A stretch of DNA of 64,000 nucleotides from an uncultured Pseudomonadota bacterium (GTDB lineage Bacteria; Myxococcota_A; Polyangia; Fen-1088), in the NCBI GenBank assembly GCA_963729535.1, contig CAVSOL010000017.1:370837-434836 (forward strand), given 5' to 3'. The translations under genes were made by a program, and so were the position numbers. This document shows, piece after piece, positions 1-64,000 of this stretch; within the stretch, counting starts at the first letter, position 1, and the number at the start of each line of letters is the position of its first letter. The notes under the pieces are model-generated. The model saw only the letters and a program-made list of their open reading frames with translations. It ran no database searches and was not told the DNA's origin.

Positions 1-551
1 GGGCGCGTGGCTTCGGCTGGGCGATCATGGCCGGCGGCGGCTACCAGGACTTCACCGATAGCACCATGCGCTCGGTGACCAACGGTGGCGCGACCTGGGA
101 CGCGCGCATCGTCGGCGGTACGCACTCGATCATCGGCTTCGAAGCCGCGTACGTGGGTTCTGCTCGCCAGGTGGCGGGTCTGGGCGCCGTCACCAGCAAT
201 CCAGCGCTGGTGTCGAACGGCGTCGAGGGTAACCTGCGACTCAACGCCCCGATCAGGAGCGGTGCTTCGCTGTTCGAGCCGTACGTCTATGGCGGCGTCG
301 GATACCAGAACGTGTCGGTCTCGAACTACAGCGCGAACTCAGCGGCGCTGTCGTCGACCTTCCAGTCGAGCGACGACGTGATGACCGTTCCCGCCGGCGG
401 TGGGTTCGCCTATGCGTACAAGGCGTTCATCGCCGACGTGCGTGGCGGTTGGACGGCCACCTTCCGTAACGACCTGCTGACGAACGACTTGAACCAGAGC
501 GGCAGGTTGAACCACTGGAACTTCGGTGGTCAGGCCGGCTTCATGTTCTAG
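1..551 (+). CDS. Outer-membrane beta-barrel protein (OmpA-like/porin-family), 5'-truncated by the window edge
   Basis: Frame is open from the window start. Alternating beta-strand pattern (FEPYVYGGVGY, FIADVRGGW) and C-terminal aromatic residue (GQAGFMF). Confidence 0.7.
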   Translation, partial: ARGFGWAIMAGGGYQDFTDSTMRSVTNGGATWDARIVGGTHSIIGFEAAYVGSARQVAGLGAVTSNPALVSNGVEGNLRLNAPIRSGASLFEPYVYGGVGYQNVSVSNYSANSAALSSTFQSSDDVMTVPAGGGFAYAYKAFIADVRGGWTATFRNDLLTNDLNQSGRLNHWNFGGQAGFMF

Positions 552-582
552 GGGCGCGGCTAGAAAAATAGACTGTCAATCG

Positions 583-620
583 CCGGCGGCTCGCCTCACG
601 AGGTGGGCCGCCGGTCTTTT
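583..620 (+). terminator. Rho-independent terminator
   Basis: Stem CCGGCGGCTCGCCT/AGGTGGGCCGCCGG followed by TCTTTT, between convergent genes. Confidence 0.7.
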
Positions 621-629
621 CGTGTCCGG

Positions 630-1058
630 TCAGCGCATGCCCCAAGCGGCGTTGCCGTCGTACACGACTGGCGCTCGTGCGCCAGCACGCTGGCCGTCGC
701 GTCGCGCGGCGAGCTCCTGGGCGCTGGCGCCCAGCTCCCGGCAGGACGCCTCCACCTCCGTCGCGCGGCCGCCGTAGTAGCTGACCCTGTCGTCGAACAT
801 CTCGGCGTAGGCGTCGAGCTGCCGGCACTCGACGGCGGTCACCTCGGCATCTTGCCCGGCGGCGACCTGGCGTTGAAACACACCCCAGCAGTCGGCCGCC
901 GTGGCCTTGGTTCGTTCCGCGCTGTCGAACATCGACTGCGCCGCCTGCACTTCGACCAGTTGCCGATCCAGGCAGCTGAGGTGGTTCTCGCGCGCCTTGC
1001 GAACTTCGCCGCTGGTCACGCAGCCCACCAATAGCAACGTGGCGCCCGTCCACCGCAT
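630..1058 (-). CDS. Hypothetical lipoprotein
   Basis: MRWTGATLLLVGC lipobox followed by a Cys-containing helical body. Confidence 0.55.
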   Translation of the reverse strand: MRWTGATLLLVGCVTSGEVRKARENHLSCLDRQLVEVQAAQSMFDSAERTKATAADCWGVFQRQVAAGQDAEVTAVECRQLDAYAEMFDDRVSYYGGRATEVEASCRELGASAQELAARRDGQRAGARAPVVYDGNAAWGMR

Positions 1059-1093
1059 CGCCTCAAGCGTGACACGGGTGGTAGGTTTCGGCC

Positions 1094-1708
1094 ATCGCAC
1101 CCGTCGTTCCCAATCCTGCCCGCATCAAGACCTTCGCCAGCGGCGCCGCGTTCGAGCGCTGGCTAGGGGTGCACCATGATCGCGAGCCCGAGGTGTGGAT
1201 AAAGATCCACAAGAAGGCTTCGGGGCTCACGTCGGTGACGCCCGCGGAAGCGCTCGACGTCGTGTTGTGCTGGGGCTGGATCGACGGCATCAGGAAGGCG
1301 TTCGACGAGCGGTCTTTCCTGCAGCGCTACACGCCGCGCGGGCGGAAGAGCGTCTGGAGCCAGATCAACCGCGAGCACGTCGCCCGCCTGGTCGCCGCCG
1401 GCCGCATGACGCCGCACGGCCAGCGCCAGGTCGACGCGGCCAGGGCCGATGGACGCTGGGACGCCGCGTACGCTCCCGTTCGTGCCACGACCGCGTCGAC
1501 CGTCCCCGCTGATCTGCGCGCCGCCATCGACGCGAACCCGCGCGCGAAGCGGACCTTCGACACGCTCAGCAAGCAGGACCTGTTCAGGCTCGCCTTCCGC
1601 ACCAACGCGATGAAGACGCCCGCCGGTCGCGCGAAGAAGATCGCGACGCTGGTCGCCATGCTGGCGCGCGGCGGGACGATTTTCCCGAGCGCCCCGCGCC
1701 GACGCTGA
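1094..1708 (+). CDS. YdeI/OmpD-associated family protein
   Basis: Motifs EALDVVLCWGWIDG, QRYTPR, WSQINR and VPADLRAAID. Family-like sequence extends upstream to an ATC at 1094. Confidence 0.85.
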   Translation: MAPVVPNPARIKTFASGAAFERWLGVHHDREPEVWIKIHKKASGLTSVTPAEALDVVLCWGWIDGIRKAFDERSFLQRYTPRGRKSVWSQINREHVARLVAAGRMTPHGQRQVDAARADGRWDAAYAPVRATTASTVPADLRAAIDANPRAKRTFDTLSKQDLFRLAFRTNAMKTPAGRAKKIATLVAMLARGGTIFPSAPRRR

Positions 1709-1787
1709 TCGCAACGCGGCAGGCGGGGCAGAAGCCAATGTTTGCCGTGGATGAGCCGGATGCGCCTGTCCGGGGCATCTTGGTCAC

Positions 1788-2762
1788 ATGGGGGCCTTGG
1801 GGATTGGCGTGGGCTCGGCGACGGTGCCACGCGCGCGGGCAACGACAGCGCCGCGACTCGCTCGAGCAAGCTTGGTGCTCGCGATCACCTCGATTGCGTG
1901 CAGTGGCGCTGCCGGGGCGATCGGCGCTGCGGGCACCACCGGTACGGCGGGACGCGGTGGCGGGATGGGCGCCGCCGGCGCGGTGGATGCCGGCGCCGGT
2001 CAGGGCGGTGTCGTCGCCGGCGGCTCGGGTGCCGGTGGGATGGCGGGCGCCCGCGTCCCTCTGCCTGCGGACATCGCTGCGCCGCTCGCCACCACAGACG
2101 TGGTCATCGACGCCACGACGGGCGCCGATCTCTTTGCCCTGACGCGAGCCATCGGCTTCGCGGAAGGCTATGCCCAGTGCACCTGCCTCGCGCCGCAGCT
2201 GCCGGTCAGCTCGCTCGATAGTTGCGCCATGGTGGAGTCGGGATTCGCCGTGCTGTTCGAGGCGGCGAAGGCGCGCTGCATCCTCGAACGGTCGCGCGCG
2301 ATACCGGCGTTCGATGCGTATCTCCAGTGCCGGGTGAAGCTCATTCGCGAGCTAGGGCGGTACTACGCGGAATGCAGCATTGACCAGGATCGCTCGGGGT
2401 TCAGCGGGCCGTGCACGGCCCCCGCCGGCGCGGAAGATCTGCTCTTGGGCGGCGTTTGTGACAGGGCCTTCTATTGTGCCGACGGGACGTTCAATCTGAC
2501 TGGCCGCTGCGATTTCAATTGGGACTGCGCCGACCGCGCCGACGAGCGCGGTTGCCCTGCTTTCATCTGCGGCGACGAGCTCATCGATCGAGAGCTGGTG
2601 TGTTTCGCGGCGGCCTGTCCCGTCGTCTTCGACCCTCCGCTCTGCGTGCCCAATGAACCGTTTCGCTTCGCTTGCGGCGACGGCAGCCAGGTCCATGTCG
2701 GCTCCCTGTGCGACGGCGACGAAGATTGCGCGACCGGTAGAGACGAGGCGTACTGCCCCTGA
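1788..2762 (+). CDS. Cys-rich lipoprotein with LDL-receptor class A repeats
   Basis: Lipobox SIAC and Gly-rich linker. Two LDLa-like motifs: CADG..CDFNWDCADRADERGC and CGDG..CDGDEDCATGRDEAYC. Confidence 0.7.
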   Translation: MGALGIGVGSATVPRARATTAPRLARASLVLAITSIACSGAAGAIGAAGTTGTAGRGGGMGAAGAVDAGAGQGGVVAGGSGAGGMAGARVPLPADIAAPLATTDVVIDATTGADLFALTRAIGFAEGYAQCTCLAPQLPVSSLDSCAMVESGFAVLFEAAKARCILERSRAIPAFDAYLQCRVKLIRELGRYYAECSIDQDRSGFSGPCTAPAGAEDLLLGGVCDRAFYCADGTFNLTGRCDFNWDCADRADERGCPAFICGDELIDRELVCFAAACPVVFDPPLCVPNEPFRFACGDGSQVHVGSLCDGDEDCATGRDEAYCP

Positions 2763-2847
2763 GTCAGGGACGTGGCTGCCGGCAAAGTCGCGACAGGTTC
2801 GAGCGCGGATTTCGTGATCGTCCGGCGGGCCTTCCCGCATAGAGGGC

Positions 2848-4068
2848 ATGCGATCTGTACGCGCGCGTGGACTGTGCTTGCGAACACTGGGCCTCGTTGC
2901 CCTCGTGGTGGTCGCGGCCTGCGCTCCTGATCCGGGTTCCAGCCCGTCGGGAAACACCGGTGGTTCGGGGGGGACGTCGGCGTCGGGTGACGCGTCGGGC
3001 GCGGGTGGCTCGGGCGATGCGTCGGTGAATGGCGGGTCAGGCGGTGCGCCGGCGACGGGTGGGAGCGGCGGCGCGGCGGCAACCGGCGGTGCCACCCCCG
3101 CGACTGGCGGTGCAGCCGGGACGAGCGGGTCTGCGGGCGCTGGCGGCGCGTCGTCGATGGCGGGCGCTGGCGGCGCGTCGTCGATGGCGGGTGCTGGTGG
3201 AACCGCGGCTACGGGCGGCGCAGCGGGTAGGGGCGGCGCGGCGGGCAGGGGGGGCGCGGGCGGCGCGGCAGGCAGGGGCGGCGCCGGCGGCGGGGGAGGG
3301 TCCGCGGGCGCGGCCGGCGCCGGAGGGGGCGGCGGCCCGATGACCTGCAACACTGCCGGCGCGGCCACCGCGAAGACGCCGACCGTCTACGTCATCGGTG
3401 ACTCGACCGCCTCGGTGTACGGGAGCGACGTCTACCCGCGCATGGGCTGGGCGCAGCCGCTGCAGGACTACTTCGCGCCTGCCTGCGCGACCATTCAAGA
3501 CAAGGCGCTGTCAGGCCGCAGCTCGAAGAGCTTCTACGACGAGGGTGCCTGGACGCCCATTCGCGCCGCGCTTCGCGCCGGGGACATGGTGCTGATCCAG
3601 TTCGGCCACAACGACGAGAAGGCCGACGACGCGACCCGATACACCGATCCATTCACCACCTTCGAGCAGTACCTGTCGATCTACATCGACGACGCGATCG
3701 CAAAGGGCGCGACGCCCATACTGATCACACCCATCAACCGCAACAACTGGAGCAACGGCACCGTCCGCGACACCCACGGGAACTACCCGGTGGCGATGCG
3801 GCAGCTCGCCCAGGCCAAGCGGATCTCTCTGGTGGACGCGACGGCGCTGACGAAGACCACCTTCGAGCGAATCGGCCAGACCGCGACGACGGCGTGGTTC
3901 ATGGACCTCGCGCCCGGACAGTTTCCCAACTATCCGAACGGCAACGACGACAACACGCACCTGCAAGAGAAGGGCGCGCGCGCGATCGCGCAGCTCACGC
4001 TGGCGGACATGTACAGGCAGGCGTTGCCGCTCGCCTATTTGCTGAAGGCCGTGCCGCAGGCGCCCTGA
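2848..4068 (+). CDS. Rhamnogalacturonan acetylesterase-like SGNH hydrolase (CE12-like) lipoprotein
   Basis: Lipobox VAAC and long Gly linker. SGNH blocks GDSTAS, GWAQ, SGRSSKSF, QFGHND and DNTH. Confidence 0.88.
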   Translation: MRSVRARGLCLRTLGLVALVVVAACAPDPGSSPSGNTGGSGGTSASGDASGAGGSGDASVNGGSGGAPATGGSGGAAATGGATPATGGAAGTSGSAGAGGASSMAGAGGASSMAGAGGTAATGGAAGRGGAAGRGGAGGAAGRGGAGGGGGSAGAAGAGGGGGPMTCNTAGAATAKTPTVYVIGDSTASVYGSDVYPRMGWAQPLQDYFAPACATIQDKALSGRSSKSFYDEGAWTPIRAALRAGDMVLIQFGHNDEKADDATRYTDPFTTFEQYLSIYIDDAIAKGATPILITPINRNNWSNGTVRDTHGNYPVAMRQLAQAKRISLVDATALTKTTFERIGQTATTAWFMDLAPGQFPNYPNGNDDNTHLQEKGARAIAQLTLADMYRQALPLAYLLKAVPQAP

Positions 4069-4220
4069 TCGCGCACCTCTTTATTTCGACTTGGTCAACG
4101 CGCGCCGCCCGCATCGCGAACCGGCAAAGAAGCGCTGCACGCGACGGCAAACAAAGGCTTCATTATGTAAGCCAATGAGGCTTCACGAGTGAGCGCCGAA
4201 AGAGTACCTTCGCGCGCATC

Positions 4221-5527
4221 GTGTCCAACCTGATCATCTCAAATACTCGTCGTCGTTATCTTTCGTCGTTCGTCCTTCTGATGTCGCTGACCATCGCGGC
4301 CTGCGATGACGGAGGCGGCGGTGGCACCGACGGCGGCGCGGGCCGCGGCGGACGCGGTGGATCCGGCGGAGCGGCGGGCAGGGGGGGCGTTGGCGGTGCG
4401 GCCGGTGCCGCGGGCAGGGGCGGCTCGGGGCCGGACGGCGGCGCGGGCGTCGGCGGGAGTGCGGCTGGTGTCGACGGTAGCGCGGGTGCAGCTGGCGCTG
4501 CGGGTGCAGCGGGTGCTGCAGGCGCGACCGGTGCAGCAGGCGCGGCCGGTGCCGCAGGCGCCGCGGGTGCCGCGGGTGCCGCGGGCGCAGCGGGTGCCGC
4601 AGGTGCGGCGGGCGCGGCGGGCGCAGCAGGCACTGGCGCCGCAGGCACTGGTGCAGCAGGCACTGGCGCCGCAGGCACTGGCGCAGCAGGCACGGGCGCC
4701 GCAGGCATGGCGCCGCAGGCGCAGCTGGTGCCGCAGGCACTGGTGCCGCAGGTGCCGCAGGCGCTGCCGGCGCCGCAGGAACCACAGGTGTCGCGGGTGC
4801 AGCTGGTGCCGCAGGCGCAGCCGGTGCGGCGGGTGCAGCAGGCGCCGCAGGCGCAGCTGGTGCCGCAGGCGCAGCCGGTGCCGCTGGTGCAGCCGGTGCG
4901 GGCGGCGGCGGTTCCGGAGGCAGCGGCACCGCGGGCGCCGCTGGTGCGGCGGGCGCCGGAGGCGTGTGCGGCGCGCTGGTCGTCGCTAGCCCGGCGTCTC
5001 TCAACGCCGGCATCCCAGACGACGGCTACGACGGCACGCTGACCTCGACCTCGATGCGCTGCGTGGATCTCGTCGTTGCCGCGGGCGACTGCGCGAGTGC
5101 CATCGTGGCCGTGACGGTTACCGCCGACATCACTCACGCTTGGGTCGGCGACCTCACCATGAAGCTGGTTCACCCGGACACGACGGTTGTGACGCTGATG
5201 AGCCTCCCCGGATTTGCCGAGTCGGCCGACGACGGCGAGAGCTCATCCGGCCCGGGTGCGAACCTCGCTGCCGGCTACCCGATCACGTTTGCGACGGGCG
5301 CGCCGACCAGCGCCGAGGCGATCGGCAGCACGCTCAACAACACACAAGACGTTTGCAGGGAGGACCTCCGGTGCAGCTATGCGCCCAACGCGGGCGCCGC
5401 CGGCGGCCCCAACCTGACGGGGCTCAACGGCAAGTCCGCCACCGGCACCTGGAAGTTCTGCGTTGGTGACAGCGGCACCCGTGACACCGGCAGGATCAAC
5501 CAGGTCACGCTCACCATCACCCGCTAG
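4221..5527 (+). CDS. Gly/Ala-repeat lipoprotein with C-terminal proprotein-convertase P-domain (frameshift near 4707)
   Basis: Lipobox IAAC. C-terminal ITHAWVGDL..LVHPD and GTWKFCVGD..DTGRINQVTLTI motifs lie in a second frame. Confidence 0.75.
4480..4945 (+). repeat. Coding tandem repeats (9-bp AGA and 15-bp GTGAA units)
   Basis: Many consecutive GCNGGNGCN and GGCACTGGCGCCGCA-like units. Confidence 0.85.
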
Positions 5528-5549
5528 CCGGGACGCGCACCGACAGACT

Positions 5550-7198
5550 TCAGCGGCAGCAGGCGGTCTGCGGCCCGGTGGGCGTCAGCGATCCGCTGGA
5601 CGTGTTCTGCGGCGCGCAGGTGGGCGCCGTCGGCGCACCCGTGAACACGATCGACGGCCTGTACAGGGTGTTGGGGGCCGCGCACGCGTGCTCGCCGCTC
5701 GCCAGCTGCGCGAACCTGGACGCGACGTCGCACGTCGAGGTCGTGGAGACGGACAGCCGGACGTTGGCGCAGCTCGCGCCGGAGGGTTGCTCGCACGAGC
5801 ACGGGTTGCACGCGAAGTTCCCCGTGTAGCCGGTGTACCAGTCGCTCCGCTGCGTGCCTGCCGGGCAGGCGGCGCTCCCCGCGGCCAGCACGCAGCGCTG
5901 CGGGTTGTTGGTGATGGCGGGGAGGCAGACGGAGCCGGTGCCGCAGCCGCCGCCCCGCAGCGTCGTCGCGCAGAACCGGGTGGTCGCCGCCCACGTCGGC
6001 GTCGCCGCGGTCGCCGTGCCGGTCGCGGTGCACCCCGCGTACATCGGCGTGATCGTTCCCACGGCCACGCCGAACACGTAGCCATTGGGGTCGAACGCGT
6101 GCCAGTTGGGGAGGGAGCAGGAAAACGACGTGGAGTACGACCCCACCAACTGCACGCTCGGTCGTGTTGGCCATGCACGACGGCGTAGGTCGGGTAGTCG
6201 TAGAAGGGGGCCACGCAGCTCACCTGCGGCGGCGCGCAGCCGCACCCCGAGCACTGCGGCCTGCACCGGGCCGCGGTTGATGGTCGTCGCCGTGGTGTAT
6301 TCGGCGGGCAGGGCGTCTGCGCGTCCGGCATGAAGACGCCGAGCTGTCCCATGCGTCGGATCCAGCGCCACGCACGTGGCGACGGCATTGCAGTCGGTGT
6401 CCATGCAGTCGACGTTGCCGTCGCAGTCGTCGTCGAGGTAGTTGAAGCAGGATCTCGGCTCCGGTCGCCGTGCAGCCGCCGCCCGCTCCGCCGCGGCCGC
6501 TCGCGCCGCTGCCTGCCGCCGCGGCCGCTCGCGCCCGCGACGCCCGTGCTGCCGCCGCGCGCCCCCGCGCCGCGCGCCGCCGTGCCGGCGACGCCCGTAC
6601 CCGCGACGCCGCCGTTCCGGCCGTGCCGCCGCTTCCGCCGACAGCGCTGCCGCCGCGTGCCGACGCCGCACCGCGCCGCCACTGCCCGCGACGCCGCCGG
6701 TGCCCGCGCCGCGCCACTGCTGCCTGACGTTCCGCCGGTGCCCGTGCCGGCCGCGCCGCCGCTTCCACCCGCCGTGCCGCCGCGCACCGCCCGCGCCGCC
6801 GTCCGCCGCGCCGAAGCTCACGTCGGCGGCGGCACATTCGCCCGCCAGCGTCGACGCTCACGTTGCGCGTCGCCAGCGTGCCGCTCGCACCTTCCAGCCG
6901 GACCACCACGTTGCGCGCGCTTGCCCGCCGGATAGGTGTCGAAGTTCACCTGGACGCCGCCGCTATCCGCCGCCGGCGGCCGCACGTCGAAGGTCATCGC
7001 GCGCGTCGCCTCGCCGGTCACCATCACCTCGACGTAGACGCGCTCGACGCCGCTGTAGGGGGCGAAATCCACGTGCAGGAACAGCGTCCCGGGCCGGCAG
7101 TCGTGCGCCCGCGAGCACGCGCCGACGGCGGCGGCACCTACCGCCAGCGCCAGCAGCGCCGTTCGCAGGTTCTTGCCACGCTGGACACGCCCGAGCAT
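5550..7198 (-). CDS. Cys-rich surface lipoprotein (DDDCDG metal-binding-like motif), multiple frameshifts
   Basis: Signal LLALAVGAAAVGAC, Gly linker, CFNYLDDDCDGNVDCMDTDC and a Cys-rich C-terminus, spread over several frames. Confidence 0.65.
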
Positions 7199-7201
7199 CC
7201 G

Positions 7202-7873
7202 CTAGTCCACCGTCCCCAGCGTCGCTTCGGGGTAGGTGTCCTTGCGCGTGGCGAGCAGGATCGCGACCGTGCCGCCGACGACCGCCGCGCCCACCGCGAC
7301 CCAGAACCATGGCCGCCGCACCAGCGACGGGCTCGCCTCATCGCGCGCTGGGGGCGCCTGCTGTTCGAGCAGCGCCGGCGATTGTCCCGGCTGCGGCGGC
7401 GGCGCGCTCAGGCTCGACACCCGGTGGTGGTGCGGGCGCCAGGTCCGCCGACGGCGCGCCCGTCGCGCTATCCGCGGGCGTCGACGTCGGCGCGGGGGCC
7501 ACGCCGGGCTTGCCGTTTCGGCGATGGCCTTCTCCAGCGCCGCCGCGTGATTCCGCGCGTCCTCCGTACGCGGGTTGTCACCGTAGAGGCGCACGAAGTT
7601 GCGGTAGAGCTGCAGCGCGCGCTGCTGGTTGCCGGCCATGCGGTACGCCTGCGCGGCGTTGTAGAGCAGCGCCGCGTCGGGATGCAGCTTGAACGACCCC
7701 TCGTACTTCTCGGCCGCCTCCGCGTAGTTCCCGACCCCGAACGCCGCGGTCGCCTCGTCGTACAGCCTGCGCGCCTCGGTCTTCTTCTCCTCCGCCGCGC
7801 CGGCCGAGCGCACCAGCGCAAGCACCATCGCCGCGACCAAGATGAGACTCCGCGGGTGGCAGGCGCTACGCAT
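7202..7873 (-). CDS. Tetratricopeptide-repeat protein with C-terminal membrane segment
   Basis: Signal peptide. TPR EARRLYDEA..NYAEAAEKYE..LLYNAAQAYR and C-terminal RRPWFWVAVGAAVVGG, typical of myxobacterial TPR proteins. Confidence 0.8.
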   Translation of the reverse strand: MRSACHPRSLILVAAMVLALVRSAGAAEEKKTEARRLYDEATAAFGVGNYAEAAEKYEGSFKLHPDAALLYNAAQAYRMAGNQQRALQLYRNFVRLYGDNPRTEDARNHAAALEKAIAETASPAWPPRRRRRPRIARRARRRRTWRPHHHRVSSLSAPPPQPGQSPALLEQQAPPARDEASPSLVRRPWFWVAVGAAVVGGTVAILLATRKDTYPEATLGTVD

Positions 7874-7926
7874 CCGGCGCGCGATCGTATCACCTGTGCG
7901 CGCCGCAGCGAAACAACGAAAGCCCG

Positions 7927-8370
7927 CTAGGCGCGGTTCAGGCGGCGTCCGAAACCGATCACCAGCGCGTCTTCGAGCAAGCCGGCGGCGGCGTTCGCGC
8001 GCGCTCCGCCGCCGAGGGCACGGGTCAGCGCGGCGCGCAGGCGGATGGACACGAACGCAGCCGCGACGGCGACGCCCGCGCCGACCAGCGCGGCGGCGAT
8101 CCGACCGCGGCCACGGCGCGTGAGCGTCGCGGCGACGAACGCGCCGCTGATCGCGCGCGCCACCAGCCCGGGCGGGTCCGTCCGGTTTCGCATGCGGGGC
8201 AACTTGTCGCACACCAGCTCGGCGGTGACCGCCAGCCCCGCCAGCCGCCGCACGCCCACGCCGCGCACCGGCCCGGCCGCGAACGCCGGTCCCGCGGAGC
8301 AGCGCAGCCCCGAGGTCGCGGCGAGTCCCAGGATCCTGGCCCAACGGTCGAGTCGCAGCGACTCATGCAT
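7927..8370 (-). CDS. DUF4126-like membrane protein
   Basis: Motifs GLR..GP, ELVCDKLP..RT.PPGL..R and AGLLEDAL. Confidence 0.7.
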   Translation of the reverse strand: MHESLRLDRWARILGLAATSGLRCSAGPAFAAGPVRGVGVRRLAGLAVTAELVCDKLPRMRNRTDPPGLVARAISGAFVAATLTRRGRGRIAAALVGAGVAVAAAFVSIRLRAALTRALGGGARANAAAGLLEDALVIGFGRRLNRA

Positions 8371-8800
8371 GATCGTCGCCTCCTGGCTGAAAGGTGGTCA
8401 CGGGCCGTCGCCTGCGCCAACCCCAAGACGAGGCCAGGGCGACAACGACGAACGTCGGACCAAAGACGAGCAGCGCGCCTGTACTGTCTGGCAGCCAATA
8501 GTCGATGTGTTGCGACAGATCGACACACGTGATTCGGCTGGTCAGGAATTCATGCGTGCTGATCGCCGCGACCACATGCCCAACGGCCAGCGCCAAAGTT
8601 GTCCGTGACATCGAACGCATGGGTCGCAGGGCGATGGCTCCCGCACCGACGGCCACGATGAACAGCAAGACCGTGTGATGCCTCCATCCCGCGACTTCGA
8701 AGTCAGCGAAGATCTGGGTCTGATAGTCGATGAATGCAGCGCAGCCGCCGAGGGCGGCCGTTGCCAACCAGATAGCCGCACCACGGACGACAGCTTCCAC
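8363..8800 (-). CDS. Hypothetical membrane protein
   Basis: About 4 hydrophobic segments; its stop overlaps the start of the next gene. Confidence 0.5.
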   Translation of the reverse strand: MEAVVRGAAIWLATAALGGCAAFIDYQTQIFADFEVAGWRHHTVLLFIVAVGAGAIALRPMRSMSRTTLALAVGHVVAAISTHEFLTSRITCVDLSQHIDYWLPDSTGALLVFGPTFVVVALASSWGWRRRRPVTTFQPGGDDHA

Positions 8801-8832
8801 GCGCTCGAGACCAGCAACGGACGTGCCAGCTG

Positions 8833-9327
8833 CTAGGCCGGCGCGTGCAGGCGCTTGACGATCGCCAGCGATTCGTCGATGTGCGCGCGCATCCGGATCA
8901 TCGACGAGAACACGTGGCGGACGATGCCGTCGCGATCGATCACGAACGTGGTGCGGTCGGGAATCAGGCCGAGCTTCTTGGTCACGCCGTAGCGCGCGTG
9001 CGTCTCGCCGGTCGTGTCGCTGAGCAGCATGAACGGCAGGTTGTGCTTGGCCGCGAAGCGGGCGTGCGACGCCTCGTCGTCGCGGCTGATGCCGACGACC
9101 TGCGCTCCGGCTTCGGTGAACGAATCGAGCTCGTCGCGGAATTCACAGGCCTCCATGGTGCAGCCGGGCGTCTGATCCTTTGGATAGAAGTAGAGGACGA
9201 CAGCGCCGCCGCGGAGCAACTCGGCCAGGCTGACGGAGCGACCGCCCGGCCCAGGCAGCGTGAAGTCGGGCGCGGGCGCGCCGATGGTGGGGCTGTGCAG
9301 CGCGCTGGCCACCCATGTCCTAAGCAT
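8833..9327 (-). CDS. bcp: Peroxiredoxin, BCP/PrxQ family
   Basis: APDFTL, VVLYFYPKDQTPGCTMEAC, VVGIS.D and RTTFVID. Confidence 0.92.
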   Translation of the reverse strand: MLRTWVASALHSPTIGAPAPDFTLPGPGGRSVSLAELLRGGAVVLYFYPKDQTPGCTMEACEFRDELDSFTEAGAQVVGISRDDEASHARFAAKHNLPFMLLSDTTGETHARYGVTKKLGLIPDRTTFVIDRDGIVRHVFSSMIRMRAHIDESLAIVKRLHAPA

Positions 9328-9364
9328 ACGACTCGCCGGTGACAGGGGTAAGCCCTGTCGACCG

Positions 9365-9697
9365 CTAGAGTTCGCGTCGCCGCAGCAGGTAGCAGGCTTG
9401 GTGAACGGCAAAGATCAGTGCCAGAGCACTCGCGATCGCACACATGATTGCCATGTCCCACGCGTCGAACTGGACGTATGCCAGCGCGATGACCATCGCC
9501 GCCAACGCGCACACGGCGCTGGCGATGCACGCCGCGGCGCTGCGATACCAGCCCGAGATGAGCCCCCACGCCAGGAACGTCGCGCCCCACATGCCGAAGA
9601 ACCACGCGATCAACAGGCCATACCCGGACCCCTCGCGCCAGAAGAACAGCGCGATGGCGATCAAGGCGCAGCCAAACCCCACCAGCAGCGACGGCAC
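9365..9697 (-). CDS. Small hypothetical membrane protein
   Basis: Four short hydrophobic helices. Confidence 0.5.
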   Translation of the reverse strand: MPSLLVGFGCALIAIALFFWREGSGYGLLIAWFFGMWGATFLAWGLISGWYRSAAACIASAVCALAAMVIALAYVQFDAWDMAIMCAIASALALIFAVHQACYLLRRREL

Positions 9698-9798
9698 GCT
9701 GCCATTGTGCCATCCCCGGGCGGGAACCGACCCCGCGTCAGCGCGAGCGTCCGCCTGATCGCGGCCGTAAGATCAGCCATCGCCGCGCGAGCCCCGCC

Positions 9799-10436
9799 AT
9801 GGCCCCCTTCGCCCCAGAGCCCGTCCCCCACGGGGGCCTGCACGCCGCCGCCACCGAGCGTAACCGCGAGCCAATCCTCGAGGTGCTGCGTCGGGTCTTG
9901 CCGGAGACGGCCTCGTCCTCGAGATCGCGAGCGGCACCGGTCAGCACGTGGCGTTCTTCGCGCGCGCGCTGCCGGCCCTGCGCTGGCAGCCCTCGGATGC
10001 GTACGCGCGCGCACCTGGACAGCATCCGCGCCTGGAGCGCCGCATCCGGCGCCGACAACATCGCGCCGCCCTGACGCTCGACGTCGAGCGCCAGCCCTGG
10101 CCGGTCACCCACGCCGACGCGATCCTGAACATCAACATGATCCACATCGCGCCGTGGTCGGCGACCGGGGCGCTGTTCGAAGGCGCCGCGCGCATCCTGG
10201 CCCCGGGCGGCGTGCTCTTCCTCTACGGGCCGTTCACGCGCGACGGCCAGCACACGGCGGAGAGCAACCAGCGCTTCGACGAGCGGTTGCGCGGCGAGGA
10301 CCCGCGCTGGGGCGTGCGCGACCTGGCCGACGTCGAGCGCGTCGCGAACGCCGCCGGTTTCCTCTCGAGCGAGGTCGTCCCGATGCCGGCGAACAACCTC
10401 TCGCTCGTGTTCCGACGGAGCGCTGCGCCCGGGTAG
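9799..10436 (+). CDS. DUF938 family SAM-dependent methyltransferase (frameshifted)
   Basis: AATERNREPILEVL, (L)EIASGTGQH, WQPSD, INMIHIAPW, LYGPF, SNQRFD and MPANN spread across frames. Confidence 0.85.
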
Positions 10437-10511
10437 GCGCAGCGCCATGTCGATCTGACCGTTCACATCCCCGCCGCGACCGTTCGCCCGGGTTTCGGCG
10501 CGCGCCCGGCG

Positions 10512-12023
10512 GTGCCTCGCTACGGTCGTTGGATGAGCCTCGACCCGATGCGTGTCGCGCCCGCGCTGCCGCCTCCACGCCACGCGCGGCCCGAACCAAA
10601 CACCGTCCTGCTCGTCAACCCGTTCTACGCCAAGGACGTCAACGCCAGCTTCGGCAAGCACGTGCTGACTCCGACGCTGGCGTTGACCAGCCTGGCGGGG
10701 GCGACGCCGCCCGGCTGGCAGGTGCGTTACTGGGACGAGAACCTGTTGCAGGGCCCGCCGCCGCTGGATCCGGTCCCGCAGGTCGTCGGCATCACCGTCC
10801 ACCTCACCTTCGCGCGGCGCGCCTACGAGCTCGCGGCCTGGTTTCGCGCGCACGGGTGCACGGTGATCCTGGGCGGGCTGCACGTGCTGTCGTGCCCGGA
10901 CGAGGTGGCCGCTCACGCGGACGCCATCGCCATCGGCAACGGCGTGCCGCTGTGGCCGCGCATCCTGGCCGACGTCGCGGCGGGCACGCTGGCGCCGCGC
11001 TATCAGGCCGAATACGGCGACTACGGTCGCGATCCCAGCCCCGACCGCTCGATCCTGCCGCGCTGGGGTTTCCTGACCGGCGCGTCGCTGATCGCCACGC
11101 AGGGCTGCCACAACCGCTGCGGCTTCTGTTATCTCGCCACCGGCGACACCCGCATCAAGTACCAGATGCGCGCGCCCGCGCAGGTGGCCGCCGAGTTCGC
11201 CGCGACCGGCGAGCCGTACGGCGTGTTCGTCGACAACAACCTGGGCTCGAACCGCCGCTACCTCCGCGCCCTGTGCCAGGCGCTGGCCCCGCTGGACAAG
11301 ATCTGGAGCGCGGCGGTCACGCTGGACGTCAGCGATGAGCCGGCGCTGGTGCGCGAGATGGCGCTGGCCGGCTGCACCGGCGTCTTCATCGGCTTCGAGA
11401 GCCTGACCGACGACAACCTGCGCGCCGCCGGCAAGCGCAGCCCGCGCGCCGACGACTATGCCCGCCGCATCGACATCTTCCACCGCAACGGCATCCAGGT
11501 GAACGGCAGCTTCGTGCTCGGCTTCGACCACGATCGGCCCGACGTGTTCTCGACGCTGGCCGACTGGATCGAGGAGCAGCGCCTCGAGTGCGCCACCTTC
11601 CACATCCTGACCCCGTATCCGAACACGCCGCTGTTCCGCCAGATGCAGGCCGAGGGGCGCCTGCTGCACGAGGACTGGTCTCGCTACGACACCGCTCACT
11701 GCGTGTTCCGGCCCCGGCACATGAGCCCCGCCGAGCTGGAGGCCGGCTACGCGTGGATCTATCGCCGCCTGTTCTCGCTTCGATCGATCTGGGCGCGCCG
11801 TCCACGTCAGGTCAGCGCCGTGTTGCCCTATCTGGGGATGGCGATCCTCTACAAGCGCGCGAACCCGCTGTGGCAGTGGCTGATTCGCCACCGCCTCACG
11901 CACACCGTCTGGGGCCCGCTCGTGCGCCTGACCCGCGCCCGCCATCGCAGCTTCCGCCGCCGGCTCGCGACGTCGCTGTCGGTGCCGGGGCCGCTGCGGT
12001 TGCCGGTTCAGCCCAGCGTATAG
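10512..12023 (+). CDS. Cobalamin-binding domain radical SAM protein
   Basis: CHNRCGFC (CxxxCxxC), ILGGLH, IGFES, FVLGFDHD and LTPYPNT. Confidence 0.9.
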   Translation: MPRYGRWMSLDPMRVAPALPPPRHARPEPNTVLLVNPFYAKDVNASFGKHVLTPTLALTSLAGATPPGWQVRYWDENLLQGPPPLDPVPQVVGITVHLTFARRAYELAAWFRAHGCTVILGGLHVLSCPDEVAAHADAIAIGNGVPLWPRILADVAAGTLAPRYQAEYGDYGRDPSPDRSILPRWGFLTGASLIATQGCHNRCGFCYLATGDTRIKYQMRAPAQVAAEFAATGEPYGVFVDNNLGSNRRYLRALCQALAPLDKIWSAAVTLDVSDEPALVREMALAGCTGVFIGFESLTDDNLRAAGKRSPRADDYARRIDIFHRNGIQVNGSFVLGFDHDRPDVFSTLADWIEEQRLECATFHILTPYPNTPLFRQMQAEGRLLHEDWSRYDTAHCVFRPRHMSPAELEAGYAWIYRRLFSLRSIWARRPRQVSAVLPYLGMAILYKRANPLWQWLIRHRLTHTVWGPLVRLTRARHRSFRRRLATSLSVPGPLRLPVQPSV

Positions 12024-12033
12024 TCGCCGGGCT

Positions 12034-12610
12034 TTGTCACGCGGCGCGATCTACCGAGCGGCGCTCGCGTTGTGCTGCGTGCTCGCGGCGCCGGCAGGCG
12101 CGCGCGCGCAATCGTCGTGGCGGTCGCGGCTCGCGCCGACGCTCGACGTGCGCGGCGAGGTCGGCTCTGGATCCGTCGCCGGCATCGACCTCGGCGTCAT
12201 CGGGGCCGGCGTCGAATGGCGGGCGACGCCACGGCTTCGCCTGCGCGTGGCGGCGCTGCTGCTCGGCGCCACCGGAAGCGCGGACGGACGGACGAACGGC
12301 CAGCGGAGGCGCGGGTGGCGAGCTCGCGGTGCGCGTGGTCCCGTTTCCGCAGTGGCCGGCGCGGCCGTACCTGCGCGCTTCGGCCGGAATGCTGCTGTTC
12401 TTGCGGCAGCCGTTTCTGCCCGGCGGCGACTTCTACGACTTCATCACCCAGCTCGGCGTCGGCCTCGAGGTCCCCGTGAGCGATCGGTTGTCGCTGATCG
12501 CTGACGTGCACGCTGTTCATCTTTCGAACGGGCAGGGGCTCGGCCCGTTCAACCCGGCGTTCACGGGCGGCGGTGTTCTGCTCGGCGCGGCCTACACGCT
12601 CGCGCCGTGA
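12034..12610 (+). CDS. PagL-like / acyloxyacyl hydrolase beta-barrel (frameshift near 12300)
   Basis: Signal peptide, beta-strands and catalytic-like HLSNG..NP motif. Confidence 0.65.
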
Positions 12611-12777
12611 TGGCGCCGCCAGTCAGCGGACTTCCCGAATTTGACGTAATGACGTTCGTTTCCACCCGGGTTAATGAGCCGGTTTGGTGGTCTTGATGCA
12701 TCGATGCTACGGGCTCCGGCTGTGGCTAGGGGGAAGAGCATCGACCGGGTCCTCCATCAACCGAGGAGGCGGAGAAC

Positions 12778-13686
12778 ATGAAACGATCAGGAATGCAGGG
12801 GCTGTTGCAGTGTGGGCGTGCGTCCGTGTTGGGGCTTGGCGCCTTGGCGCTGGTCGCCGGCTGTCTGGGCGACGCGACGTCCGAGGACATCGACGACGTC
12901 GAGACCACGCAGGGAGCCATCGTCGGGGGTTCGGTTGCAAACCCCTACTCGTTCCCATTTCAGGTGTACCTCTACGTGACGCGAGCTGATGGATCGATCT
13001 CCTCCTGCGGCGGGGCGCTGCTGAACCAGCGGTGGGTGATCACCGCTGCCCACTGCGTAAACGGCGGGATCCAGGGGTTGTACGCGTTTCTCGGAATGCA
13101 CCACGTGCTTCCGCCGATCGACGGCGGCGTGGCGCCGTATCCCGATGACTACGAGAGCTTCTACGCTGTTCACCCGGTGACGAGCCAGAACGTCGTTTTC
13201 CACCCGAGCAACAACGGGCAGCCTAGCCCGATGCGATACGACATGGCGCTGCTGAAATTGAACGGCACCGTGACATTGACCAATCGCGTGAAGACCATCG
13301 CGCTCGCGCCCGTTGGTGCCAGCGGGTCGACGTATGCTACCGGATGGGGCGCCGTCGAAGGGTTCAGTGGACCGGAATGGTCCGACTACCTGAAGGTCGC
13401 GACGCTGCCGGTTCGGTCGACGTCGACCTGCAACAACGCCGGCCCCGGTGCCATTCGCACGCTGTTCTCCGACGAGATCTGTGCCGGGTACGGCAACAGC
13501 ACGAACCCGCTGAAGGGCACGTGCCACGGCGACAGCGGCGGTCCCTTCTTCATCCAGTCTGGATCGACGAGGCAGCTGCTCGGCGTCACGAGCTGGGGGA
13601 CCTTGTACTGCACGGACTATGCGGTGTTCTCGAAGGTCAACTCGACGTCCACGCTCAACTGGATCAACGGCAAGATCGTCCAGTGA
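12778..13686 (+). CDS. Trypsin-like serine protease (S1), lipoprotein
   Basis: IVGG mature N-terminus; catalytic triad motifs TAAHC, DMALLKL and GDSGGP. Confidence 0.93.
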   Translation: MKRSGMQGLLQCGRASVLGLGALALVAGCLGDATSEDIDDVETTQGAIVGGSVANPYSFPFQVYLYVTRADGSISSCGGALLNQRWVITAAHCVNGGIQGLYAFLGMHHVLPPIDGGVAPYPDDYESFYAVHPVTSQNVVFHPSNNGQPSPMRYDMALLKLNGTVTLTNRVKTIALAPVGASGSTYATGWGAVEGFSGPEWSDYLKVATLPVRSTSTCNNAGPGAIRTLFSDEICAGYGNSTNPLKGTCHGDSGGPFFIQSGSTRQLLGVTSWGTLYCTDYAVFSKVNSTSTLNWINGKIVQ

Positions 13687-13702
13687 TCGCGACGATGTTC
13701 GG

Positions 13703-14356
13703 CTAGGCGACTGGCTGGGCGCTCTTCCAGTCGTTCGGCCTGAACGCGGCCTGCACGGCGCGCCAGACGGCCGCCTCGCCGGCGACGGTCAGCTTGCCGC
13801 CGCGCTGTAGCTCCGAGGCCGCGACGCCCTTGAACAGCCAGGCCTGGAACGCCTCGAGCGGGCCGGCAACGATGAGCTGCGGCCGCGCCGCCTCGCGCTC
13901 CTTGACGTGCAGGTACGCCGCTTCGAACACCAGCTCGAAGCGCCGGTCACCGACGCGCAGCTCGACGACCGCGTCGACGCCGCCGCGATAGCGCCGCTTG
14001 AGCGCCAGCAGGCCCCAGCCCACGTTCGTGATGTCGCCACGCCGGGGCGTATCCATGAAGTTGGCGCCCCAGCGCCCCAGCTCGACGACCACCGGCTCCA
14101 GCGCGGCGCCCAGCGCGGTCAGCTCGTAGCGCGCCGGGTGGCCATCCCGCTTCGCGATCAGGCCGCCCGACTCCATCGCTCGCAGCCGCGACGCCAGCAG
14201 GTTGGTGGTGATCCCCGGCAGCTCCGTCATCAGGTCGGAGTACCGCCGCGGCCCCAGCATCAGGTTGCGCACGATGAGCAGCGTCCACCGCTCGCTGACG
14301 ATGTCCAGCGCCCGCGCCATCGAGCAGAACTGGCCGTAACTGCGTCGCTTTGCCAC
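13703..14356 (-). CDS. HxlR-family winged-helix regulator with SCP2-like C-terminus
   Basis: YGQFCSMARALDIVSERWTLLIVRNL, GPRRY and YELTALG. Confidence 0.9.
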   Translation of the reverse strand: MAKRRSYGQFCSMARALDIVSERWTLLIVRNLMLGPRRYSDLMTELPGITTNLLASRLRAMESGGLIAKRDGHPARYELTALGAALEPVVVELGRWGANFMDTPRRGDITNVGWGLLALKRRYRGGVDAVVELRVGDRRFELVFEAAYLHVKEREAARPQLIVAGPLEAFQAWLFKGVAASELQRGGKLTVAGEAAVWRAVQAAFRPNDWKSAQPVA

Positions 14357-14364
14357 GAGGCTAG

Positions 14365-14405
14365 AACTATCAGATTTTACAGTTGACGCTATTAATATTT
14401 AAAGT
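14365..14405. promoter_or_regulatory. Putative HxlR operator(s) in divergent promoter
   Basis: AT-rich AACT-N12-AGTT inverted repeat plus a second degenerate copy between the divergent genes. Confidence 0.5.
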
Positions 14406-14417
14406 ACCGTCTGACTC

Positions 14418-15155
14418 ATGGATACGACAGTCGTCCGCATCGGCATTCCCGGCATCGCCCTGGCGCTCAGCGTGCTGTTCGTCGCCGCCACCTGGCGGAC
14501 CGGCGACGGGCTGCAACCCGCGGCTCGCCGGCGGCGGACGATCCTCGCCGGCGCCGGCATCGCGCTCTGGCTGGCGGCGATGGCGGCCGCGGCGCTGTCG
14601 GGCCTGCTCGGCCGCTTCGATGTGCGCCCGCCGCCCATGGTGATCTGGTTCGCGTCGATGGTGGTGATGACGCTCGCCCTGGCGTGGTCGCCGTTCGGGC
14701 GCCGGTTCGCGGACAAGCTGCCGTTCGTCGCGCTGATCGGCTTTCAGGCGTTCCGGCTGCCGCTGGAGCTGGTCATGCACCGCGCCGCCGTCGCCGGCAT
14801 CATGCCCAACGTCATGTCGTACACCGGCTACAACTTCGACATCGTCACCGGCGCGACGGCGCTGCCGCTTGCGCTCTACGCCTGGCGCCGCCCCGTTCCC
14901 CGCTGGTTGATCGCGCTGTGGAACGCGACCGGGCAGATCCTGCTGTTCGTCGTCGCCGGTGTGGCGCTTGCGGCGTCGCCGATCTTCCGCGCGTTCGGCG
15001 ACGACCAGCTCAACGTCTGGGTCACGGAGTTCCCTTACGTCTGGATCGCGGTGATGGTGGCCGCCGCGCTGTTCGGCCACGTCGTCACGATGCGCAAGCT
15101 GATGGCCGAGGCGCGCCGCAAGGCCGCGCCCGTCGTTGCGCCGGTGACGTCTTAA
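14418..15155 (+). CDS. Hypothetical polytopic membrane protein
   Basis: About 7 TM segments; motifs QAFRLPLE, G.NFDIVTG and FPYVW. Confidence 0.75.
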   Translation: MDTTVVRIGIPGIALALSVLFVAATWRTGDGLQPAARRRRTILAGAGIALWLAAMAAAALSGLLGRFDVRPPPMVIWFASMVVMTLALAWSPFGRRFADKLPFVALIGFQAFRLPLELVMHRAAVAGIMPNVMSYTGYNFDIVTGATALPLALYAWRRPVPRWLIALWNATGQILLFVVAGVALAASPIFRAFGDDQLNVWVTEFPYVWIAVMVAAALFGHVVTMRKLMAEARRKAAPVVAPVTS

Positions 15156-15247
15156 TAGGGCGCGGGGCCGTGGGCGGCCGTGAGCCATCGCGCCCGGCGT
15201 CGCGACACTGATGGTGTAGCGCCAGCGGGCGCGAGGAGCGCACCTAC

Positions 15248-16465
15248 ATGGACCGCCCCAGAGCCGTCACAGAATCCGTTGTTGCCGCGGCGCGCAGGCC
15301 GGCGCCGCTGGCCTGTGCCATGGTCGCTTTGCTCGCGGCGTCCTGCGCCAGCGTCGTGGCGCCAGCCATCGGGCCCGCCGGCGCGGGCGGCAACGCGGGC
15401 GGCCGCGCGGGCTCGGCCGGGGGCGCGAGCGGAGGGACCGCGGGCGGCGGCCCGACGGGATTCGGCGGCATCACCGTATCGGATGGCGGCCGCAGCGAGG
15501 CCGGACCCACCGAGGACGCCAACTGCGGCCTGCAGAACTTCGCGCTCGATCGCCGGCCGGCGATCGTCTTGCTGTTGCAGGATCGCTCGACGTCGATGCG
15601 CAACACGTTGAGCGGCGGCGTCACGCGCTGGGCGACGACCGTCGAAGGCGTCAAGCCGGTGCTGCAGCAGACGCAGGCGGGCATCTCCTGGGGCCTCAAA
15701 TTCTTTCCCGACGGCAAGGAGTGCGGTGTCACGGCCGGCGTGAACATCGCGCCCGCGGTGAACAACGCCGCCGCGATCGCCGCCCAGCTCGACTCGATCA
15801 AGATCGTCGCCAACTCGCCGGACAATCTCGGCCTGTGGGACGGGACGCCGGTCGCTCCCGCGCTGAGACAGGCGGCGCGCTACCTGGCCTCGCTCCCCAG
15901 CGACAAGCAGAAGTACATCTTGCTCGCGACCGACGGCCAGCCGACGTGCGCGGGCGGCGATCCGCTGGTCGGCGGCGGCGACTCCGACAGCGACGATCAT
16001 CCGAGCGGTCCCGCCGCCGTCACCGAGGTCGTCAACATGGGCATCAAGGTGCCGGTGATCGGCGTCGCGTTCTCGGACACGTGGGACCCCACGGACCTGG
16101 ACGACAACGAGGTCACGTTGAACAACATGGCGAAGGCGGGCGGCATGCCGCGCCCGACGGATCCCGCGTATTACGCCGCCAACTCGTCGGCCGAGCTCGC
16201 CGCCGCGTTCGCGCAGATCACCGGCATCCTCATCAGCTGCACGTTCGACCTCAAAGGCATGAAGCCGCCGTCGCCGGACGACGTCGCCGTCAAGATCGAC
16301 GGCGTCAAGGTGCCGCGCGACAAGACGCACGCCGAGGGGTGGGACTACGACGCGGACGCCGCGAACGTGGTCATCCACGGTCAGGCGTGCGAGCAGCTCA
16401 AGGGCGTCGGCGCGACCAACAACGTCCAGATCATCTTCGGCTGCCCCGGCATCATCATCGACTAG
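15248..16465 (+). CDS. VWA-domain lipoprotein (CglB-like)
   Basis: MIDAS DRSTSM, GTP, LATDG.P.C, LNNMAKAGG and C-terminal GW..HGQAC..IFGC. Confidence 0.85.
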   Translation: MDRPRAVTESVVAAARRPAPLACAMVALLAASCASVVAPAIGPAGAGGNAGGRAGSAGGASGGTAGGGPTGFGGITVSDGGRSEAGPTEDANCGLQNFALDRRPAIVLLLQDRSTSMRNTLSGGVTRWATTVEGVKPVLQQTQAGISWGLKFFPDGKECGVTAGVNIAPAVNNAAAIAAQLDSIKIVANSPDNLGLWDGTPVAPALRQAARYLASLPSDKQKYILLATDGQPTCAGGDPLVGGGDSDSDDHPSGPAAVTEVVNMGIKVPVIGVAFSDTWDPTDLDDNEVTLNNMAKAGGMPRPTDPAYYAANSSAELAAAFAQITGILISCTFDLKGMKPPSPDDVAVKIDGVKVPRDKTHAEGWDYDADAANVVIHGQACEQLKGVGATNNVQIIFGCPGIIID

Positions 16466-16503
16466 CCGGGGGTCGTTCGCGCTCCCGACGTGACGCGGCG
16501 GGC

Positions 16504-16533
16504 CTGTCGCAGAACCGTCACAAGACATTCACC
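16504..16533 (+). promoter_or_regulatory. Pho-box-like direct repeats upstream of ppx
   Basis: GTCGC (16506), GTCAC (16517) and TTCAC (16528) at exact 11-bp spacing. Confidence 0.55.
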
Positions 16534-16577
16534 GCCCCGCCGCCCGAGCTATCGATCCGCCGTGTAGCGTTGTTATC

Positions 16578-17531
16578 GTGAAAATCGCGGCACTCGACGC
16601 AGGGTCGCACTCCTTCCACTTGATCGTGGCGGAGGTGGGTCCGTCCGGCACGCACCGGATCATCGATCGGTCGAAGGAGATCGTGCGTATCGGCGAGGAG
16701 ACCTTGCGGACGCGCGTCATCCCGGACGACAGCTTCGCGCGTGGCCTCGCCGCGCTGGCCAGGCTTCGCTGCTTCAGCGACGCCCATGCGCCCGAAGCTT
16801 TCGTGGCGGTCGCGACGCAGGCCATCCGCGCGGCCAACAACGGCGCCGCCTTCGTCAAGGCGGCGCGCGAACGCGTGGGCGTCGAACTGCGGACCGTGAC
16901 GGGAGACGAAGAGGCGCGTCTGGTTTACCTCGGCGCTCGCCAGTCGCTGGATCTGACGAGGGGCCGCCGCGTCGCCCTGTTTGATCTCGGCGGTGGATCA
17001 CTGGAAGCGCTGGTCGCGGACGACAAGCGGATCCTGTTCACACGATCGCTCCCCGTCGGCGGTATTCCACTCGCAGAAAGCTGGCTCCGCGGCGAGCCGC
17101 CGAACGCCCAGCGGCTCGCCGACATGCGCGCCGCACTCCGGCTGCAGCTCGCGCCGGTGCTGGCGGAGATGACGAAGGTTGGTTTCGACTTCGTGGCGCT
17201 GGTAGGCGGCACCTCGAACGCGGTGCGCGACATCGTGACCTCCCAGAACGGCAACTCCGGGATCAGGCTCAACAAAATTCAGCTCACTGATCTGAGATCC
17301 TTGGAGCTCGAGCTGGCCACGATGACAACCAGGCAGCGCATCGAGGTGCCGGGACTGCATTCGAAACGAGTCGATACAATCGTCCCCGGGACCAGCGTGC
17401 TGCGCACGGTGATCGAGCTTTCTGGCCGAAAACAAGCGGACTTGTGCCGCAGCACGATCCGCGACGGCATCGTCGCCGACTACGTCGCGCGCCTGTCGTC
17501 GGTCCGCGAGCGCTTCAAGTCAGCCTGCTGA
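16578..17531 (+). CDS. ppx: Ppx/GppA family exopolyphosphatase (short form, no HD domain)
   Basis: AALDAGSHSFHL, VATQAIRAANNG, GDEEARL, DLGGGSLE and IRDG. Confidence 0.9.
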   Translation: MKIAALDAGSHSFHLIVAEVGPSGTHRIIDRSKEIVRIGEETLRTRVIPDDSFARGLAALARLRCFSDAHAPEAFVAVATQAIRAANNGAAFVKAARERVGVELRTVTGDEEARLVYLGARQSLDLTRGRRVALFDLGGGSLEALVADDKRILFTRSLPVGGIPLAESWLRGEPPNAQRLADMRAALRLQLAPVLAEMTKVGFDFVALVGGTSNAVRDIVTSQNGNSGIRLNKIQLTDLRSLELELATMTTRQRIEVPGLHSKRVDTIVPGTSVLRTVIELSGRKQADLCRSTIRDGIVADYVARLSSVRERFKSAC

Positions 17532-17609
17532 CGCTCTGGACGCCTAGACGCGTCGCGGGCGATTCGCAGCCCGGGGGCCATTCCGGACGGGACTTTCGCG
17601 TGCGCGAAA

Positions 17610-17647
17610 GTAAAAATCGCGTGACATTCCCGTTGCGAAAATGCGAC
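17610..17647. promoter_or_regulatory. Pho-box-like 11-bp-phased repeats upstream of the porin operon
   Basis: GTAAA (17610), GTGAC (17621), GTTGC (17632) and GCGAC (17643), i.e. GTCAC-like on the minus strand. Confidence 0.5.
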
Positions 17648-17671
17648 GGAATGAAGGTCCCTGGACAACCC

Positions 17672-19048
17672 ATGAGACTAGCGTTCCTGAAATCGCGCCT
17701 CGTGTTCGCCGCCGTCTGTGTCACCTGCCTTCTGGGCAGAAACGCGGCGGCTCAACCAGAGCCCTCCGTGTCCGTGCCGACCGACGCGCCGGATGCGTCG
17801 CCCGTGCCCGCTGACGGGATTCCGCCTGCGCCGCCACCGCCCGCGGCTGCTCCCGAAAGTGGGGTCAACCTCGAGACCGGGAACGAGACGGCGCCGCTCG
17901 AACCCGCCGACGGCGAAAAGAAGAAGAAGAAGAAAAAGAAGGACGGCGACGGAAGCGACGACGGCGCCAGCAACGTGCGGTCGAACTACGGCGTCGGCCA
18001 GATCAGGCTGGGCGGCTACATCTTTGCTCGCGGCGATCTGCTGCGAATCGATCAGACAACGGTCGACAGCGCGGGGGTACCGGTCACGCGTGATGTGAAC
18101 ACGTTCGACCTGTCGGTCCCCAGCGCGCGTTTTCGCGTCGACTACCTGTCACCCTGGCCTTGGCTGACCGGCCAGATCGAGGTCGACTTCGCGGGTAAGC
18201 CTGACTTGCGCGACGGTTACGTGCAGGCGAAGGGGGAACGCGCGGCGTTCCGGATGGGCCAGTTCAAGATGCCGGTGCTGGCGATGCAGATGGAATCGCC
18301 GTGGGTGCTGCCGCTGGTTCGTCGCGGGTTGATCCACGATCTCACGGTCGACTGGCTGGACGTCGCGGGGCGCCTGCCGGGGGCGATGCTGACCCTCCGC
18401 GAAAAGTTCGGCGACATCAAACCGAAGCTGTTCCTGGGCGCGTTCCAGGCCAGGAGGTTCGTGGAGATCGACGTCGACGGCACCCGCGACACCGACCTGG
18501 TCCGCGAGCGCTCGCTGTCGTCCCAGAAGCTCGTGGCGCGCGGTCAGGTCGACATCGGTAGCGTGGAGATCGGCGCGGTGTACGAGCACCGCATCGGTTC
18601 TCCGGCGTTCAGCCAGCTCCTGCGGCTGTGGACCGCGGGCGGCGACGTGACGGTCAACCACGTGTTCGCGACCGGCGGGTTGAGGATCTGGGTCGACGCA
18701 CTGGCGGGCGCGAGCTGGTACGAGCTGGCCACCAAGGCGGCCGACGGCAAGTACGCGACGTTCGTCACGGCGCGCGCGCTGGTGGCCTATCGCTTCGGCG
18801 GCGTCGTGCCCGAGGCGCCTTATGTCGAGCCGTATGTGTTCGGCGGCATGTTCGATCCGGACGTCGACATCTCCACGGACCTGGCGTGGGAGGCGACGGC
18901 AGGGGTCAACTTCGGCTTCTTCGGTCGGGCGCGCGTGACCCTGCAGGCCGAGATGGATCGCGCCCAGCGCAACCTCCCGATCGGCTACCTGGCGGGCATC
19001 AGCCCGAATCGCATGGCGTTCATCGCGCAGGTGGGGTTGGCTTACTGA
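17672..19048 (+). CDS. Outer-membrane porin, OprO/OprP-like (phosphate/polyphosphate-selective candidate)
   Basis: Signal peptide, Pro-rich linker, LRDGYV..FRMGQFKMP motif, amphipathic strands and C-terminal Tyr. Confidence 0.7.
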   Translation: MRLAFLKSRLVFAAVCVTCLLGRNAAAQPEPSVSVPTDAPDASPVPADGIPPAPPPPAAAPESGVNLETGNETAPLEPADGEKKKKKKKKDGDGSDDGASNVRSNYGVGQIRLGGYIFARGDLLRIDQTTVDSAGVPVTRDVNTFDLSVPSARFRVDYLSPWPWLTGQIEVDFAGKPDLRDGYVQAKGERAAFRMGQFKMPVLAMQMESPWVLPLVRRGLIHDLTVDWLDVAGRLPGAMLTLREKFGDIKPKLFLGAFQARRFVEIDVDGTRDTDLVRERSLSSQKLVARGQVDIGSVEIGAVYEHRIGSPAFSQLLRLWTAGGDVTVNHVFATGGLRIWVDALAGASWYELATKAADGKYATFVTARALVAYRFGGVVPEAPYVEPYVFGGMFDPDVDISTDLAWEATAGVNFGFFGRARVTLQAEMDRAQRNLPIGYLAGISPNRMAFIAQVGLAY

Positions 19049-20782
19049 TGTTCGTCGTCTTCGAAGGCATCGACGGCAGCGGCAAGACCACGGTGTCGAA
19101 CCGTGTCGCCGATCGACTGCGCGAAGCCGGCCTCAAGGTCTGCCACCTGCGCGCGGACGGCAAGTTCGCGTCCGCGGTGTCGGAGGGTCTGCGCGGCTTC
19201 GGGCGCGACTCGCGCAACCTGGACATGGTGCCGCAGGCGGAGTTCCTGCTCTACGTCGCGCGCGACGTGCAGCTCATCGAGCAGGTGTTGCGCCCGTCGC
19301 TGGCCGTCAACGACGTCGTGATCTCCGATCGATTCCTCTACACGCCCGAGGTGCTGGGCCGCACCGCACGCAACCTGGGCGAGGACTTCACGGCGCCGAT
19401 CCTGCGCGCGGCTGCGGGTGGGCTGACGCCCGATCTCGCCGTGCTCGTCGACGTCGATCCGGTGCTGGCCCGCGCGCGCCGCAAGGCGTTCAAGCTGTCG
19501 GTGCTCGACAAGCGGCCGCCGGCGCGCAAGGGGTTGGCCGGCGCCGGCCTGCAGCACCGCCTGCGCCGTGGCTACCTCGACCTGGCCGAGGCGTCACCGC
19601 GGTTGTGGGCCGTGGTCGATAACGAAGACATCCTGGAGGACACCGTCGCGCGCGTCACAGCGCTGATCAGCGAGGCGCGGCGGGACGGAACGCCGGCCGC
19701 GCTCGAACGCTTCCGCGCGGCGAGCAGCACGCGCAGCCGCGCCGCTGCCGCGCAGCGACGCCCGTCGGCCGGCATCGCCCGCCGAAGCGGTGCCGGTGTT
19801 TCTCGAGCTCATCGACAAGCGCATGGAGCGGGAGCCCGGCGTCGCCGCGTACCTGCTCGGCGGCCTCGCGGGTCCCGGCGTCGACGAACGCCGGCGGCTG
19901 CTGGCCGAGCGGGTTCCCGACGCGGTGGCCGCCGCGCTCACCGCGTTGACCGACGACGTGAGCTTCGAGCTGCGCGAGCGGTTGTCGGCCGTGGCGCCCG
20001 CCGCGGTCGCCCGATCGCTGGAGGAGGTGCCGTCCGACAACGCGCGCGCCGCCGCCCTTCGCGCCGCCCTCGAGCCGCTCGCGCCGGTCGACGTCGCCCT
20101 GTCGTTGAATCGACTGGACGACGAGGCCGCATGGCAGGCACGGGAGCGCCTGTTCGATCGCTGCGCCAACGTCGTGATGGCATCGCTGGAGGCGCTGCCA
20201 TCTGAACGGGCGTGGGAGCTACGCGAGCGCTGGCTGAGCGGGCTCGGCGGCAAGCTGGAAGACAAGATCGAGGCCCACTACGAGCTGGCGAGCGCCGCGA
20301 CGCAATCGATCTGGTCGCTCGGCGACGCGCGGGCCTGGCGCCTGCGGCTGGCGGCGCGCCCGGCCGCGCCCGTGGCGGCGCTCGCGTCGGTCGCCGGCCT
20401 CGAAGATCCCGAAAGCTGGAGCTGGCGCCGGGAGCTGCTGGCGCGCGCCCCGAAGGTCGTCATGGCGACCTTGCGGGAGGTGGACCAGCCCGAGGCATGG
20501 TCGATGCGCCAGCAGGTGGCCGCCGCGTGCAAGGAAGCGCTGGACGGCATCGAGGGCATGGACCAGCCCGAGGCGTGGGCGCTGCGCGACGACCACGCCG
20601 ACCGGTGGCCGTCGACGGTGGTCAAGTCACTGGGAGCGCTGGCCGACGGTGCCAGAGGAAGGAGCCTGCTGCTCCGGCAGCTCGACGCGCACGGGAGCAA
20701 CGTGTCGCTGCTGAAACACGCCGCCGCGGTGGCGCTGGGTCTGCATCGCGCCCGGACGCCCGAGCGAAAGCAAACGAGGTAA
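19048..20782 (+). CDS. tmk: Thymidylate-kinase-like P-loop kinase fused to a helical-repeat domain (frameshift near 19760-19775)
   Basis: MFVVFEGIDGSGKTT, LLYVAR, SDRF and PDL..LVD. The downstream frame carries ~27-aa AWxLR repeats. TGATG coupling to the porin. Confidence 0.8.
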
Positions 20783-20785
20783 CCG

Positions 20786-21572
20786 ATGACCAAACTATCG
20801 TTGATGTCGAACGTGCCGGCTGCAGTGGTCATCGCCGCCTGTCTCGGCGCCGGCGCCTGCGGGACCTCCGATCCCAACACCTCGACGGGATCGGCCGGAA
20901 CGTCGGGCGGCGCGGGCACCGGCGGCAGCGGCGCGGGCGGCAGCGGCATGGGCGGCAGCGGCATGGGTGATCTGTCGCAGCTGTTGCCGATCAAGACCGG
21001 GAACTCGTGGACGTACCTGGTCACCGTCACCGGCGAAGGCACGACGCCGAAGACCCAGACGGTGATGGAAGAGGGGCCCGTGGGCGGGGTGGGACCCAAC
21101 GCCAGCAAGACAGCGTTCCGCTTCGTGACCAAAAAGGGCCTCGACGGCATGGACGAGACCATCAGCTGGCAGGCGCGCGTCGGCACCCGGGTCGTACGCT
21201 ATCGAGAGCAGGCGTACATGAGGACGGCCCCCCACGCGCTCGAGCTCGAAGAGTACTGGGCCCCGTCCAAGCTGCGCGTCGACGAGACGCCGGCGCGCAT
21301 GGTGGCGGGCACGACCTGGACGGAGACCAGATCAGGAGACCAAGCTGCCGGTCGGGGGGAGCATGTTGACGGTGCCGGTGGAAGAGCGCTGGACCGTGAC
21401 CGCCGAACGCCAGCCCGTGACCGTACAGGGGCGGAGCTACGAGGTGATGATCGTGACCAAGATGAGCACCACCTCGACGAAGACCTACTGGTGGGCGCGC
21501 GGCATCGGCAAGGTCAAGGAGATCGGCGACAACCAGACCGAAGAGCTGATGTCTTATCAGGTGGCGCCGTGA
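20786..21572 (+). CDS. Hypothetical lipoprotein (frameshift near 21330)
   Basis: Lipobox AGAC and Gly linker; LLPIKTGNSWTY ... KTYWWARGIGKVKE beta-rich domain. Confidence 0.75.
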
Positions 21573-21573
21573 C

Positions 21574-22440
21574 ATGACCCCGCACGCCGCCGGACCGCTG
21601 CGCCCGCCCGACGACCGGCTGACCGCCGATCGCGACGAGACCAAGTATCTCGTGGGCAGCGACCGGCTGGCGCCGCTGCTGGCGTTGCTGAGCAAGCACC
21701 TGCCGCAGCACCGGTTCACCGGCGAGGGCGCGAACCTCCTCCCCGGCGCGTGGCACCTGGTGACCACGATCTACTTCGACACGCCGGCCCGGACGCACCA
21801 CCGCGCCGCCATCGGCGACATCGATCACAACGTCAAGATCCGCGCGAAGGAGTACTACGACCTCCATCCGTCGCTGGCGGAGCTGGCGACGGATCCCGCC
21901 GACATCTTCCGCTACCAGCCGTGGATCTGGTTCGAGATGAAACGGCGCGACGGCGCGCGCACGCTCAAACACCGGTTTCGCCTCCCCAAGCGAGACGTTC
22001 CAGCTTGCCTGAACGGCGGGCAGGTCGTGCCCGAGGCGCTGGCGCTGCCGGCAACCGGCGTGGTCCCCGCGGACAGCGAGCGCGCCGGCATCAGCGAGAT
22101 CGTCGCGTACTGCCGCGCGCTGGGCGAGCCACTGGCCGCGACGTGCCTGGTCAACTACCGCCGGCTGTCGTGGCAGCAGCCGGAGGGCGACCTGCGCATC
22201 ACGCTGGACTCCGACCTGGCGTTCTATGCCGTCCCGGACGATCTGTGGCAGCGGCGGCGGGCGCTGGTGCGCGACGCGCTGGGCGCGCAGCGCGCGAGCG
22301 AGCCGCGCGCTGTCCTGGAGATCAAGTGCCGGAGCACGCGGCCCGCCTGGCTGGAGAGCTTCCTGGCCGGGGCGAACGTCGAGTCGGTGCGGTTCAGCAA
22401 GTTCGTCGCGGCAGCCAGCGCGGTGCACGGTGAGGGCTAA
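21574..22440 (+). CDS. VTC-domain (polyphosphate polymerase-like, CYTH tunnel) protein
   Basis: R.ETKY, TIYFDT, KIRAKEY, FEMKRR, YRR, RITLD, VLEIK and FSKF. Confidence 0.88.
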   Translation: MTPHAAGPLRPPDDRLTADRDETKYLVGSDRLAPLLALLSKHLPQHRFTGEGANLLPGAWHLVTTIYFDTPARTHHRAAIGDIDHNVKIRAKEYYDLHPSLAELATDPADIFRYQPWIWFEMKRRDGARTLKHRFRLPKRDVPACLNGGQVVPEALALPATGVVPADSERAGISEIVAYCRALGEPLAATCLVNYRRLSWQQPEGDLRITLDSDLAFYAVPDDLWQRRRALVRDALGAQRASEPRAVLEIKCRSTRPAWLESFLAGANVESVRFSKFVAAASAVHGEG

Positions 22441-24520
22441 GAACCCCGCGCTCAGACGCCGCCTGCGGCTGATCGCGGCCTGGGTCCTGAGCGCGCTGCT
22501 GTTCGCTGCCTATTTCGCGCTTCCCGACAGCGACGACGCCGCGTCGCTGCCGGTTGCGCCGCCGCAAGCCGACGGAGCCGGCGACGCACGCAAGCTGGAC
22601 ATCGTCGATGTCTCGCCGCCCAGCGCATCACCCGGCGACGCTATCACCGTCACGTTCACGGGGGCCGCCGACCCGTCGCTCGTGAAGGTCGTCGTCGCCA
22701 AGGAAGAGGCCGAGATCCTGGCGCGCCGTCCCGGCGCCGTGGTCGCGCGCCTGCCCAAGACCATCGACATCGGTCGCGCCAAGGTGCGCATCGCCGTCGA
22801 CGGTGAGCGCAGCAAGCCCTACGACCTGCGCGTCAAGCAGTGGAGCTGGCGCAAGCCGTTTCGAAACCTGGTCGGCGGCTTCGCGCTGCTGTTGTTCGGC
22901 ATCGTCGTGTTCGCGCGCGGTGTCGGCGGGGCCGCCGGGTTCCGCAGCGCGCACACGCTCGCCCGCCTCGGCCGCCGGTCGCCGGCGGCGCTGGGATTCG
23001 GCGCCGGGCTGGGCGCCCTGATGGTGTCGACGACGGCAGCCGCCGGCGTCCTGGCGGGGCTGGTGTCGTCACGCCTGCTGGCGCTCGCGCCCGCGGCGGC
23101 GGCGTTCCTGGGCGCGCTCATCGGCTCCGCGGCCGCGCCGCTGCTGACCGGTCTCATCGATCCGCGCGAGGGGCTGCTGCTGGTGGCGGTCGGCGTGTTG
23201 TTCCTGGGCCTCTCCTCCGATCGGCGCGCGTCGGCGTTCGGGCGCATGGTGCTCGGCGCCGGGTTGATCGCGTTCGGCCTGCAGACGATGCGCCCCGGGT
23301 TCGACCTCATCACCCAGGACCCGAGCCTGCTGGCGGTGGTGTCACGGATCAACGCCGACACGGTGAGCGGCGTGGTCGCGTGCGCGTTGCTGGGGGCGGC
23401 GCTGGTGGCGATCCTGCAGGGGCCGGCGCCCGTGGTCGTGCTCGTGCTCGTGCTGGTCCAGACCACGGCGCGGTGGGACCTGCGCACGGCGCTGGCGGTG
23501 CTGGCGGGTTCCGGGCTCGGCGCCGCCGTCGGCGCGCTGATCACGACGCCAGCCGGCCGGCGCTGCCGGCAACTGGCCGAGCTGCACCTGGTGCTGGGCT
23601 TGTGCGCGACCGTGTTGTCCGCGTCGACGGTGGTGTTGTGGACGGCGATCGCCGACCGCCTCATCCCCGGCTCGGCCGAGGAGATCGCGTGGGGGCGACG
23701 GGTGCTGATGCCCAACATGGCGCTGCACCTCGGCGCCGCGTTCGCGCTGTCGCAGCTCGCGTCCGCGTTGCTGCTGTTGCCGTTCATCCCGGCGCTCGCG
23801 CGCCTCGTCGAACGGCTGGATCCGCTCGACCGCGCCGTGACGCTGTCGCGGATCGGCGACGGCCTCGGCGCCGCGGCGCGAGAGCTGGACGTCGCGCTGG
23901 CCACCGCGCAGCGCGCGCTGGGGCCGATGTCCGCGCTGGCGCTCGACGGCCAGCGCGAGGCGGGGCGCGCCGCGGAGCACGCGCTGGCCGATGCCCACGT
24001 GGCGCTCGATGATCTGCTGTCGGCGACGATCCCCGCGCTGGCGGAATCCGAGCGGCGAACACGCCTCGGCAAGCTCGCGTTCGCGACCCTGCAGGTCCAG
24101 CGCTCACTGGAGACAGTGCGCAAACAAGCCGAGCACCTGACGGATAGCCGCATGGCGGCGTCGGGGGGACGCGATCGGGTCTCGCCGCTGCCCGCGGAAG
24201 ACGAGGCGACGCTGCGCGACATGCACGGCCTGCTGTCAGACGGGCTCGGGCTGGTGGTGGCCGCGCTCGGCGGGGGGGCTCCCCTCGATCTGGATGGGGC
24301 ACGCGCGCGTGAGATCCGGATGAACGCGCTCGAGGCCAGGGCGCGCGCCGCGCTGCTCGTGGCCGGCGGCGGCACACGAAAGGATCTGGGCGTGCTCGAG
24401 CTCGCGGACGCGTACGAGACCGCGGGCAATCAGCTCTACCGGCTCGCCGAGGCCTCGGCGCAATCCGTCGAGGCGATCGAACCCGACGCTCAGGAGGCCG
24501 AAACCGCATCGGTTCGTTGA
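22430..24520 (+). CDS. Na/Pi cotransporter-family protein with N-terminal IPT/TIG-like domain and C-terminal PhoU-like helical domain
   Basis: IVDVSPPSASPGDAITVT. GGFALLLFG and two degenerate repeats (ALMVSTTA / AILQGPAP). Helical tail RAREIRMNALE..LELADAYETAGN. Confidence 0.75.
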   Translation: MRAKNPALRRRLRLIAAWVLSALLFAAYFALPDSDDAASLPVAPPQADGAGDARKLDIVDVSPPSASPGDAITVTFTGAADPSLVKVVVAKEEAEILARRPGAVVARLPKTIDIGRAKVRIAVDGERSKPYDLRVKQWSWRKPFRNLVGGFALLLFGIVVFARGVGGAAGFRSAHTLARLGRRSPAALGFGAGLGALMVSTTAAAGVLAGLVSSRLLALAPAAAAFLGALIGSAAAPLLTGLIDPREGLLLVAVGVLFLGLSSDRRASAFGRMVLGAGLIAFGLQTMRPGFDLITQDPSLLAVVSRINADTVSGVVACALLGAALVAILQGPAPVVVLVLVLVQTTARWDLRTALAVLAGSGLGAAVGALITTPAGRRCRQLAELHLVLGLCATVLSASTVVLWTAIADRLIPGSAEEIAWGRRVLMPNMALHLGAAFALSQLASALLLLPFIPALARLVERLDPLDRAVTLSRIGDGLGAAARELDVALATAQRALGPMSALALDGQREAGRAAEHALADAHVALDDLLSATIPALAESERRTRLGKLAFATLQVQRSLETVRKQAEHLTDSRMAASGGRDRVSPLPAEDEATLRDMHGLLSDGLGLVVAALGGGAPLDLDGARAREIRMNALEARARAALLVAGGGTRKDLGVLELADAYETAGNQLYRLAEASAQSVEAIEPDAQEAETASVR

Positions 24521-24660
24521 CCAATTAAAGCGAAGAAAGTTGGCGTGAAAGTGAGCCGATCTTCAATGAGCCGGATCCGAATTCGTTGTTCTCGTGACGG
24601 CAACATTACGGCTTCGATCCAAATTGACGACGCCGGGAATGCTGACCTACGGTGCTCGTG

Positions 24661-26562
24661 ATGAAACGCTACTTATTCGCGACTTGCTTACTGATTGGCT
24701 GCGTCACGCCTGCCACCGGCCCGGACACGGGCGCCGGCGGAGCCGGCGGTGATGGGGTAGGGGCGGGCGGAACGGGCAACGCGGTCGGCGGGTCGTCGGG
24801 CGTCAGCGGCATCGCGGGCACCGGGGGATCGGGAGCAGGCGGTCCGGCCGGCACGACCGGCGCGGGGCTCGCTCCAGGCGGCATGGGCGGTGGCCCGACA
24901 GGTACGGCCGGCGGGAGGGCAGGCACGACGGGCGGCCCCGCAGGTACGACGGGCCGCGCGGGGACGACCGGCACGGGGGGCGGCGCGGCTCCCATGGCGT
25001 CGTTGATCGGCGACGTGACGTTCTCGACGCCGAGTCAGAGTTTTCGCACTTCGATCCAGGTCGGCATGACGACCGCGCTGACGGGCGCCGAGATCCGCTA
25101 CACGACGAACGGAACGTTGCCCACGGCGACGTCGACGTTGTACGCGGGCGCGCCGGTCACGCTGACAGCGACGACGCAGCTGCGTGCGACGCCGTTCATC
25201 GGCGGCGCGCCGGGCGGCAGGGCCAGCACCGCGATCTTCATCGCGCGCGACTTCGATGCGACATCGACCCTGCCGCTGGTGATCCTCGACGGCTACGGCA
25301 AAGGGCCGTCGACCAACAAGGACCTGGACATGGACGCCGCCGTGATGATCTGGGAGCCGGCCGGCGGATCGGCGAGCCTGACGTCGCTGCCGACGGTGGC
25401 GGCCAAGTCCATCTACCACCTGCGTGGCCAGTCGTCGGCCACCTTTCCGCAGAAGCCGTACAAGATCGAGTTCCGCGACAACGGTGACAGCGACATGAAG
25501 ATCCCCGTGCTGGGGATGCCCGCCGACGCCGACTGGGCGTTGATCGCGCCGTATTACGATCGCGCGTTGATCCGCAACCCGTTCATCTACGGCCTCGGGC
25601 GGGAAATGGGGATGCCCGCGCCGCGTACGCAGTACGTCGAGGTCTACATCAACTCGGCGAACCGCCCCGTCGCGCAGACCGACTACCAGGGCATCTACTG
25701 GCTCTCGGAGACGATCGAGAACAACCCCGCGCGGCTCAATCTCAAGCAGATCGAGACGACAGACACGACGACGCCGGCGATCAGCGGTGGCTACATCTTC
25801 AAGTTCGATCAGGCCGCCTCCGAGGAGCCGAAGCTGACGTGCACCGGATCGAATCCGATCTCCGGCGGCCTCGGAACGGGCACGGGCGGTAGAGGCGGCG
25901 GGACGTGCTGGGTGGATCTGGAGGTCGTCGATCCGGAGCCGCTCGGCGCCGAGCAAAAGGCCTGGCTCACGCAATACATCCAGGAGTTCCACAACTCCCT
26001 GCACACGACGCCGATCGGCAACTACGCGAACTGGATCGACGTCCCGTCGTTCGTCGACAACCTGATCGTCAACGAGCTGAGCCGAAACGTCGACGCGTAC
26101 GTACGCAGCTCGTACTACCACAAGGAACGCGACGGCAAGCTCAAGGGAGGCCCGCTGTGGGACTACAACTTCTCGCTGGCGGTGGGCGGCAGCGGAACCA
26201 TCAATCCCGCGCCGACGTCGAACGGGTTCCAGTTTCAGGGCACGCGTAACGTCAACAACTGGTACCCGAAGCTGGCCGCCGATCCGACGTTCATGAACGC
26301 GGTCAAGGCGCGCTACCAGGCGCTGCGGGGCAACTTGCTGTCCGACGCGTCGATCCAGCAGCGCATCGACACGCTCATCGTGCCGCTGACGTCGACGGTC
26401 GTCGCGCGCGACTACGCCAAATGGCCGGTCAGCACCGTGCTGCCCAACGGCGGTAGCGGCATCGTCAGGGGCCCGTCGGTCGCCACCTGGGACGGGCAGG
26501 TCAAGGCGATGCGCGACTTCCTCACCGCGCGCCTGGCCTGGATGGACACCCAGCTGCGATAG
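24661..26562 (+). CDS. cotH: CotH-family kinase lipoprotein with FN3-associated (IRYTTNG..PT) domain
   Basis: Lipobox LIGC; RGQSS..FPQKPYKIE, DWAL, DRALIRN, YQGIY, NVDAY, GPLWDYN and ARLAWMD. Confidence 0.9.
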   Translation: MKRYLFATCLLIGCVTPATGPDTGAGGAGGDGVGAGGTGNAVGGSSGVSGIAGTGGSGAGGPAGTTGAGLAPGGMGGGPTGTAGGRAGTTGGPAGTTGRAGTTGTGGGAAPMASLIGDVTFSTPSQSFRTSIQVGMTTALTGAEIRYTTNGTLPTATSTLYAGAPVTLTATTQLRATPFIGGAPGGRASTAIFIARDFDATSTLPLVILDGYGKGPSTNKDLDMDAAVMIWEPAGGSASLTSLPTVAAKSIYHLRGQSSATFPQKPYKIEFRDNGDSDMKIPVLGMPADADWALIAPYYDRALIRNPFIYGLGREMGMPAPRTQYVEVYINSANRPVAQTDYQGIYWLSETIENNPARLNLKQIETTDTTTPAISGGYIFKFDQAASEEPKLTCTGSNPISGGLGTGTGGRGGGTCWVDLEVVDPEPLGAEQKAWLTQYIQEFHNSLHTTPIGNYANWIDVPSFVDNLIVNELSRNVDAYVRSSYYHKERDGKLKGGPLWDYNFSLAVGGSGTINPAPTSNGFQFQGTRNVNNWYPKLAADPTFMNAVKARYQALRGNLLSDASIQQRIDTLIVPLTSTVVARDYAKWPVSTVLPNGGSGIVRGPSVATWDGQVKAMRDFLTARLAWMDTQLR

Positions 26563-26661
26563 CGTCCGCGGACAGATCGGATCGGACGTCCGCGCACGCC
26601 TGACGGGCAGCGCGAGTTTCCGGTGTTCCGGTAAGGTGTTGCGACGCCTGGTCCCAGCTTC

Positions 26662-26699
26662 GTGCGGCGATCCGCACAAGCTTGTGCGGATCGCCGCAC
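26662..26699. promoter_or_regulatory. Perfect 38-bp palindrome made of two GTGCGG-N4-CCGCAC sites (putative sigma54 enhancer)
   Basis: GTGCGGCGATCCGCACAAG|CTTGTGCGGATCGCCGCAC, about 60 bp upstream of a -24/-12 element. Confidence 0.75.
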
Positions 26700-26760
26700 A
26701 AACGCGGGGATGGCGCGACGCCAAGCCCAGGCGGGGTGCCGCGCAACGCCGCCGCCGTCA

Positions 26761-26777
26761 CCGGTACGTGGCTTGCT
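26761..26777 (+). promoter_or_regulatory. sigma54 (-24/-12) promoter
   Basis: CCGGTACGTGGCTTGCT matches GG-N10-GC with TTGC. Confidence 0.7.
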
Positions 26778-26828
26778 GTGTACTTGCGCCGCGGTCTATC
26801 AATTGGATTCGCAGAAAGGGATTCGGCC

Positions 26829-28049
26829 ATGGTGTTCGTGAACAGGAAGAAGTGGGTAGCTGCGGCGGCGCTGACCGCCGCGACCGCGATGGGGACGCAA
26901 GCGAGCGCGGAGACGATTTGCGCGACGGCGCGCAAGACGACCTGGAACGTGCCGAACGGGGCGTTGGTCATCAGCCGTGCGTCCGGAGGCGTGGTCAAGG
27001 TCATCCTGGACTCCGTCAACGAGTGGGGCACGCACACGGCGATGTCACACGGCACTGACTTCTGGGTCTCGCATTCGACGGCCAAGATGCCGTCGGTGCA
27101 GGACTCCTGCTCCATCCCGATCAATCGAAACGAGCTCAATAACTCGGGCCCGGGCGCTTCCGCGATCCCGCTGCCCGCGATGTACGTCAACTACTTCGGC
27201 AGCAGCGACATCGGGTCGAAGGTTCTCAAGACCCGTACGACCAGCGGCACGGTGTCGTCCGTCGGTGGCCAAGCCGGCCAGGCCGGAATGGAATGGTACT
27301 CGGGAAACAACCGCGCGGATGACTGGGGGTTTTACGAGGGCCGGGCGGATCCGTGGGTGTTCTACCCGGGGAACTCCAACCGCGGCTTTCAGGCGATCGA
27401 GTACCTGTGGGACTGGCCGCTCTACGGGTTGTTCGACACTGGCAGCTACGTTCTGTCCGGAGGGGTCCTCAAGTTCGTTGCGGCTGAGCCTTTCTATAGG
27501 TACCAGTCCGACGACGGCAAATACATCCGCTACGGGTACAACCGCTACCTCGACATGAAGAACACCCACAAGGGTGATCTCAACGGCAACATCGGCGTCG
27601 TCTGCTCGGGGCTGCCCGCCTTCGCGAGCTGGCGCTCGGGCGCGGGCGGCGTCTTGCCGCATAGCACCTACACACATGACGAGAAGAAGCGCGCCATCAA
27701 CGCGCTGTGGAACAAGGTCCACGACGAGTGCGAGGCCGGCGTCGGCGGGGTGTTCGACGCCTCGTTCTGGGAGATGAACGTCGGTTGCATCAACTACGAC
27801 GTGTGCGGGCGCGCGGCGGACATCGTCACCAACACGTTTGCGGTGGACCGGGCCGAGGTCGGCGGCGCGTGGAAGAACGTGCGCGACAACACCTCGATCA
27901 AGCCGTTCTCGATCAGCCCGGACTGCCTGGCTGGCCGCAACGGCAAGTGCTTCGCGGACGGCGGCGGCTCGAGCCCGTGGGGGTGGGACGTCGGCCGTTC
28001 CGTGACGTGGAGCGGGTCGACCGTCTTCTCCTGCTGGTCGAACTACTGA
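26829..28049 (+). CDS. Secreted Cys/Trp-rich protein, candidate permuted papain-like (YiiX/YebB-type NlpC/P60) enzyme
   Basis: Sec signal ending ASA. GALVISR..THTAMSHG (His) lies N-terminal and VVCSGL (Cys) lies C-terminal. Confidence 0.6.
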   Translation: MVFVNRKKWVAAAALTAATAMGTQASAETICATARKTTWNVPNGALVISRASGGVVKVILDSVNEWGTHTAMSHGTDFWVSHSTAKMPSVQDSCSIPINRNELNNSGPGASAIPLPAMYVNYFGSSDIGSKVLKTRTTSGTVSSVGGQAGQAGMEWYSGNNRADDWGFYEGRADPWVFYPGNSNRGFQAIEYLWDWPLYGLFDTGSYVLSGGVLKFVAAEPFYRYQSDDGKYIRYGYNRYLDMKNTHKGDLNGNIGVVCSGLPAFASWRSGAGGVLPHSTYTHDEKKRAINALWNKVHDECEAGVGGVFDASFWEMNVGCINYDVCGRAADIVTNTFAVDRAEVGGAWKNVRDNTSIKPFSISPDCLAGRNGKCFADGGGSSPWGWDVGRSVTWSGSTVFSCWSNY

Positions 28050-28085
28050 GCCTGGACGTCTGACCGACCTCTCCACGGTGATGCC

Positions 28086-29504
28086 ATGAACAAGAAACGC
28101 TTCGGAATCGTCGTCGCGATCGCCCTGGTCGGCGTGTTGCTGTTCTTCCTCGTCCGTTCGCCTGGGTCGGCGGTTCAGCCGGCTGCGACGGCGGCAGAGG
28201 ATCGTGGCAGTGCACCCGCACCTGTCGGCCCACGCCTGGCGCCGCCGGTGTCGGGCGCCCAACCGGTCGCGGCGTCCGTCATCGAAGCCGTCACCGTGGA
28301 GAAGACCGAGGTATGCAGCGGCGAGGACAACCTGGTCACGGTCACGCTCGCCAGCGGCCATCCCGGCGGCGACACCGCCCGCATCATGATGCCCGCGCTG
28401 GGCTCGGCCGGTCCGCAGATGCCGTTCCGTCTGAGCCTGTCGCGGGACAAGCAGCAGCCCGAGATGCCCGAGGTCGTCGTGTTCGGCAGCGACGGCCCGC
28501 TGGCGACGGTGAGGATCCCCGCGGTGAAGGTGAAGGACTGCAACCCCGGCCCCGTGCTGACCATCGACGCGGCGCTCACCGCCAACACATCGGCCACGTT
28601 CGCGTTCACGGCCACCGTGCTCAACCAGGGGCCGACGCCGTTCAAGCCCGTCGAGTGGCGCTGGGACTTCGGCGACGGCAGCGACGCCGTCACCAAGGTA
28701 CGCACCGTCGAGCACGGCTACGAGGACCGGCCGCAGAAGGCGCGCATGTCGAACTTCCTCGTCCACGTCCGCGCGGTCGACGCGCAGGGGGTGGAGCTGG
28801 TCGGTCGCCACGGCATGGAGCTGCGCAACGAGGCGTTCGAAGCCCTGCGCGTCAAGAACGCCGTCCTGCTCGCCACCGAGCTCACCCCGCGCTTTCCGGT
28901 CATGGGCGCCGACGGGCGGGTCGTGCAGCGCGTCCGCATCCACCACGCGTACGACAAGCCGGTGAACATCGACCGTGTCTTCATGCAGCGGTTCCGCAAG
29001 AACGAGCAGGGGCGCGACGACATGCAGGAGAGCGCGGTTGACCCGCGGCAGATCTTCGGCACCAACGTGGTCCCGCCCGGGCGCGGGATCGAAGTCACCG
29101 CGACGCTGGACACCCGGGCGGAGCAAGGCACCGGGCTGCTGACGTTCGACCTCGTCGGGACGTCGGTGGACGGGATACGCGCGACCGGGCAGTTCTCCGT
29201 GCTGCGGCCCCCCGAGCTCATCCCGCAAGCGGAGCGCGAGGTCGTGACCGACGTGCGCCTGCGCGCCGAGATCCTGGCCGTGCGCAAGATGCTCGGCCGC
29301 GACGAGGTGACCATCGACGACATCATGCAGCTGCGGCGCGAAGGCGCGCTCGACAACCTGACCGGCGACGACGGGCAGCCGTTGAAGGTCGCCGCCGCCA
29401 GCGACACCGACGACATGCGACCGCGCGCCGAGCAGCCGAAGTCGCGCAAGGGGACGCCGCTGCGACGTCCGTCCGCGTCGGCCAACAGAACATCTCAAGA
29501 GTAG
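28086..29504 (+). CDS. Membrane-anchored PKD/Ig-like domain protein (paralog A)
   Basis: N-terminal TM anchor; WRWDFGDGS..VEHGY PKD motif. Confidence 0.75.
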   Translation: MNKKRFGIVVAIALVGVLLFFLVRSPGSAVQPAATAAEDRGSAPAPVGPRLAPPVSGAQPVAASVIEAVTVEKTEVCSGEDNLVTVTLASGHPGGDTARIMMPALGSAGPQMPFRLSLSRDKQQPEMPEVVVFGSDGPLATVRIPAVKVKDCNPGPVLTIDAALTANTSATFAFTATVLNQGPTPFKPVEWRWDFGDGSDAVTKVRTVEHGYEDRPQKARMSNFLVHVRAVDAQGVELVGRHGMELRNEAFEALRVKNAVLLATELTPRFPVMGADGRVVQRVRIHHAYDKPVNIDRVFMQRFRKNEQGRDDMQESAVDPRQIFGTNVVPPGRGIEVTATLDTRAEQGTGLLTFDLVGTSVDGIRATGQFSVLRPPELIPQAEREVVTDVRLRAEILAVRKMLGRDEVTIDDIMQLRREGALDNLTGDDGQPLKVAAASDTDDMRPRAEQPKSRKGTPLRRPSASANRTSQE

Positions 29505-29543
29505 CCGCACACCCGCGCTGCGCGCGGGAGCGGCTAGTGACGC

Positions 29544-30152
29544 TCAGGGCCGCGCCAGCGTCGACGGCTGGGTCAGCGTCTGAGCCTCGCCGATCGCAAA
29601 CGCCGATAGGCCGGCCCAGGCGCCCTTCTCCCATTGCTGCCAGCCGGCGCCGAGGATGAGGAAGTAGGCGACGCCCACGCCGACGTTGAGCAGGTGCCAC
29701 GGCCAGCGGAGTCGGTCTCGTTCGTCGCGGCCGTAGGCGAGACGCAGGTCCTGGACGCCGGCGGGATCCGTGGCGCCGAGGAGCTGGGTGGGCGCGGCCT
29801 CGACGTCCAGCGGCCAGGCGATGGTCAGCGCCGTGCTTATTCCGGAGCCGATGCCGCTCAAGATCAAGGACGGGTGTTGTTGCCGATCCGACAGCGGCAG
29901 CAACGCGACCGAGCCGACGGCCAGCGCGGCGTTGATCGCGATCCACGAATAGCGCCAGCGCCGGGCCCGCGCCGCCTCGTCCAGCACGACGCGGACCGCG
30001 GCGGCGTCCAGGCGTTGCATCGTAGCGTCCGGCTGCGGCTGCGCTTGCGCCGCGGCCGACCGTGGCAACACCACCGCGCCGCCGAACACCAGCAACACGA
30101 CGAGCGCGGTCGACCGCCCGCGCCCGGCAGGCTTCGGTCGCGCGCGCATCAC
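29544..30152 (-). CDS. Hypothetical membrane/exported protein, third gene of the two-component operon
   Basis: Overlaps the regulator stop codon; signal-like N-terminus and 4 hydrophobic segments. Confidence 0.65.
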   Translation of the reverse strand: MMRARPKPAGRGRSTALVVLLVFGGAVVLPRSAAAQAQPQPDATMQRLDAAAVRVVLDEAARARRWRYSWIAINAALAVGSVALLPLSDRQQHPSLILSGIGSGISTALTIAWPLDVEAAPTQLLGATDPAGVQDLRLAYGRDERDRLRWPWHLLNVGVGVAYFLILGAGWQQWEKGAWAGLSAFAIGEAQTLTQPSTLARP

Positions 30153-31516
30153 AGCAGTCGATGCTCTTCGAGCTTCGTGTAGAGCGTTCGGCGGCTGACA
30201 CCGAGCAGGCGCGCGGCGAGCGTCCGGTTGTTTCCGGCGCGCGTCAGCGCCGCCGTCAGGGACTCGCGTTCTGTGCGTTTGCGCTGCTCGTCCAGCGAAA
30301 GCGTCCCACCTGCGGGCGTTGTCCGGCTCCGCTCGTCGGCCGACTGCGACTGCGGCTGCTGGCGCACGAGCTCGCGGCGAACGTCCTCGACGGTGATGTG
30401 GGGGCCGTCGGACAGCACCACCAGCCGTTCGATGAAGTTCTCGAGCTGCCGTACGTTGCCGGGCCAGGGCTGATCGGCCAGCAGCCGCACGACGTCCTCC
30501 GCGACCGCCACGCTGGGGCGGCTGTTCGCCCGCGCGTGGATCGCGCAGAAGTGCCTGACCAGGAGCTCGACGTCGCCGGTTCGGTCGCGCAGCGGTGGCA
30601 GCCAGATCGGGACGACGTTCAGCCGATAGAACAGGTCCTCACGGAACTGCTCCTTGGCGACCATGCCCTCCAGGTCACGGTGGGTGGCCGCGACGAACCG
30701 GACGTCGACGCGCAGGGTGTCCCGCCCCCCGAGCCGTTCGAGCTCGCGGTCCTGGATCACGCGCAGCAGCTTGACCTGCATCGTCAGCGGGATGTCGCCC
30801 ACCTCGTCGAGGAACAACGTCCCGCCGTGAGCAAGCTCGATCCGCCCCGGCTTGCGCGAGTTGGCGCCGGTGAACGCCCCCTTTTCGTAGCCGAACAGCT
30901 CGCTCTCGAGCAGCGTCTCCGGCAGGGCCGCGCAGTGAATCTTCACGAACGGACCGCTCGCCCACGGACCGGTGTCGTGTAGCGCGCGCGCGACCAGCTC
31001 CTTGCCGGTTCCGCTCTCGCCGCGGATCAGGACCGTGGCCTTGCCGCGGGCGGCGCGCCGCACCAGCTCGTCGACCTCCCGCAGCGCCTGGGATTGTCCG
31101 ACCATGGTCTTCGACCGCGGGCGCTCCGGCGCCGCCGAGCGGTGCTGGGTCGCGGCCAGCGCCTTGTTGATCACGAACAGGATCTCGTCGCGGTCGAACG
31201 GCTTGAGCAGGAAGTCCGACGCTCCGCGTTTCATCGCGTCCACCGCGAGCGAGATGGTCCCGTGCGCGGTGAGCAGGACGACCGGCAGATCCGGACGCTG
31301 CTGGACGACGCGATCCAGCAGCGCCATGCCGTCCAGCCCGGGCATGCGGACGTCGGTGACGACCACGTCGTAAGCCCGCGCTTCGAGCTCCGTGAGCCCC
31401 GCCTCTCCGCTCTCTACGTACGTCGCCTCGAACCCTGCCTGGTCGAGCAACGCGCCCAGGATCGTGCCCACCGCCGGATCGTCATCGACGACCAGAATCC
31501 GCCCCGTCGTGCCCAT
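30149..31516 (-). CDS. sigma54-dependent response regulator (NtrC family)
   Basis: REC domain (ILVVDDD, DVRMP), GESGTGKE, GAFTGA, DLFYRLNV, WPGNVR and Fis-type HTH. Confidence 0.96.
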   Translation of the reverse strand: MGTTGRILVVDDDPAVGTILGALLDQAGFEATYVESGEAGLTELEARAYDVVVTDVRMPGLDGMALLDRVVQQRPDLPVVLLTAHGTISLAVDAMKRGASDFLLKPFDRDEILFVINKALAATQHRSAAPERPRSKTMVGQSQALREVDELVRRAARGKATVLIRGESGTGKELVARALHDTGPWASGPFVKIHCAALPETLLESELFGYEKGAFTGANSRKPGRIELAHGGTLFLDEVGDIPLTMQVKLLRVIQDRELERLGGRDTLRVDVRFVAATHRDLEGMVAKEQFREDLFYRLNVVPIWLPPLRDRTGDVELLVRHFCAIHARANSRPSVAVAEDVVRLLADQPWPGNVRQLENFIERLVVLSDGPHITVEDVRRELVRQQPQSQSADERSRTTPAGGTLSLDEQRKRTERESLTAALTRAGNNRTLAARLLGVSRRTLYTKLEEHRLL

Positions 31517-33029
31517 TGCTCACTTCTCCGTTGATTGGGAAATACAAGGTGACGCTTGTGCCGATCCCCACCTTGCTGCTCAGTTGCAGCCGGCCGCCAT
31601 GCGCCTCGACCACTCGCTTGGTGAACGCAAGCCCGAGGCCCGTGCCGTGGGGCTTGGTGGTGAAGAAATCATCCAGGGCGCGCGCCGAGTGGCGGGCGTC
31701 CATGCCGGCGCCGCGGTCCAGAACGGCCAGCGACGCGCCGACCACCCGACCGCGCGAGCGGCGGATGGCGGTCCGCACGCTGACGACTCCACCCTGCGGC
31801 ATCGCCTCGGTGGAGTTTCGAACCAGGTTCTCCAGCGCCCGCGCGACCAGCTCGGAATCGAGCTGGAAGATCGGCAACTCCGTATCGAGCTGCGGATCGA
31901 GGGCGATGTCCTTGCGCACGAACGCCTGCAGCGTGATCACCTTGCGAACGAGCTGGTTCAGATCCGTCTCGGCCAACCGCGGCTGAAGGTGCCCGAGCTG
32001 CGCGTATTCGTCCACGACGTGGTTGATGCGATCGACTTGACCGGACAGCAGCATCAGCACCTGCCGCTGGCGGTCGATCGCGCCGCCACGGTTGAGCTCC
32101 TCGGTCAGGTATTGAACGCCGCCTTTCAGCGCCGCGAGCGGATTCTTCAGGTCGTGGGCCATCTGCGCGCTGAACCGGCCTTGGCGGGCCAGCGCCTCGA
32201 CGCGATAGCGCCGCTCGAAATAGGTGCGCGTCAGCTGCCGCAGCGCCATGACCAGCAACAGCGTCAGGATCGTGGTCCCGAGCATCACCGCCGCCGTGCT
32301 GTGCGACAGCAGCCGGAACATCGCCGCGTAGCCGGCGACGCCGGTCGCGGCGAGGCCGACCGACCACAGCGCCACGCGCGGCGGCAGGTTCTTGTCGAAG
32401 ATGCGGAAGCGCAGGCTGGCCATCGTCAGCAGCGACGCGCTCAGCAACGACCCGACGTTGGCGAGCGGCGGAACACGGAAGCCGAAGTCGTCCCAGAAGT
32501 CGGTCGTCGACAGCAGCGCTCCCACCAGCAAGGCGGCGATCATCGTCCGGGTGCGGATTCGCTCGAACGGATCGATGACGCGCCTGTCGTGCAGGACGAG
32601 CCAGACCGTGCCCGCCGATACCGCGCCGACGTCCGCGACCAGGAAGGCAAACGACCACGTGTCCGACGCGATCCAGGCGCGGGCGGAGGAGGAGACGAGC
32701 GCCAGCCACGAGATCCCCGCGAGCCCCGCCGCGCACAGGTAGGCGGCGGCCAGGGTGACGCGACGGGTGGTCGTCTGGCCGACGAAGCGAGCCGCCACGT
32801 GCAAGGCCAGCGCGGGAGAGAAGGGCGACGTGCCGAGGTCGATCAGGTGCCATTCGGGGCGCCCGGACAGCGAGAACGCGAAATCGGCGAAGTTCCAGGC
32901 GAACAGATCGAACGCGAGCAGCCGCATCGGCCAGACGAGCGGATTTCGCTCCGGCCAGATGAGGAGAAGGATGGCCACCGCCAAATGCCCCGCCCATGCA
33001 ACGAGATCCAGCGCCACGTGGCCGGTCAC
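31482..33029 (-). CDS. Sensor histidine kinase with multi-TM (7TM-like) N-terminus
   Basis: MAHDLKNPL, ENLVRNS, DRGAGM, FFTTK and GTGLGL. Confidence 0.93.
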   Translation of the reverse strand: MTGHVALDLVAWAGHLAVAILLLIWPERNPLVWPMRLLAFDLFAWNFADFAFSLSGRPEWHLIDLGTSPFSPALALHVAARFVGQTTTRRVTLAAAYLCAAGLAGISWLALVSSSARAWIASDTWSFAFLVADVGAVSAGTVWLVLHDRRVIDPFERIRTRTMIAALLVGALLSTTDFWDDFGFRVPPLANVGSLLSASLLTMASLRFRIFDKNLPPRVALWSVGLAATGVAGYAAMFRLLSHSTAAVMLGTTILTLLLVMALRQLTRTYFERRYRVEALARQGRFSAQMAHDLKNPLAALKGGVQYLTEELNRGGAIDRQRQVLMLLSGQVDRINHVVDEYAQLGHLQPRLAETDLNQLVRKVITLQAFVRKDIALDPQLDTELPIFQLDSELVARALENLVRNSTEAMPQGGVVSVRTAIRRSRGRVVGASLAVLDRGAGMDARHSARALDDFFTTKPHGTGLGLAFTKRVVEAHGGRLQLSSKVGIGTSVTLYFPINGEVSNGHDGADSGRR

Positions 33030-33246
33030 CCTCTCCGCATATGCCTAGACGCGTCGGAGATCAAGCCTCCGCCGCAACCAAGACGTTTATTGGGTGCTGA
33101 ACACCGGCTGTTTCCAGCCTGGTGCCGTGACGGCTCCGTCACGAGTGGTGGTCTCGTCGGCAAACAGGACCGCACGAACGCAAATGTCGTGCCCGCGGTT
33201 GTGCGCGGCAACACGGTGGATTTGTCCGCGGGGTTGTAAAGCCCGT

Positions 33247-33272
33247 CCTCACAAGTGTGCGGAGGTCCGCAC
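33247..33272. promoter_or_regulatory. Second copy of the TGTGCGG-N4-CCGCAC enhancer-like site
   Basis: CCTCACAAG-TGTGCGGAGGTCCGCAC resembles 26672-26699. Confidence 0.65.
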
Positions 33273-33324
33273 GCTTCCGCTTCACGGAAGCTGAGGGACC
33301 GCGATCCGACGCGCCTTGATCGGC

Positions 33325-33340
33325 TGGCACGCGCGATGAA
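33325..33340 (+). promoter_or_regulatory. sigma54-like promoter
   Basis: TGGCACGCGCGATGAA: perfect -24 (TGGCACG), variant -12 (GA in place of GC). Confidence 0.55.
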
Positions 33341-33353
33341 GAGCGTCGCCGCC

Positions 33354-34565
33354 ATGACCCGAAGCCACCGAAAGACCTGGTTCACGGCGTTCGCGTTCCT
33401 GCTGCTGGCGGGCGTGGCCTGTGTGTTCCTTCTCGCGTTCCGCTCGCCGAAGGTGGCGACGACAGCGGCCGCAGCCGACCTAGACGATCATCCACCGCTG
33501 GCGAATGGCGAGCCGGCCCGCCAGCGGTGGCGGGCGAACGGCGTCGTCACGGCCGCCGAGGCGACTCCGGATGTCGGCGTCGAGATCGACGCCATCGACG
33601 TCGACAAACAACAGGCTTGCAAGGGCGAGGAGATCACCGTCAGCGTGCGGGCGCGCGCCACGGAGCGCGACGGTGGGCGCTTCCTCAGCTACGGCGTGAT
33701 GGGCCATCCCGACAGCGTCGGGCCGCGCTTCACGCTGCGGCTGGAGGAGAGCCTGGCGGTCGACTGGATGCGCGTGTTCGTCCGCGGCCGGCGCGGCGCC
33801 GCGGTCAAGGCGGTGCCGCCCGTCGTGGTCAAGGACTGCGAAACCCCGGACGTGGTGACCATCGACGTGCAGCGCAAGCCCGAGATGATGGACCGGGCCT
33901 GGCTGACGGCGCGCCTGGCCCAACGCGGCGCGACCGCCGAGGCCAGCCCGCTGCGTCCTGTCGAGTACCGCTGGACGTTCGACGACGGCACCACGCAGAC
34001 CACGCAGACGCCCGACGTCGAGCACAACTTCGAGAACCGGCGGCAGAACGTCGCGCACGCGTACTACTTCGTGTCCGTCGAAGCGCGCGACACGAACGGC
34101 CGTACCGCCCGCGGGTCGCGATCACTCCGTTTCGTCAACCTCGGTTTCCGGCCGCTGATCCACGACAAGCAGGTGGTCGTGTTCTCGGCGATCGATCCGC
34201 GCGCCGCGGGCGGCGAGAAGGTGTGGCTCTATCACGGGCACGACGAGGCGGTGCGCATCGACAGGATCATCGTCAACGACATCATCCGCGGCGCGAACGG
34301 TGGCGACGTCACCGTCGCGACCAACGGCCACGACGCGATGACGCTGCTCGGGTTCGCGGAGATCCCGCCGGGCAAGAGCATCGCAACGAGAGACCTCGCG
34401 GCACTGCGACCCGCCGAGGCCGGCAAGCAGCGGGTCGTCGAGATCACAGGTCACACCGCGAGCGGACATACCGCGCGCGGCGCTTTCAATCTGCTCGCGC
34501 CCGACGTGGTGTTGGCCGCGACCGCAGAAGAAACCCAACCCACGTCCGAGGAGAGTCAGCCATGA
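33354..34565 (+). CDS. Membrane-anchored PKD/Ig-like domain protein (paralog B of 28086..29504)
   Basis: TM anchor; YRWTFDDGT..VEHNF; colinear similarity with paralog A. Confidence 0.75.
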   Translation: MTRSHRKTWFTAFAFLLLAGVACVFLLAFRSPKVATTAAAADLDDHPPLANGEPARQRWRANGVVTAAEATPDVGVEIDAIDVDKQQACKGEEITVSVRARATERDGGRFLSYGVMGHPDSVGPRFTLRLEESLAVDWMRVFVRGRRGAAVKAVPPVVVKDCETPDVVTIDVQRKPEMMDRAWLTARLAQRGATAEASPLRPVEYRWTFDDGTTQTTQTPDVEHNFENRRQNVAHAYYFVSVEARDTNGRTARGSRSLRFVNLGFRPLIHDKQVVVFSAIDPRAAGGEKVWLYHGHDEAVRIDRIIVNDIIRGANGGDVTVATNGHDAMTLLGFAEIPPGKSIATRDLAALRPAEAGKQRVVEITGHTASGHTARGAFNLLAPDVVLAATAEETQPTSEESQP

Positions 34566-35689
34566 TTGCCAGAAGGTTACGAAACGGTCTTGTTGGTGGA
34601 GCGTTGATGGTCACCGTCCTGTGCGCGAGCGCGCGTCCCGCGCACGCAACCGGGGCGGAGGTCATCGCGGTAGCCGGGACGATCTACACCTTCTTCAAGC
34701 AGGTGTACGGCTACTACCAGACCCTGCGCGGCCTGCTCGGAGACGCGGGCCCGAGCATCGGCCAGCAGCTCCAGGCGATGCAGGACGCCCTGATCGCCGA
34801 GATGCGAAGCCAGCGCAACATGGCCCTGCAGTCGAGCACGCGGAGCGTGTTCAACAAGTTCACGAACCTATCCGACAACCGTATTGGCGACGCCACGAAC
34901 GCAGACTTGTGGACGCAAATCTACGGGCAGCAAACGGATACAGCCGATTTGATGTACGACATCATCGCCAGCAGCGATTTCGAGTCGGCGTATCAACTCG
35001 CGCCTGCGTACAACGCGCTGATCACGACCGGCACCGGCGTGCTCAAGATCAAGGGCGAACTGTGGCCGTCGGACAAGAGCAGCTGGAACGACTTCTACAT
35101 CTGGCTGCAGCCGGCCATGCTCGCCGACTATCGGATGATCGGGTCGCAGAGGCACCAGTGCTATCCGGGCTACAACCCCGGCTACAGCCCGCCGCCGACG
35201 TCACCAGCGGCCGCGGTGCTCGCGTGGCAGCTCAGGACCAAGCCCGGCAAATACCGCGACAGCCAGCTGTGGACCAAGAAGCTCGAGAACCGATCGATCC
35301 ACGTCGAGACGTGGAGCATCACTTGCCGCACCGGCCGTGCCGGCGGCGTGATCACCAGCAACTGGCAGCAGACCTGCAACCCGGCCAGCCGGACGTGCAC
35401 CTCGATCGGCACAGGCTGCTGGCTGAATAGCCAGACGTGGAACGCCTGCGGCACCGGCGTCGCACCACTGGATTGCGCCGACCAGAAGGCCAAAGCTCAC
35501 TTCGACGCCGACACGACGGTCAAGATCATCCGCGAGGCGATGAAGGGGATCCAGACGCTGTCGGGCGGCAACGACTACGACTTCGCGACGAACGACGGCC
35601 TGCTGGCGCAGGGCAAGTACGTCGACCCCTGGGTCAACGAGGCGTCGTGCGGCTCCAGCGGTCCGTGGGCGTACCCGCAGCAACCGTGA
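34562..35689 (+). CDS. Secreted hypothetical protein (helical N-half, Cys-rich C-half)
   Basis: ATGA overlap with the upstream gene, GAGGAG RBS and signal peptide ending AHA. Confidence 0.75.
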   Translation: MIARRLRNGLVGGALMVTVLCASARPAHATGAEVIAVAGTIYTFFKQVYGYYQTLRGLLGDAGPSIGQQLQAMQDALIAEMRSQRNMALQSSTRSVFNKFTNLSDNRIGDATNADLWTQIYGQQTDTADLMYDIIASSDFESAYQLAPAYNALITTGTGVLKIKGELWPSDKSSWNDFYIWLQPAMLADYRMIGSQRHQCYPGYNPGYSPPPTSPAAAVLAWQLRTKPGKYRDSQLWTKKLENRSIHVETWSITCRTGRAGGVITSNWQQTCNPASRTCTSIGTGCWLNSQTWNACGTGVAPLDCADQKAKAHFDADTTVKIIREAMKGIQTLSGGNDYDFATNDGLLAQGKYVDPWVNEASCGSSGPWAYPQQP

Positions 35690-35914
35690 TGACCCAGACT
35701 TGACCGAGCGCAGGCATGCGGCGGGGCTGACGGCCCTGCCGCAAGCACATCCGCCCAGTGGACGAGCGCGGAGATGACTGCGCGTGTCACTAGCAAAACC
35801 CCGTCCAGCTTGCCTGCGGGCCTCTGTCCGTGTAGGAACATACGGCCCGTTGCCGCCGCGGAGGCGGTTGGGCTCTGATAACCACTGGCGGGGGAACCTC
35901 GCCCGGAAGGATCC

Positions 35915-36085
35915 TTGGGTAAGGCTGAAGACAAGCGAGCTGCAATTATCGCCCAGCAAGCCGAGCGTCAGCAGGCGGAGCAGCCCAATGCTGCCCCGAT
36001 GCCGAAGCGGAGGACGAACTGGGCTGCGACAGCACCTTTGCGGCCGCGCCGTGGGCGTCCGGCCATGGGCGGGCCGCGTAAATGA
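35915..36085 (+). CDS. Small basic 56-aa ORF missing from the ORF track
   Basis: GGAAGGA RBS and TTG start, MGKAEDKRAAIIAQQAERQQ...GGPRK; stop overlaps the RRM start (ATGA). Confidence 0.6.
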   Translation: MGKAEDKRAAIIAQQAERQQAEQPNAAPMPKRRTNWAATAPLRPRRGRPAMGGPRK

Positions 36086-36573
36086 GCCGGGCGTTTTCCG
36101 GCGGCAAGCGCAACCGCGAGGCCAGCCGCGACCTCAAGAAACGGCAGAAGGAAGAGCGCCTTCGCCGCAACCGCGAGATGCGCGCGCGTGGGATCGATCC
36201 CGACGTGATGGATCCGTCCGTACTCCCCGAAGGCGAGCCGCTTCCCGAGGTCAAGCTCGAGGACATCGTCATCGGCGTCGCGTCCCAATCGCGGCGGGTC
36301 AACTTCGGGCCGGTGAAGCTGTTCGTCGGTGGCCTTGGCCCGTCGACGACGGCGGCCGACCTGCGCACGTTCTTTTCGCGCTTCGGCGAGCTCGTCGAAG
36401 CGATCGTCGTCCCCAACCGCTCGACCGGTCAGTCGCGTGGCTTCGGGTTCGTCAGCTACCAGAGCTCGGCCGCGGCCGACGAAGCGATCAAGGGCATGAA
36501 CGGTGTCGAGCTGGACGGTCACCCCCTGAAGGTGAACCGCGCCGAGGCGCGCCCGGGCCCGGGCCGCTACTGA
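36082..36573 (+). CDS. RNA-recognition-motif (RRM) RNA-binding protein with basic N-terminal extension
   Basis: RNP2 KLFVGGL, RNP1 RGFGFVSY and LDGHPLKVNRA. Confidence 0.93.
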   Translation: MSRAFSGGKRNREASRDLKKRQKEERLRRNREMRARGIDPDVMDPSVLPEGEPLPEVKLEDIVIGVASQSRRVNFGPVKLFVGGLGPSTTAADLRTFFSRFGELVEAIVVPNRSTGQSRGFGFVSYQSSAAADEAIKGMNGVELDGHPLKVNRAEARPGPGRY

Positions 36574-36666
36574 CCCGCTTGTCCCGCTAGATCCGCGCGG
36601 CAAGAACGAGCTGACGCTCGAGGAGCGGCAGCTCCCGTCCGTCCGCGCAAGCGATCCGCGGCGACG

Positions 36667-37845
36667 TTACTGCGTGACGAAACGGACGTTGTCGATGCGC
36701 AGCTCGACGGTGCACGTGCCCGAGCCCGAGTTGCCCGAGTTGACCTGCCACTGCACGCCGACGATCTGGCTCGCCGTTGGGGTCGAGCCCGACGGATTGT
36801 TGAACGCCGTGAACCGTGTCGTGAACATGGTGGCGGTCCCGGTCGGGGCGGCGAGGGTCGCCAGCGGGTACTGCTCACACGTCGTTGTCGTCGCGTTGCA
36901 CGTTCCGCCCATCGGGGTCAGCGTGGTCGGGCGCTGATTCTGCGTCTGAAGTTGCACCTGCCAGGTGCAGCCCGTGAGGCTGCCGTCGCTGACCGACGCC
37001 GTGAACTGGATGGCGTTGAAGTTGGTCGCGTCGACGCACGAGTCGAAGTTGATGCGGCCGCCGGCGTAACTGCCCGCGGCGACCGTGAAGTCGAGCCGCA
37101 GGTTGCGCGCCGTCGTATCGACGGCCGCCATCGCTGTCGACGGCGTGCCCGCGAAAGACGACAGGCCGCCATCGAGGCCGAGCGCGTCGCACCACCGCGA
37201 CGTGGTGTTGTTCCACTGCGCGGCCGAGAAGTCGACGATCTGCCCGTCAGTCCCCAGCTCCAGCACCCCGGCGCTCGTGCAATCGAGCCTGCCTCCGGAT
37301 GGACATGAGTTCCCACCGGCGCCCGTCGTGCCGGCAGTCCCCGTCGCGCCCCCGCGTCCGCCACCGCCGCCCATGGTGCCGCCGCGCCCGGCGTTTCCCG
37401 TCGCTCCTCCGCGGCCACCCGTGCCGGCCGTTCCTGTCGCGCCCCCGCGCCCCGCTGCGCCGGCAGCTCCCGTCGTGCCCCCGCGCCCCGGCGCGCCGGC
37501 GGCTCCCGTCGTGCCCGCCGCGCCGGTCGTCCCGGCCGCGCCGGTCGCGCCAGCGCCACCCCTGCCACCCGCGCCGCTCGACGAGGTGCCGGCCGTGCCG
37601 CTGACGACGCTCCCCGCCGTGCCGCTCACGCTGCTCCCCGCCGCGCCGGTCGCGGAGGTACCCGCCGCGCCGGTCACGATGCCGCTCCCCGCCGCGCCGG
37701 TGGGGCCGCTGCCGGCCTGGCCGGTAAGCTCTCCGCCTCGGTAGTACTCGTCCGGTCCCTGGCAGGCAGCCAGCTGAGGGGCCAGCCACGCGGCCGCGAC
37801 CAGGGCCGCTGGCCGTAGCAAACGAACGTGCTGGGCTCGAAACAT
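36667..37845 (-). CDS. Gly-rich lipoprotein with C-terminal carbohydrate-binding-like beta-sandwich
   Basis: Lipobox LAAC and long linker; CVDATNFNAIQF..IVGVQWQ..LRIDNVRF (CBM11/CIA30-like ending). Confidence 0.7.
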   Translation of the reverse strand: MFRAQHVRLLRPAALVAAAWLAPQLAACQGPDEYYRGGELTGQAGSGPTGAAGSGIVTGAAGTSATGAAGSSVSGTAGSVVSGTAGTSSSGAGGRGGAGATGAAGTTGAAGTTGAAGAPGRGGTTGAAGAAGRGGATGTAGTGGRGGATGNAGRGGTMGGGGGRGGATGTAGTTGAGGNSCPSGGRLDCTSAGVLELGTDGQIVDFSAAQWNNTTSRWCDALGLDGGLSSFAGTPSTAMAAVDTTARNLRLDFTVAAGSYAGGRINFDSCVDATNFNAIQFTASVSDGSLTGCTWQVQLQTQNQRPTTLTPMGGTCNATTTTCEQYPLATLAAPTGTATMFTTRFTAFNNPSGSTPTASQIVGVQWQVNSGNSGSGTCTVELRIDNVRFVTQ

Positions 37846-38173
37846 GGCCAGAAACTCCCACGCTGGTATTCCCTCATCCGGCCAGAGCGATCCCTTCCAG
37901 GCAAGGGAACGCCGTCCCGCGTCGTATCTGGTGACCACCACGCGTGCCCCTGCGCCTGCTTCCGTTCCAGCGTCGCCCAGACCGCACATTGCTCGTACAA
38001 GAACGAGGACACCGACCTCCTCGTCATGAGGACGCGCCGGCGCTGCCGTGATCGCGCTCACCGGAAATCCATAATTCTGCGGCGCGTCTGCACCGGGCCA
38101 AAAACGAGACGTTCCACGTTGCCGGAGCTGGCGTATTCTCCGGGCCTCACACCCACAAGCCTGGAGGTTACTA

Positions 38174-38914
38174 ATGGACCCGAAGTCTAAGGACCCGAAA
38201 TCGTTCAGCCGCAAAGAGTTCATCGCCCTGACAGTGACGTTGGTGGGAGGGGCGGTTCTCGAGTCGAACTGTTCGTCGGGCGATGACGGGACCGGGTCCG
38301 GAGGCAGGGGTGGCTCGGGCTCTGCGGGGACTTCGGGCAGCGCGGGCACGAGCGGCAACGCCGGGACGAGCGGCAACGCCGGGACGAGTGGCAACGCCGG
38401 GACGAGCGGCAACGCCGGGACGAGTGGCAACGCCGGGACGAGCGGCAACGCCGGGACGAGCGGCAACGGCGGGACGAGCGGCAACGCCGGGACGAGCGGC
38501 AACGCCGGGACGAGCGGCAACGCCGGCTCGGGCGGCTCCGGGGCTGCCGGCAGCGGCGGCTCGGGCGGTGGTAGCGCGGGCGCGTCCGGTGGCCGCGGCG
38601 GCGGCGCTGGTGGCAGCAGCGGCGGCTCGGGCGGAGGAGCTGGCGGTGCCGGTGGCAGCGGTTCGGCGACGAGCTGCACCACTGCTCAGACGGTCACGAC
38701 TGGCCACGTGCATACGGTGATGGTCACCGCGACCACCCTCGCTGCCACGACGCCGCAGACGCTCACGGTGAGCTCCGCCGGGAGCCCTGCCCACACGCAC
38801 ACGATCATGTTGACTCCAGCCAACCTCATGACCCTGCGAGGCGGCGGGATGGTGACTGTCATGTCGACGATGGACTCTGGGCACGACCATATGTATCGCA
38901 TCACGTGCACGTAG
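38174..38914 (+). CDS. Tat-like exported (lipo)protein with repeat linker and triple-HxH C-terminal domain
   Basis: GGAGG RBS; SRKEFI Tat-like motif; GHVH, AHTH and GHDH. Confidence 0.75.
   Translation: MDPKSKDPKSFSRKEFIALTVTLVGGAVLESNCSSGDDGTGSGGRGGSGSAGTSGSAGTSGNAGTSGNAGTSGNAGTSGNAGTSGNAGTSGNAGTSGNGGTSGNAGTSGNAGTSGNAGSGGSGAAGSGGSGGGSAGASGGRGGGAGGSSGGSGGGAGGAGGSGSATSCTTAQTVTTGHVHTVMVTATTLAATTPQTLTVSSAGSPAHTHTIMLTPANLMTLRGGGMVTVMSTMDSGHDHMYRITCT
38324..38521 (+). repeat. 11 x 18-bp coding tandem repeat (AGTSGN)
   Basis: Near-identical GCCGGGACGAGYGGCAAC units. Confidence 0.92.
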
Positions 38915-38946
38915 GCAGACGACCTCATCGCCAGCCGCGTGACGCT

Positions 38947-39612
38947 TCAACTCGTCGCGCGGCGGGCAGCTAAGACAGCGACGGCCGCGGCGAGCATCAG
39001 CGCCCACGACGCTCCCAGCGACATTCCGCCAAGGACGTCGCTGGGATAGTGGACGCCGAGGTACACGCGCGACAGGCCCACCAGCGCGACGAGTAACGCG
39101 ACGCCCGCGACCAGCGCCGCCTTCGTGGCGCGCGTGCGCAGGTGGCTTGAGGCGATCACCGCGATGGTGATGTACAGGGCCGCGGTGGCCAGGGAGTGGC
39201 CGCTGGGATACGAGAAGCCGGATACGTGCACCACGTGCGGGACTTCCGTGGGCCGGGCCCTCTCGACGATGCCCTTGGTTACCCACACCAGCGCCCCCAC
39301 CCCGAGCGCAGCGACGACCAGGTGGATGGCCTCGCGTCGATCGCGGCGGACGATCAAGATCACCAACGTTGCGACGATCAGCGCGGTCATGAACGTCCGC
39401 GAGCCGAACGTCGTGATGCCGACCATCAGCCCGTTGAGAGAGGGCGTGCGCCGCTCGGCCATCCACCGCAAGATCGCGCGGTCGGCCGCCGCCGCGCTGC
39501 CTTCCCCCACGCTCTCGTGGGTCACGGCCACGAAGGTTCCCAGCGCCAGTGTGATCAGGGCGATCCACAGGTCGACCCTGACCATGCGGGGCGTGAGCAA
39601 CGGACGATCCAC
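38947..39612 (-). CDS. PAP2-family membrane phosphatase
   Basis: K..VERARP, SYPSGHS and SRVYLGVHYPSDV. Confidence 0.92.
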   Translation of the reverse strand: MDRPLLTPRMVRVDLWIALITLALGTFVAVTHESVGEGSAAAADRAILRWMAERRTPSLNGLMVGITTFGSRTFMTALIVATLVILIVRRDRREAIHLVVAALGVGALVWVTKGIVERARPTEVPHVVHVSGFSYPSGHSLATAALYITIAVIASSHLRTRATKAALVAGVALLVALVGLSRVYLGVHYPSDVLGGMSLGASWALMLAAAVAVLAARRATS

Positions 39613-39679
39613 GTGACGCCGGGCAATCTACTAACGTGGGCGCGGGAAAACAGGTCAAGGACTCGCTGATTGCTGGACG

Positions 39680-40801
39680 TCAGAGAGGCGAGGCGCAGTC
39701 GTAGAGCACGTTCACGGGCGGGGGCGCGGTCCGCGCGAGCGCGCCGCACACGTCGCCTTCGAGGACAACGCGGCTCGCGGCGGCGGCCGCGGTGTCCGAA
39801 CGAACGTCGGCACCGGATAGCACCTCGCAGCCGGCGGCGACTTTCGCCGCGTCCGGCGACGCGAGGGGGATCGGCAGCGTCGCCTCGCAGCGCGCGTCCA
39901 GGCCACCGAAGATCGCCGCCATCGTCGCCTCGACGTCGGCGGCCGTGACGCCGGGGTAGTACGCGCCGCCGGTTGTGGGGTTGGGCCGGCCTCCCGCCCG
40001 CGCGAAGTCGTCGAACGAGGTCGCGAGATCGCCGGTGCCCGGTAGACCGACGACGACCGTCGCGATCCCCGCGCCGGCGAGCGCGCGGATCTGCGCGCTC
40101 ACCGCCTGATCGTCCAGACACCACGCCGGCCCGTCCGCGCAACAGTTCCCGCCGCTCGTGCAGCGCGCTTCGAGGTTCGGGACGCAGCGGTCGGCGCCAC
40201 ACGCGCCCGTGTCGCCGCAATCCGGACCACCGCCCGCGATCAGCACCACGAACGTGTCGCCCTGGGTCGGCACGTCGACCTCGGTCAGATACTGCCGCGC
40301 GGTCGCGAGCGCCGCCGCCATCGGCGCTTCTCCCTCGGGCTGGCCGCTCAGCAGCACCTCGACGATGCGCGGCGCGCTGTCCGGGCCGATCGGCCCGCGC
40401 ACGGCGCTGTCCGCGGGGAGCAGGTAGCAGCAGCCTTCGCCGCAGCCATTGCTCATCCCCGACGGATATCCCAGCATCGCGAGCTCGACGTTCGCCCACG
40501 GTCTGTCGAGCGCCGCGGCCAGGCCAGTCGTCATCGCGACCCACGTGTTGTCCGTCGCGCCGGCCGGCACGCGCAGCAGGCGCGCCGACCGCTCGACCAC
40601 GAGCAGCACGTTCGCCCGGCGCGGGACGAACGGCCCCGCCACATCGCCGACCGCGCACGTCGCGTAGCCGCTCAGGTTCGGGCAACCCGCGATCGGCGTC
40701 AGCGGACCGCCGTCCGCGACGGTTTGCCGATCGCTTCCGCACGCGACCACGCCGGCCGCCCAGACGGTTGCGACGGCGACGCCCGCAATCCGGCACGACA
40801 T
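39680..40801 (-). CDS. VWA-like lipoprotein with degenerate MIDAS
   Basis: Lipobox VVAC; NVLLVVERSA, VVLIAGGGPDC and VVVGLPG..FARAGG. Confidence 0.7.
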   Translation of the reverse strand: MSCRIAGVAVATVWAAGVVACGSDRQTVADGGPLTPIAGCPNLSGYATCAVGDVAGPFVPRRANVLLVVERSARLLRVPAGATDNTWVAMTTGLAAALDRPWANVELAMLGYPSGMSNGCGEGCCYLLPADSAVRGPIGPDSAPRIVEVLLSGQPEGEAPMAAALATARQYLTEVDVPTQGDTFVVLIAGGGPDCGDTGACGADRCVPNLEARCTSGGNCCADGPAWCLDDQAVSAQIRALAGAGIATVVVGLPGTGDLATSFDDFARAGGRPNPTTGGAYYPGVTAADVEATMAAIFGGLDARCEATLPIPLASPDAAKVAAGCEVLSGADVRSDTAAAAASRVVLEGDVCGALARTAPPPVNVLYDCASPL

Positions 40802-40947
40802 CGTCGGGACGATATCACCCCAACTATCGGACGAACCGCGCCGCTGGCGATGTGTGTCGCCGGCTTCGGTGCGTCGGCGCGATCTAGGCAGGCGCGTTCA
40901 GATGGCCCTGGCGATCCGACGGCGTCGCGCCGGGAATAGGGGGTCTT

Positions 40948-42462
40948 ATGTCTTTCCGTCTAACGTGCTTACGCGTGCTGATCGCGGCCGGCGCGGTCGC
41001 GTTCCTCGGGTCGTCCTGCGGAGACAGCGGCGGCGGGCAGGCCGGGGCAGGGGGCAGCGCCGCAGGAGCTGCGGGCGGTGCCGCAGCCGGCATGGGCGGC
41101 ACCAGCGCCGGCCGTGGCGGAGCGAGCGCCAGCGGTGGTTCGGGAATCGCCGGCACGACCGGGCTCGCGGGTAGCGGCGCGGCAGCGGGCGGGAGCGCGC
41201 TCGCCGGCGCGGGTGGCACCAGCGGCGGGGCGGGGAGCGGCGGTGGGGGTAGCGGTGGCGGCGTTGGATCGGCTGGTAGCGGCGCACTCGGCGGCCGCGG
41301 CGGCGCGGCGGGGAGCGGCGGCGCGCCGGGCGGCAGCGGCGGCGCCGGGCGCGGCGGCAGCGGTGGTGTCGGCGGTGGCGCCGGGCGCGGCGGCAGCGGC
41401 GGCAGCGTCGGATCGGCAGGCACCGGCGGCGTCCCCAGCCTCCATCAGAAGTACGCGACCTTCTTCCCCATCGGCGCGGCGGTCGACGCCAACTCGTACA
41501 ACACGCACGCGGCGATCCTGACCAAGCACTTCAACAGCGTCACCGCCGAGGATCAGATGAAGTTCGACGCCCTCCAGCCCACGGAGGGGAGCTTCACGTA
41601 CACCACCGCCGATCGAATCGTGTCGTTCGCGCAGACCAACAACATGAAGGTGCGGGGCCACGCGCTGGTCTGGCACCGGCAGAACCCCGCCTGGGTGTTC
41701 GCGAACGCGTCGCGCGACGTGTTGCTCGCGCGCATGCGCAGCCACATCACGGCCGTCATGAACCACTTCAAGGGGAAGGTCTACGCCTGGGACGTCGTCA
41801 ACGAAGCGATCATGGACGACGGCCACTATCGCAACGGCGATGAACCCGCCGAGGACCAGAAGAGCAGCTGGCACAAGATCATCGGCGACAGCTACATCGC
41901 GGAGGCATTCAAGGCGGCGCGCGCCGCCGATCCCAACGCCAAGCTGTTCTACAACGACTACTACGACCACATCCCGGCCAAGCGCGACGCCATCTACAAC
42001 ATGCTCAAGGGCTTGCTCGAAAGCGGCGTGGTCGTGCACGGCGTCGGCATCCAGACCCACATCAACATCGAACCGTCGCCGGTCATGACCCACCAGGGCT
42101 ACCTGCAGACCGTCGCCAACCTCGAAGCGGCGATCGTCAAGTACGCCTCGCTCGGGCTGGAGGTGCAGGTCACCGAGATGGACGTGTCGCTCTACATCCC
42201 CGGCGTCATGTACACGAGCAGCATGTTCTACACCGCGGCGACGTTCACCGACGCCCTGCAGACGCAGCAGGCCGAGCGTTACCGCGTCTTCTTCGACATG
42301 TTCCGCGCGCACAAGGACGTGCTCACCGGCGTCACCTTGTGGGGTATCGCCGACGACAACACCTGGCTCTCGGAGTTCAGCTCAGGCCGCAAGGATTTCC
42401 CGCTGCTGTTCGACACCAACCACCAGCCCAAGAAGGCGTTCTGGTCGGTCGTCGGCTTCTAG
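40948..42462 (+). CDS. GH10 endo-1,4-beta-xylanase, lipoprotein
   Basis: VRGHALVWH, WDVVNE (acid/base), FYNDY, GIQTH, VTEMD (nucleophile) and PLLFD. Confidence 0.93.
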   Translation: MSFRLTCLRVLIAAGAVAFLGSSCGDSGGGQAGAGGSAAGAAGGAAAGMGGTSAGRGGASASGGSGIAGTTGLAGSGAAAGGSALAGAGGTSGGAGSGGGGSGGGVGSAGSGALGGRGGAAGSGGAPGGSGGAGRGGSGGVGGGAGRGGSGGSVGSAGTGGVPSLHQKYATFFPIGAAVDANSYNTHAAILTKHFNSVTAEDQMKFDALQPTEGSFTYTTADRIVSFAQTNNMKVRGHALVWHRQNPAWVFANASRDVLLARMRSHITAVMNHFKGKVYAWDVVNEAIMDDGHYRNGDEPAEDQKSSWHKIIGDSYIAEAFKAARAADPNAKLFYNDYYDHIPAKRDAIYNMLKGLLESGVVVHGVGIQTHINIEPSPVMTHQGYLQTVANLEAAIVKYASLGLEVQVTEMDVSLYIPGVMYTSSMFYTAATFTDALQTQQAERYRVFFDMFRAHKDVLTGVTLWGIADDNTWLSEFSSGRKDFPLLFDTNHQPKKAFWSVVGF

Positions 42463-42628
42463 AGCCGTTCAGCGTCAGGAGCGTGGCGGGCTCCTCTGTA
42501 GCTTCGCTTACGCTTCGCAAGTCCGTTAATTCCGCGGGCTTTTCCGTCGATGAACCCCGCACGTGTTCGACGTGATCGGGGCGGGCGGGTTGGCGAGCTG
42601 ATCGCGATGTTCTCGGCGGCAGCTCGGC

Positions 42629-43765
42629 TTGTCGATACCGCTCGCGCTCGCCGCGTGCGTGCTCGGCTGCGGCGCGCCCGCCGAAGTGCCGGAGCCCGGC
42701 GCCGTGTTGCTGCGCGTGAAGCTGAAGCCCGGCGCCCCGGTGCCCGACGAGCTTCGCGTCTCGGTCTACGACGACTCCGGTGCGCTGTGGCGCGACGTCC
42801 GCGTCCCCGAGCAAGGATCGCTCCCGTCCAAGAATTCGGGGCAGCTCGGGACCATCTTGATCCAGCCGGGCACGGCGGTCGGCGCCATCCGCGTTCACCT
42901 GCGGGGCACGATGGCGGGAACGCGTGTGCTGGATGGCCTGCTGAGGATCGCCAAGAACGACCGCGCCCGTGGCTCGTTCGACGTCACGCTCGACGCCGCC
43001 GAGCCGGCGGACGCCGACGGCGACGGCGTGCCCGACGAGATCGACGACTGCGTAGCGACCGCCAACGCCGCACAGGGCGGCTGCCCGGGCGGCACCGAAG
43101 ACGCGGGAAGCCCACCCGTCGATGCCGCGCCAGACGCGGACGACGACGCAGGCAGCGTGGTGGTCGACGCAGCGATCGACACAGCGGTCGACGCGGGCAC
43201 CGGCAGGGACGCAATCACCGGCACTGACGCCGTCACCGGCACTGACGCCGTCACCGGCACGGATGCGGGGACGGGCACGGACGCAGGCACCGACGCGGGG
43301 CCGACGTGCGCCTTCGCGGGCGGCTGCAACCTGCCGCGCGGGTCCGTGTGCGCCAACGACGAGCAGTGCGCGTCCAGCTTCTGCGTCGACAGAGTGTGTT
43401 GCGCGGACGCCTGCACGGGCAAGTGCCGAGCCTGCAATCAGCCCGGCAACGACGGCATATGCCTGGGATACGCCCCCATGACCGATCCGGAGCTCGAATG
43501 CACGAGCGGGATGAAATGCAACGGCGCAGGGGCGTGTGGTGCCGCGTCCTCCACCGGCAACAAGACAAACGGCGAGATCTGCTCCGCCGCCAGCGAATGT
43601 GGATCGCGCTTCTGCAAGGACGGCGTCTGCTGCAACAGCGCCTGCACCGGTGCGTGCCAGAGCTGCTCGACCGGGACCTGCACCTCGGTCACGCGCAATC
43701 AGGACGCTCCCGAGTGCGTCGCCCCGATGCGCTGCAATCCGTCGGGGAAGTGCGTCGGAACTTAG
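42629..43765 (+). CDS. Cys-rich surface lipoprotein
   Basis: Lipobox VLGC; DADGDGVPDEIDDC; DAVTGT repeats; two C.S.FC.D.VCC..AC.G.C..C modules. Confidence 0.78.
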   Translation: MSIPLALAACVLGCGAPAEVPEPGAVLLRVKLKPGAPVPDELRVSVYDDSGALWRDVRVPEQGSLPSKNSGQLGTILIQPGTAVGAIRVHLRGTMAGTRVLDGLLRIAKNDRARGSFDVTLDAAEPADADGDGVPDEIDDCVATANAAQGGCPGGTEDAGSPPVDAAPDADDDAGSVVVDAAIDTAVDAGTGRDAITGTDAVTGTDAVTGTDAGTGTDAGTDAGPTCAFAGGCNLPRGSVCANDEQCASSFCVDRVCCADACTGKCRACNQPGNDGICLGYAPMTDPELECTSGMKCNGAGACGAASSTGNKTNGEICSAASECGSRFCKDGVCCNSACTGACQSCSTGTCTSVTRNQDAPECVAPMRCNPSGKCVGT

Positions 43766-43953
43766 CTACGCGCGCACGGCGCGCATATACCGGCTGACCC
43801 TGGGTCGCGACCCCCGAGCCAAGCCCCCGTAAGCCGCCTGCGCAAATCAGATCCCGCGGGGGTTCGATCACGTCCCCGCCGTTGTGTCTCCATGGGGAGG
43901 ACACCAGGTTCCTGCGACGTCGAACGTCGACCGAGACAGGAGGAGAACGAACC

Positions 43954-45435
43954 ATGGCGGCCACGAAGAAACCGAACATTCTGATCCTTTGGGGTGACGA
44001 CATCGGCATCTGGAACTGCAGCTACTTCAGCCGCGGCCAGATGGGTTACCGAACGCCCAACATCGACCGCGTCGCCAACGAGGGCGTCGCGTTCACCGAC
44101 TACTACGGCCAGCAGAGCTGCACCGCCGGCCGCGCTGCTTTCATCACGGGGCAGAACCCGGTGCGCACCGGTCTGACCAAGGTCGGCATGCCCGGCGCCG
44201 CGATCGGCCTGCAGGCGGAGGATCCGACGATCGCCGAGTTGCTCAAGCCGCTCGGTTACGCCACCGGCCAGTTCGGCAAGAACCACCTCGGCGATCGCGA
44301 CGAGTACCTGCCGACCGTGCACGGCTTCGACGAGTTCTTCGGCAACCTCTACCACCTGAACGCGGAGGAGGAGCCGGAGCTGCCCGACTACCCCAAGGAT
44401 CCGGCGTTCAAGAAGAAGTTCGGCCCGCGCGGCGTGCTGCACTGCACGTCGGACGGCAAGGGAGGGCAGAAGGTCGTCGACACCGGCCCGCTGACCAAGA
44501 AGCGGATGGAGACCATCGACGAGGAGATCACGGACAGGGCGATGGAGTGGATGGAGAAGCAGGCCAAGGCCGATCAGCCATTTTTCCTCTGGTACAACTC
44601 GACCGCGATGCACTTCCGCACCCACCTCGCCGACAAGAACCGGGGCAAGAGCGGGCAGGACGACTACAGCGATCGCATGGTCACGCACGACGAGCAGATC
44701 GGGCAGATGCTCGCCAAGCTCGACGAGCTGGGCATCGCCGACAACACCATCGTCATGTACTCGACCGACAACGGCCCCGAGAACGACACCTGGCCCGACG
44801 GCGCCAACACGATCTACCGTAGCCAGAAGGACACCAACTGGGAGGGCGGCTGGCGCGTGCCGGCGTTCATCCGCTGGCCGGGCAAGATCAAGCCGGGCAC
44901 GGTGCTCAACGGCCTGGTCAGTCACCAGGACATGTTGCCGACGCTGCTGGCGATCGCCGGCGAACCGGACATCAGCAAGAAGCTGCTCACCGGCTACAAG
45001 GTCGGCGACAAGACCTTCAAGGTCCACATCGACGGCGAGAACATGCTGGACTACATCACCGGCAAGGAGAAGGAGAGCCCACGCAAGTCGTTCTTCTACA
45101 TGAGCGACGACGCCGAGGTGATGGCGGTCCGCATGGGCGACTGGAAGATGGTGGTGGGCGAACAGAGAGCCGAGCAGATGCGGGTGTGGATGGAACCGCT
45201 CGACAAGCTGCGCGTGCCGCTGATCTTCAACCTGCGGCGCGATCCATTCGAGCGCGCGCAGCACAACTCGAACACCTACTACGACTGGTTGATCAGTCAC
45301 GCCTTCCTGCTCTACGAGATGCAGGCGCTGGTGGCGGGGCAGATAGAGGGCTTCGCGAAGTACCCGCCCCGCCAGAAGCCGGCGTCGTTCAACCTCGACG
45401 CGGTGATGCGACAGGTGACGGCCCACGTCCAGTAG
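43954..45435 (+). CDS. Arylsulfatase (Cys-type sulfatase)
   Basis: AGGAGG RBS; PNILILWGDDIG, TPNID, SCTAGRAA, GKNHLG and TDNG. Confidence 0.95.
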   Translation: MAATKKPNILILWGDDIGIWNCSYFSRGQMGYRTPNIDRVANEGVAFTDYYGQQSCTAGRAAFITGQNPVRTGLTKVGMPGAAIGLQAEDPTIAELLKPLGYATGQFGKNHLGDRDEYLPTVHGFDEFFGNLYHLNAEEEPELPDYPKDPAFKKKFGPRGVLHCTSDGKGGQKVVDTGPLTKKRMETIDEEITDRAMEWMEKQAKADQPFFLWYNSTAMHFRTHLADKNRGKSGQDDYSDRMVTHDEQIGQMLAKLDELGIADNTIVMYSTDNGPENDTWPDGANTIYRSQKDTNWEGGWRVPAFIRWPGKIKPGTVLNGLVSHQDMLPTLLAIAGEPDISKKLLTGYKVGDKTFKVHIDGENMLDYITGKEKESPRKSFFYMSDDAEVMAVRMGDWKMVVGEQRAEQMRVWMEPLDKLRVPLIFNLRRDPFERAQHNSNTYYDWLISHAFLLYEMQALVAGQIEGFAKYPPRQKPASFNLDAVMRQVTAHVQ

Positions 45436-45453
45436 GCCGGCCTGACGGGCTGC

Positions 45454-46688
45454 ATGGAACAGAGCACGGATGGGGATGCCGTCGCCGAGAAGGTGCGAGC
45501 CTTCTACGAGCGGCATCCTTATCCGCCGCCCGTCGACAGCCTGGAGAAGTACCGCGTCGTCTGGCAGGACCGGAAGCGCCGCCGCGCCGACTTTCATGTC
45601 GCGTGGCCCGGCGGCGCCTACCGCGAAGATCAGTCGATCCTGATCGCCGGGTGCGGGACCTCGCAGGCGGCCAAACACGCGCTGCGCTGGCCGGCGGCGC
45701 GGGTGACGGGGATCGACTTCAGCGCGACCAGCGTCCGTCACACCGAAGCGCTCAAGCGCAAGTACGAGCTCGACAACCTCACCATCCATCAGCTCGCGGT
45801 CGAGCGCGTCGGCGAGCTGGGGATGACCTTCGACCAGGTCGTGTGCACCGGCGTTCTCCATCACCTCGCCGACCCGGCCACCGGGCTCGCGGCGCTGCGT
45901 GACGTGTTGCGGCCGGACGGCGCGATGCACCTGATGGTCTACGCGCCGCACGGCAGGACCGGCGTCTACATGTTGCAGGAGTTCTGCCGGCGCGTCGGCA
46001 TCGCCGCCACCGACGACGGGATTCGCGATCTCGTCGCCGCGCTGGGCGTGCTGCCGCCCGGCCACCCGCTGGGGACGCTGCTGCGCGAGGCGCCCGACTT
46101 CCGGCAGCCCGCGGCGCTGGCCGATGCGCTGCTGCACCCGCAGGACCGCGCCTATTCGGTGCCGCAGCTGTTCGACCTGCTCGCGGCGGCGAGGCTGACG
46201 TTCGGCCGCTGGGTCTGGCAGGCGCACTACAGCCCGCACTGCGGCGTCATGACAGGCATCCCCCACGCGGCGCGCATCGCGCAGCTCCCTGCGCCCGAGC
46301 AGTACGCCGCCGTGGAGCTGTTCCGCGGCACGATGCTTCGCCACAGCGTGGTCGTGTACCGCGACGACGGCGGCGGCGCCGCGCGCCAGCCGGACTTCGC
46401 CGGCACCGCCTGGCAAGGCTACGTGCCCATGCGAATGCCGGACACGATCTGCGTCGAGGACAACCTGCCCCGCGGCGCGGCCGCGGTGCTGATCAACCGC
46501 AACCACACGTACCGGGACATCTATCTGCCGATCGACCGCGGACGACAAGCGGCTGTTCGACCAGATCGACGGCACGCGCACGATCGCCGACATCGCGGGG
46601 CAGGGCGAGCAACAACGGGAGAGCGCGCGCGTCCTGTTCGAGCGGCTGCTACTGGCACGATCAGATCGCCTTGGACGCGTCCGGCTAG
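45454..46688 (+). CDS. Class I SAM-dependent methyltransferase (frameshifts near 3' end)
   Basis: FYERHPYP, ILIAGCGT, FDQVVCTGVLHH and DALLHPQD. Confidence 0.85.
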
Positions 46689-46747
46689 ATCTGTCGAGCC
46701 TCTCCCGCCCGCCGCCGCTATGCTCGCGGCCGAGGGAACGAGGACAG

Positions 46748-47591
46748 ATGCAGCCCGGACGCGAGAGTCAGACGGCCGTGATGGTGTGCATGGCGCGCGC
46801 CATCGCGCACGGCCGGACGACCGCGGGCGCCTTCGCCGATCCGACGGCGCTCGCGCTGTTGCCCGACGAAGCGCGGCGGCGCGTCGAGCGTTTTCGCGCG
46901 GGCGTGCCCAAGGGGCTCCGCGCGCGGCTCGCCTACGAGTTCCTCGACCGGCGGTCGAAGATGATGGTCGTCGCGCACGGTCGCGATCGACGAGGCCGTG
47001 CGCGCCGCCGCGTCCCCGCAGGTGGTCATCCTGGGCGCCGGGCTCGACGGGCGCGCCTGGCGGATGCCGGAGCTGCGCGACGTCACCGTGTTCGAGGTCG
47101 ACCATCCCGATTCGCAGCGCGTGAAACGGGCGCGCGTCGCGGCGCTGGCGCAGGTCGCCCGCGACGTCCGCTTCGTGCCGGTCGACTTCACGCGCGACAG
47201 TCTCGACGACGCGCTGGCGGCGGCCGGCCACGATGCGACGCGCCCGACGACGTGGATCTGGGAGGGCGTGGTCATGTACCTCGAGCTGGCCGACATCGAC
47301 GCGACGCTGTCCGTGATCGCGCGTCGCTCGGCGCCGCGAAGCCGCCTGGTCGTGATGTACTTCCGCCCGGCGCTGATGTCGTGGTTCGTCGGCTTCATCG
47401 TGCGCCGCGCCGGAGAGCCGTTCCGCTCCGCGTTCACGCCCGACCAGATGAGCGCGCTGCTGCGCAAACACGGATTCACGGTCACGCGCGACGAGAACCT
47501 GCCGGCCATCGCCGGCCGGTTGTCAGCCGAGCTCGCCCGAGCGACGCGGCCCATGAAGCACATGCAGATCGCGACCGCGGATCGCCCGTGA
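46748..47591 (+). CDS. LCM-family SAM-dependent methyltransferase (frameshift near 46975)
   Basis: SQTA..ARA, FADP.A, QVVILGAGLDGRAWR, FEVDHP and WEGVVMYL. Confidence 0.87.
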
Positions 47592-47683
47592 CGTCGACCA
47601 CGCCGCGGTTTTCCTCCGGTCTTTCGTGCCGGGGTGATACCCTAGCGGCGAGCGGGGTAGGGATGTCCTCGAGCTGTCTCCAG

Positions 47684-49648
47684 ATGCGCGTCGCGATGAG
47701 GCTCGGCATCGGTCGTTGCCGCGCTGCTGTCGGCCTGCACGCTCGACGGCCCGACACAAGGACCGGCTGCAACAGCAGCAGCGACTGCCTCGGCTGGATA
47801 CATGTGCAACGCCTCCAAGCATTGCGTACGGGCGAAATGGCGGCGGGAACGGTGGGAATGGCGGAGCGGCAACATCGGCACGGGCGACGTCGGTCCTCCC
47901 CCGCGTATGTGCCCGGCCTCCGCGGTCACCGCCTGTCCGCCCGCCGACGCCGGCACCGGTTGCGAGGAGACCGTTTGCGGCGGCGGGCGCATCTGGCAAG
48001 AGGGGATAATGAGGTCGGTGTTCGTCCCCTATCAAATCGATAGATCCGCAGGGAGATGTTCTCGCCGGCCTACGTGACCGCGATTCGCGCGGGCGCCGAA
48101 GCGTGGAGCCGGGCGAGCGCGGGCTTCGTGAGGTTCCAGGAGTGCACCGTTCCTGCGCAGGCCCGTTCATCTCTGTCGTGCCCGACGACGGCGACGGCAT
48201 CACCAACCCGGAGTCAACGGGGGAGCAGCTCTTGCCCATGCCCGTCGTGGGCAGCGACGATCGGATATCGCCGCACCGGATCGCCCACCAGTGGGGTCAC
48301 GCCCTCGGTCTGGCGCACACGTATGAGCGCGCGGATCGCGATCGTTACATGCGGTTCGATCCGGCAGATCTGGTGTCCACCCGGCGGTTCCGGGTTGCCG
48401 CCCCGCTGCGCGGCTGGCCCGGGGCCCGTACGGGCTGCCCGCCGTCACGACCGGCACGTTCGGCGTGTTCGACGAAACATCGAAGATGAACGGCTTTCTC
48501 AAGCGAAGGCCTGTGCGCCGCGGAGCGAGCCCGACGCAGGATTCCAACGAGCCGACGATCGGCGACGTCTCCGCCATGGCGGAGCTGTTCTTCGGGGTGA
48601 CGTCGGCTGGTCGCCGTTCCGGCCCATCGGGCGATCGGTGTCACCCACCCAGCCGCTCGACTACCAGCTGGCGCCGGGCGTCGATCCGGTGGGCTCGCCT
48701 GCGATCGCGGCGGTCAATGAGTCGACGCTATGCCAGCCCGGAGATCTTCGTCCGTGGAACCGACGACCGCGTCTACACGACGACGCGAAGCGATCCACTA
48801 CCTCACCACGGCGGAGTGGGTCGAATGGACGCCGATCGTGGAGCGGCGTGGACGGCGATCCCGCCGCGGTGTTTGCGACGCTTGTCGCCCAGAGCAGACG
48901 CTGTTTCTCGCCGTCCGATCCCGGGAGGACGGGAACATTCGCCTGCGCGCCCGCCGCGGAGGCGAGTGGGGCAGTGGAAGGTGCTCGGAGCGCCGCCCGC
49001 GGGCGCCGCGTCCGCGCCCGCGCTCGCGTCGGAGAGCCCTGTATTCGCTCGCAGTCTTCGTGCGCGGGGGCGACGGGCTCATCTATTGGCTGTCCTGCAG
49101 GGATGCGCCGGAGGACTGCGACGATCAGCGCTGCGCAAGCCCGAGCGCCTGGACGGCGCTCCCGCCGCCACCATCGGGCATCTTCGTGGGCAAGCCGTCC
49201 GCGGTCTGGCTGGCTCAGCAAACCGGGCTCACGGTCGCCGCGATCCGCGACGATCGCGTCGCCATGTACATCACCGGCATCAACAGCGGCGGGACCGCGT
49301 GGCGTGCTCGCCGACCACCTCAATGTCGATCTCGATCCCGACGATCCGGATCCCGGCGTCGCGATCGCGATGATCCGCAGACGCCCGGCGAGCTAGCCTT
49401 CTTTGCCCGCAACCGACGGCGCCTTCTCGTCAACGACACGCTGGCAACAGACGTACTTTCCTATCGGCGGCGTGCTCGCTTCGCCCCCCGCCGCGGTTGC
49501 CATCTACCATGGCCCTGTCCGGACGGACGTCGCCGCGATCATCGACGACCACGGGCGTCCCGGCGTCTGGTGGCGATTCAACGACGCAGGACTACAAGGC
49601 CCCCTGCTACGACGACCCGGGCGCGTGCGCCCAGTGCGGCGCGCGTGA
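47684..49648 (+). CDS. Astacin/M12-like metalloprotease domain (HQxxHxxGxxH) plus lectin-like beta-propeller repeats; many frameshifts
   Basis: VPY.I, AHQWGHALGLAHTYERADRDRY; repeats IFVRGTDDRVY and VFVRGGDGLIYW. Confidence 0.6.
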
Positions 49649-49651
49649 ACG

Positions 49652-50305
49652 CTACTGCTTGCTCAGGATGATGTCGCCGACGACCTTCATCATCGTCCCC
49701 GAGTCGAACTCGAGCAGGTGCAGCGAAGAGCCCTTCACGCAGTAGGGGCTGGTCTGCGCGCCGTCGCTCCCGTGACCGTCAGCGTCGTCCCGGACGTCGC
49801 CCATGTTCCGGTGTCGTTGATGGTGTCGATGGTCTGCGCCAACGTGCAGGTGCATGCGCTCGAGCCGGCGCAGGTCACCGCGGTGACGCCGTTCGTTCCG
49901 ACGAGGGCGCCCTGCAGGACCGCGCCCAGGTCAGACGCAGCTCGCGCCGTTGGTGCAGGCTGCCGGGAAAATGAGGTCGAGCGTCGAGTCCACCGTCAGC
50001 GTGCCCGTGAACATCATGTCGGCGGTGAAGGCGAGCGTCCCGCTAGGCGTCAGGCTCACGTTACCGAGCGACGCGTCCGGACAGGAACCCGCGACCCCGG
50101 CCAAGAACTCCATGTTCAACGTCGCCTGGTCGATGCAGGAGCTGCTCGCCTGCCAGTTACCCACGACGTCGCCGCCGCATGGAGCTCGTGCCGCACGGTT
50201 CCGCCGTCGCCGCCGCACCCCGCCGCCGCGAACGACAGCGCGAGCCCCGCGAGCGTCCGACACCAACGACCTTGATTTCCACACCGCAACGAGCTCCGAT
50301 GTCAT
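49652..50305 (-). CDS. Hypothetical Cys-containing lipoprotein (frameshifted)
   Basis: PCGGDVVGNW..C and C-terminal PYCVKGSSLHL in different frames. Confidence 0.6.
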
Positions 50306-50382
50306 GGGCTCGACGCTCGCGCGAGTCGACCGCGCGTCAAGCGGGCGGCCGTCACGACAGGCGCCAGGCGTTCAGGTCGCGG

Positions 50383-51244
50383 TCACGACAGATGGCGGAC
50401 CTTGTCGGGATTGCGGACCGAGTAGATCGCCACCACCGCGCCGCCCGCGATCTCGACCGCCAGGGTCTCTGTCCCCTGCGCCGTCTGGAACACGAAGCCC
50501 GGTAGGCCGTTGATCGTCGCCGGCTCCGCGCGCTGGGCGGAGAAGGCGCCTTCGCCCTTGGCCCGCAGACCGGCGAAGAACCGCAGGATCCTGTCCTTGC
50601 CGACGATCGGATTCAGGGCCGTGCGCCGCTTGCCGCCGCCGTCGGAGTAGAACACGGCGCCGTCCGCGAGCAGGCGCGCCAGGCCGCCCACGTCGCCCGT
50701 CGCGGCGGCGATCACGAAGGCGTCCGCGAGCTTGCGGGCCTCGGTGTCGCTCGTCGGGTAGCGCGCCCGATCCTGGCGGACGTGCTCGCGGGCGCGCGCG
50801 GCGAGCTGGCGGCAAGCGGCCTCGCTGTGGTCGAGCGTCTCGCCGACGGCCGCGTAGTCCAGGTCGAAGACGTCGTGGAGCAGGAACGCGGCGCGCTCGA
50901 GCGGCGACAGGCGCTCGAGCGCGAGCAGCAGCGCGACCGACAGATCATCGGCCAGCGTCTGGGCGGGCGCGGCGACGACCGGCTCGGGCAACCACGTGCC
51001 GACGTAGTGCTCGCGCCGGTGGCTGGCCGACTTCATGCGATCGAGGCACAGCCGCGACACCACGCGCGCGAGGTACGCGCGCGGCTCTGCGATCGCCGCG
51101 CGGTCGACCTCGCGCCAGCGAAGGAACGCGTCCTGGATGACGTCCTCGGACTCGGCGACCGAGCCGAGCATGCGATACGCCAGGCCGGTCAGGAACGACC
51201 GGTGCGGCTCGAAGTCCGCCACGCCGTCGGACGCGCTCGGTCAT
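50383..51244 (-). CDS. ECF41 (SigJ-like) sigma factor with SnoaL-like C-terminal extension
   Basis: LAYRMLGS..EDVIQD, YVGTWLPEP, DGGG and VRNPDK motifs. Confidence 0.93.
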
Positions 51245-51801
51245 GCGGCCGCCTCGGCCGCGAGCTTGCGCGGCGACACCGCCTGGCCCGCGACCACGAC
51301 GCGCGTGCACGCCTTGCCGTGGCCGAGCGCGTATTTCAGCGTCGGGTAGAGCTGCGCGCCCATGATGCCGAACGCCAGCGCGAGCAGGGCGCGCGGCCCC
51401 CAGCGCCTCACGATCTGCTCGCGGAGCGCATCGGCGACGTTGCCGTCGCGCGCGAGCACGGCCCGCGCGAACCGGACGGCGAGGGCGACGTCCGGCGACA
51501 TCGCTGCCTCGTCGCCCTTCACGACCGCGGCGATCGTGGCCGCCGGGACGCCCGCGCGCAACGCGAAGCCCACTCCGAGCTGCGTGCACGGCCCGCAGTC
51601 CGCCTGAATCGACGACGTCAACGTCGCCGCGACGTACACGTCGGTCGGGACGTCCTTCCGGTACCGGCCGAGGCCGGTGGCGCGCGCGAACTTCACGAAC
51701 CCTCCGACGTCGGTGTCGATCACCGCGTGCATGTACGACGCATCGTACCCGTGCTCGCGCTCGAAGGCGTTCAGTCTGCGATGAAACAACCACTTCAACA
51801 T
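51241..51801 (-). CDS. Carboxymuconolactone decarboxylase/AhpD-like protein
   Basis: DCGPC motif and YPTLKYALG; adjacent to ECF41. Confidence 0.8.
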   Translation of the reverse strand: MLKWLFHRRLNAFEREHGYDASYMHAVIDTDVGGFVKFARATGLGRYRKDVPTDVYVAATLTSSIQADCGPCTQLGVGFALRAGVPAATIAAVVKGDEAAMSPDVALAVRFARAVLARDGNVADALREQIVRRWGPRALLALAFGIMGAQLYPTLKYALGHGKACTRVVVAGQAVSPRKLAAEAAA

Positions 51802-51821
51802 GGGACCCTCCTCGCCCCTAC

Positions 51822-51848
51822 GACGAGGCAGCGGGGGCCGTTGTGACA
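51822..51848 (-). promoter_or_regulatory. ECF41 target promoter
   Basis: Minus strand reads TGTCACA-N16-CGTC, the ECF41 consensus, directly upstream of the CMD-sigma operon. Confidence 0.85.
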
Positions 51849-51916
51849 TGGCCGGCGAAGGATGGGTAGGTCGGGCGGGCGGCGTGCCCGGCTTGTCGCT
51901 AGAGTAGCGTCGATCG

Positions 51917-53641
51917 ATGGGCGATCTCCTCAGTGAGCTCGAGGTCCTGGCGGTCGACGGCCAGGCGAGCGGCAGCACGCCGGCTCACGGCGATCTGCTC
52001 GAGCTCGGTTGGGCGCGCTGCTCGGCCGCGGGCTGGCCGGTCCGGTCCGCAGCCGCTGGATCGTGCCGCGGACGGAGCGGCGCGATCCCGTGGCCGGTGC
52101 GCGAGCTGACGGGATGGTCCGAGGCGAGCGTCGCGGACGCGGTCGACGAGCGCAGCGCCTGGACGGAGCTTCGCGCCGACCTCGCGCCGGCGAGCCGGTC
52201 GGTCGCCGCTGGCGCCGGCGCCGACGGTGATTCACTTCGCGCGTTTCGAGCTCGCGTTCCTGCGCGACCTCTGCCGGCGCGTCGATGGCAGCGACGCAGC
52301 TTCCCGCTGGACGTCGTCTGCCTGCACGCCATCGCGGTACGCCTGTTCCCCGATCTGCCGCGCCGGAACATCCGCGCGCTGGCCGGCTACCTCGGCCATT
52401 CGCCGCAGCTCGTGCGCCGCACCACCGGCCACGTCGAGGCGACGGCGTTCATCTGGCAGGCGCTGCTGCCGCTGCTGGAGCCGCTGTCGGTGCGCACGTG
52501 GAGCGCGCTCAAGGCCTGGCTCGACGAGCCCGCGCCGCGCCCGCGCCGCGGGCGGCTGGTTTACCCGCTCGCCGCTCGATCGGCGGCGCGCGCTGCCGGA
52601 CCGTCCGGGCGTGTATCGCTTCCTGCGGCGCAGCGGCGACGTCCTCTACGTGGGCAAGGCGGCGAGCCTGCGGAAGCGCGTGGCGGGCCACTTCGCGGGC
52701 CGGGGCGCCGCGGGCGAGCGCGGCCTCGAGCTGCTCACGCAGGTTCACGACGTGGACGTCACCGAGACCGCGAGCCAGGTCGAGGCGGCGCTGCTCGAGA
52801 CCGACGAGATCAAGCGCCTGGATCCGCCTTACAACGTGCAGCTGCGCGCCGCCGGCCGGCAGGCCTGGTACGCGTCGGCCGATCTGCGCGACGCGACGCC
52901 GGCCCGCGACAGCCGTGCATCGCATCGGCCCGCTGCCGTCGGCAGCACGCGCTGCTTCCCCTCGCGGCGCTGACGGCGCTGGTCGATGGGGCGGGCCCGT
53001 CGCCCGCGCTGTCGGCCGCCGCGCTGGCCGTGCCCGCCGCGTTCGCGCCGCCGCCGGCGCTGTTCGACGAAGGGTTTCGGGCGTTCGTGTCGGACTGCCT
53101 GTCCGACCACCTGGGCGGCGCCGAGCCGACGGCCGCGGCGCGACTGGCCCGGGCGTCGCGCGCGCTGTGGCTGCTGCGCGGGCGAGCGGAGCCCGACGCC
53201 GACGCCGAGGCCGACGCCGCTGGGCCCGGCCGACTGGGACCTGGCGCGCGTCCGCCGCCGTCTGGAGCGCACCTTGACGCAGACCGGCCTGCTCGTGCGG
53301 CGCACGCGCCTGCTGTGCCTGCTCGCGGACGCGACCGTCGCGTTCCGCGAGCGCGCCATGCCCGCGGCGCGTGCGCTGGTCGATCGGCGCCGGCGACATC
53401 CGCGAGCGGCACGACATCGACGAAGTCATGGCCGTGGCGGGCTGGCCCGCGCGCGCGCCGCGAGCCCACCACGAGCGCCAGGCCTGCTTCGATGCCGCCG
53501 CTTACGACCGGCTGCGCGTCCTCATCACCGAGCTCCGCCGCGTGCAGGACGAGGGCGGCGAGACCGCCCTGCGCATCGGCGGCCACACCTTTGCCCCCGA
53601 TCGCCTGGCGCGCCTGATGCTGGCGATCTCGATCTGGGTGA
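51917..53641 (+). CDS. DEDDh-like exonuclease / GIY-YIG (UvrC/Cho-like) fusion, multiple frameshifts
   Basis: VLAVDGQASG..GDLLELG, IHFARFE, LPDRPGVYRF..VLYVGKA.SLRKRV and EAALLETDEIK..PPYN. Confidence 0.78.
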
Positions 53642-53681
53642 TTGGCAGTTGGGTGCGCGAGCCCCACAATCAAGCGGCTCG

Positions 53682-55104
53682 ATGGACTTCCCGACAATCA
53701 GCGGCGACAGCAAGCGCACGGCCGAGGTCACGGCGAGCGCGCCGCTCGTCGCCGGCCGGGATGGGACGCAGGTCCGCGCCGCCTTCGGCGTCGCGCTGCA
53801 CATGCACCAGCCCACCGTCCTCGGCGACGGCGACCGGATGACCGCGCCGCTGATCTCGAATCTGCAGCACATGTTCGAGCACCAGGGGGAGGGCGACAAC
53901 CACAACGCGGCGGCGTTCCTGGGCTGCTACGGGCGCTCCGCCGATCTCGTCGGCGCGCTGGTCGAGCGCGGCCGCCAGCCCCGGTTGATGCTCGACTACT
54001 CGGGCAACCTGCTCTGGGGGCTGGCGCAGATGGGCCAGACGGACGTGCTCGCGGCGCTCCGGCGCACCACCGAGCCCGCCCTCGCGCCGTCGATCGAGTG
54101 GCTCGGCACCATGTGGTCGCACGCCGTGGTCCCGTCCACGCCGGTTCCCGATCTCAAGCTTCACATGCTGGCGTGGCGCCACCACTTCGCCGCCCTGTTC
54201 GGACTTCCCGCGCTGGCACGCGTTCGCGGCTTCTCGGCGCCCGAGATGCACCTCCCCATTCACCCCGACGTCTGCTTCGCCTACGTGCGCGCCCTGCGCG
54301 AGTGCGGGTACCGGTGGCTGATGGTCCAGGAGCACACCGTCGAGAACGCCGACGGGACCCCGCTCCGCCAGCCGCGCCTGCCGCACCGCCTGGTGGCCCG
54401 CAACTCCGAGGGCGACACCGAGTCGATCACGGTGCTCGTCAAGACGCAGGGCTCGGACACGAAGCTGGTTGGTCAGATGCAGCCCTTCGGCGAGGCGAAG
54501 TCGCTCGACCGGCAGCCGCTCGGCAGGCCACGCAGTCCCGCCCTACGCGCTTCAGATCGGCGACGGAGAGAACGGCGGCGTCATGATGAACGAGTTCCCG
54601 AGCGCCTATCAGACCGCCTTCGACCAGCTCGGCCCGCGCGACGGCGGCGTGGCCGCGCTGAACGGCACGGAGTACCTGGAGGCTGTGGCGGCGCTGGGCG
54701 TCGACGAGCAGGATTTCCCCGCCGTGCAGCCGGTGTCACAGCACCGCATCTGGCAGGAGGTCACTGCCGCCGGGACCGGGCGCCGCGGATCAGGCCATCG
54801 CCCGCCTGCGCCTGCGTGATCCGTCGTTCAACCTCGACCGCGCGTCGTGGACCAGCGATCGCAGCTGGGTTGCAGGGTACGACAACGTGATGGATCCCGT
54901 GTGTGCGCCTGAGCGCCCGCTTCCACGAGCGCTGGGACCAGACGGGGGACGGCGCCCGCGGCGAGCCCGCCTACGCAGCGCTCACTGCTCTATCTGCTGC
55001 TGTCGCAGACCAGCTGCTTCCGCTACTGGGGCCAGGGCTATTGGACCGACATGGCGCAGGAGATCTGCCGCCGCGGGCTCGAGTCCTTGGACGCCACAGC
55101 GTAG
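53682..55104 (+). CDS. Glycoside hydrolase family 57 protein (frameshifted)
   Basis: ALHMHQP, MLDYSG.L, GFSAPEM, DGENGGVMMNEFP and TSCFRYWG. Confidence 0.82.
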
Positions 55105-55198
55105 TCGCGCGCGCTCGACCGTCCGTCTCGCGACGCTCATCCGTCGCCGGTTGTCTGCGCGTCGATAATTCGCTGGCGTCCGCGCGCGGTTGGCGTCC

Positions 55199-55256
55199 AC
55201 CATCTATCCAGATGGTAGACGGATGGTGTCCGGATGGTAAGGGATGGTGCGATGGC
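55199..55256. promoter_or_regulatory. GATGGT repeat array, putative RHH operator
   Basis: ACCATC at 55199 (inverted); GATGGT at 55211, 55222, 55233 and 55243; GATGGC at 55251. Confidence 0.65.
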
Positions 55257-55654
55257 GAGTAGAGGACGACGAGAAGACCGAGAAGATCACGATCAACCTG
55301 GGCCTGGTCGATCTCGGCCAGATCGATCTGCTGGTCCAGGAAGGCTTCTACGCCAACCGCACCGACTTCATCCGCTCCGCGATCCGCGCCCAGCTGGCCA
55401 CCCGTGCGGCGGCGGTGGAGCAGAGCGTCGCCCGCAGGACGCTGGTGCTGGGGAGCGAGCACTTCACCCGCGCGCAGCTGGAGGAGCTGCGCACGGCCGG
55501 GCAGACGGTGCAGATCCGCGTCCTCGGTCTGGCCACCATCGCCGACGACGTCTCCCCGGAACTCGCGCTGCAGACGATTGCCTCGGTCGAGGTGCTGGGC
55601 GCGTTCCGCGCCAGCGCCGCGGTGAAGGCGGCGCTCGCATCGCGCATCGTCTGA
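55244..55654 (+). CDS. CopG/ribbon-helix-helix transcriptional regulator
   Basis: EKITINLGLVDLGQIDLLVQEGFYANRTDFIRSAIR. Confidence 0.85.
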   Translation: MVRWRVEDDEKTEKITINLGLVDLGQIDLLVQEGFYANRTDFIRSAIRAQLATRAAAVEQSVARRTLVLGSEHFTRAQLEELRTAGQTVQIRVLGLATIADDVSPELALQTIASVEVLGAFRASAAVKAALASRIV

Positions 55655-55680
55655 GCGCAGCGCCGAGAAAGGATCACCCG

Positions 55681-56751
55681 ATGGACACAGCAGCGACTGG
55701 CCCGAATGTTCGAAGCGACCCGGCTGACGAGCCGAGCACGCCTCGCCGAGGCGACAGCGCTCTGCTGCAGGCGCGGCTGCCGGCGGCAGCCGCTTGCCCG
55801 ACATGCAAGCATTGCTGTCTCGGCTCCCGCAGCGGACTGCCCCGCATGCCCGCCGGTGACGAAGCCTCGTCCCGGGCCGGTGCTCCCCGGCCGGTTCCTC
55901 GACCTGCTCGTACGCCAACGCGGCCGGGGAGCGCACCTACAAGCTGTACGTGCCCGACCGGGCACACCGGTCAGGCCGTCCCTCTGATCGTGATGCTGCA
56001 CGGGGGTACGCAGGACGCCGATGACTTCGCCGCCGGCACCCGGATGAACGAGCTGGCCGAGCGCCACGGATTCCTGGTCGCCTACCCCGAGCAGTCGCGC
56101 GCGCGCCAACCCGATGGGGTACTGGAACTGGTTCCAGCCCAAAGACCAGCATCGCGGCAGCGGGGAGGCGTCGCTCATCGCCGGGCTCACCGAGCAGATC
56201 ATCGACACGTACGCCGTCGACGCCCGCCGCGTCTACGTTGCCGGCTTCTCCGCGGGCGGCGCCATGGCCGCGGTCATGGCCACCGCCTACCCCGACGTGT
56301 ACGCAGCGGCGGGCGTCCATTCCGGCCTGGCCGCCGGGGCCGCCCACGACATCCCCTCCGCGTTCGCCGCGATGGCGAAGGGCGCGCCCGACGCCGGGAG
56401 CCCGCCCGTGCCGCTGATCGTCTTCCACGGCGACGGCGACCCGACCGTCGACCACGTCAACGCCGACTGCCTGGTCAGGGCCGTCCTGCCGGACGCCGGG
56501 GATCGGCAGCGGCCCGCTCACGACCACGGGGACGGGTGCCCGGCGGCCACGCGTACACCCGCCGCGTCTACGCCGACCGCGACGGAACGCCGCTGGTGGA
56601 ACAGTGGACCATCCATCAGGCCGGGCACGCCTGGTCGGGCGGGAGCCCGCACGGCACGTACACCGACCCGCAGGGGCCGGACGCCTCGACCGAGCTCGTC
56701 CGCTTCTTCGCCCAGCACGCCCACCGTTACGCCCGGCAACGCGCCGCCTGA
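55681..56751 (+). CDS. PHB depolymerase/LpqC family esterase (frameshifted)
   Basis: [38 protein letters not shown] and GHAWSGG. Confidence 0.87.
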
Positions 56752-56761
56752 TCCCGGTGGC

Positions 56762-58411
56762 CTAACGCGCGAGCGCGCTGGCCACGATCGCGCGCGCTTC
56801 GTCGAAGATCGCGGCGAGGTGGTCGGCGCTGACCATGCTCTCGGCGTAGATCTTGTAGACGTTCTCCGTCCCCGACGGGCGGGCGGCGAACCAGCCGTTG
56901 TTGCTCGCGACCTTGAGGCCGCCGATGGAGGCGCCGTTGCCCGGCGCGCGCGTCAGCTTGGCGACGATCGCGTCGCCGGCGAGGGTCGCGGCGGTCACGG
57001 CCTCGGGCGCGAGCTTGCCGAGCGCCGCCTTCTCGGCGGGCGTGGCGGGCGCGTCGACGCGCGCGTAGTACGACGTCCCGAAGCGCTCGCGCAGGCGCTC
57101 GTAGTGGACGCCGGGATCCTGGCCGGTGACGGCGGTGATCTCCGCGGCGAGCAGGTCGAGGACGATGCCGTCCTTGTCGGTGGTCCACGTGCCGCCGTCG
57201 CGGCGGAGGAAGCTGGCGCCGGCGCTCTCCTCGCCGCCGAAGCCGAGGCTGCCGTCGCACAGGCCGGGGACGAACCACTTGAAGCCGACCGGGACCTCGC
57301 GCACCTCGCGACCGAGCGCGCGCGCGACCCGGTCGATGAGCGTGCTCGACACCAGCGTCTTGCCGATGGCGGCGCCCGCCGGCCAGCCGTCGCGGTGCGT
57401 GAACAGGTAGTCGATCGCGACGGCCAGGTAGTGATTCGGGTTCATGAGGCCCGCGGTCGGCGTGACGATGCCGTGGCGATCGGCGTCGGTGTCGTTGCCG
57501 AACGCGACCGCGAAGCGATCGCGCAGCGCCAGCAAGCCGGCCATCGCGTAGGGGCTGGAGCAGTCCATCCGGATCTTGCCGTCGTGATCGAGGCGCATGA
57601 ACGCGAAGCGCGGATCGACGGCCTTGTTGACGACCGTGAGGTCCAGGCCGTAGCGCTCGGCGATGCGCGCCCAGTACTGGACCGACGCGCCGCCCATCGG
57701 GTCGGCGCCCAGCTTGACGCGCGCGCGCGCGATCGCCTCGACGTCGATCACCTTCTGTAAGTCATCGACGTACGGCGTGAGGAAGTCGTACACGGTGGTG
57801 GTGGCCGCGGCCTGCGCGCGGTCGTAGGGGATGCGCCGGATGCCGGCGCCGTCCTTGAGCAGCTGGTTCGCGCGCGCCTGGACGCCGTCGGTGATGTCGC
57901 TGTCGGCGGGGCCGCCGTGCGGTGGGTTGTACTTGAAGCCGCCGTCGCGCGGCGGGTTGTGCGACGGCGTGATGACGATGCCGTCGGCGAGGCCCGCGTC
58001 GCCAGGCGGGAGCGTGGTGTTGAACGCGATGATCGCGCGCGACAGCGCCGGCGTCGGCGTGTACTGCCCGTCGGCCTGGACGCGCGTGTCGACGCCGTTC
58101 GCGGCCAGCACCTCCAGCGCCGTTCGCAGCGCGGGCGCCGAGGCGGCGTGCGTGTCCGCGCCCAGGAACAGCGGCCCGGTGATGCCGGCGCGCGCGCGGT
58201 ATTCGCAGATCGCCTGCGTGATCGCCAGGATGTGGGCTTCGTTGAACGCGCCGTCCTCGGCGGCGCCGCGGTGGCCGCTGGTGCCGAAGGCAACCTGCTC
58301 GCGCGGGTTGTCGGGGTCGGGGCGGCGGTCGTAGTACGCGGCGAGCAGGCGGTCGACGTCGATCAGGACGTCGGCCGGCGCGGGCTTTCCGGCGAGCGGT
58401 GACAGCGGCAT
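56762..58411 (-). CDS. pgm: Phosphoglucomutase (alpha-D-glucose-1,6-bisphosphate-dependent)
   Basis: [26 protein letters not shown] and RPSGTE. Confidence 0.96.
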
Positions 58412-58477
58412 GGCCCCAAGGCTATGCCCGACGGGGCGATCGGGGAAGGGGGCGGTGGTCCGATCCGAGTCAGGCCG

Positions 58478-60545
58478 TCATTCGCCGCGGCCACGGTAGT
58501 TGCGGGCCTGCTTGATGAGCAAGCGCGGCGGCAGCCCGGGCTGCGGGTTGTCCTCGTCGTCGAACTTGAAGTCGACCTCCAGGCCGTAGAAGCCCAGGTT
58601 GCCGCTCGCCGGACCGTAGGCCGGCGAGAAGCGTTTTTGAATCGCGTCCAGCGCGGTCGCGAGCTCGAGGATCTGCGTCGGCGACAGGACAGTCTCACCG
58701 TCGCGGATCAGGTTCGAGTGGCTCAGGTAGGTCGTCGTCGCGTTGCCGCCGCTGAAGTAGATGAGAATTTCGTCGCTGGTGATGCCGGGGGGCGGCGCGA
58801 CGACCTCGGCCGAGCCGCCCCACTGGGCGTTGACGTAGAAGCCGGGCTCCAGCCCCGACGGATCGAAGATGTTGGCGGTCACCGCCACCCCGTTGGCTTC
58901 CTCCGCCCTGAAGTTGTGGTGGACGAGCAACGCCATGCCGATCCTCTTGTGGTCGATGCTGTGGTACGAGCGCTCCTCGAACGTCCGGAAGTACCACACG
59001 CCCGCCCACGTCTTGCGGATCGCTTGCAGCACGCTGCACGCGTCGTTGCTGTCCGTGTTGCACGTCGATCGATCCACGTCCCAGTTCGCCGGATCGCCTG
59101 TGTGCGAGTCGTAGCAACCGGCGCACAGGAAGTCCTCCTGGTCCTCGGCGTTGGTGCTGGTCCGGAACCGCATCGTCAGCCCGGGAAAGTCCGCTTCGAG
59201 CTTCGCCTTCAACGCGGCCGAGAACGCCGGGTCCACGGGCGCCGTCTGCATGTATTCGCGCAGGGACGCGAGCTGCGTGTCCCTCACCGCCGGGTCGTTC
59301 TGGAACGCCGGGTCCGCCAGCATCGCGTCGATACGGTCGTAAAACCCGTTCTGCCGCATGAACTGGTCGTAATAGAACACCGGAATCGCGAACGCCTTGC
59401 GGACCGGTACCTTGTCGGTCTTGGCGAGGATGCCGTAGTTCGCCGCCTTGCCGCCGTAGGCCAGGATCGCCTTCTTGATCTGGTCGCCCAGCCCCACCTT
59501 GCTGTCGGGCAAGTCCGCTCTCGTCGACCAGGTCTTCGACGTTCTTGAGCGCCGTCTGGGTCAGGTCCATCGCCGGTATCTGCACCGGAGCCGGCCTGTT
59601 CTTCAGCCACCAGTCGTCGGCAGCCTGCTGGCTCACCTCGCTGACGGTCCATTCGAAAGCCCCCACCTTCAGCTCCACCCACTGCCCGTCCAGCGCCTGA
59701 AGCATCGCGTTCGTCGTCGCGCCCTTCAGGCCCATGTTCGGCGTGTGTCGGTTCTGCGCGAGCACGTTGATGTGGGCCAGCGGCGTCTGGAACTCCTGCG
59801 TGATCATCCCGACCACCACGGAGATGTCGTTCGGTACGTGGTCGAGGACCACGATGTCGCGAAAGCTCAGGTACTCCGTCTCCAGGCTGGCCGCCGTCAC
59901 GAACCGAAGCTTGCCCATCGACGTGCCGAGGTTCAGCGGCTGGTAGTCGATCCCCGCGAAGATCTCGTTCGTCGTCTTGATCGTCACGCTCGCCGGCAGC
60001 GTCGCGGCCACCGCCTCGATCGCCTCCGACGTCGGATGCAAGGCCAGCTTGCCGCCGAAGAACGCCTTGTCCTTCACCGCTGCGAAGAGCTGCGTGATCA
60101 TCTCCTTGCTGGCGGTGTCGTAGGGCGACAGCTCCAGCGCCCAGATCTGCGGCCCGCTGTAGTACGTCACCGCGCCGAGGATGAAGCGCCGATCCAGCGA
60201 GTAATATTCGGTCCGGTTGAACTCACTCAATGACGGCACGGGCGGGTGCGCCGGCGCCGACAGATGCTTGGACGCGAACTCGTAGTGGATCGGGTACTTC
60301 TGGCTGTTCTGGAAGTAGAGCTTGTTGTCCAGCCGGTCCAGGACCACCTTCCCCGAGCGCGCCCCGGGGATCGATGAATCCAGCGGCTGCGACGACAGCA
60401 TCTCGAAGTCTGCCTGGCACCCGACGCTGTCCAGGTAGTCCGGAGCCACGTCGCCCGAGGGGATCTCGCACGTCCAGGTCTTCTCCCCGCCGCCGCAGCC
60501 GGCGAGCACGACCGCGAGCAGGGTGGCAGTCAGCGAAGCTTTCAT
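58478..60545 (-). CDS. Lipoprotein with PEP-utiliser phospho-His domain and PPDK/PEP-synthase nucleotide-binding domain (frameshift near 59515)
   Basis: Lipobox LAGC; GMITQEFQTPLAHINVLA; YGGKAANY, FRTSTNAED..AG.YDS, NGVAVT, EVDFKF and IKQAR. Confidence 0.8.
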
Positions 60546-60552
60546 GTTCCAC

Positions 60553-61577
60553 ACTTGAGATCAGGCCTGCAGATCTGGCCCGTGGGGCACTCTGCGTCCA
60601 CGGCGCAGGAGATAATACAATTTCCCGCGCTCAGGCAGAGCGTCACTTCGCGTGGGATGACCGAGGCGACCTGGAACTCGACGCAGCCGGGCGCGATCGT
60701 CGTCGAATCGACGGTCCGGCGGGTCAACGTCAGCTCGGGATAGCCGGCCGTGCCTCGCTCGATGAGCTGGTCGATCAGCGTCGCCGGTATCTCGGCGGAT
60801 CCGTCGTCGGCGAAGTCGCATTCGATGCGGGCCGCGACGCCGCCGTGGTGGGCGATGTCCAGCGACGCCAGCGATGCGGGAGCCGCCCGGTTGAGCTGGC
60901 CCCACCCAGGTCACCGACGCCGCCTGGCCCCGCATGATGGCCGGGGGGGTATCGAATTGCAGCGGCGCGATGCCGCGGCCGGCGAGGGTGAAGCCGGGGA
61001 GATCGCCTCCCGCGGCGGTGAGCGTGAGAGACGTCCCGGCTGCCGCGGGGGGATACGGCGTTGCCACGGACGCGTAGTAAGTGGAGTTCGTCGCCGCGTA
61101 GGTCACCGCGACGGGGGATGAACCAACGCCTGTCAGCGTGACATCGCCGACGCCCCGGAAGCGTGGCTCGTCGATGCACTGGTTCTGGCCGGCGCAGATC
61201 TGCGGATTCGTGCAGGCCGGCGTACATGCCAGGGTGGGACCCACGATCAGGCGACACTCGCCGGCGGTCGCGACCTGCTGCCACACGTAGGCCGGGTGCA
61301 CGGCGCTCCGGACTCCTCCGGCGATCGACGTGGTCATGAGGTCCTCGACCAGCTCGACCGTGAACGTTCCGAGGCGGGTTGCGTCGGTGCACGGCTGGCC
61401 GCTGGAGGAAGAGCCTCCGGTGTTGCCGGATCCCCCGCCGCCCGATCCGCCTCCTCCTGTCGGGCCGCCGCCGCCGCTGCTACAGCCGGCGCCGAGGAGG
61501 GTCCAGGCAACGAGGACGGTCAGCGAACCGAGCGTGACCAAACGGGCGGAGAGATGGCGATGGATCGGGGGAACCAT
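60553..61577 (-). CDS. Hypothetical Cys-containing lipoprotein (frameshifts near 60870-60905)
   Basis: Lipobox GAGC and Gly linker; IAHHGG..RIECDFADDG; C-terminal Cys module. Confidence 0.68.
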
Positions 61578-61588
61578 GGTGGCCGGCC

Positions 61589-61606
61589 ATGCACCCACCA
61601 TGCCGG
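61589..61606 (-). promoter_or_regulatory. sigma54 (-24/-12) promoter for the 61577/60545 operon
   Basis: Minus strand CCGGCATGGTGGGTGCAT matches GG-N10-GC. Confidence 0.55.
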
Positions 61607-61667
61607 TCATAGATGTTACGCAATCGTTGCAGAAGGGAGACAGTGGCCTACCCCGAACCACGACTGG

Positions 61668-61703
61668 GTGTACGAAATCTGCGCAGTGTACGAAGATTGC
61701 GCC
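61668..61703. promoter_or_regulatory. Tandem 18-bp repeat, putative enhancer-binding-protein sites
   Basis: GTGTACGAAATCTGCGCA / GTGTACGAAGATTGCGCC in the divergent intergenic region. Confidence 0.55.
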
Positions 61704-61751
61704 GCCCGAGCGGACTCGACGCGCCGCCAGGGGACCTTACAATCGCCGCGC

Positions 61752-62225
61752 GTGGAGCCTCGTCGACTTCGTCTTGCGCGGGTGTTGGTGCTCGCCGCCG
61801 TCGCGGGCAGCGCTGTGGGGGTGGCCGGCTTCACCTTCGTCTACGCAGAAGGGCTGAGCTACTTCTCCACCGACCCCAAGGCCTGCGCGAACTGCCACAT
61901 CATGAATGACCAGTACGCGTCGTGGACGAAGGGGCCCCATCATCACACCGACGCTCGCTGCGTTGATTGCCACCTGCCTCACGACACTGTGGAGAAATAC
62001 CTCGCCAAGGCGTTGAACGGCTATCACCACTCGAAGGGGTTCACGTTGCAGGACTTCCACGAGCCGATCCTGATCAAGCCGCGGAATGCGGCGATCCTTC
62101 AGGACAACTGCCTGCGCTGTCATGGTGATTTCGTGCACGACGCGCTGGCGCCCGTCGGGCGCTTCCAGGAAGCCGGGCGTTGCGTCCATTGTCACCGCGG
62201 CAGCGGGCACGGCGCGCGCGGCTGA
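61752..62225 (+). CDS. nrfH: Cytochrome c nitrite reductase small subunit (tetraheme quinol dehydrogenase)
   Basis: N-terminal TM; CANCHIM, CVDCH, CLRCH and CVHCH. Confidence 0.93.
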
Positions 62226-62245
62226 AGCCGCGAGAGACCTTCGAC

Positions 62246-63757
62246 ATGAGCGATACCAAGACCGAGACCACGAAGGATCGTTCCAGGCGGCGGCGGGTCG
62301 CGTTGACCATCGGGGTGGTGGCGCTGTCCGCAGGCGTCGCGTTTGCTGCGACGGCGCTGCTCACCAACATCTTCCAGCGCAAGCAGGAGGCGAAGAATCC
62401 CTATCTGCGCCTGGTCGAGATCAGCGAGGACACCACCGATCCAGCGCCGTGGGGGATGAACTGGCCACGCCAGTACGACGGCTACCGCCGCACCGCCGAC
62501 ATCAGCCGCACGCAGTACGGCGGATCCGAGGCGCTGCCCGACGAGAAGATCGAACGCGATCCGTGGCTGAAACGACTGTTCGCGGGCTACGCGTTCGCGA
62601 TCGACTACCGCGATCGGCGCGGCCACGCCCACATGCTCGCCGACCAGGAGCAGACGAAGCGTGTGACGACGCTTCCGCAGCCCGGCAATTGCGTGCACTG
62701 CCACGCGTCCGTGATCCCGACCTATCGCCGGCTCGGCGGCGGCGACGTCCTCAAGGGATTCTCGGCCGTCGGCACCATGACGTACGCGGCGGCTCACGCC
62801 GAGGTGGTCAAGACCGGCTCGTCGAATCCGGTCGCCGGCGGGACCGAGATCAAGTTCGCGCACGTCGACGGCGCGCACCCGGTGAGCTGCGTCGATTGCC
62901 ACGACGCCAAGCTGATGCAGCTGCGCGTGACACGTCCGGGGTTCCTGCTCGGCATCCGCGCGCTCGCCGAGAGCAGCGAGCCCACGCCGCACATCCAGAG
63001 CATCGAGCGCTGGCGCAAGTCGGACCGCGCCCGTCCCTACGATCCCAACGTCGATGGCTCACGCCAGGAGATGCGTTCGTTCGTCTGCGGCCAGTGCCAC
63101 GTCGAGTACTACTGCGGGCCGAAGACGACGTTGTTCTTCCCCTGGAACCAGGGCCTGAAGGTCGAGCAGATCGAACGCACCTACGACAACTACAAGTTCC
63201 CCGACGGCCATCGTTTCTACGACTGGCAGCACGCCGAGACCGGCGCCGAGGTGCTGAAGGCGCAGCACCCGGAGTTCGAGCTGTGGAGCCAGGGAATCCA
63301 CGCGCGCTCGGGGGTCGCCTGCGCGGATTGCCACATGCCCTACCAGCGCGAAGGCGCGATGAAGGTCTCCGATCACTGGGTGCGCAGCCCGTTGCTCAAC
63401 GTCAGCCGCGCCTGTCAGGTCTGCCATCCGTACGCTGAGGCGGAGATCTTGGCGCGGGTCGCCGCGATCCAGGAACGCACGCACGCGTTGCTCCAGCGCG
63501 CGGCAACCGCGTCGATCGACATGCTCGACGCGATCGTGGCGGCGAAGAAGACCGGCGCGGCCGCTGACCGCCTGGCACCGGCGCTCGCGCTGCAACGAAA
63601 GGCGCAGTGGCGGATCGACTTCGTCGCCGCCGAGAACTCGATGGGCTTTCACGCGCCGGCGGAAGCGGCCCGCATCCTGGCCGAGTCGATCGACTTCGCG
63701 CGCCAGGCGGAGCTCGCCGCGCGGACGATCGCTCCGGCAACGCCGACAACCCACTGA
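62246..63757 (+). CDS. nrfA: Ammonia-forming cytochrome c nitrite reductase NrfA (pentaheme, CxxCH-type first site)
   Basis: [49 protein letters not shown] and AENSMGFH. Confidence 0.95.
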
Positions 63758-63774
63758 CGTGGGGCGCCTCCCTC

Positions 63775-63935
63775 TTACAGGCCGAGCGCCGAGATCATCT
63801 GCTGGCCGTAGCGCATGCCGAGCTGGCGCTGACCGGCGAGGCTGATGATCCACTCGTAGCCCGTGGCCCAGTGGTTGTCCGGCGGCAGCGTCCACCCGGG
63901 ACGGGGATTCCCGGGCCCACCGGATGCGATCACGT
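63775..63935 (-). CDS. 3' end of a probable SGNH/CE6-type (sialate O-acetylesterase-like) esterase, truncated or garbled
   Basis: C-terminus SLAGQRQLGMRYGQQM resembles CE6/SASA C-termini; upstream sequence is disrupted. Confidence 0.35.
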
Positions 63936-64000
63936 CGCGGGGGCGGCAGAAAATTGCCGGGCCGGCGAATTTTCTGGCCGACCCCCGCACGACGGCGCAC

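Follow-up and report, generated by a model that had tools for sequence, protein, structure and literature searches.

Paralogous two-gene cassettes encoding a secreted toxin-like protein and a membrane-anchored PKD-domain partner in a myxobacterium-like genome

Genes and regulatory elements of the locus

The window, by which we mean the whole 64,000-nt stretch of DNA analysed, comes from a myxobacterium-like genome and contains two adjacent operons, each encoding a secreted toxin-like protein (cargo1 or cargo2) and a membrane-anchored PKD-domain partner (PKD1 or PKD2). The two are separated by genes for a two-component system (a multi-TM histidine kinase and an NtrC-type activator) and for a small membrane protein (Table 1). 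The gene layout of the initial annotation was confirmed, with cargo1, PKD1, PKD2 and cargo2 all on the plus strand. It also described each PKD gene as lying beside an unrelated secreted Cys/Trp-rich protein, and we found the same: the genes of operon 1 are separated by a 36-nt gap, start and stop codons overlap in operon 2 (ATGA, with GGAGAG 8 nt upstream of the cargo2 start), and hhalign shows the two cargo families to be unrelated (probability 0.8%). Both cargoes have a signal-peptide-like N-terminus, and they contain 9 Cys and 17 Trp (cargo1) or 9 Cys and 12 Trp (cargo2).

Table 1. Features of the two operons and the region between them (window coordinates)
Feature	Position	Strand	Description
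Two tandem palindromes GTGCGG-N4-CCGCAC	26662..26699	.	Exact matches, 145-167 nt before cargo1 start
Sigma-54-type -24/-12 element CGGTACGTGGCTTGC	26762..26776	+	67 nt before cargo1 ATG
cargo1	26829..28049	+	Sec-signal protein, 406 aa, predicted permuted NlpC/P60 (YiiX-like) fold
PKD1	28086..29504	+	472 aa, 36-nt gap after cargo1
GC-rich hairpin, probably bidirectional terminator	29497..29538	.	Between convergent PKD1 gene and 202-aa gene
Small membrane protein	29544..30152	-	202 aa, overlaps NtrC stop codon by 4 nt
NtrC-type sigma-54 enhancer-binding response regulator	30149..31516	-	455 aa; Response_reg, Sigma54_activat (2.1e-70), HTH_8
Histidine kinase	31482..33029	-	515 aa, multi-TM N-terminal sensor region; HisKA, HATPase_c
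Sigma-54-type element GGGCACGACATTTGC	33180..33194	-	Faces kinase gene
Single palindrome GTGCGG-N4-CCGCAC	33257..33272	.	Exact match, divergent intergenic region
Imperfect sigma-54-type element TGGCACGCGCGATGA	33325..33339	+	Before PKD2, 15 nt ahead of start codon
PKD2	33354..34565	+	403 aa, PKD1 paralog, lacks C-terminal helical segment
cargo2	34562..35689	+	Sec-signal protein, 375 aa; N-terminal helical domain and Cys-rich C-terminal domain

PKD1 consists of an N-terminal membrane helix (residues 5-23), a Pro/Ala linker, a Cys-containing beta domain, the PKD domain, a further beta domain and a C-terminal helical segment. The proposed paralogy of PKD1 and PKD2 was borne out by BLASTP (111 of 392 identities, 28%, E 2e-26), and the alignment contains all seven matching blocks quoted earlier; PKD2 has an alternative start codon at 33336. 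Against the Pfam PKD_4 cut-off of 27 bits, PKD1 scored above (29.4 bits) and PKD2 slightly below (25.0 bits). Hydropathy analysis gave one strongly hydrophobic N-terminal segment in each protein; that of PKD1 comprises 19 residues at high hydropathy, preceded by basic residues and followed by the Pro/Ala linker. C77 and C152 of PKD1 form a Cys pair that is invariant in the PKD family.

The kinase and the NtrC-type regulator were correctly recognised from the outset. Besides the domains listed in Table 1, the kinase has at least four hydrophobic segments (hydropathy) and the translated activator contains the GAFTGA motif, while scoring under every NCBIfam equivalog cut-off; rpoN is present in the genome. 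The 202-aa membrane protein, for which we found no Pfam or NCBIfam match, is probably co-transcribed with the two-component system. The hairpin between the convergent genes (-39.4 kcal/mol, z -1.8) is one copy of a repeat dispersed through the genome (about 20 copies, 88-95% identity).

Both operons had been said to share an upstream motif, and this proved to be the exact palindrome GTGCGG-N4-CCGCAC. It occurs exactly three times in the window, always upstream of the two operons, and at only seven sites in the whole 7.85-Mb genome; its position upstream of both operons is not a matter of chance. The tandem copies are a candidate UAS binding site for the NtrC-type activator, and the single copy is separated by 54 nt from the -24 element on the plus strand and by about 64 nt from its minus-strand counterpart. 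The further claim that both operons carry sigma-54-type promoters was borne out only in part. Judged from its sequence, CGGTACGTGGCTTGC, with GG and GC intact and 8 of 10 consensus bases, is a plausible sigma-54 promoter of operon 1, whereas TGGCACGCGCGATGA, with a perfect -24 hexamer but GA in place of GC at -12, would be an imperfect promoter of operon 2; this form is kept in a 148-bp duplicate on contig C25. GGGCACGACATTTGC is a better sigma-54-like match than TGGCACGCGCGATGA, having one mismatch and being the only such site in the region, and is a candidate autoregulated promoter of the kinase gene; on contig C8, the kinase gene of a paralogous kinase/NtrC pair is preceded by TGGCATGGCGCTTGC at about 50 nt. 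Sigma-54 matches with two mismatches were not above chance in the window (45 found, 65.6 expected from shuffles).

One other locus, L035, combines an orthologous kinase/NtrC pair, a near-consensus sigma-54 site (TGGCACGAGAGATGC at the position orthologous to CGGTACGTGGCTTGC, 9 of 10 consensus bases) and a related palindrome (GTGCAG-N4-CTGCAC) at the same distance (-145). The kinase ortholog there adjoins the cassette and has a conserved N-terminus. The cognate kinase/NtrC pair and the common palindrome support a link between the two operons: the pair presumably binds the palindrome and would activate operon 1 from its sigma-54 promoter, and probably also operon 2 and its own operon from theirs.

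Predicted folds of the two secreted proteins

The structure model of cargo1 (pLDDT 78.6) was matched by VIA-align to YiiX 2if6_B (Z 10.4, 175 of 180 residues aligned) and 3kw0_A (Z 10.1, 164 of 189 residues), the next best match having Z 5.6. H69, Y235 and C259 are invariant in all 24 cargo1-family sequences, and position 82 is H, Q or E. By its model, cargo1 is a new clade of the permuted NlpC/P60 (YiiX-like) fold. Cargo1 had no Pfam or NCBIfam match, Pfam Peptidase_C92 matched 0 of 24 family members, hhalign against E. coli YiiX was not significant (probability 0.2%), and Foldseek with the model returned nothing at E <= 0.001. Distant relatives bear PPC or TIG domains, which are typical of secreted enzymes. 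As described in the available portions of PMC3142127 and PMC12994826, the permuted NlpC/P60 clade is lipid-directed; because of the analogy with this clade, cargo1 is most likely a Cys-His enzyme that hydrolyses or transfers fatty-acyl groups on lipids.

The cargo2 model (pLDDT 69.8; 46-78 in the helical part) was matched by VIA-align to Cry7Ca1 (Z 12.8, 197 residues aligned), Cry8Ba2 (Z 12.5), Cry8Ea1 (Z 12.3), PirB (Z 11.6 and 11.3) and IPD113 (Z 10.5, 255 aligned), the best of these falling short of about 13, the value under which, according to the tool's warning, a common arrangement of helices can produce matches of helical models. Foldseek returned nothing at E <= 0.001; its top rows were likewise Cry and IPD113, yet with E > 0.08. 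A protein-atlas feature search gave an Atlas cluster with Endotoxin_N (score 0.84), while none of the 13 family members had a Pfam match, Endotoxin_N included. The helical half of cargo2, as modelled, resembles the pore-forming domain I of Cry and PirB toxins. The models support the view that both cargoes have folds known from toxins or effectors.

Conservation of the cassettes and the role of the PKD partner

Listing neighbours across genomes, we found a co-directional secreted-protein gene beside the PKD gene in 20 of 22 loci; one of the remaining loci is not assessable and one is an orphan. The initial annotation had foreseen such a secreted partner, but a variable one, and here the partner is mostly of a single family: a cargo1-family gene lies directly upstream of the PKD gene in 17 of the 22 loci and a cargo2-like gene beside it in three. 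Its picture of a constant anchor with variable cargo stands in one respect, since one PKD sub-clade, and only one that is well supported (100/99), has switched to the unrelated cargo2 family. Cargo1 itself, on the other hand, is conserved and co-occurs with the PKD family genome for genome. The same 5 of 401 genomes of the phylum hold both families; within the order, the PKD family is present in 7 of 89 genomes and cargo1 in 6, and the seventh has cargo2. Immediate cargo1-PKD adjacency spans at least four families of Myxococcota. PKD2 and the other PKD protein linked to cargo2, which together make up the switched clade, are without the C-terminal helix that touches cargo1 in the complex model. 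Gene order varies among the cargo2-type loci: the PKD gene precedes cargo2 in the window and follows it in L039 and L040. The cassettes form a conserved two-gene module that has not been described before, not a single anchor serving many cargoes.

The expected interaction of cognate pairs agrees with complex prediction for PKD1 and cargo1, which scored 0.00, 0.88 and 0.90 in three runs (median 0.88) and 0.00 in all three controls. Of 80 solved complexes, 58 attain the mark for this score, as do 2 of 110 mismatched pairs, a calibration that holds only roughly here because the job used analyst-built alignments; the runs agreed in at least 4% of contacts, and partner pLDDT was at least 37. The prediction supports binding of cargo1 by PKD1. 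Together with the genome-for-genome co-occurrence, the adjacency in at least four families, the overlapping codons of operon 2 and the placement of all three exact window palindromes, the contrast in score between pair and controls speaks against the view that the PKD proteins are routine components of the periplasm or envelope, functionally unconnected to the cargo genes or to the kinase/NtrC pair. This reading, already disfavoured, is very improbable, even though the kinase/NtrC pair adjoins a cassette in only two of the loci examined (the window and L035) and sigma-54 sites with two mismatches occur at chance frequency.

The toxin-like folds of both cargoes, the tight gene coupling and the predicted binding would also suit effector-immunity pairs, in which the cargoes serve as antibacterial toxins, one a lipid-directed enzyme and the other a pore former, that pass through the producer's periplasm, where the PKD proteins act as cognate immunity proteins. 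Contig C4 carries an orphan PKD paralog (65% identity to PKD1) without a cargo gene in its vicinity, which is more easily reconciled with an immunity gene than with a chaperone; orphan immunity genes are often seen. A precedent is Tox-Act1, in the available text of PMC12994826 a permuted NlpC/P60 phospholipase toxic in the periplasm and neutralised by a downstream membrane protein with two TM helices. We hold this main rival to a chaperone or holder role to be possible but doubtful. The cargoes carry ordinary Sec signals, and nothing in the loci examined ties them to contact-dependent injection; a toxin released into the medium meets the producer's outer membrane, beyond the guard of an inner-membrane immunity protein. 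One paralogous PKD family would have to serve two unrelated toxin folds, an unusual arrangement for immunity proteins, and the PKD proteins, at 400-470 aa and with several domains, are large. The C4 copy aside, no PKD gene without a partner was found among the 22 loci (one not assessable). In the model PKD1 wraps around cargo1 through a very large interface, with no contact reported at or next to H69, H82, Y235 and C259, residues unnamed by the tool being uncertain.

An interface of this size could also belong to a display system or two-component toxin, the 'display' idea of the initial annotation, in which a released or surface-exposed PKD protein supplies beta-sandwich binding domains and the cargo the active domain, much as in PirA/PirB or as if the three Cry domains were split over two genes. 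PKD domains are often binding modules in secreted enzymes, the collagenase PKD domains are the only solved relatives found, and PirB, one component of a binary toxin, ranks among the closest structural matches to cargo2. We consider this unlikely, given that the 19-residue N-terminal segment between basic residues and Pro/Ala linker looks like an inner-membrane anchor rather than a surface route, that Pfam and NCBIfam revealed no outer-membrane or sorting signal in the PKD proteins, and that cargo1 has an enzyme fold, not that of a pore former, yet has the same kind of partner.

The best reading, to which we assign a probability of about one half, is an inducible secretion module in which a lipid-directed enzyme or a pore-former-like protein is paired with a dedicated chaperone or holder tethered to the inner membrane, by analogy with Lif and CpaB. 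Each of the two paralogous cassettes would yield a Sec-exported, disulfide-rich toxin-like protein and its cognate partner, held to the membrane by one N-terminal helix with its multi-domain body in the periplasm. There the PKD partner would bind its cargo through the wrap-around interface, and it probably holds or matures it, presumably ahead of T2SS export; the module may serve predation or antagonism.

Comparison with known systems

The helical bundle of cargo2 superposes on Cry domain I and the PirB N-terminal domain over about 190-200 residues (Z 11.3-12.8, values that helical bundles can also attain by common arrangement), a likeness weakly echoed by Foldseek and the protein-atlas search, and pore formation is putative. 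Unlike Cry toxins, cargo2 lacks domains II and III, has a Cys-rich domain of about 180 aa instead, and belongs to a family in which no member shows Endotoxin_N by sequence (0 of 13).

Among the fold-search matches, YiiX and BcPPNE (Z about 10) come nearest to cargo1, well ahead of TseH (Z 5.6). Cargo1 matches 2if6_B and 3kw0_A over nearly the whole reference chain, and His, a polar residue, Tyr and Cys follow one another along the sequence as in these references, each of them conserved across the cargo1 family. Unlike these references, cargo1 is twice as long with large insertions, is secreted, contains 9 cysteines, has an obligate membrane partner and belongs to a family without a Peptidase_C92 match. 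With Salmonella Tox-Act1, as presented in the available part of PMC12994826, it has in common a permuted NlpC/P60 catalytic core with His before Cys, a downstream membrane protein gene (there the counteracting Imm-Act1) and, putatively, periplasmic action on membrane lipids. Tox-Act1 is delivered by a type VI system whereas cargo1 has a Sec signal, and Imm-Act1 is small with two TM helices whereas the PKD protein is multi-domain, of about 470 aa.

In the available text of Harding et al. (PMC4713064), membrane-bound T2SS chaperones are defined by an N-terminal TM helix and adjacency to an effector, and both gene orders are noted for lipA/lipB. The PKD partner has both of these features. Compared with the helical Lif and SRPBCC-like CpaB, it is beta-rich and without sequence relation to either, PKD being the sole Pfam domain found; it would serve a permuted NlpC/P60 enzyme and a Cry-domain-I-like protein instead of lipases or metalloproteases, and its role in secretion is putative. 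The parallels, drawn from the available parts of PMC4713064, PMC7046727 and PMC13381987, are several. Like the chaperones of Lif/LipB/LipH-LipA and CpaB-CpaA, the PKD partner has a single N-terminal TM helix with its bulk in the periplasm, and its gene adjoins that of a cognate Sec-exported protein within one operon, in either order, with a 36-nt gap or a 4-nt overlap here and 22-132 bp in the table of PMC4713064; a tight one-to-one complex is predicted, and a T2SS is present in the genome, with GspD and GspF above their cut-offs.

Two PKD-cargo operons and their regulatory signals

Genes in this region of ~69% G+C were called from open reading frames and third-position GC, and are listed with other features in the table below. 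In operon 1 the cargo1 and PKD1 genes are separated by 36 nt, and in operon 2 the end of PKD2 shares 4 nt (ATGA) with the beginning of cargo2, preceded by GGAGAG. PKD1 and PKD2 are homologous along their length (28% identity over 392 aligned residues, E 2e-26), and all sequence blocks on which the initial annotation had based their paralogy are present in this alignment. PKD1 is above the gathering score of Pfam PKD_4 (29.4 against 27 bits) and PKD2 is just under it (25.0 bits). Each PKD gene had also been described as co-transcribed with an unrelated, secreted Cys/Trp-rich protein. Our analysis agrees on the neighbours: a hydropathy scan gave signal-peptide-like N-termini for both cargo proteins, each of which contains 9 Cys, with 17 Trp in cargo1 and 12 in cargo2, and distant kinship between the two was rejected on an hhalign probability of 0.8%. 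The multi-TM kinase and NtrC-type regulator reported between the operons are there as well, with the expected Pfam domains in both proteins; by hydropathy the kinase has four or more membrane segments. None of the Pfam, NCBIfam and PDB sequence profiles matched cargo1, cargo2, the 202-aa small membrane protein or the non-PKD parts of the PKD proteins.

The gene next upstream of operon 1 encodes a secreted protein that is CotH-kinase-like and carries a chitobiase/hexosaminidase domain at its C-terminus. The convergent PKD1 and 202-aa genes are separated by a GC-rich hairpin (TAGCCGC...GCGGCTA), a dispersed repeat with ~20 copies of 88-95% identity on many contigs of the window's own genome (G000), which is probably a REP-like or terminator element.

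Features in the window and at related sites, with sizes where applicable
Feature	Location	Coordinates	Strand	Size
Perfect sigma-54 consensus	window	8814-8828	-	
CotH-kinase-like protein	window	24652-26562		
Tandem palindromes	window	26662-26699		
Sigma-54-type site, operon 1	window	26762-26776		
cargo1	window	26829-28049	+	406 aa
PKD1	window	28086-29504	+	472 aa
GC-rich hairpin	window	29497-29538		
Small membrane protein	window	29544-30152	-	202 aa
NtrC-type activator	window	30149-31516	-	455 aa
Histidine kinase	window	31482-33029	-	515 aa
Sigma-54-like site directed at kinase gene	window	33180-33194		
Single palindrome	window	33257-33272		
Sigma-54-like site, operon 2	window	33325-33339		
PKD2	window	33354-34565 (alternative start 33336)	+	403 aa
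cargo2	window	34562-35689	+	375 aa
rpoN	G000, contig C2	779929-781388		
Third PKD-anchor paralog	G000, contig C4	10649-12055		
Paralogous kinase/NtrC pair	G000, contig C8	209247-212183		
Copy of operon-2 upstream region	G000, contig C25	12994-13140		148 bp
Cargo2-like locus L040	L040 in G404, contig C144	1415-3268		

An upstream motif common to both operons, as claimed in the initial annotation, could be specified as the palindrome GTGCGG-N4-CCGCAC, which occurs exactly three times in the window, as a tandem pair before operon 1 and as a single copy before operon 2. The whole genome has 7 such sites in 7.85 Mb (11 for the reversed control pattern), and because three of the seven lie upstream of the two operons, we concluded that their placement is not due to chance. 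The palindromes are 54-110 nt upstream of the -24 elements and are candidate activator sites. The other four copies are on contigs C9, C12, C25 and C26 of G000, two of them inside genes; no sigma-54-like site was found near these palindromes and they gave no sign of a wider palindrome regulon in G000, with the exception of the C25 copy, which is a duplicate of the operon-2 promoter. This duplicate is 80% identical to the operon-2 upstream region (window 33226-33372) and has retained its palindrome, its TGGCAC...ATGA element and the opening codons of PKD2. It is followed by a 17-codon stub and then by response-regulator-like, lipoprotein and trypsin-like protease genes, to which the promoter may have been recruited.

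The proposal that both operons carry a sigma-54 promoter remained plausible for operon 1 and was weakened for operon 2. Operon 1 has the sigma-54-type sequence CGGTACGTGGCTTGC, in which GG and GC are intact and 8/10 positions fit the consensus, 67 nt ahead of its start codon, and operon 2 has TGGCACGCGCGATGA almost at the start codon, with a perfect -24 hexamer and GA at -12. Since sites with two mismatches are no commoner in the window than in shuffled sequence (45 found against 65.6 expected), these matches by themselves carry little weight as evidence. Independent support for the operon-1 site comes from locus L035, in another genus of the same family, where orthologs of the kinase and NtrC genes adjoin a PKD-cargo cassette; upstream of its cargo1-family gene are TGGCACGAGAGATGC (9/10) at -76 and the related palindrome GTGCAG-N4-CTGCAC at -145, an arrangement that matches operon 1. 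The sole exact match to the sigma-54 consensus (TGGCAC-N5-TTGC) in the window is at 8814-8828 on the minus strand.

The best sigma-54-like site of the divergent intergenic region, GGGCACGACATTTGC, is directed at the kinase gene, and the paralogous kinase/NtrC pair on contig C8 (~68% DNA identity to the window pair) has the similar site TGGCATGGCGCTTGC ~50 nt before its kinase gene. Because of these two sites we consider autoregulation of the kinase/NtrC pair likely. A small lipoprotein-like gene lies downstream of the C8 pair. The NtrC-type activator matches Sigma54_activat (2.1e-70) and has GAFTGA in its translation. An rpoN gene is present in G000; its family model was matched in three different frames, which suggests indel errors in this assembly (79% complete, 29 contigs), and other apparent frameshifts in it call for caution.

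Distribution and neighbours of the PKD-anchor family

Hydropathy peaks at residues 5-23 of PKD1 and 10-28 of PKD2, with basic residues before each, indicate one strong N-terminal membrane helix per protein. The cysteine pair C77/C152 is invariant in the family and fits a periplasmic body. A word-indexed protein search returned 43 relatives, mostly unnamed or annotated as 'hypothetical protein'; the three named ones (one from JGI, two from NCBI) say just 'PKD domain', and the two with an organism label belong to Hyalangium and a Polyangiaceae MAG. The protein atlas listed only PKD clusters for PKD1, with a best score of 0.80. Among the genomes sampled, 5/401 of the phylum and 7/89 of the order have the family, and the PKD-anchor gene is a rare accessory gene.

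We examined 22 distinct loci, comprising the two operons of the window, the C4 paralog, and the loci L005-L012 and L030-L040. At 14 of them a cargo1-family gene is directly upstream on the same strand. Loci L034 and L036 are at a contig edge, yet keep a C-terminal piece of a cargo1-family gene, and the upstream 501-aa protein of L032 is a divergent member of the family (E 2e-12), so that 17 of the 22 loci have a cargo1-family neighbour. A cargo2-type gene is present instead at three loci (operon 2, L039 and L040); the neighbour of L005 cannot be judged and the C4 paralog is without a partner gene. The PKD gene is therefore beside a secreted gene at 20/22 loci, in line with the prediction of the initial annotation that such a gene always adjoins it. 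The variable-cargo part of that annotation finds weak backing: one cognate family, cargo1, dominates, and there is one switch, to cargo2. At genome level, the cargo1 family occurs in the same 5 of 401 genomes of the phylum as the PKD family, and in the order it occurs in 6 of the 7 PKD-positive genomes, with cargo2 in the seventh. In a maximum-likelihood tree, the two cargo2-linked PKD proteins of full length group together as a clade (100/99 support), and both are without the C-terminal helical segment of the cargo1-linked ones.

Locus L040 encodes a 348-aa secreted helical protein that matches the N-terminal helical half of cargo2 (hhalign probability 89%), with a short 264-aa PKD-anchor gene 13 nt after it; judged by this profile similarity, it is a third, more distant case of cargo2-type pairing. 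The C4 paralog is 65% identical to PKD1. Its upstream neighbour is a fatty-acid-desaturase-like gene, no cargo gene lies in its vicinity, and its reading frame appears to be broken near codon 320. This break may not be real, because rpoN of the same assembly reads in three frames and assembly indels are thus likely. Cassettes in other Myxococcota (L010, L037) are flanked by secreted-hydrolase genes; the flanks of the Myxococcus cassette encode a subtilase with an I9 propeptide and a GMC oxidoreductase, and that of genome G423 a matrixin-tectonin protein.

Predicted folds of the cargo proteins and the PKD1-cargo1 complex

The cargo1 model was built from a 24-sequence alignment (mean pLDDT 78.6, pTM 0.80). 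VIA-align superposed it on E. coli YiiX (2if6_B; Z 10.4, rmsd 3.5, 175/180 residues aligned) and on B. cereus 3kw0_A (Z 10.1, rmsd 3.7, 164/189 aligned). All other structures ranked far below in this exhaustive search; the rows that followed were all papain-like, namely TseH (5.6), PLAAT4 (4.7), the MARTX RID domain (4.5) and CLN5 (3.4), the last three of which we take to be permuted or acyl-directed proteins. TseH and the LRAT/HRASLS group are classed as permuted or acyl-directed in a recent paper (PMC12994826). Foldseek against the PDB gave nothing at E <= 0.001 for cargo1, its weak rows including 3kw0_D (E 1.5) and 2if6_A (TM 0.56 by target length).

Three catalytic-type residues, H69, Y235 and C259, are present in 24/24 cargo1-family sequences, and position 82 is His in 18, Gln in 4 and Glu in 2 of them. 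The model places C259 just before the helix 261-269 and H69 at the start of a strand. In sequence, these residues follow the circularly permuted NlpC/P60 order of His, a polar residue ~13-15 residues on, Tyr, and Cys at a helix start. Xu et al. (PMC3142127) describe the order His, polar residue, Tyr, Cys for permuted NlpC/P60 enzymes, as in His49, Glu64, Tyr127 and Cys154 of BcPPNE, and a hydrophobic pocket with a bound fatty acid for YiiX. Pfam Peptidase_C92 (PF05708) matched 0/24 cargo1-family members at E <= 10, and the family profile gave no significant hhalign match to E. coli YiiX (probability 0.2%). For these two reasons we regard the cargo1 family as a new clade of the predicted YiiX-like fold and not as a member of Peptidase_C92. 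Searching G000 with PF05708 gave weak sub-threshold pieces on contig C9 only, from which no useful profile could be made. The cargo1-family profile retrieved 318 representative proteins from metagenome clusters at E <= 0.001, 134 of them at E <= 1e-30, and 3/10 long family members scanned have PPC or TIG domains, which are typical of secreted enzymes.

The cargo2 family has 13 sequences, the window protein included, and its model has a pLDDT of 69.8, with residues 1-66 poor and the helical half moderate (46-78). The C-terminal half is modelled as a Cys-rich alpha/beta domain of ~180 aa. VIA-align ranked Cry7Ca1 first (Z 12.8, 197 aligned), then Cry8Ba2 (12.5), Cry8Ea1 (12.3), PirB (11.6 and 11.3), Cry11Aa (10.7) and fern IPD113 (10.5, 255 aligned), the superpositions on Cry7Ca1, Cry8Ba2, Cry8Ea1 and PirB spanning 189-200 residues; helical models can reach a Z of ~13 by common arrangement without kinship. 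Foldseek against the PDB found nothing at E <= 0.001, with Cry1Da and IPD113 as top rows at E 0.09-0.15, and the protein atlas gave unnamed actinobacterial clusters (0.92) and weak Endotoxin_N (0.84) and cephalotoxin leads. None of the 13 members matched the Pfam Cry families, Endotoxin_N included, at E <= 10. Because such Z scores are reachable without kinship and Pfam gives no match, we regard the likeness of the cargo2 helical bundle to Cry domain I as a lead supported by modelling, short of family membership. A metagenome scan for cargo2 yielded three short loci, none showing both flanks.

We predicted the complex of PKD1 (residues 62-440) and cargo1 (residues 28-406) with custom alignments. 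The three runs scored 0.00, 0.88 and 0.90 (median 0.88) and the three controls all scored 0.00; the 0.88 mark is reached by 58/80 solved complexes and by 2/110 mismatched pairs. The runs agreed on at least 4% of contacts, with a partner pLDDT of at least 37. The prediction supports binding of cargo1 by PKD1, and for this pair the interaction of cognate partners expected by the initial annotation. In the very large predicted interface of ~300 contacts every PKD1 domain takes part, and so does the C-terminal helix. Confidence is highest for contacts of the conserved G-x-F-S-V-L-R-P strand of PKD1, both with the conserved W39-N40 motif and with the C-terminal strand of cargo1. None of the listed contacts involves H69, H82, Y235 or C259, the four catalytic-type residues of cargo1, where residues not named by the tool are to be read as uncertain.

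Proposed role of the PKD partner and comparison with known systems

Myxobacteria kill and digest other microbes via secreted proteins, and we know of few such killing proteins and factors that handle them. We propose, with a probability of about one half, that the PKD partner is a tethered chaperone or holder of its cargo, a role that could well extend to preventing the enzyme from doing harm in the periplasm of the producer. [quoted passage not shown] (2016, PMC4713064) and because G000 encodes GspD and GspF above cut-offs. As that paper describes them, these chaperones have an N-terminal TM helix, adjoin the gene of a Sec-exported enzyme in either order and are needed for secretion. The main rival, that the PKD partner is a plain immunity protein, is in our view possible, if somewhat unlikely. 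It draws on the toxin-like folds predicted for the cargoes, on the orphan C4 paralog and on the precedent of Tox-Act1, a permuted NlpC/P60 member reported in 2026 to be a phospholipase that acts in the periplasm and is paired with an immunity protein in the membrane (PMC12994826). If the partner is a chaperone, as we prefer, the small class of dedicated T2SS chaperones would gain a new architecture; if it is an immunity protein, the pairs would be a new type of Sec-dependent toxin-immunity system.

A wider, tentative reading joins these elements. The PKD-anchor family would be a new class of beta-sandwich inner-membrane 'toxin holsters' that mature and neutralise their cargo in the periplasm, and would have been re-targeted from a lipid-directed permuted NlpC/P60 enzyme to a Cry/PirB-like pore former via loss of the C-terminal clamp helix. 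Two holster-toxin pairs on one sigma-54 two-component switch would then form an inducible predation or antagonism module.

The analysis defines three families from sequence and models: putative secreted YiiX-like Cys-His enzymes, their apparently obligate membrane-tethered PKD partner, and secreted proteins of predicted Cry-domain-I-like fold. It also offers pairs that can be tested, conserved residues of catalytic type, an interface prediction and a candidate site for the regulator, and experiments are feasible in cultured relatives that have the cassette, namely Myxococcus eversor, M. qinghaiensis, Corallococcus terminator and Vitiosangium. Neither Pfam nor NCBIfam has a model for cargo1, cargo2 or the PKD-anchor architecture, and a limited literature search found no description of the three families.

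Like the Lif/LipB and CpaB class, PKD1 and PKD2 have a predicted N-terminal membrane helix and periplasmic body, and the PKD and cargo genes adjoin in either order (36-nt gap, 4-nt overlap; 20/22 loci). No homology to Lif or CpaB was found: Pfam and PDB profiles give PKD domains only and NCBIfam gives nothing. Cargo2 differs from three-domain Cry toxins and PirB in being without an Endotoxin_N match and without domains II and III. A secreted enzyme that has its own membrane-tethered partner and is controlled by a two-component switch is a known concept; what is new is the protein families themselves, the beta-sandwich architecture of the partner, and the partner's change from one client to another, unrelated one.

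Follow-up and report, generated by a model that had tools for sequence, protein, structure and literature searches.

A predicted exported dikinase-type lipoprotein and its partner lipoprotein form an operon family in Myxococcota with a probable tie to polyphosphate

We describe a two-gene operon on the minus strand of a 64,000-nucleotide stretch of the genome of an uncultured soil myxobacterium (the window, meaning that whole stretch). We consider it reasonably probable that the operon encodes two exported lipoproteins acting in complex, the second of which is a dikinase-type histidine-swivel phosphotransferase tied to polyphosphate. In the mechanism we propose, a nucleotide would bind the C-terminal PPDK-type ATP-grasp, the invariant histidine of the swivel would carry a phosphoryl or pyrophosphoryl group, and that group would be exchanged with a second substrate at the surface of the N-domain and the partner lipoprotein. 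Most likely, this second substrate would be a polymer of the envelope or the matrix, or else the partner itself. Because the family occurs in VTC-DUF4956-adaptor-CotH gene sets, the phosphoryl economy of the enzyme would probably be linked to polyphosphate that the cell makes internally and passes to the outside. For this enzyme we infer export and catalysis, as well as the direction of the reaction, its donor and its acceptor. The preliminary description of the locus, which proposed an exported dikinase-like lipoprotein, is partly confirmed.

The dikinase-like lipoprotein gene (58478..60545, minus strand) runs from an ATG at 60545-60543 to a TGA at 58480-58478 and has ~688 codons after a single extra base is discounted, as delimited by its ORFs, an ATGA overlap with the partner gene and intact homologues. 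All of its parts are likewise on the minus strand. A signal peptide (60495..60545), closed by the lipobox L-A-G-C (Cys codon 60495-60497) and reading ..VVLAGC at its end in the window, is followed by an N-terminal domain of ~170 aa with a conserved Cys pair (59970..60482), a swivelling phospho-histidine domain (residues 196-315; 59610..59969) and a C-terminal, nucleotide-binding PPDK-type ATP-grasp (58481..59455), the last assigned from PF01326, Foldseek and invariant motifs. The N-half ORF does hold the lipobox (..LAGC), the motif TPLAHINVLA and the candidate catalytic histidine at 59772-59774 (residue 261 counted from a GTG at 60554), all three as first read. Furthermore, the C-half matches Pfam PPDK_N (PF01326, E 2.1e-19), and the ATP-grasp in the full model of a 66%-identical homologue (pLDDT 91.4) finds RPH 5hv1 at E 1.1e-13, along with PEP synthase 2ols and PPDK 1kbl, in agreement with the fold proposed for it. 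The order, histidine domain and then ATP-grasp, is also as described and is the same in all full-length homologues.

PF00391, one of the models named for checking the proposal, does not match the histidine region of the window, and the sole Pfam match to it is GWD1_pHisD (PF22973), which was found in three of the six members tested (E 0.0016-0.31) and stays below the curated cut-off of 27 bits, with a best score of 18.4 bits (P0021) and 14 bits for the window. One member, P0110, has a weak PF00391 match at 357-384, outside its histidine region. The N-terminal 195 residues match no Pfam family at E <= 0.1 to 1, and the N-domain has no match in Pfam, NCBIfam or ESM Atlas; in the fold searches, the result lists were filled by swivel-domain matches. 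For the N-half of the window's protein, the model reaches a pLDDT of 91.1, with the N-domain part above 90.

The family to which the protein belongs is large, uncharacterised and mostly found in Myxococcota; with the N-half alone as query, 1774 representatives are found at E <= 1e-3, of which 180 remain at E <= 1e-30. The lipobox Cys and the histidine, both central to the original proposal, are invariant in 112/112 aligned members. The same 112 members keep two further Cys (C29 and C46 of the N-domain) as well as the GGK Lys and the R-S-x-N-x-E-D and K-Q-x-R motifs, and the GGK and RSS..ED motifs of the family line up with their counterparts in solved PEP synthases and RPH.

The partner gene encodes a Cys-rich lipoprotein and lies directly upstream (60542..61577, minus strand; start ATG at 61577 or 61611, from ORFs and tblastn pieces). 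Its TGA stop overlaps the ATG of the dikinase-like gene in an ATGA at 60542-60545, which bears out the suggestion that the two lipoproteins are co-transcribed. A partner homologue adjoins the family gene in 38 of the 45 fully flanked loci. The partner matches no Pfam or NCBIfam family, and the Atlas gave unnamed Myxococcota clusters only. The two proteins are predicted to bind each other, with a median score of 0.65 over three runs (0.00, 0.74 and 0.65, so that one run of the three scored 0.00), against 0.00 for the best of three controls; of 80 solved complexes 58 attain the mark set for this score, as do 2 of 110 mismatched pairs, a calibration that is only roughly valid here since custom alignments were used. 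In the predicted complex the partner has a pLDDT of at least 80, the runs share at least 43% of contacts, and the interface falls on the N-domain side of the dikinase-like protein (residues 77-186). In P0021 numbering it takes in N-domain residues around 104-127 and 149-154, and on the partner a Cys-rich loop and an HHGG stretch. From its conservation and this predicted interface, we infer that the N-domain would present a conserved surface for binding the partner lipoprotein. Two long relatives (P0200 and P0266) were considered as fusions of partner and dikinase and were rejected, their N-terminal extensions being LTD domains that reach hhalign probabilities of 0.6 and 0.3 against the partner profile.

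The operon had been assigned a putative sigma54 promoter with tandem enhancer-like repeats. The consensus is TGGCAC-N5-TTGC, and no match to it with two or fewer mismatches was found in 61560-61800, so this assignment falls; over the whole window there are 45 such matches, compared with 65.6 expected. A search allowing up to four mismatches gave, as the best local candidate near the partner start, a site with three mismatches at or inside the coding start, which was rejected. The repeat does exist: two 17-nt direct copies at 61668-61684 and 61686-61702 (61668..61702, no strand, 18-nt period, 82% identity) lie between the partner gene and an nrfH-like gene. As this divergent intergenic region is shared with the nrfH-like gene, the repeat can be assigned to neither gene, and hence not to the dikinase-like operon.

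A functional tie to the polyphosphate/CotH locus had also been raised, and it gains support from the relatives rather than from the window itself. In 24 of the relatives' 45 fully flanked loci, VTC, DUF4956 or CotH lies within 10 kb, the other 21 having none of the three, whereas in the window VTC (21631-22425) and CotH (25420-26544) are 32-37 kb from the dikinase-like gene. Taken singly, VTC is present in 9, DUF4956 in 12, CotH in 14 and an HlyD-like adaptor in 18 of the 45 loci, counts that overstate independent support because many of these loci come from close kin (several Sorangium strains). In relatives the family gene often stands directly before VTC-DUF4956, often as one tight operon; four loci (L024, L054, L060 and L065) have the order partner, DUF1554-like, dikinase, VTC, (DUF4956), HlyD-like, with abutting frames. 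Among the relatives searched, the closest homologue found is in a genome of the same genus (G009), with a VTC gene 4 kb away; in G037 the distance is ~2 kb. VTC occurs in all nine genomes with a strong family match and also in 20 of 32 others, and this genome-level co-occurrence is uninformative because VTC is common in the genus (20/24 genomes).

In the genome studied here, a further, broken CotH gene lies ~5 kb past the end of the window, and DUF4956 was found on contig C27 only, not on the contig of the window. The window's copy is not part of a VTC-DUF4956-CotH cluster; it is a stripped, partner-plus-dikinase version of the gene set. Proximity to pgm had been suspected to be coincidence, and indeed the window's pgm protein matches none of 80 other loci, so that pgm was rejected as a functional neighbour. 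The GH57 gene named as another neighbour is not there: among the contigs of this genome, PF03065 has matches on C5 and C10 alone, and not on the contig of the window. Judged by sequence and gene order, these observations suggest that the family belongs, in Myxococcota, to VTC-DUF4956-adaptor-CotH gene sets for "envelope phosphate".

A more far-reaching form of the proposal, which we consider unlikely as a whole, would make the protein the energy-coupling enzyme of polyphosphate export: polyphosphate made by VTC would pass through DUF4956 and the adaptor and charge the histidine outside the cytoplasm, after which an envelope polymer would be phosphorylated or AMP converted to ATP. The enzyme would be held on the partner lipoprotein, and either the envelope polymer would be phosphorylated directly or ATP would be made for the CotH kinases.

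We regard as quite unlikely the narrower alternative of a dikinase run backwards, in which exported polyphosphate would charge the histidine and AMP would become ATP in the ATP-grasp, feeding the co-operonic exported CotH kinases. PPDK-type partial reactions are reversible, and several lineages have the family in one operon with VTC, DUF4956, the HlyD-like adaptor and CotH, both of which favour this direction. So does the nucleotide site, whose residues are invariant even though no extracellular ATP is expected; ATP is not known to be present in the periplasm or beyond, which also weighs against the preferred reading. Furthermore, exported CotH kinases face the same phosphoryl-donor problem, according to two reports (10.1101/768473, PMC12345266), which speaks for the same reading. 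Against it, binding of polyphosphate by the N-domain has to be postulated, 21 of the 45 loci are without the VTC/DUF4956/CotH trio nearby, the operon of the window's copy has neither a CotH nor a VTC neighbour, and Firmicutes CotH-VTC-DUF4956 sets, as described, work without such a dikinase.

An exported RPH-like phosphotransferase acting on a small molecule (an antibiotic, signal or xenobiotic), with a partner unrelated to catalysis, would fit the high position in the fold ranking of HpeI, a split phenol-type dikinase subunit (9goj). This we judge improbable. The domain order is unlike that of RPH, and the rifampin-binding domain of RPH finds no match, the structural alignments spanning ~100 columns (the swivel) or ~350 columns. 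Scored with the NCBIfam RPH model (NF041857), the protein reaches 50.5 bits where the cut-off is 999, and the neighbourhood conserved around it consists of genes for envelope, polyphosphate and kinase functions and not of resistance genes.

The preferred reading, a functional lipoprotein pair, also has to account for the broken frames in the window. The dikinase-like gene appears there as two minus-strand ORFs, 58695..60554 and 58478..59512, which correspond to its two halves and are separated by a single extra base at 59511..59513 (minus strand), and the partner gene carries an extra base of its own at 60871-60873. Frameshifts in both genes are what would be expected of a true pseudogene with a dead partner, which we nevertheless hold to be very improbable. 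The base at 59511-59513 is missing in both contigs that bridge it, from two other soil metagenomes (runs X3, 684 nt, depth 31/31, and X1, 258 nt, depth 2.68/2.68), and the base at 60871-60873 is missing in all three that bridge it (X2, X3 and X4), so that each shift is one extra base, which no contig from another run that spans the site contains; the 350-nt contig X4 otherwise has only one difference. Both frames are fully open but for one base, with a third-position G+C of 0.92 in the C-half frame, and further genes of the window are broken as well in an assembly of 29 contigs that is 79% complete, a pattern of indel errors. Homologues that are intact, full-length (648-716 aa) and laid out alike occur commonly, among them single genes in complete Sorangium chromosomes and complete genomes, and both halves align to single proteins; the halves are therefore one gene in clean genomes, as the preliminary description had supposed. 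The frameshift in the window's copy is an assembly error and the gene is intact in nature. In a metatranscriptome search, one run contained 0.05 of the words.

As to location, the protein begins with what defines a lipoprotein, a signal peptide that closes on a lipobox whose Cys is invariant. The enzyme would act outside the cytoplasm. Lys at position +2 is an inner-membrane retention signal and follows the Cys in 2 of 112 members only, which makes the outer membrane or the cell surface its most likely location. Domains of exported proteins are fused to relatives: LTD in P0200 and P0266 (LTD is also fused or adjacent to CotH), a Pel9A-like beta-helix in P0002, and T9SS-tail-like segments. The LTD and beta-helix fusions also speak for the polyphosphate link. 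ATP-grasp enzymes are usually cytoplasmic, yet an ordinary ATP-dependent dikinase in the cytoplasm, its signal peptide a mis-called start or relic, is scarcely credible given these fusions, the hydrophobic stretch before the lipobox Cys in 112/112 members, the two more invariant Cys after it, the ATGA overlap that fixes the start, and operon partners that are lipoproteins.

In textbooks, histidine-swivel dikinases are enzymes of the cytoplasm or the plastid. Here a large, conserved family of them has a lipoprotein export signal, intact catalytic residues and a partner lipoprotein dedicated to it. Its operon in many genomes also includes a yeast-type polyphosphate polymerase with the membrane partner of that polymerase, and exported CotH kinases. 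The family thereby points to a phosphorylation system outside the bacterial cytoplasm with a concrete candidate energy source, and it poses the puzzle of an ATP-driven dikinase architecture where ATP is not expected; should the energy-coupling form of the proposal hold, it would amount to ATP-type chemistry where ATP is absent. The question of the role and donor of CotH/VTC/DUF4956 becomes one that can be assayed on soluble proteins. A literature search, with supplementary files outside its scope, found no described exported or bacterial GWD-like dikinase.

Among known systems, the plant and algal dikinases GWD (alpha-glucan, water dikinase) and PWD (phosphoglucan, water dikinase) phosphorylate starch, passing the beta-phosphate of ATP by way of phospho-histidine to a glucan. 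They share with the dikinase-like lipoprotein an N-terminal substrate-side region followed by a phospho-histidine domain and a C-terminal PPDK_N, an order that is the opposite of that in PPDK, PEP synthase and RPH. They differ in their starch-binding CBM45/CBM20, which has no Pfam counterpart on the N-terminal 195 residues here, in being plastidial rather than predicted exported lipoproteins with an obligate-looking partner lipoprotein, and in a context of starch genes in place of polyphosphate/CotH genes; no solved GWD structure was among the matches of the fold searches. The PEP/pyruvate TIM barrel of PPDK and PEP synthase has no Pfam match in the protein, which scores at most 63.4 bits with the NCBIfam PEP synthase models (63.4 with NF005057, cut-off 598, and 59.3 with TIGR01418, cut-off 739.75). 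RPH (Listeria monocytogenes, 5hv1/5fbs) is cytoplasmic and runs from ATP-grasp through the rifampin-binding domain to the histidine domain.

A parallel in gene content is the pel locus of Gram-positive bacteria, to which cotH/VTC/DUF4956 accessory genes belong (Whitfield et al., 10.1101/768473; S. intermedius, PMC12345266). In S. intermedius, mutants in CotH-like and membrane genes are reported to lower Pel-dependent aggregation (PMC12345266). The Gram-positive sets, as described, have neither a dikinase-like enzyme nor such a lipoprotein partner, and the window's copy does not adjoin the VTC/DUF4956/CotH set. In Myxococcota, the VTC, DUF4956 and CotH families of the pel-locus set also adjoin the dikinase-like relatives.

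The dikinase locus reads as two overlapping minus-strand frames. The first, the N-half (58695..60554), holds about 345 residues of real protein, with a signal peptide, an ..LAGC lipobox and the motif TPLAHINVLA, whose His is residue 261 from the GTG at 60554 and lies at 59772-59774; the second, the C-half (58478..59512), holds 344 residues, and the frame switches inside GGACTTGCCCGAC at about 59506-59516. The preliminary description had proposed a single gene for a protein of about 690 residues, broken by one indel, with the lipobox and the His in its first part, and the ORF listing places both there. In Logan contigs from four soil metagenome runs of four different studies (X1 to X4), aligned over 58478-61703, one base at 59511/59513 is absent from both contigs bridging the site, one from X3 (684 nt, depth 31 of 31) and one from X1 (258 nt, depth 2.68 of 2.68). 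Without it, the gene spans ATG 60545 to TGA 58478, about 688 codons, in line with the length first proposed. The upstream gene for a Cys-rich partner lipoprotein (60542..61577, minus strand) is also broken (tblastn pieces 61394-60873 and 60904-60551), and one base at 60871-60873 is missing in 3/3 bridging contigs (X2, X3 and X4, the X4 contig of 350 nt having a single other difference). Because these bases are absent from the bridging contigs, and because the assembly (29 contigs, 79% complete) has further window genes in fragments, we take both frameshifts to be assembly errors, each a single inserted base, and not biological. Other genes are split across frames within 30000-64000, for example an esterase-like gene (55234-56751 and 56114 onwards), which fits an assembly carrying many single-base indel errors.

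The alternative that the halves are separate genes in clean genomes finds no echo in relatives of the window's genome, where one uninterrupted open frame of 648-681 aa shows the same arrangement. The window's own genome has a paralogue on contig C18 (locus L011); there (C18:131345-135286, 70-3876, plus strand), dikinase and a partner-like lipoprotein share one 1268-codon open frame with no intervening stop, which is either a genuine fusion or one more indel artefact.

The C-half matches Pfam PPDK_N (PF01326, E 2.1e-19). The sole Pfam match of the N-half is the GWD phospho-His domain PF22973 at residues 246-310, which is sub-threshold (E 0.039, 14 bits vs a cut-off of 27). The window's own N-half was modeled with a pLDDT of 91.1, and VIA-align against 48,161 chains assigns residues 196-315 to phospho-His swivel domains, with which Foldseek concurs, so that the proposed order of a His domain followed by a C-terminal PPDK-type ATP-grasp holds. 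For residues 25-195, no match is listed in the fold searches, the swivel domain filling the lists, and the ESM Atlas gave no usable match for the N-domain. The homologue P0004, 66% identical to the window's N-half, was modeled at pLDDT 91.4 and pTM 0.88; against the PDB, Foldseek matched its ATP-grasp only, to RPH 5hv1 (E 1.1e-13), HpeI 9goj, PEP synthase 2ols and PPDK 1kbl. The NCBIfam models for PEP synthase, RPH and PigC/RedH likewise matched the ATP-grasp alone, with scores far under their cut-offs. The Pfam and Foldseek comparisons foreseen in the preliminary description recovered the ATP-grasp through PF01326 and RPH, and the His domain through the sub-threshold PF22973 and, by fold, as a phospho-His swivel.

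The family is large. When longer proteins were searched with the N-half, 7996 candidates were scored and 2098 of them passed E <= 1e-3; most of these are 650-720 aa with PF01326 at the C terminus, and the sources that name them use 'PEP/pyruvate-binding domain-containing protein', 'pyruvate, water dikinase' or 'hypothetical protein'. With only the N-half as query, 1774 of 1.84 billion cluster representatives matched at E <= 1e-3; 884 of these reached E <= 1e-10 and 180 reached E <= 1e-30, and the N-domain and His domain usually form the N-terminal part of proteins of about 650 aa. Members occur in cultured Archangium, Cystobacter, Melittangium, Pyxidicoccus and Vitiosangium, and a scan of species genomes, complete Sorangium chromosomes included, found at least 595 relatives among the 600 pattern matches listed.

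Conservation was assessed in 112 sequences, comprising 109 of the 120 listed N-half matches and three from loci L002, L004 and L005; P0001, P0002 and P0110 were left out as long forms, and P0007, P0043, P0062, P0074, P0081, P0088, P0100 and P0102 as short or lacking the N terminus. Invariant in 112/112 (P0004 numbering) are the lipobox Cys, C36 and C53, the GGK residues G374 and K376, R471/S473/N475/E477/D478, K670 and K686/Q687/R689, as well as the swivel His (H268), whose conservation the original reading presupposed. The GGK and R-S-S-..-E-D motifs line up with the same motifs of solved PEP synthases and RPH. A hydrophobic stretch precedes the lipobox Cys in all 112 (median 20 residues before the Cys), and position +2, directly after this Cys, holds Gly in 58 sequences, Ser in 28 and Lys in just two; in Myxococcus, a Lys at this position is the signal for retention in the inner membrane. 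Among the 120 listed proteins, 94 match a stricter lipobox regular expression and 118 the His motif. P0001 (982 aa) scores 679 bits, far above what its 57% identity would suggest, and its ATP-grasp begins only at residue 671; it may hold a duplicated N-half.

Gene neighborhoods were compared in 80 loci of relatives plus window 44001-64000 (2024 ORFs in all), using ORFs of >=100 aa, stop to stop, with third-position G+C >=0.10 over the locus mean, clustered by blastp (E <= 1e-10, covering at least half of the shorter ORF) and named by Pfam assignments of cluster representatives. The central gene was kept in 72 loci, and 45 are fully flanked (>=5 kb upstream, 6 kb downstream). The partner was found in 38/45 of the latter; in L002, L004, L005 and L011 it lies downstream instead. 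No Pfam or NCBIfam model matches the family of Cys-rich lipoproteins to which the partner and its homologues belong. In the window, the partner gene ends ..K-C-G-T-TGA, its stop overlapping the dikinase ATG (ATGA); this overlap implies translational coupling of the two genes, in keeping with the co-transcription first proposed.

Complex prediction for the cognate Archangium pair (P0021 residues 28-672 with residues 40-318 of the L012 partner, each with its own alignment) gave scores of 0.00, 0.74 and 0.65, a median of 0.65, and 0.00 for the best of three controls. That median is reached by 58/80 solved complexes and 2/110 mismatched pairs, a calibration that holds only roughly with custom alignments. 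Partner pLDDT was >= 80, and >= 43% of contacts agree between runs. The predicted interface involves N-domain residues 77-186 and ATP-grasp residues 551-638 of the dikinase, and the Cys-rich loop (92-107), residues 116-119 and a conserved HHGG stretch (221-227) of the partner. These models support a putative binding of the partner to the dikinase lipoprotein. Elsewhere in the window's genome, contig C10 (543480-546573) carries two DUF1554-like genes and a partner-like gene, and C26 (263234-274746) DUF1554-like genes either side of a VTC (polyphosphate polymerase) gene, both without a dikinase.

A VTC, DUF4956 or CotH gene accompanies the dikinase in 24/45 fully flanked loci (CotH in 14, DUF4956 in 12, VTC in nine, all three in one), and other neighbors are a DUF1554-like lipoprotein (29/45), an HlyD-like adaptor with a weak phytase-like/DUF3616 C terminus (18/45) and a Lamin-tail-domain (LTD) protein (11/45); these counts are lower bounds, since the ORF filters can miss genes, and many loci come from close kin. 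As a rough yardstick, the 7.85 Mb of the window's genome match the three families at 11 places, so that a random 22-kb stretch would hold one about 3% of the time. In L024, L054, L060 and L065, partner, DUF1554-like, dikinase, VTC, (DUF4956) and HlyD-like genes follow on one strand with abutting frames. In a separate sample, the same-genus genome G009 carries VTC 4 kb from the closest dikinase homologue found among the relatives searched, and in G037 the distance is about 2 kb. Fusions to an N-terminal LTD (P0200 and P0266, about 1000 aa each) and to a C-terminal Pel9A-like beta-helix (P0002, 1202 aa) point the same way. P0227 and P0245 (about 800 aa) are also listed as fused, and some members have weak CarboxypepD_reg-like or T9SS-tail-like segments. 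The suggested polyphosphate/CotH tie is thus seen in relatives but not locally, where the operon consists of partner and dikinase only; VTC (21631-22425) and CotH (25420-26544) lie elsewhere in the window, and DUF4956 was found on contig C27 only. A broken CotH-family gene lies just past the window end (C17:436623-437560, plus strand), on the strand opposite to the partner gene and about 5 kb upstream of it; the gene is split in two, and its second piece contains one TGA.

The sigma54 promoter first proposed for the operon was not recovered, with no such site in 61560-61800 at <=2 mismatches (45 matches vs 65.6 expected in the whole window); the best local match, with three mismatches, falls at the beginning of the coding sequence or inside it. 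The accompanying tandem repeat is real (61668-61702; 17-nt direct repeat, 18-nt period, 82% identity) and sits in the intergenic region that the partner gene shares with a multi-haem nrfH-like gene transcribed away from it. It could be a regulator site for either neighbor; a sigma70-like match in this intergenic region faces away from the partner operon. The divergent genes, at about 61770-63757 (plus strand), encode a small and a 525-aa multi-haem protein (several CxxCH), resembling nrfH and nrfA (cytochrome c nitrite reductase). Downstream, 66 nt separate the dikinase gene from pgm, and this gap has no terminator-like site on the dikinase strand; pgm occurs in 0/80 other loci, in line with the suspicion that its proximity is coincidence; the GH57 gene thought to be nearby was not found on the window's contig.

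Together, these observations are best accounted for by an exported, lipid-anchored histidine-swivel phosphotransferase that would act together with the partner lipoprotein as a complex and, in the family as a whole, would form a component of polyphosphate/CotH envelope gene sets, a general mechanism that we regard as reasonably probable. A bolder reading, that exported polyphosphate and not ATP drives the dikinase, seems to us unlikely.

Our literature search found no published exported or lipoprotein dikinase of this kind. CotH, polyphosphate-polymerase and DUF4956 genes are described as an accessory group beside Gram-positive pel loci (10.1101/768473), and deleting CotH-like and membrane genes in Streptococcus intermedius reduces Pel-dependent aggregation (PMC12345266); the passages of these two papers on the set, supplements aside, mention no dikinase. 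The window enzyme would be dikinase-like in its working, and falls outside GWD/PWD, PPDK/PEP synthase and RPH by their defining features.
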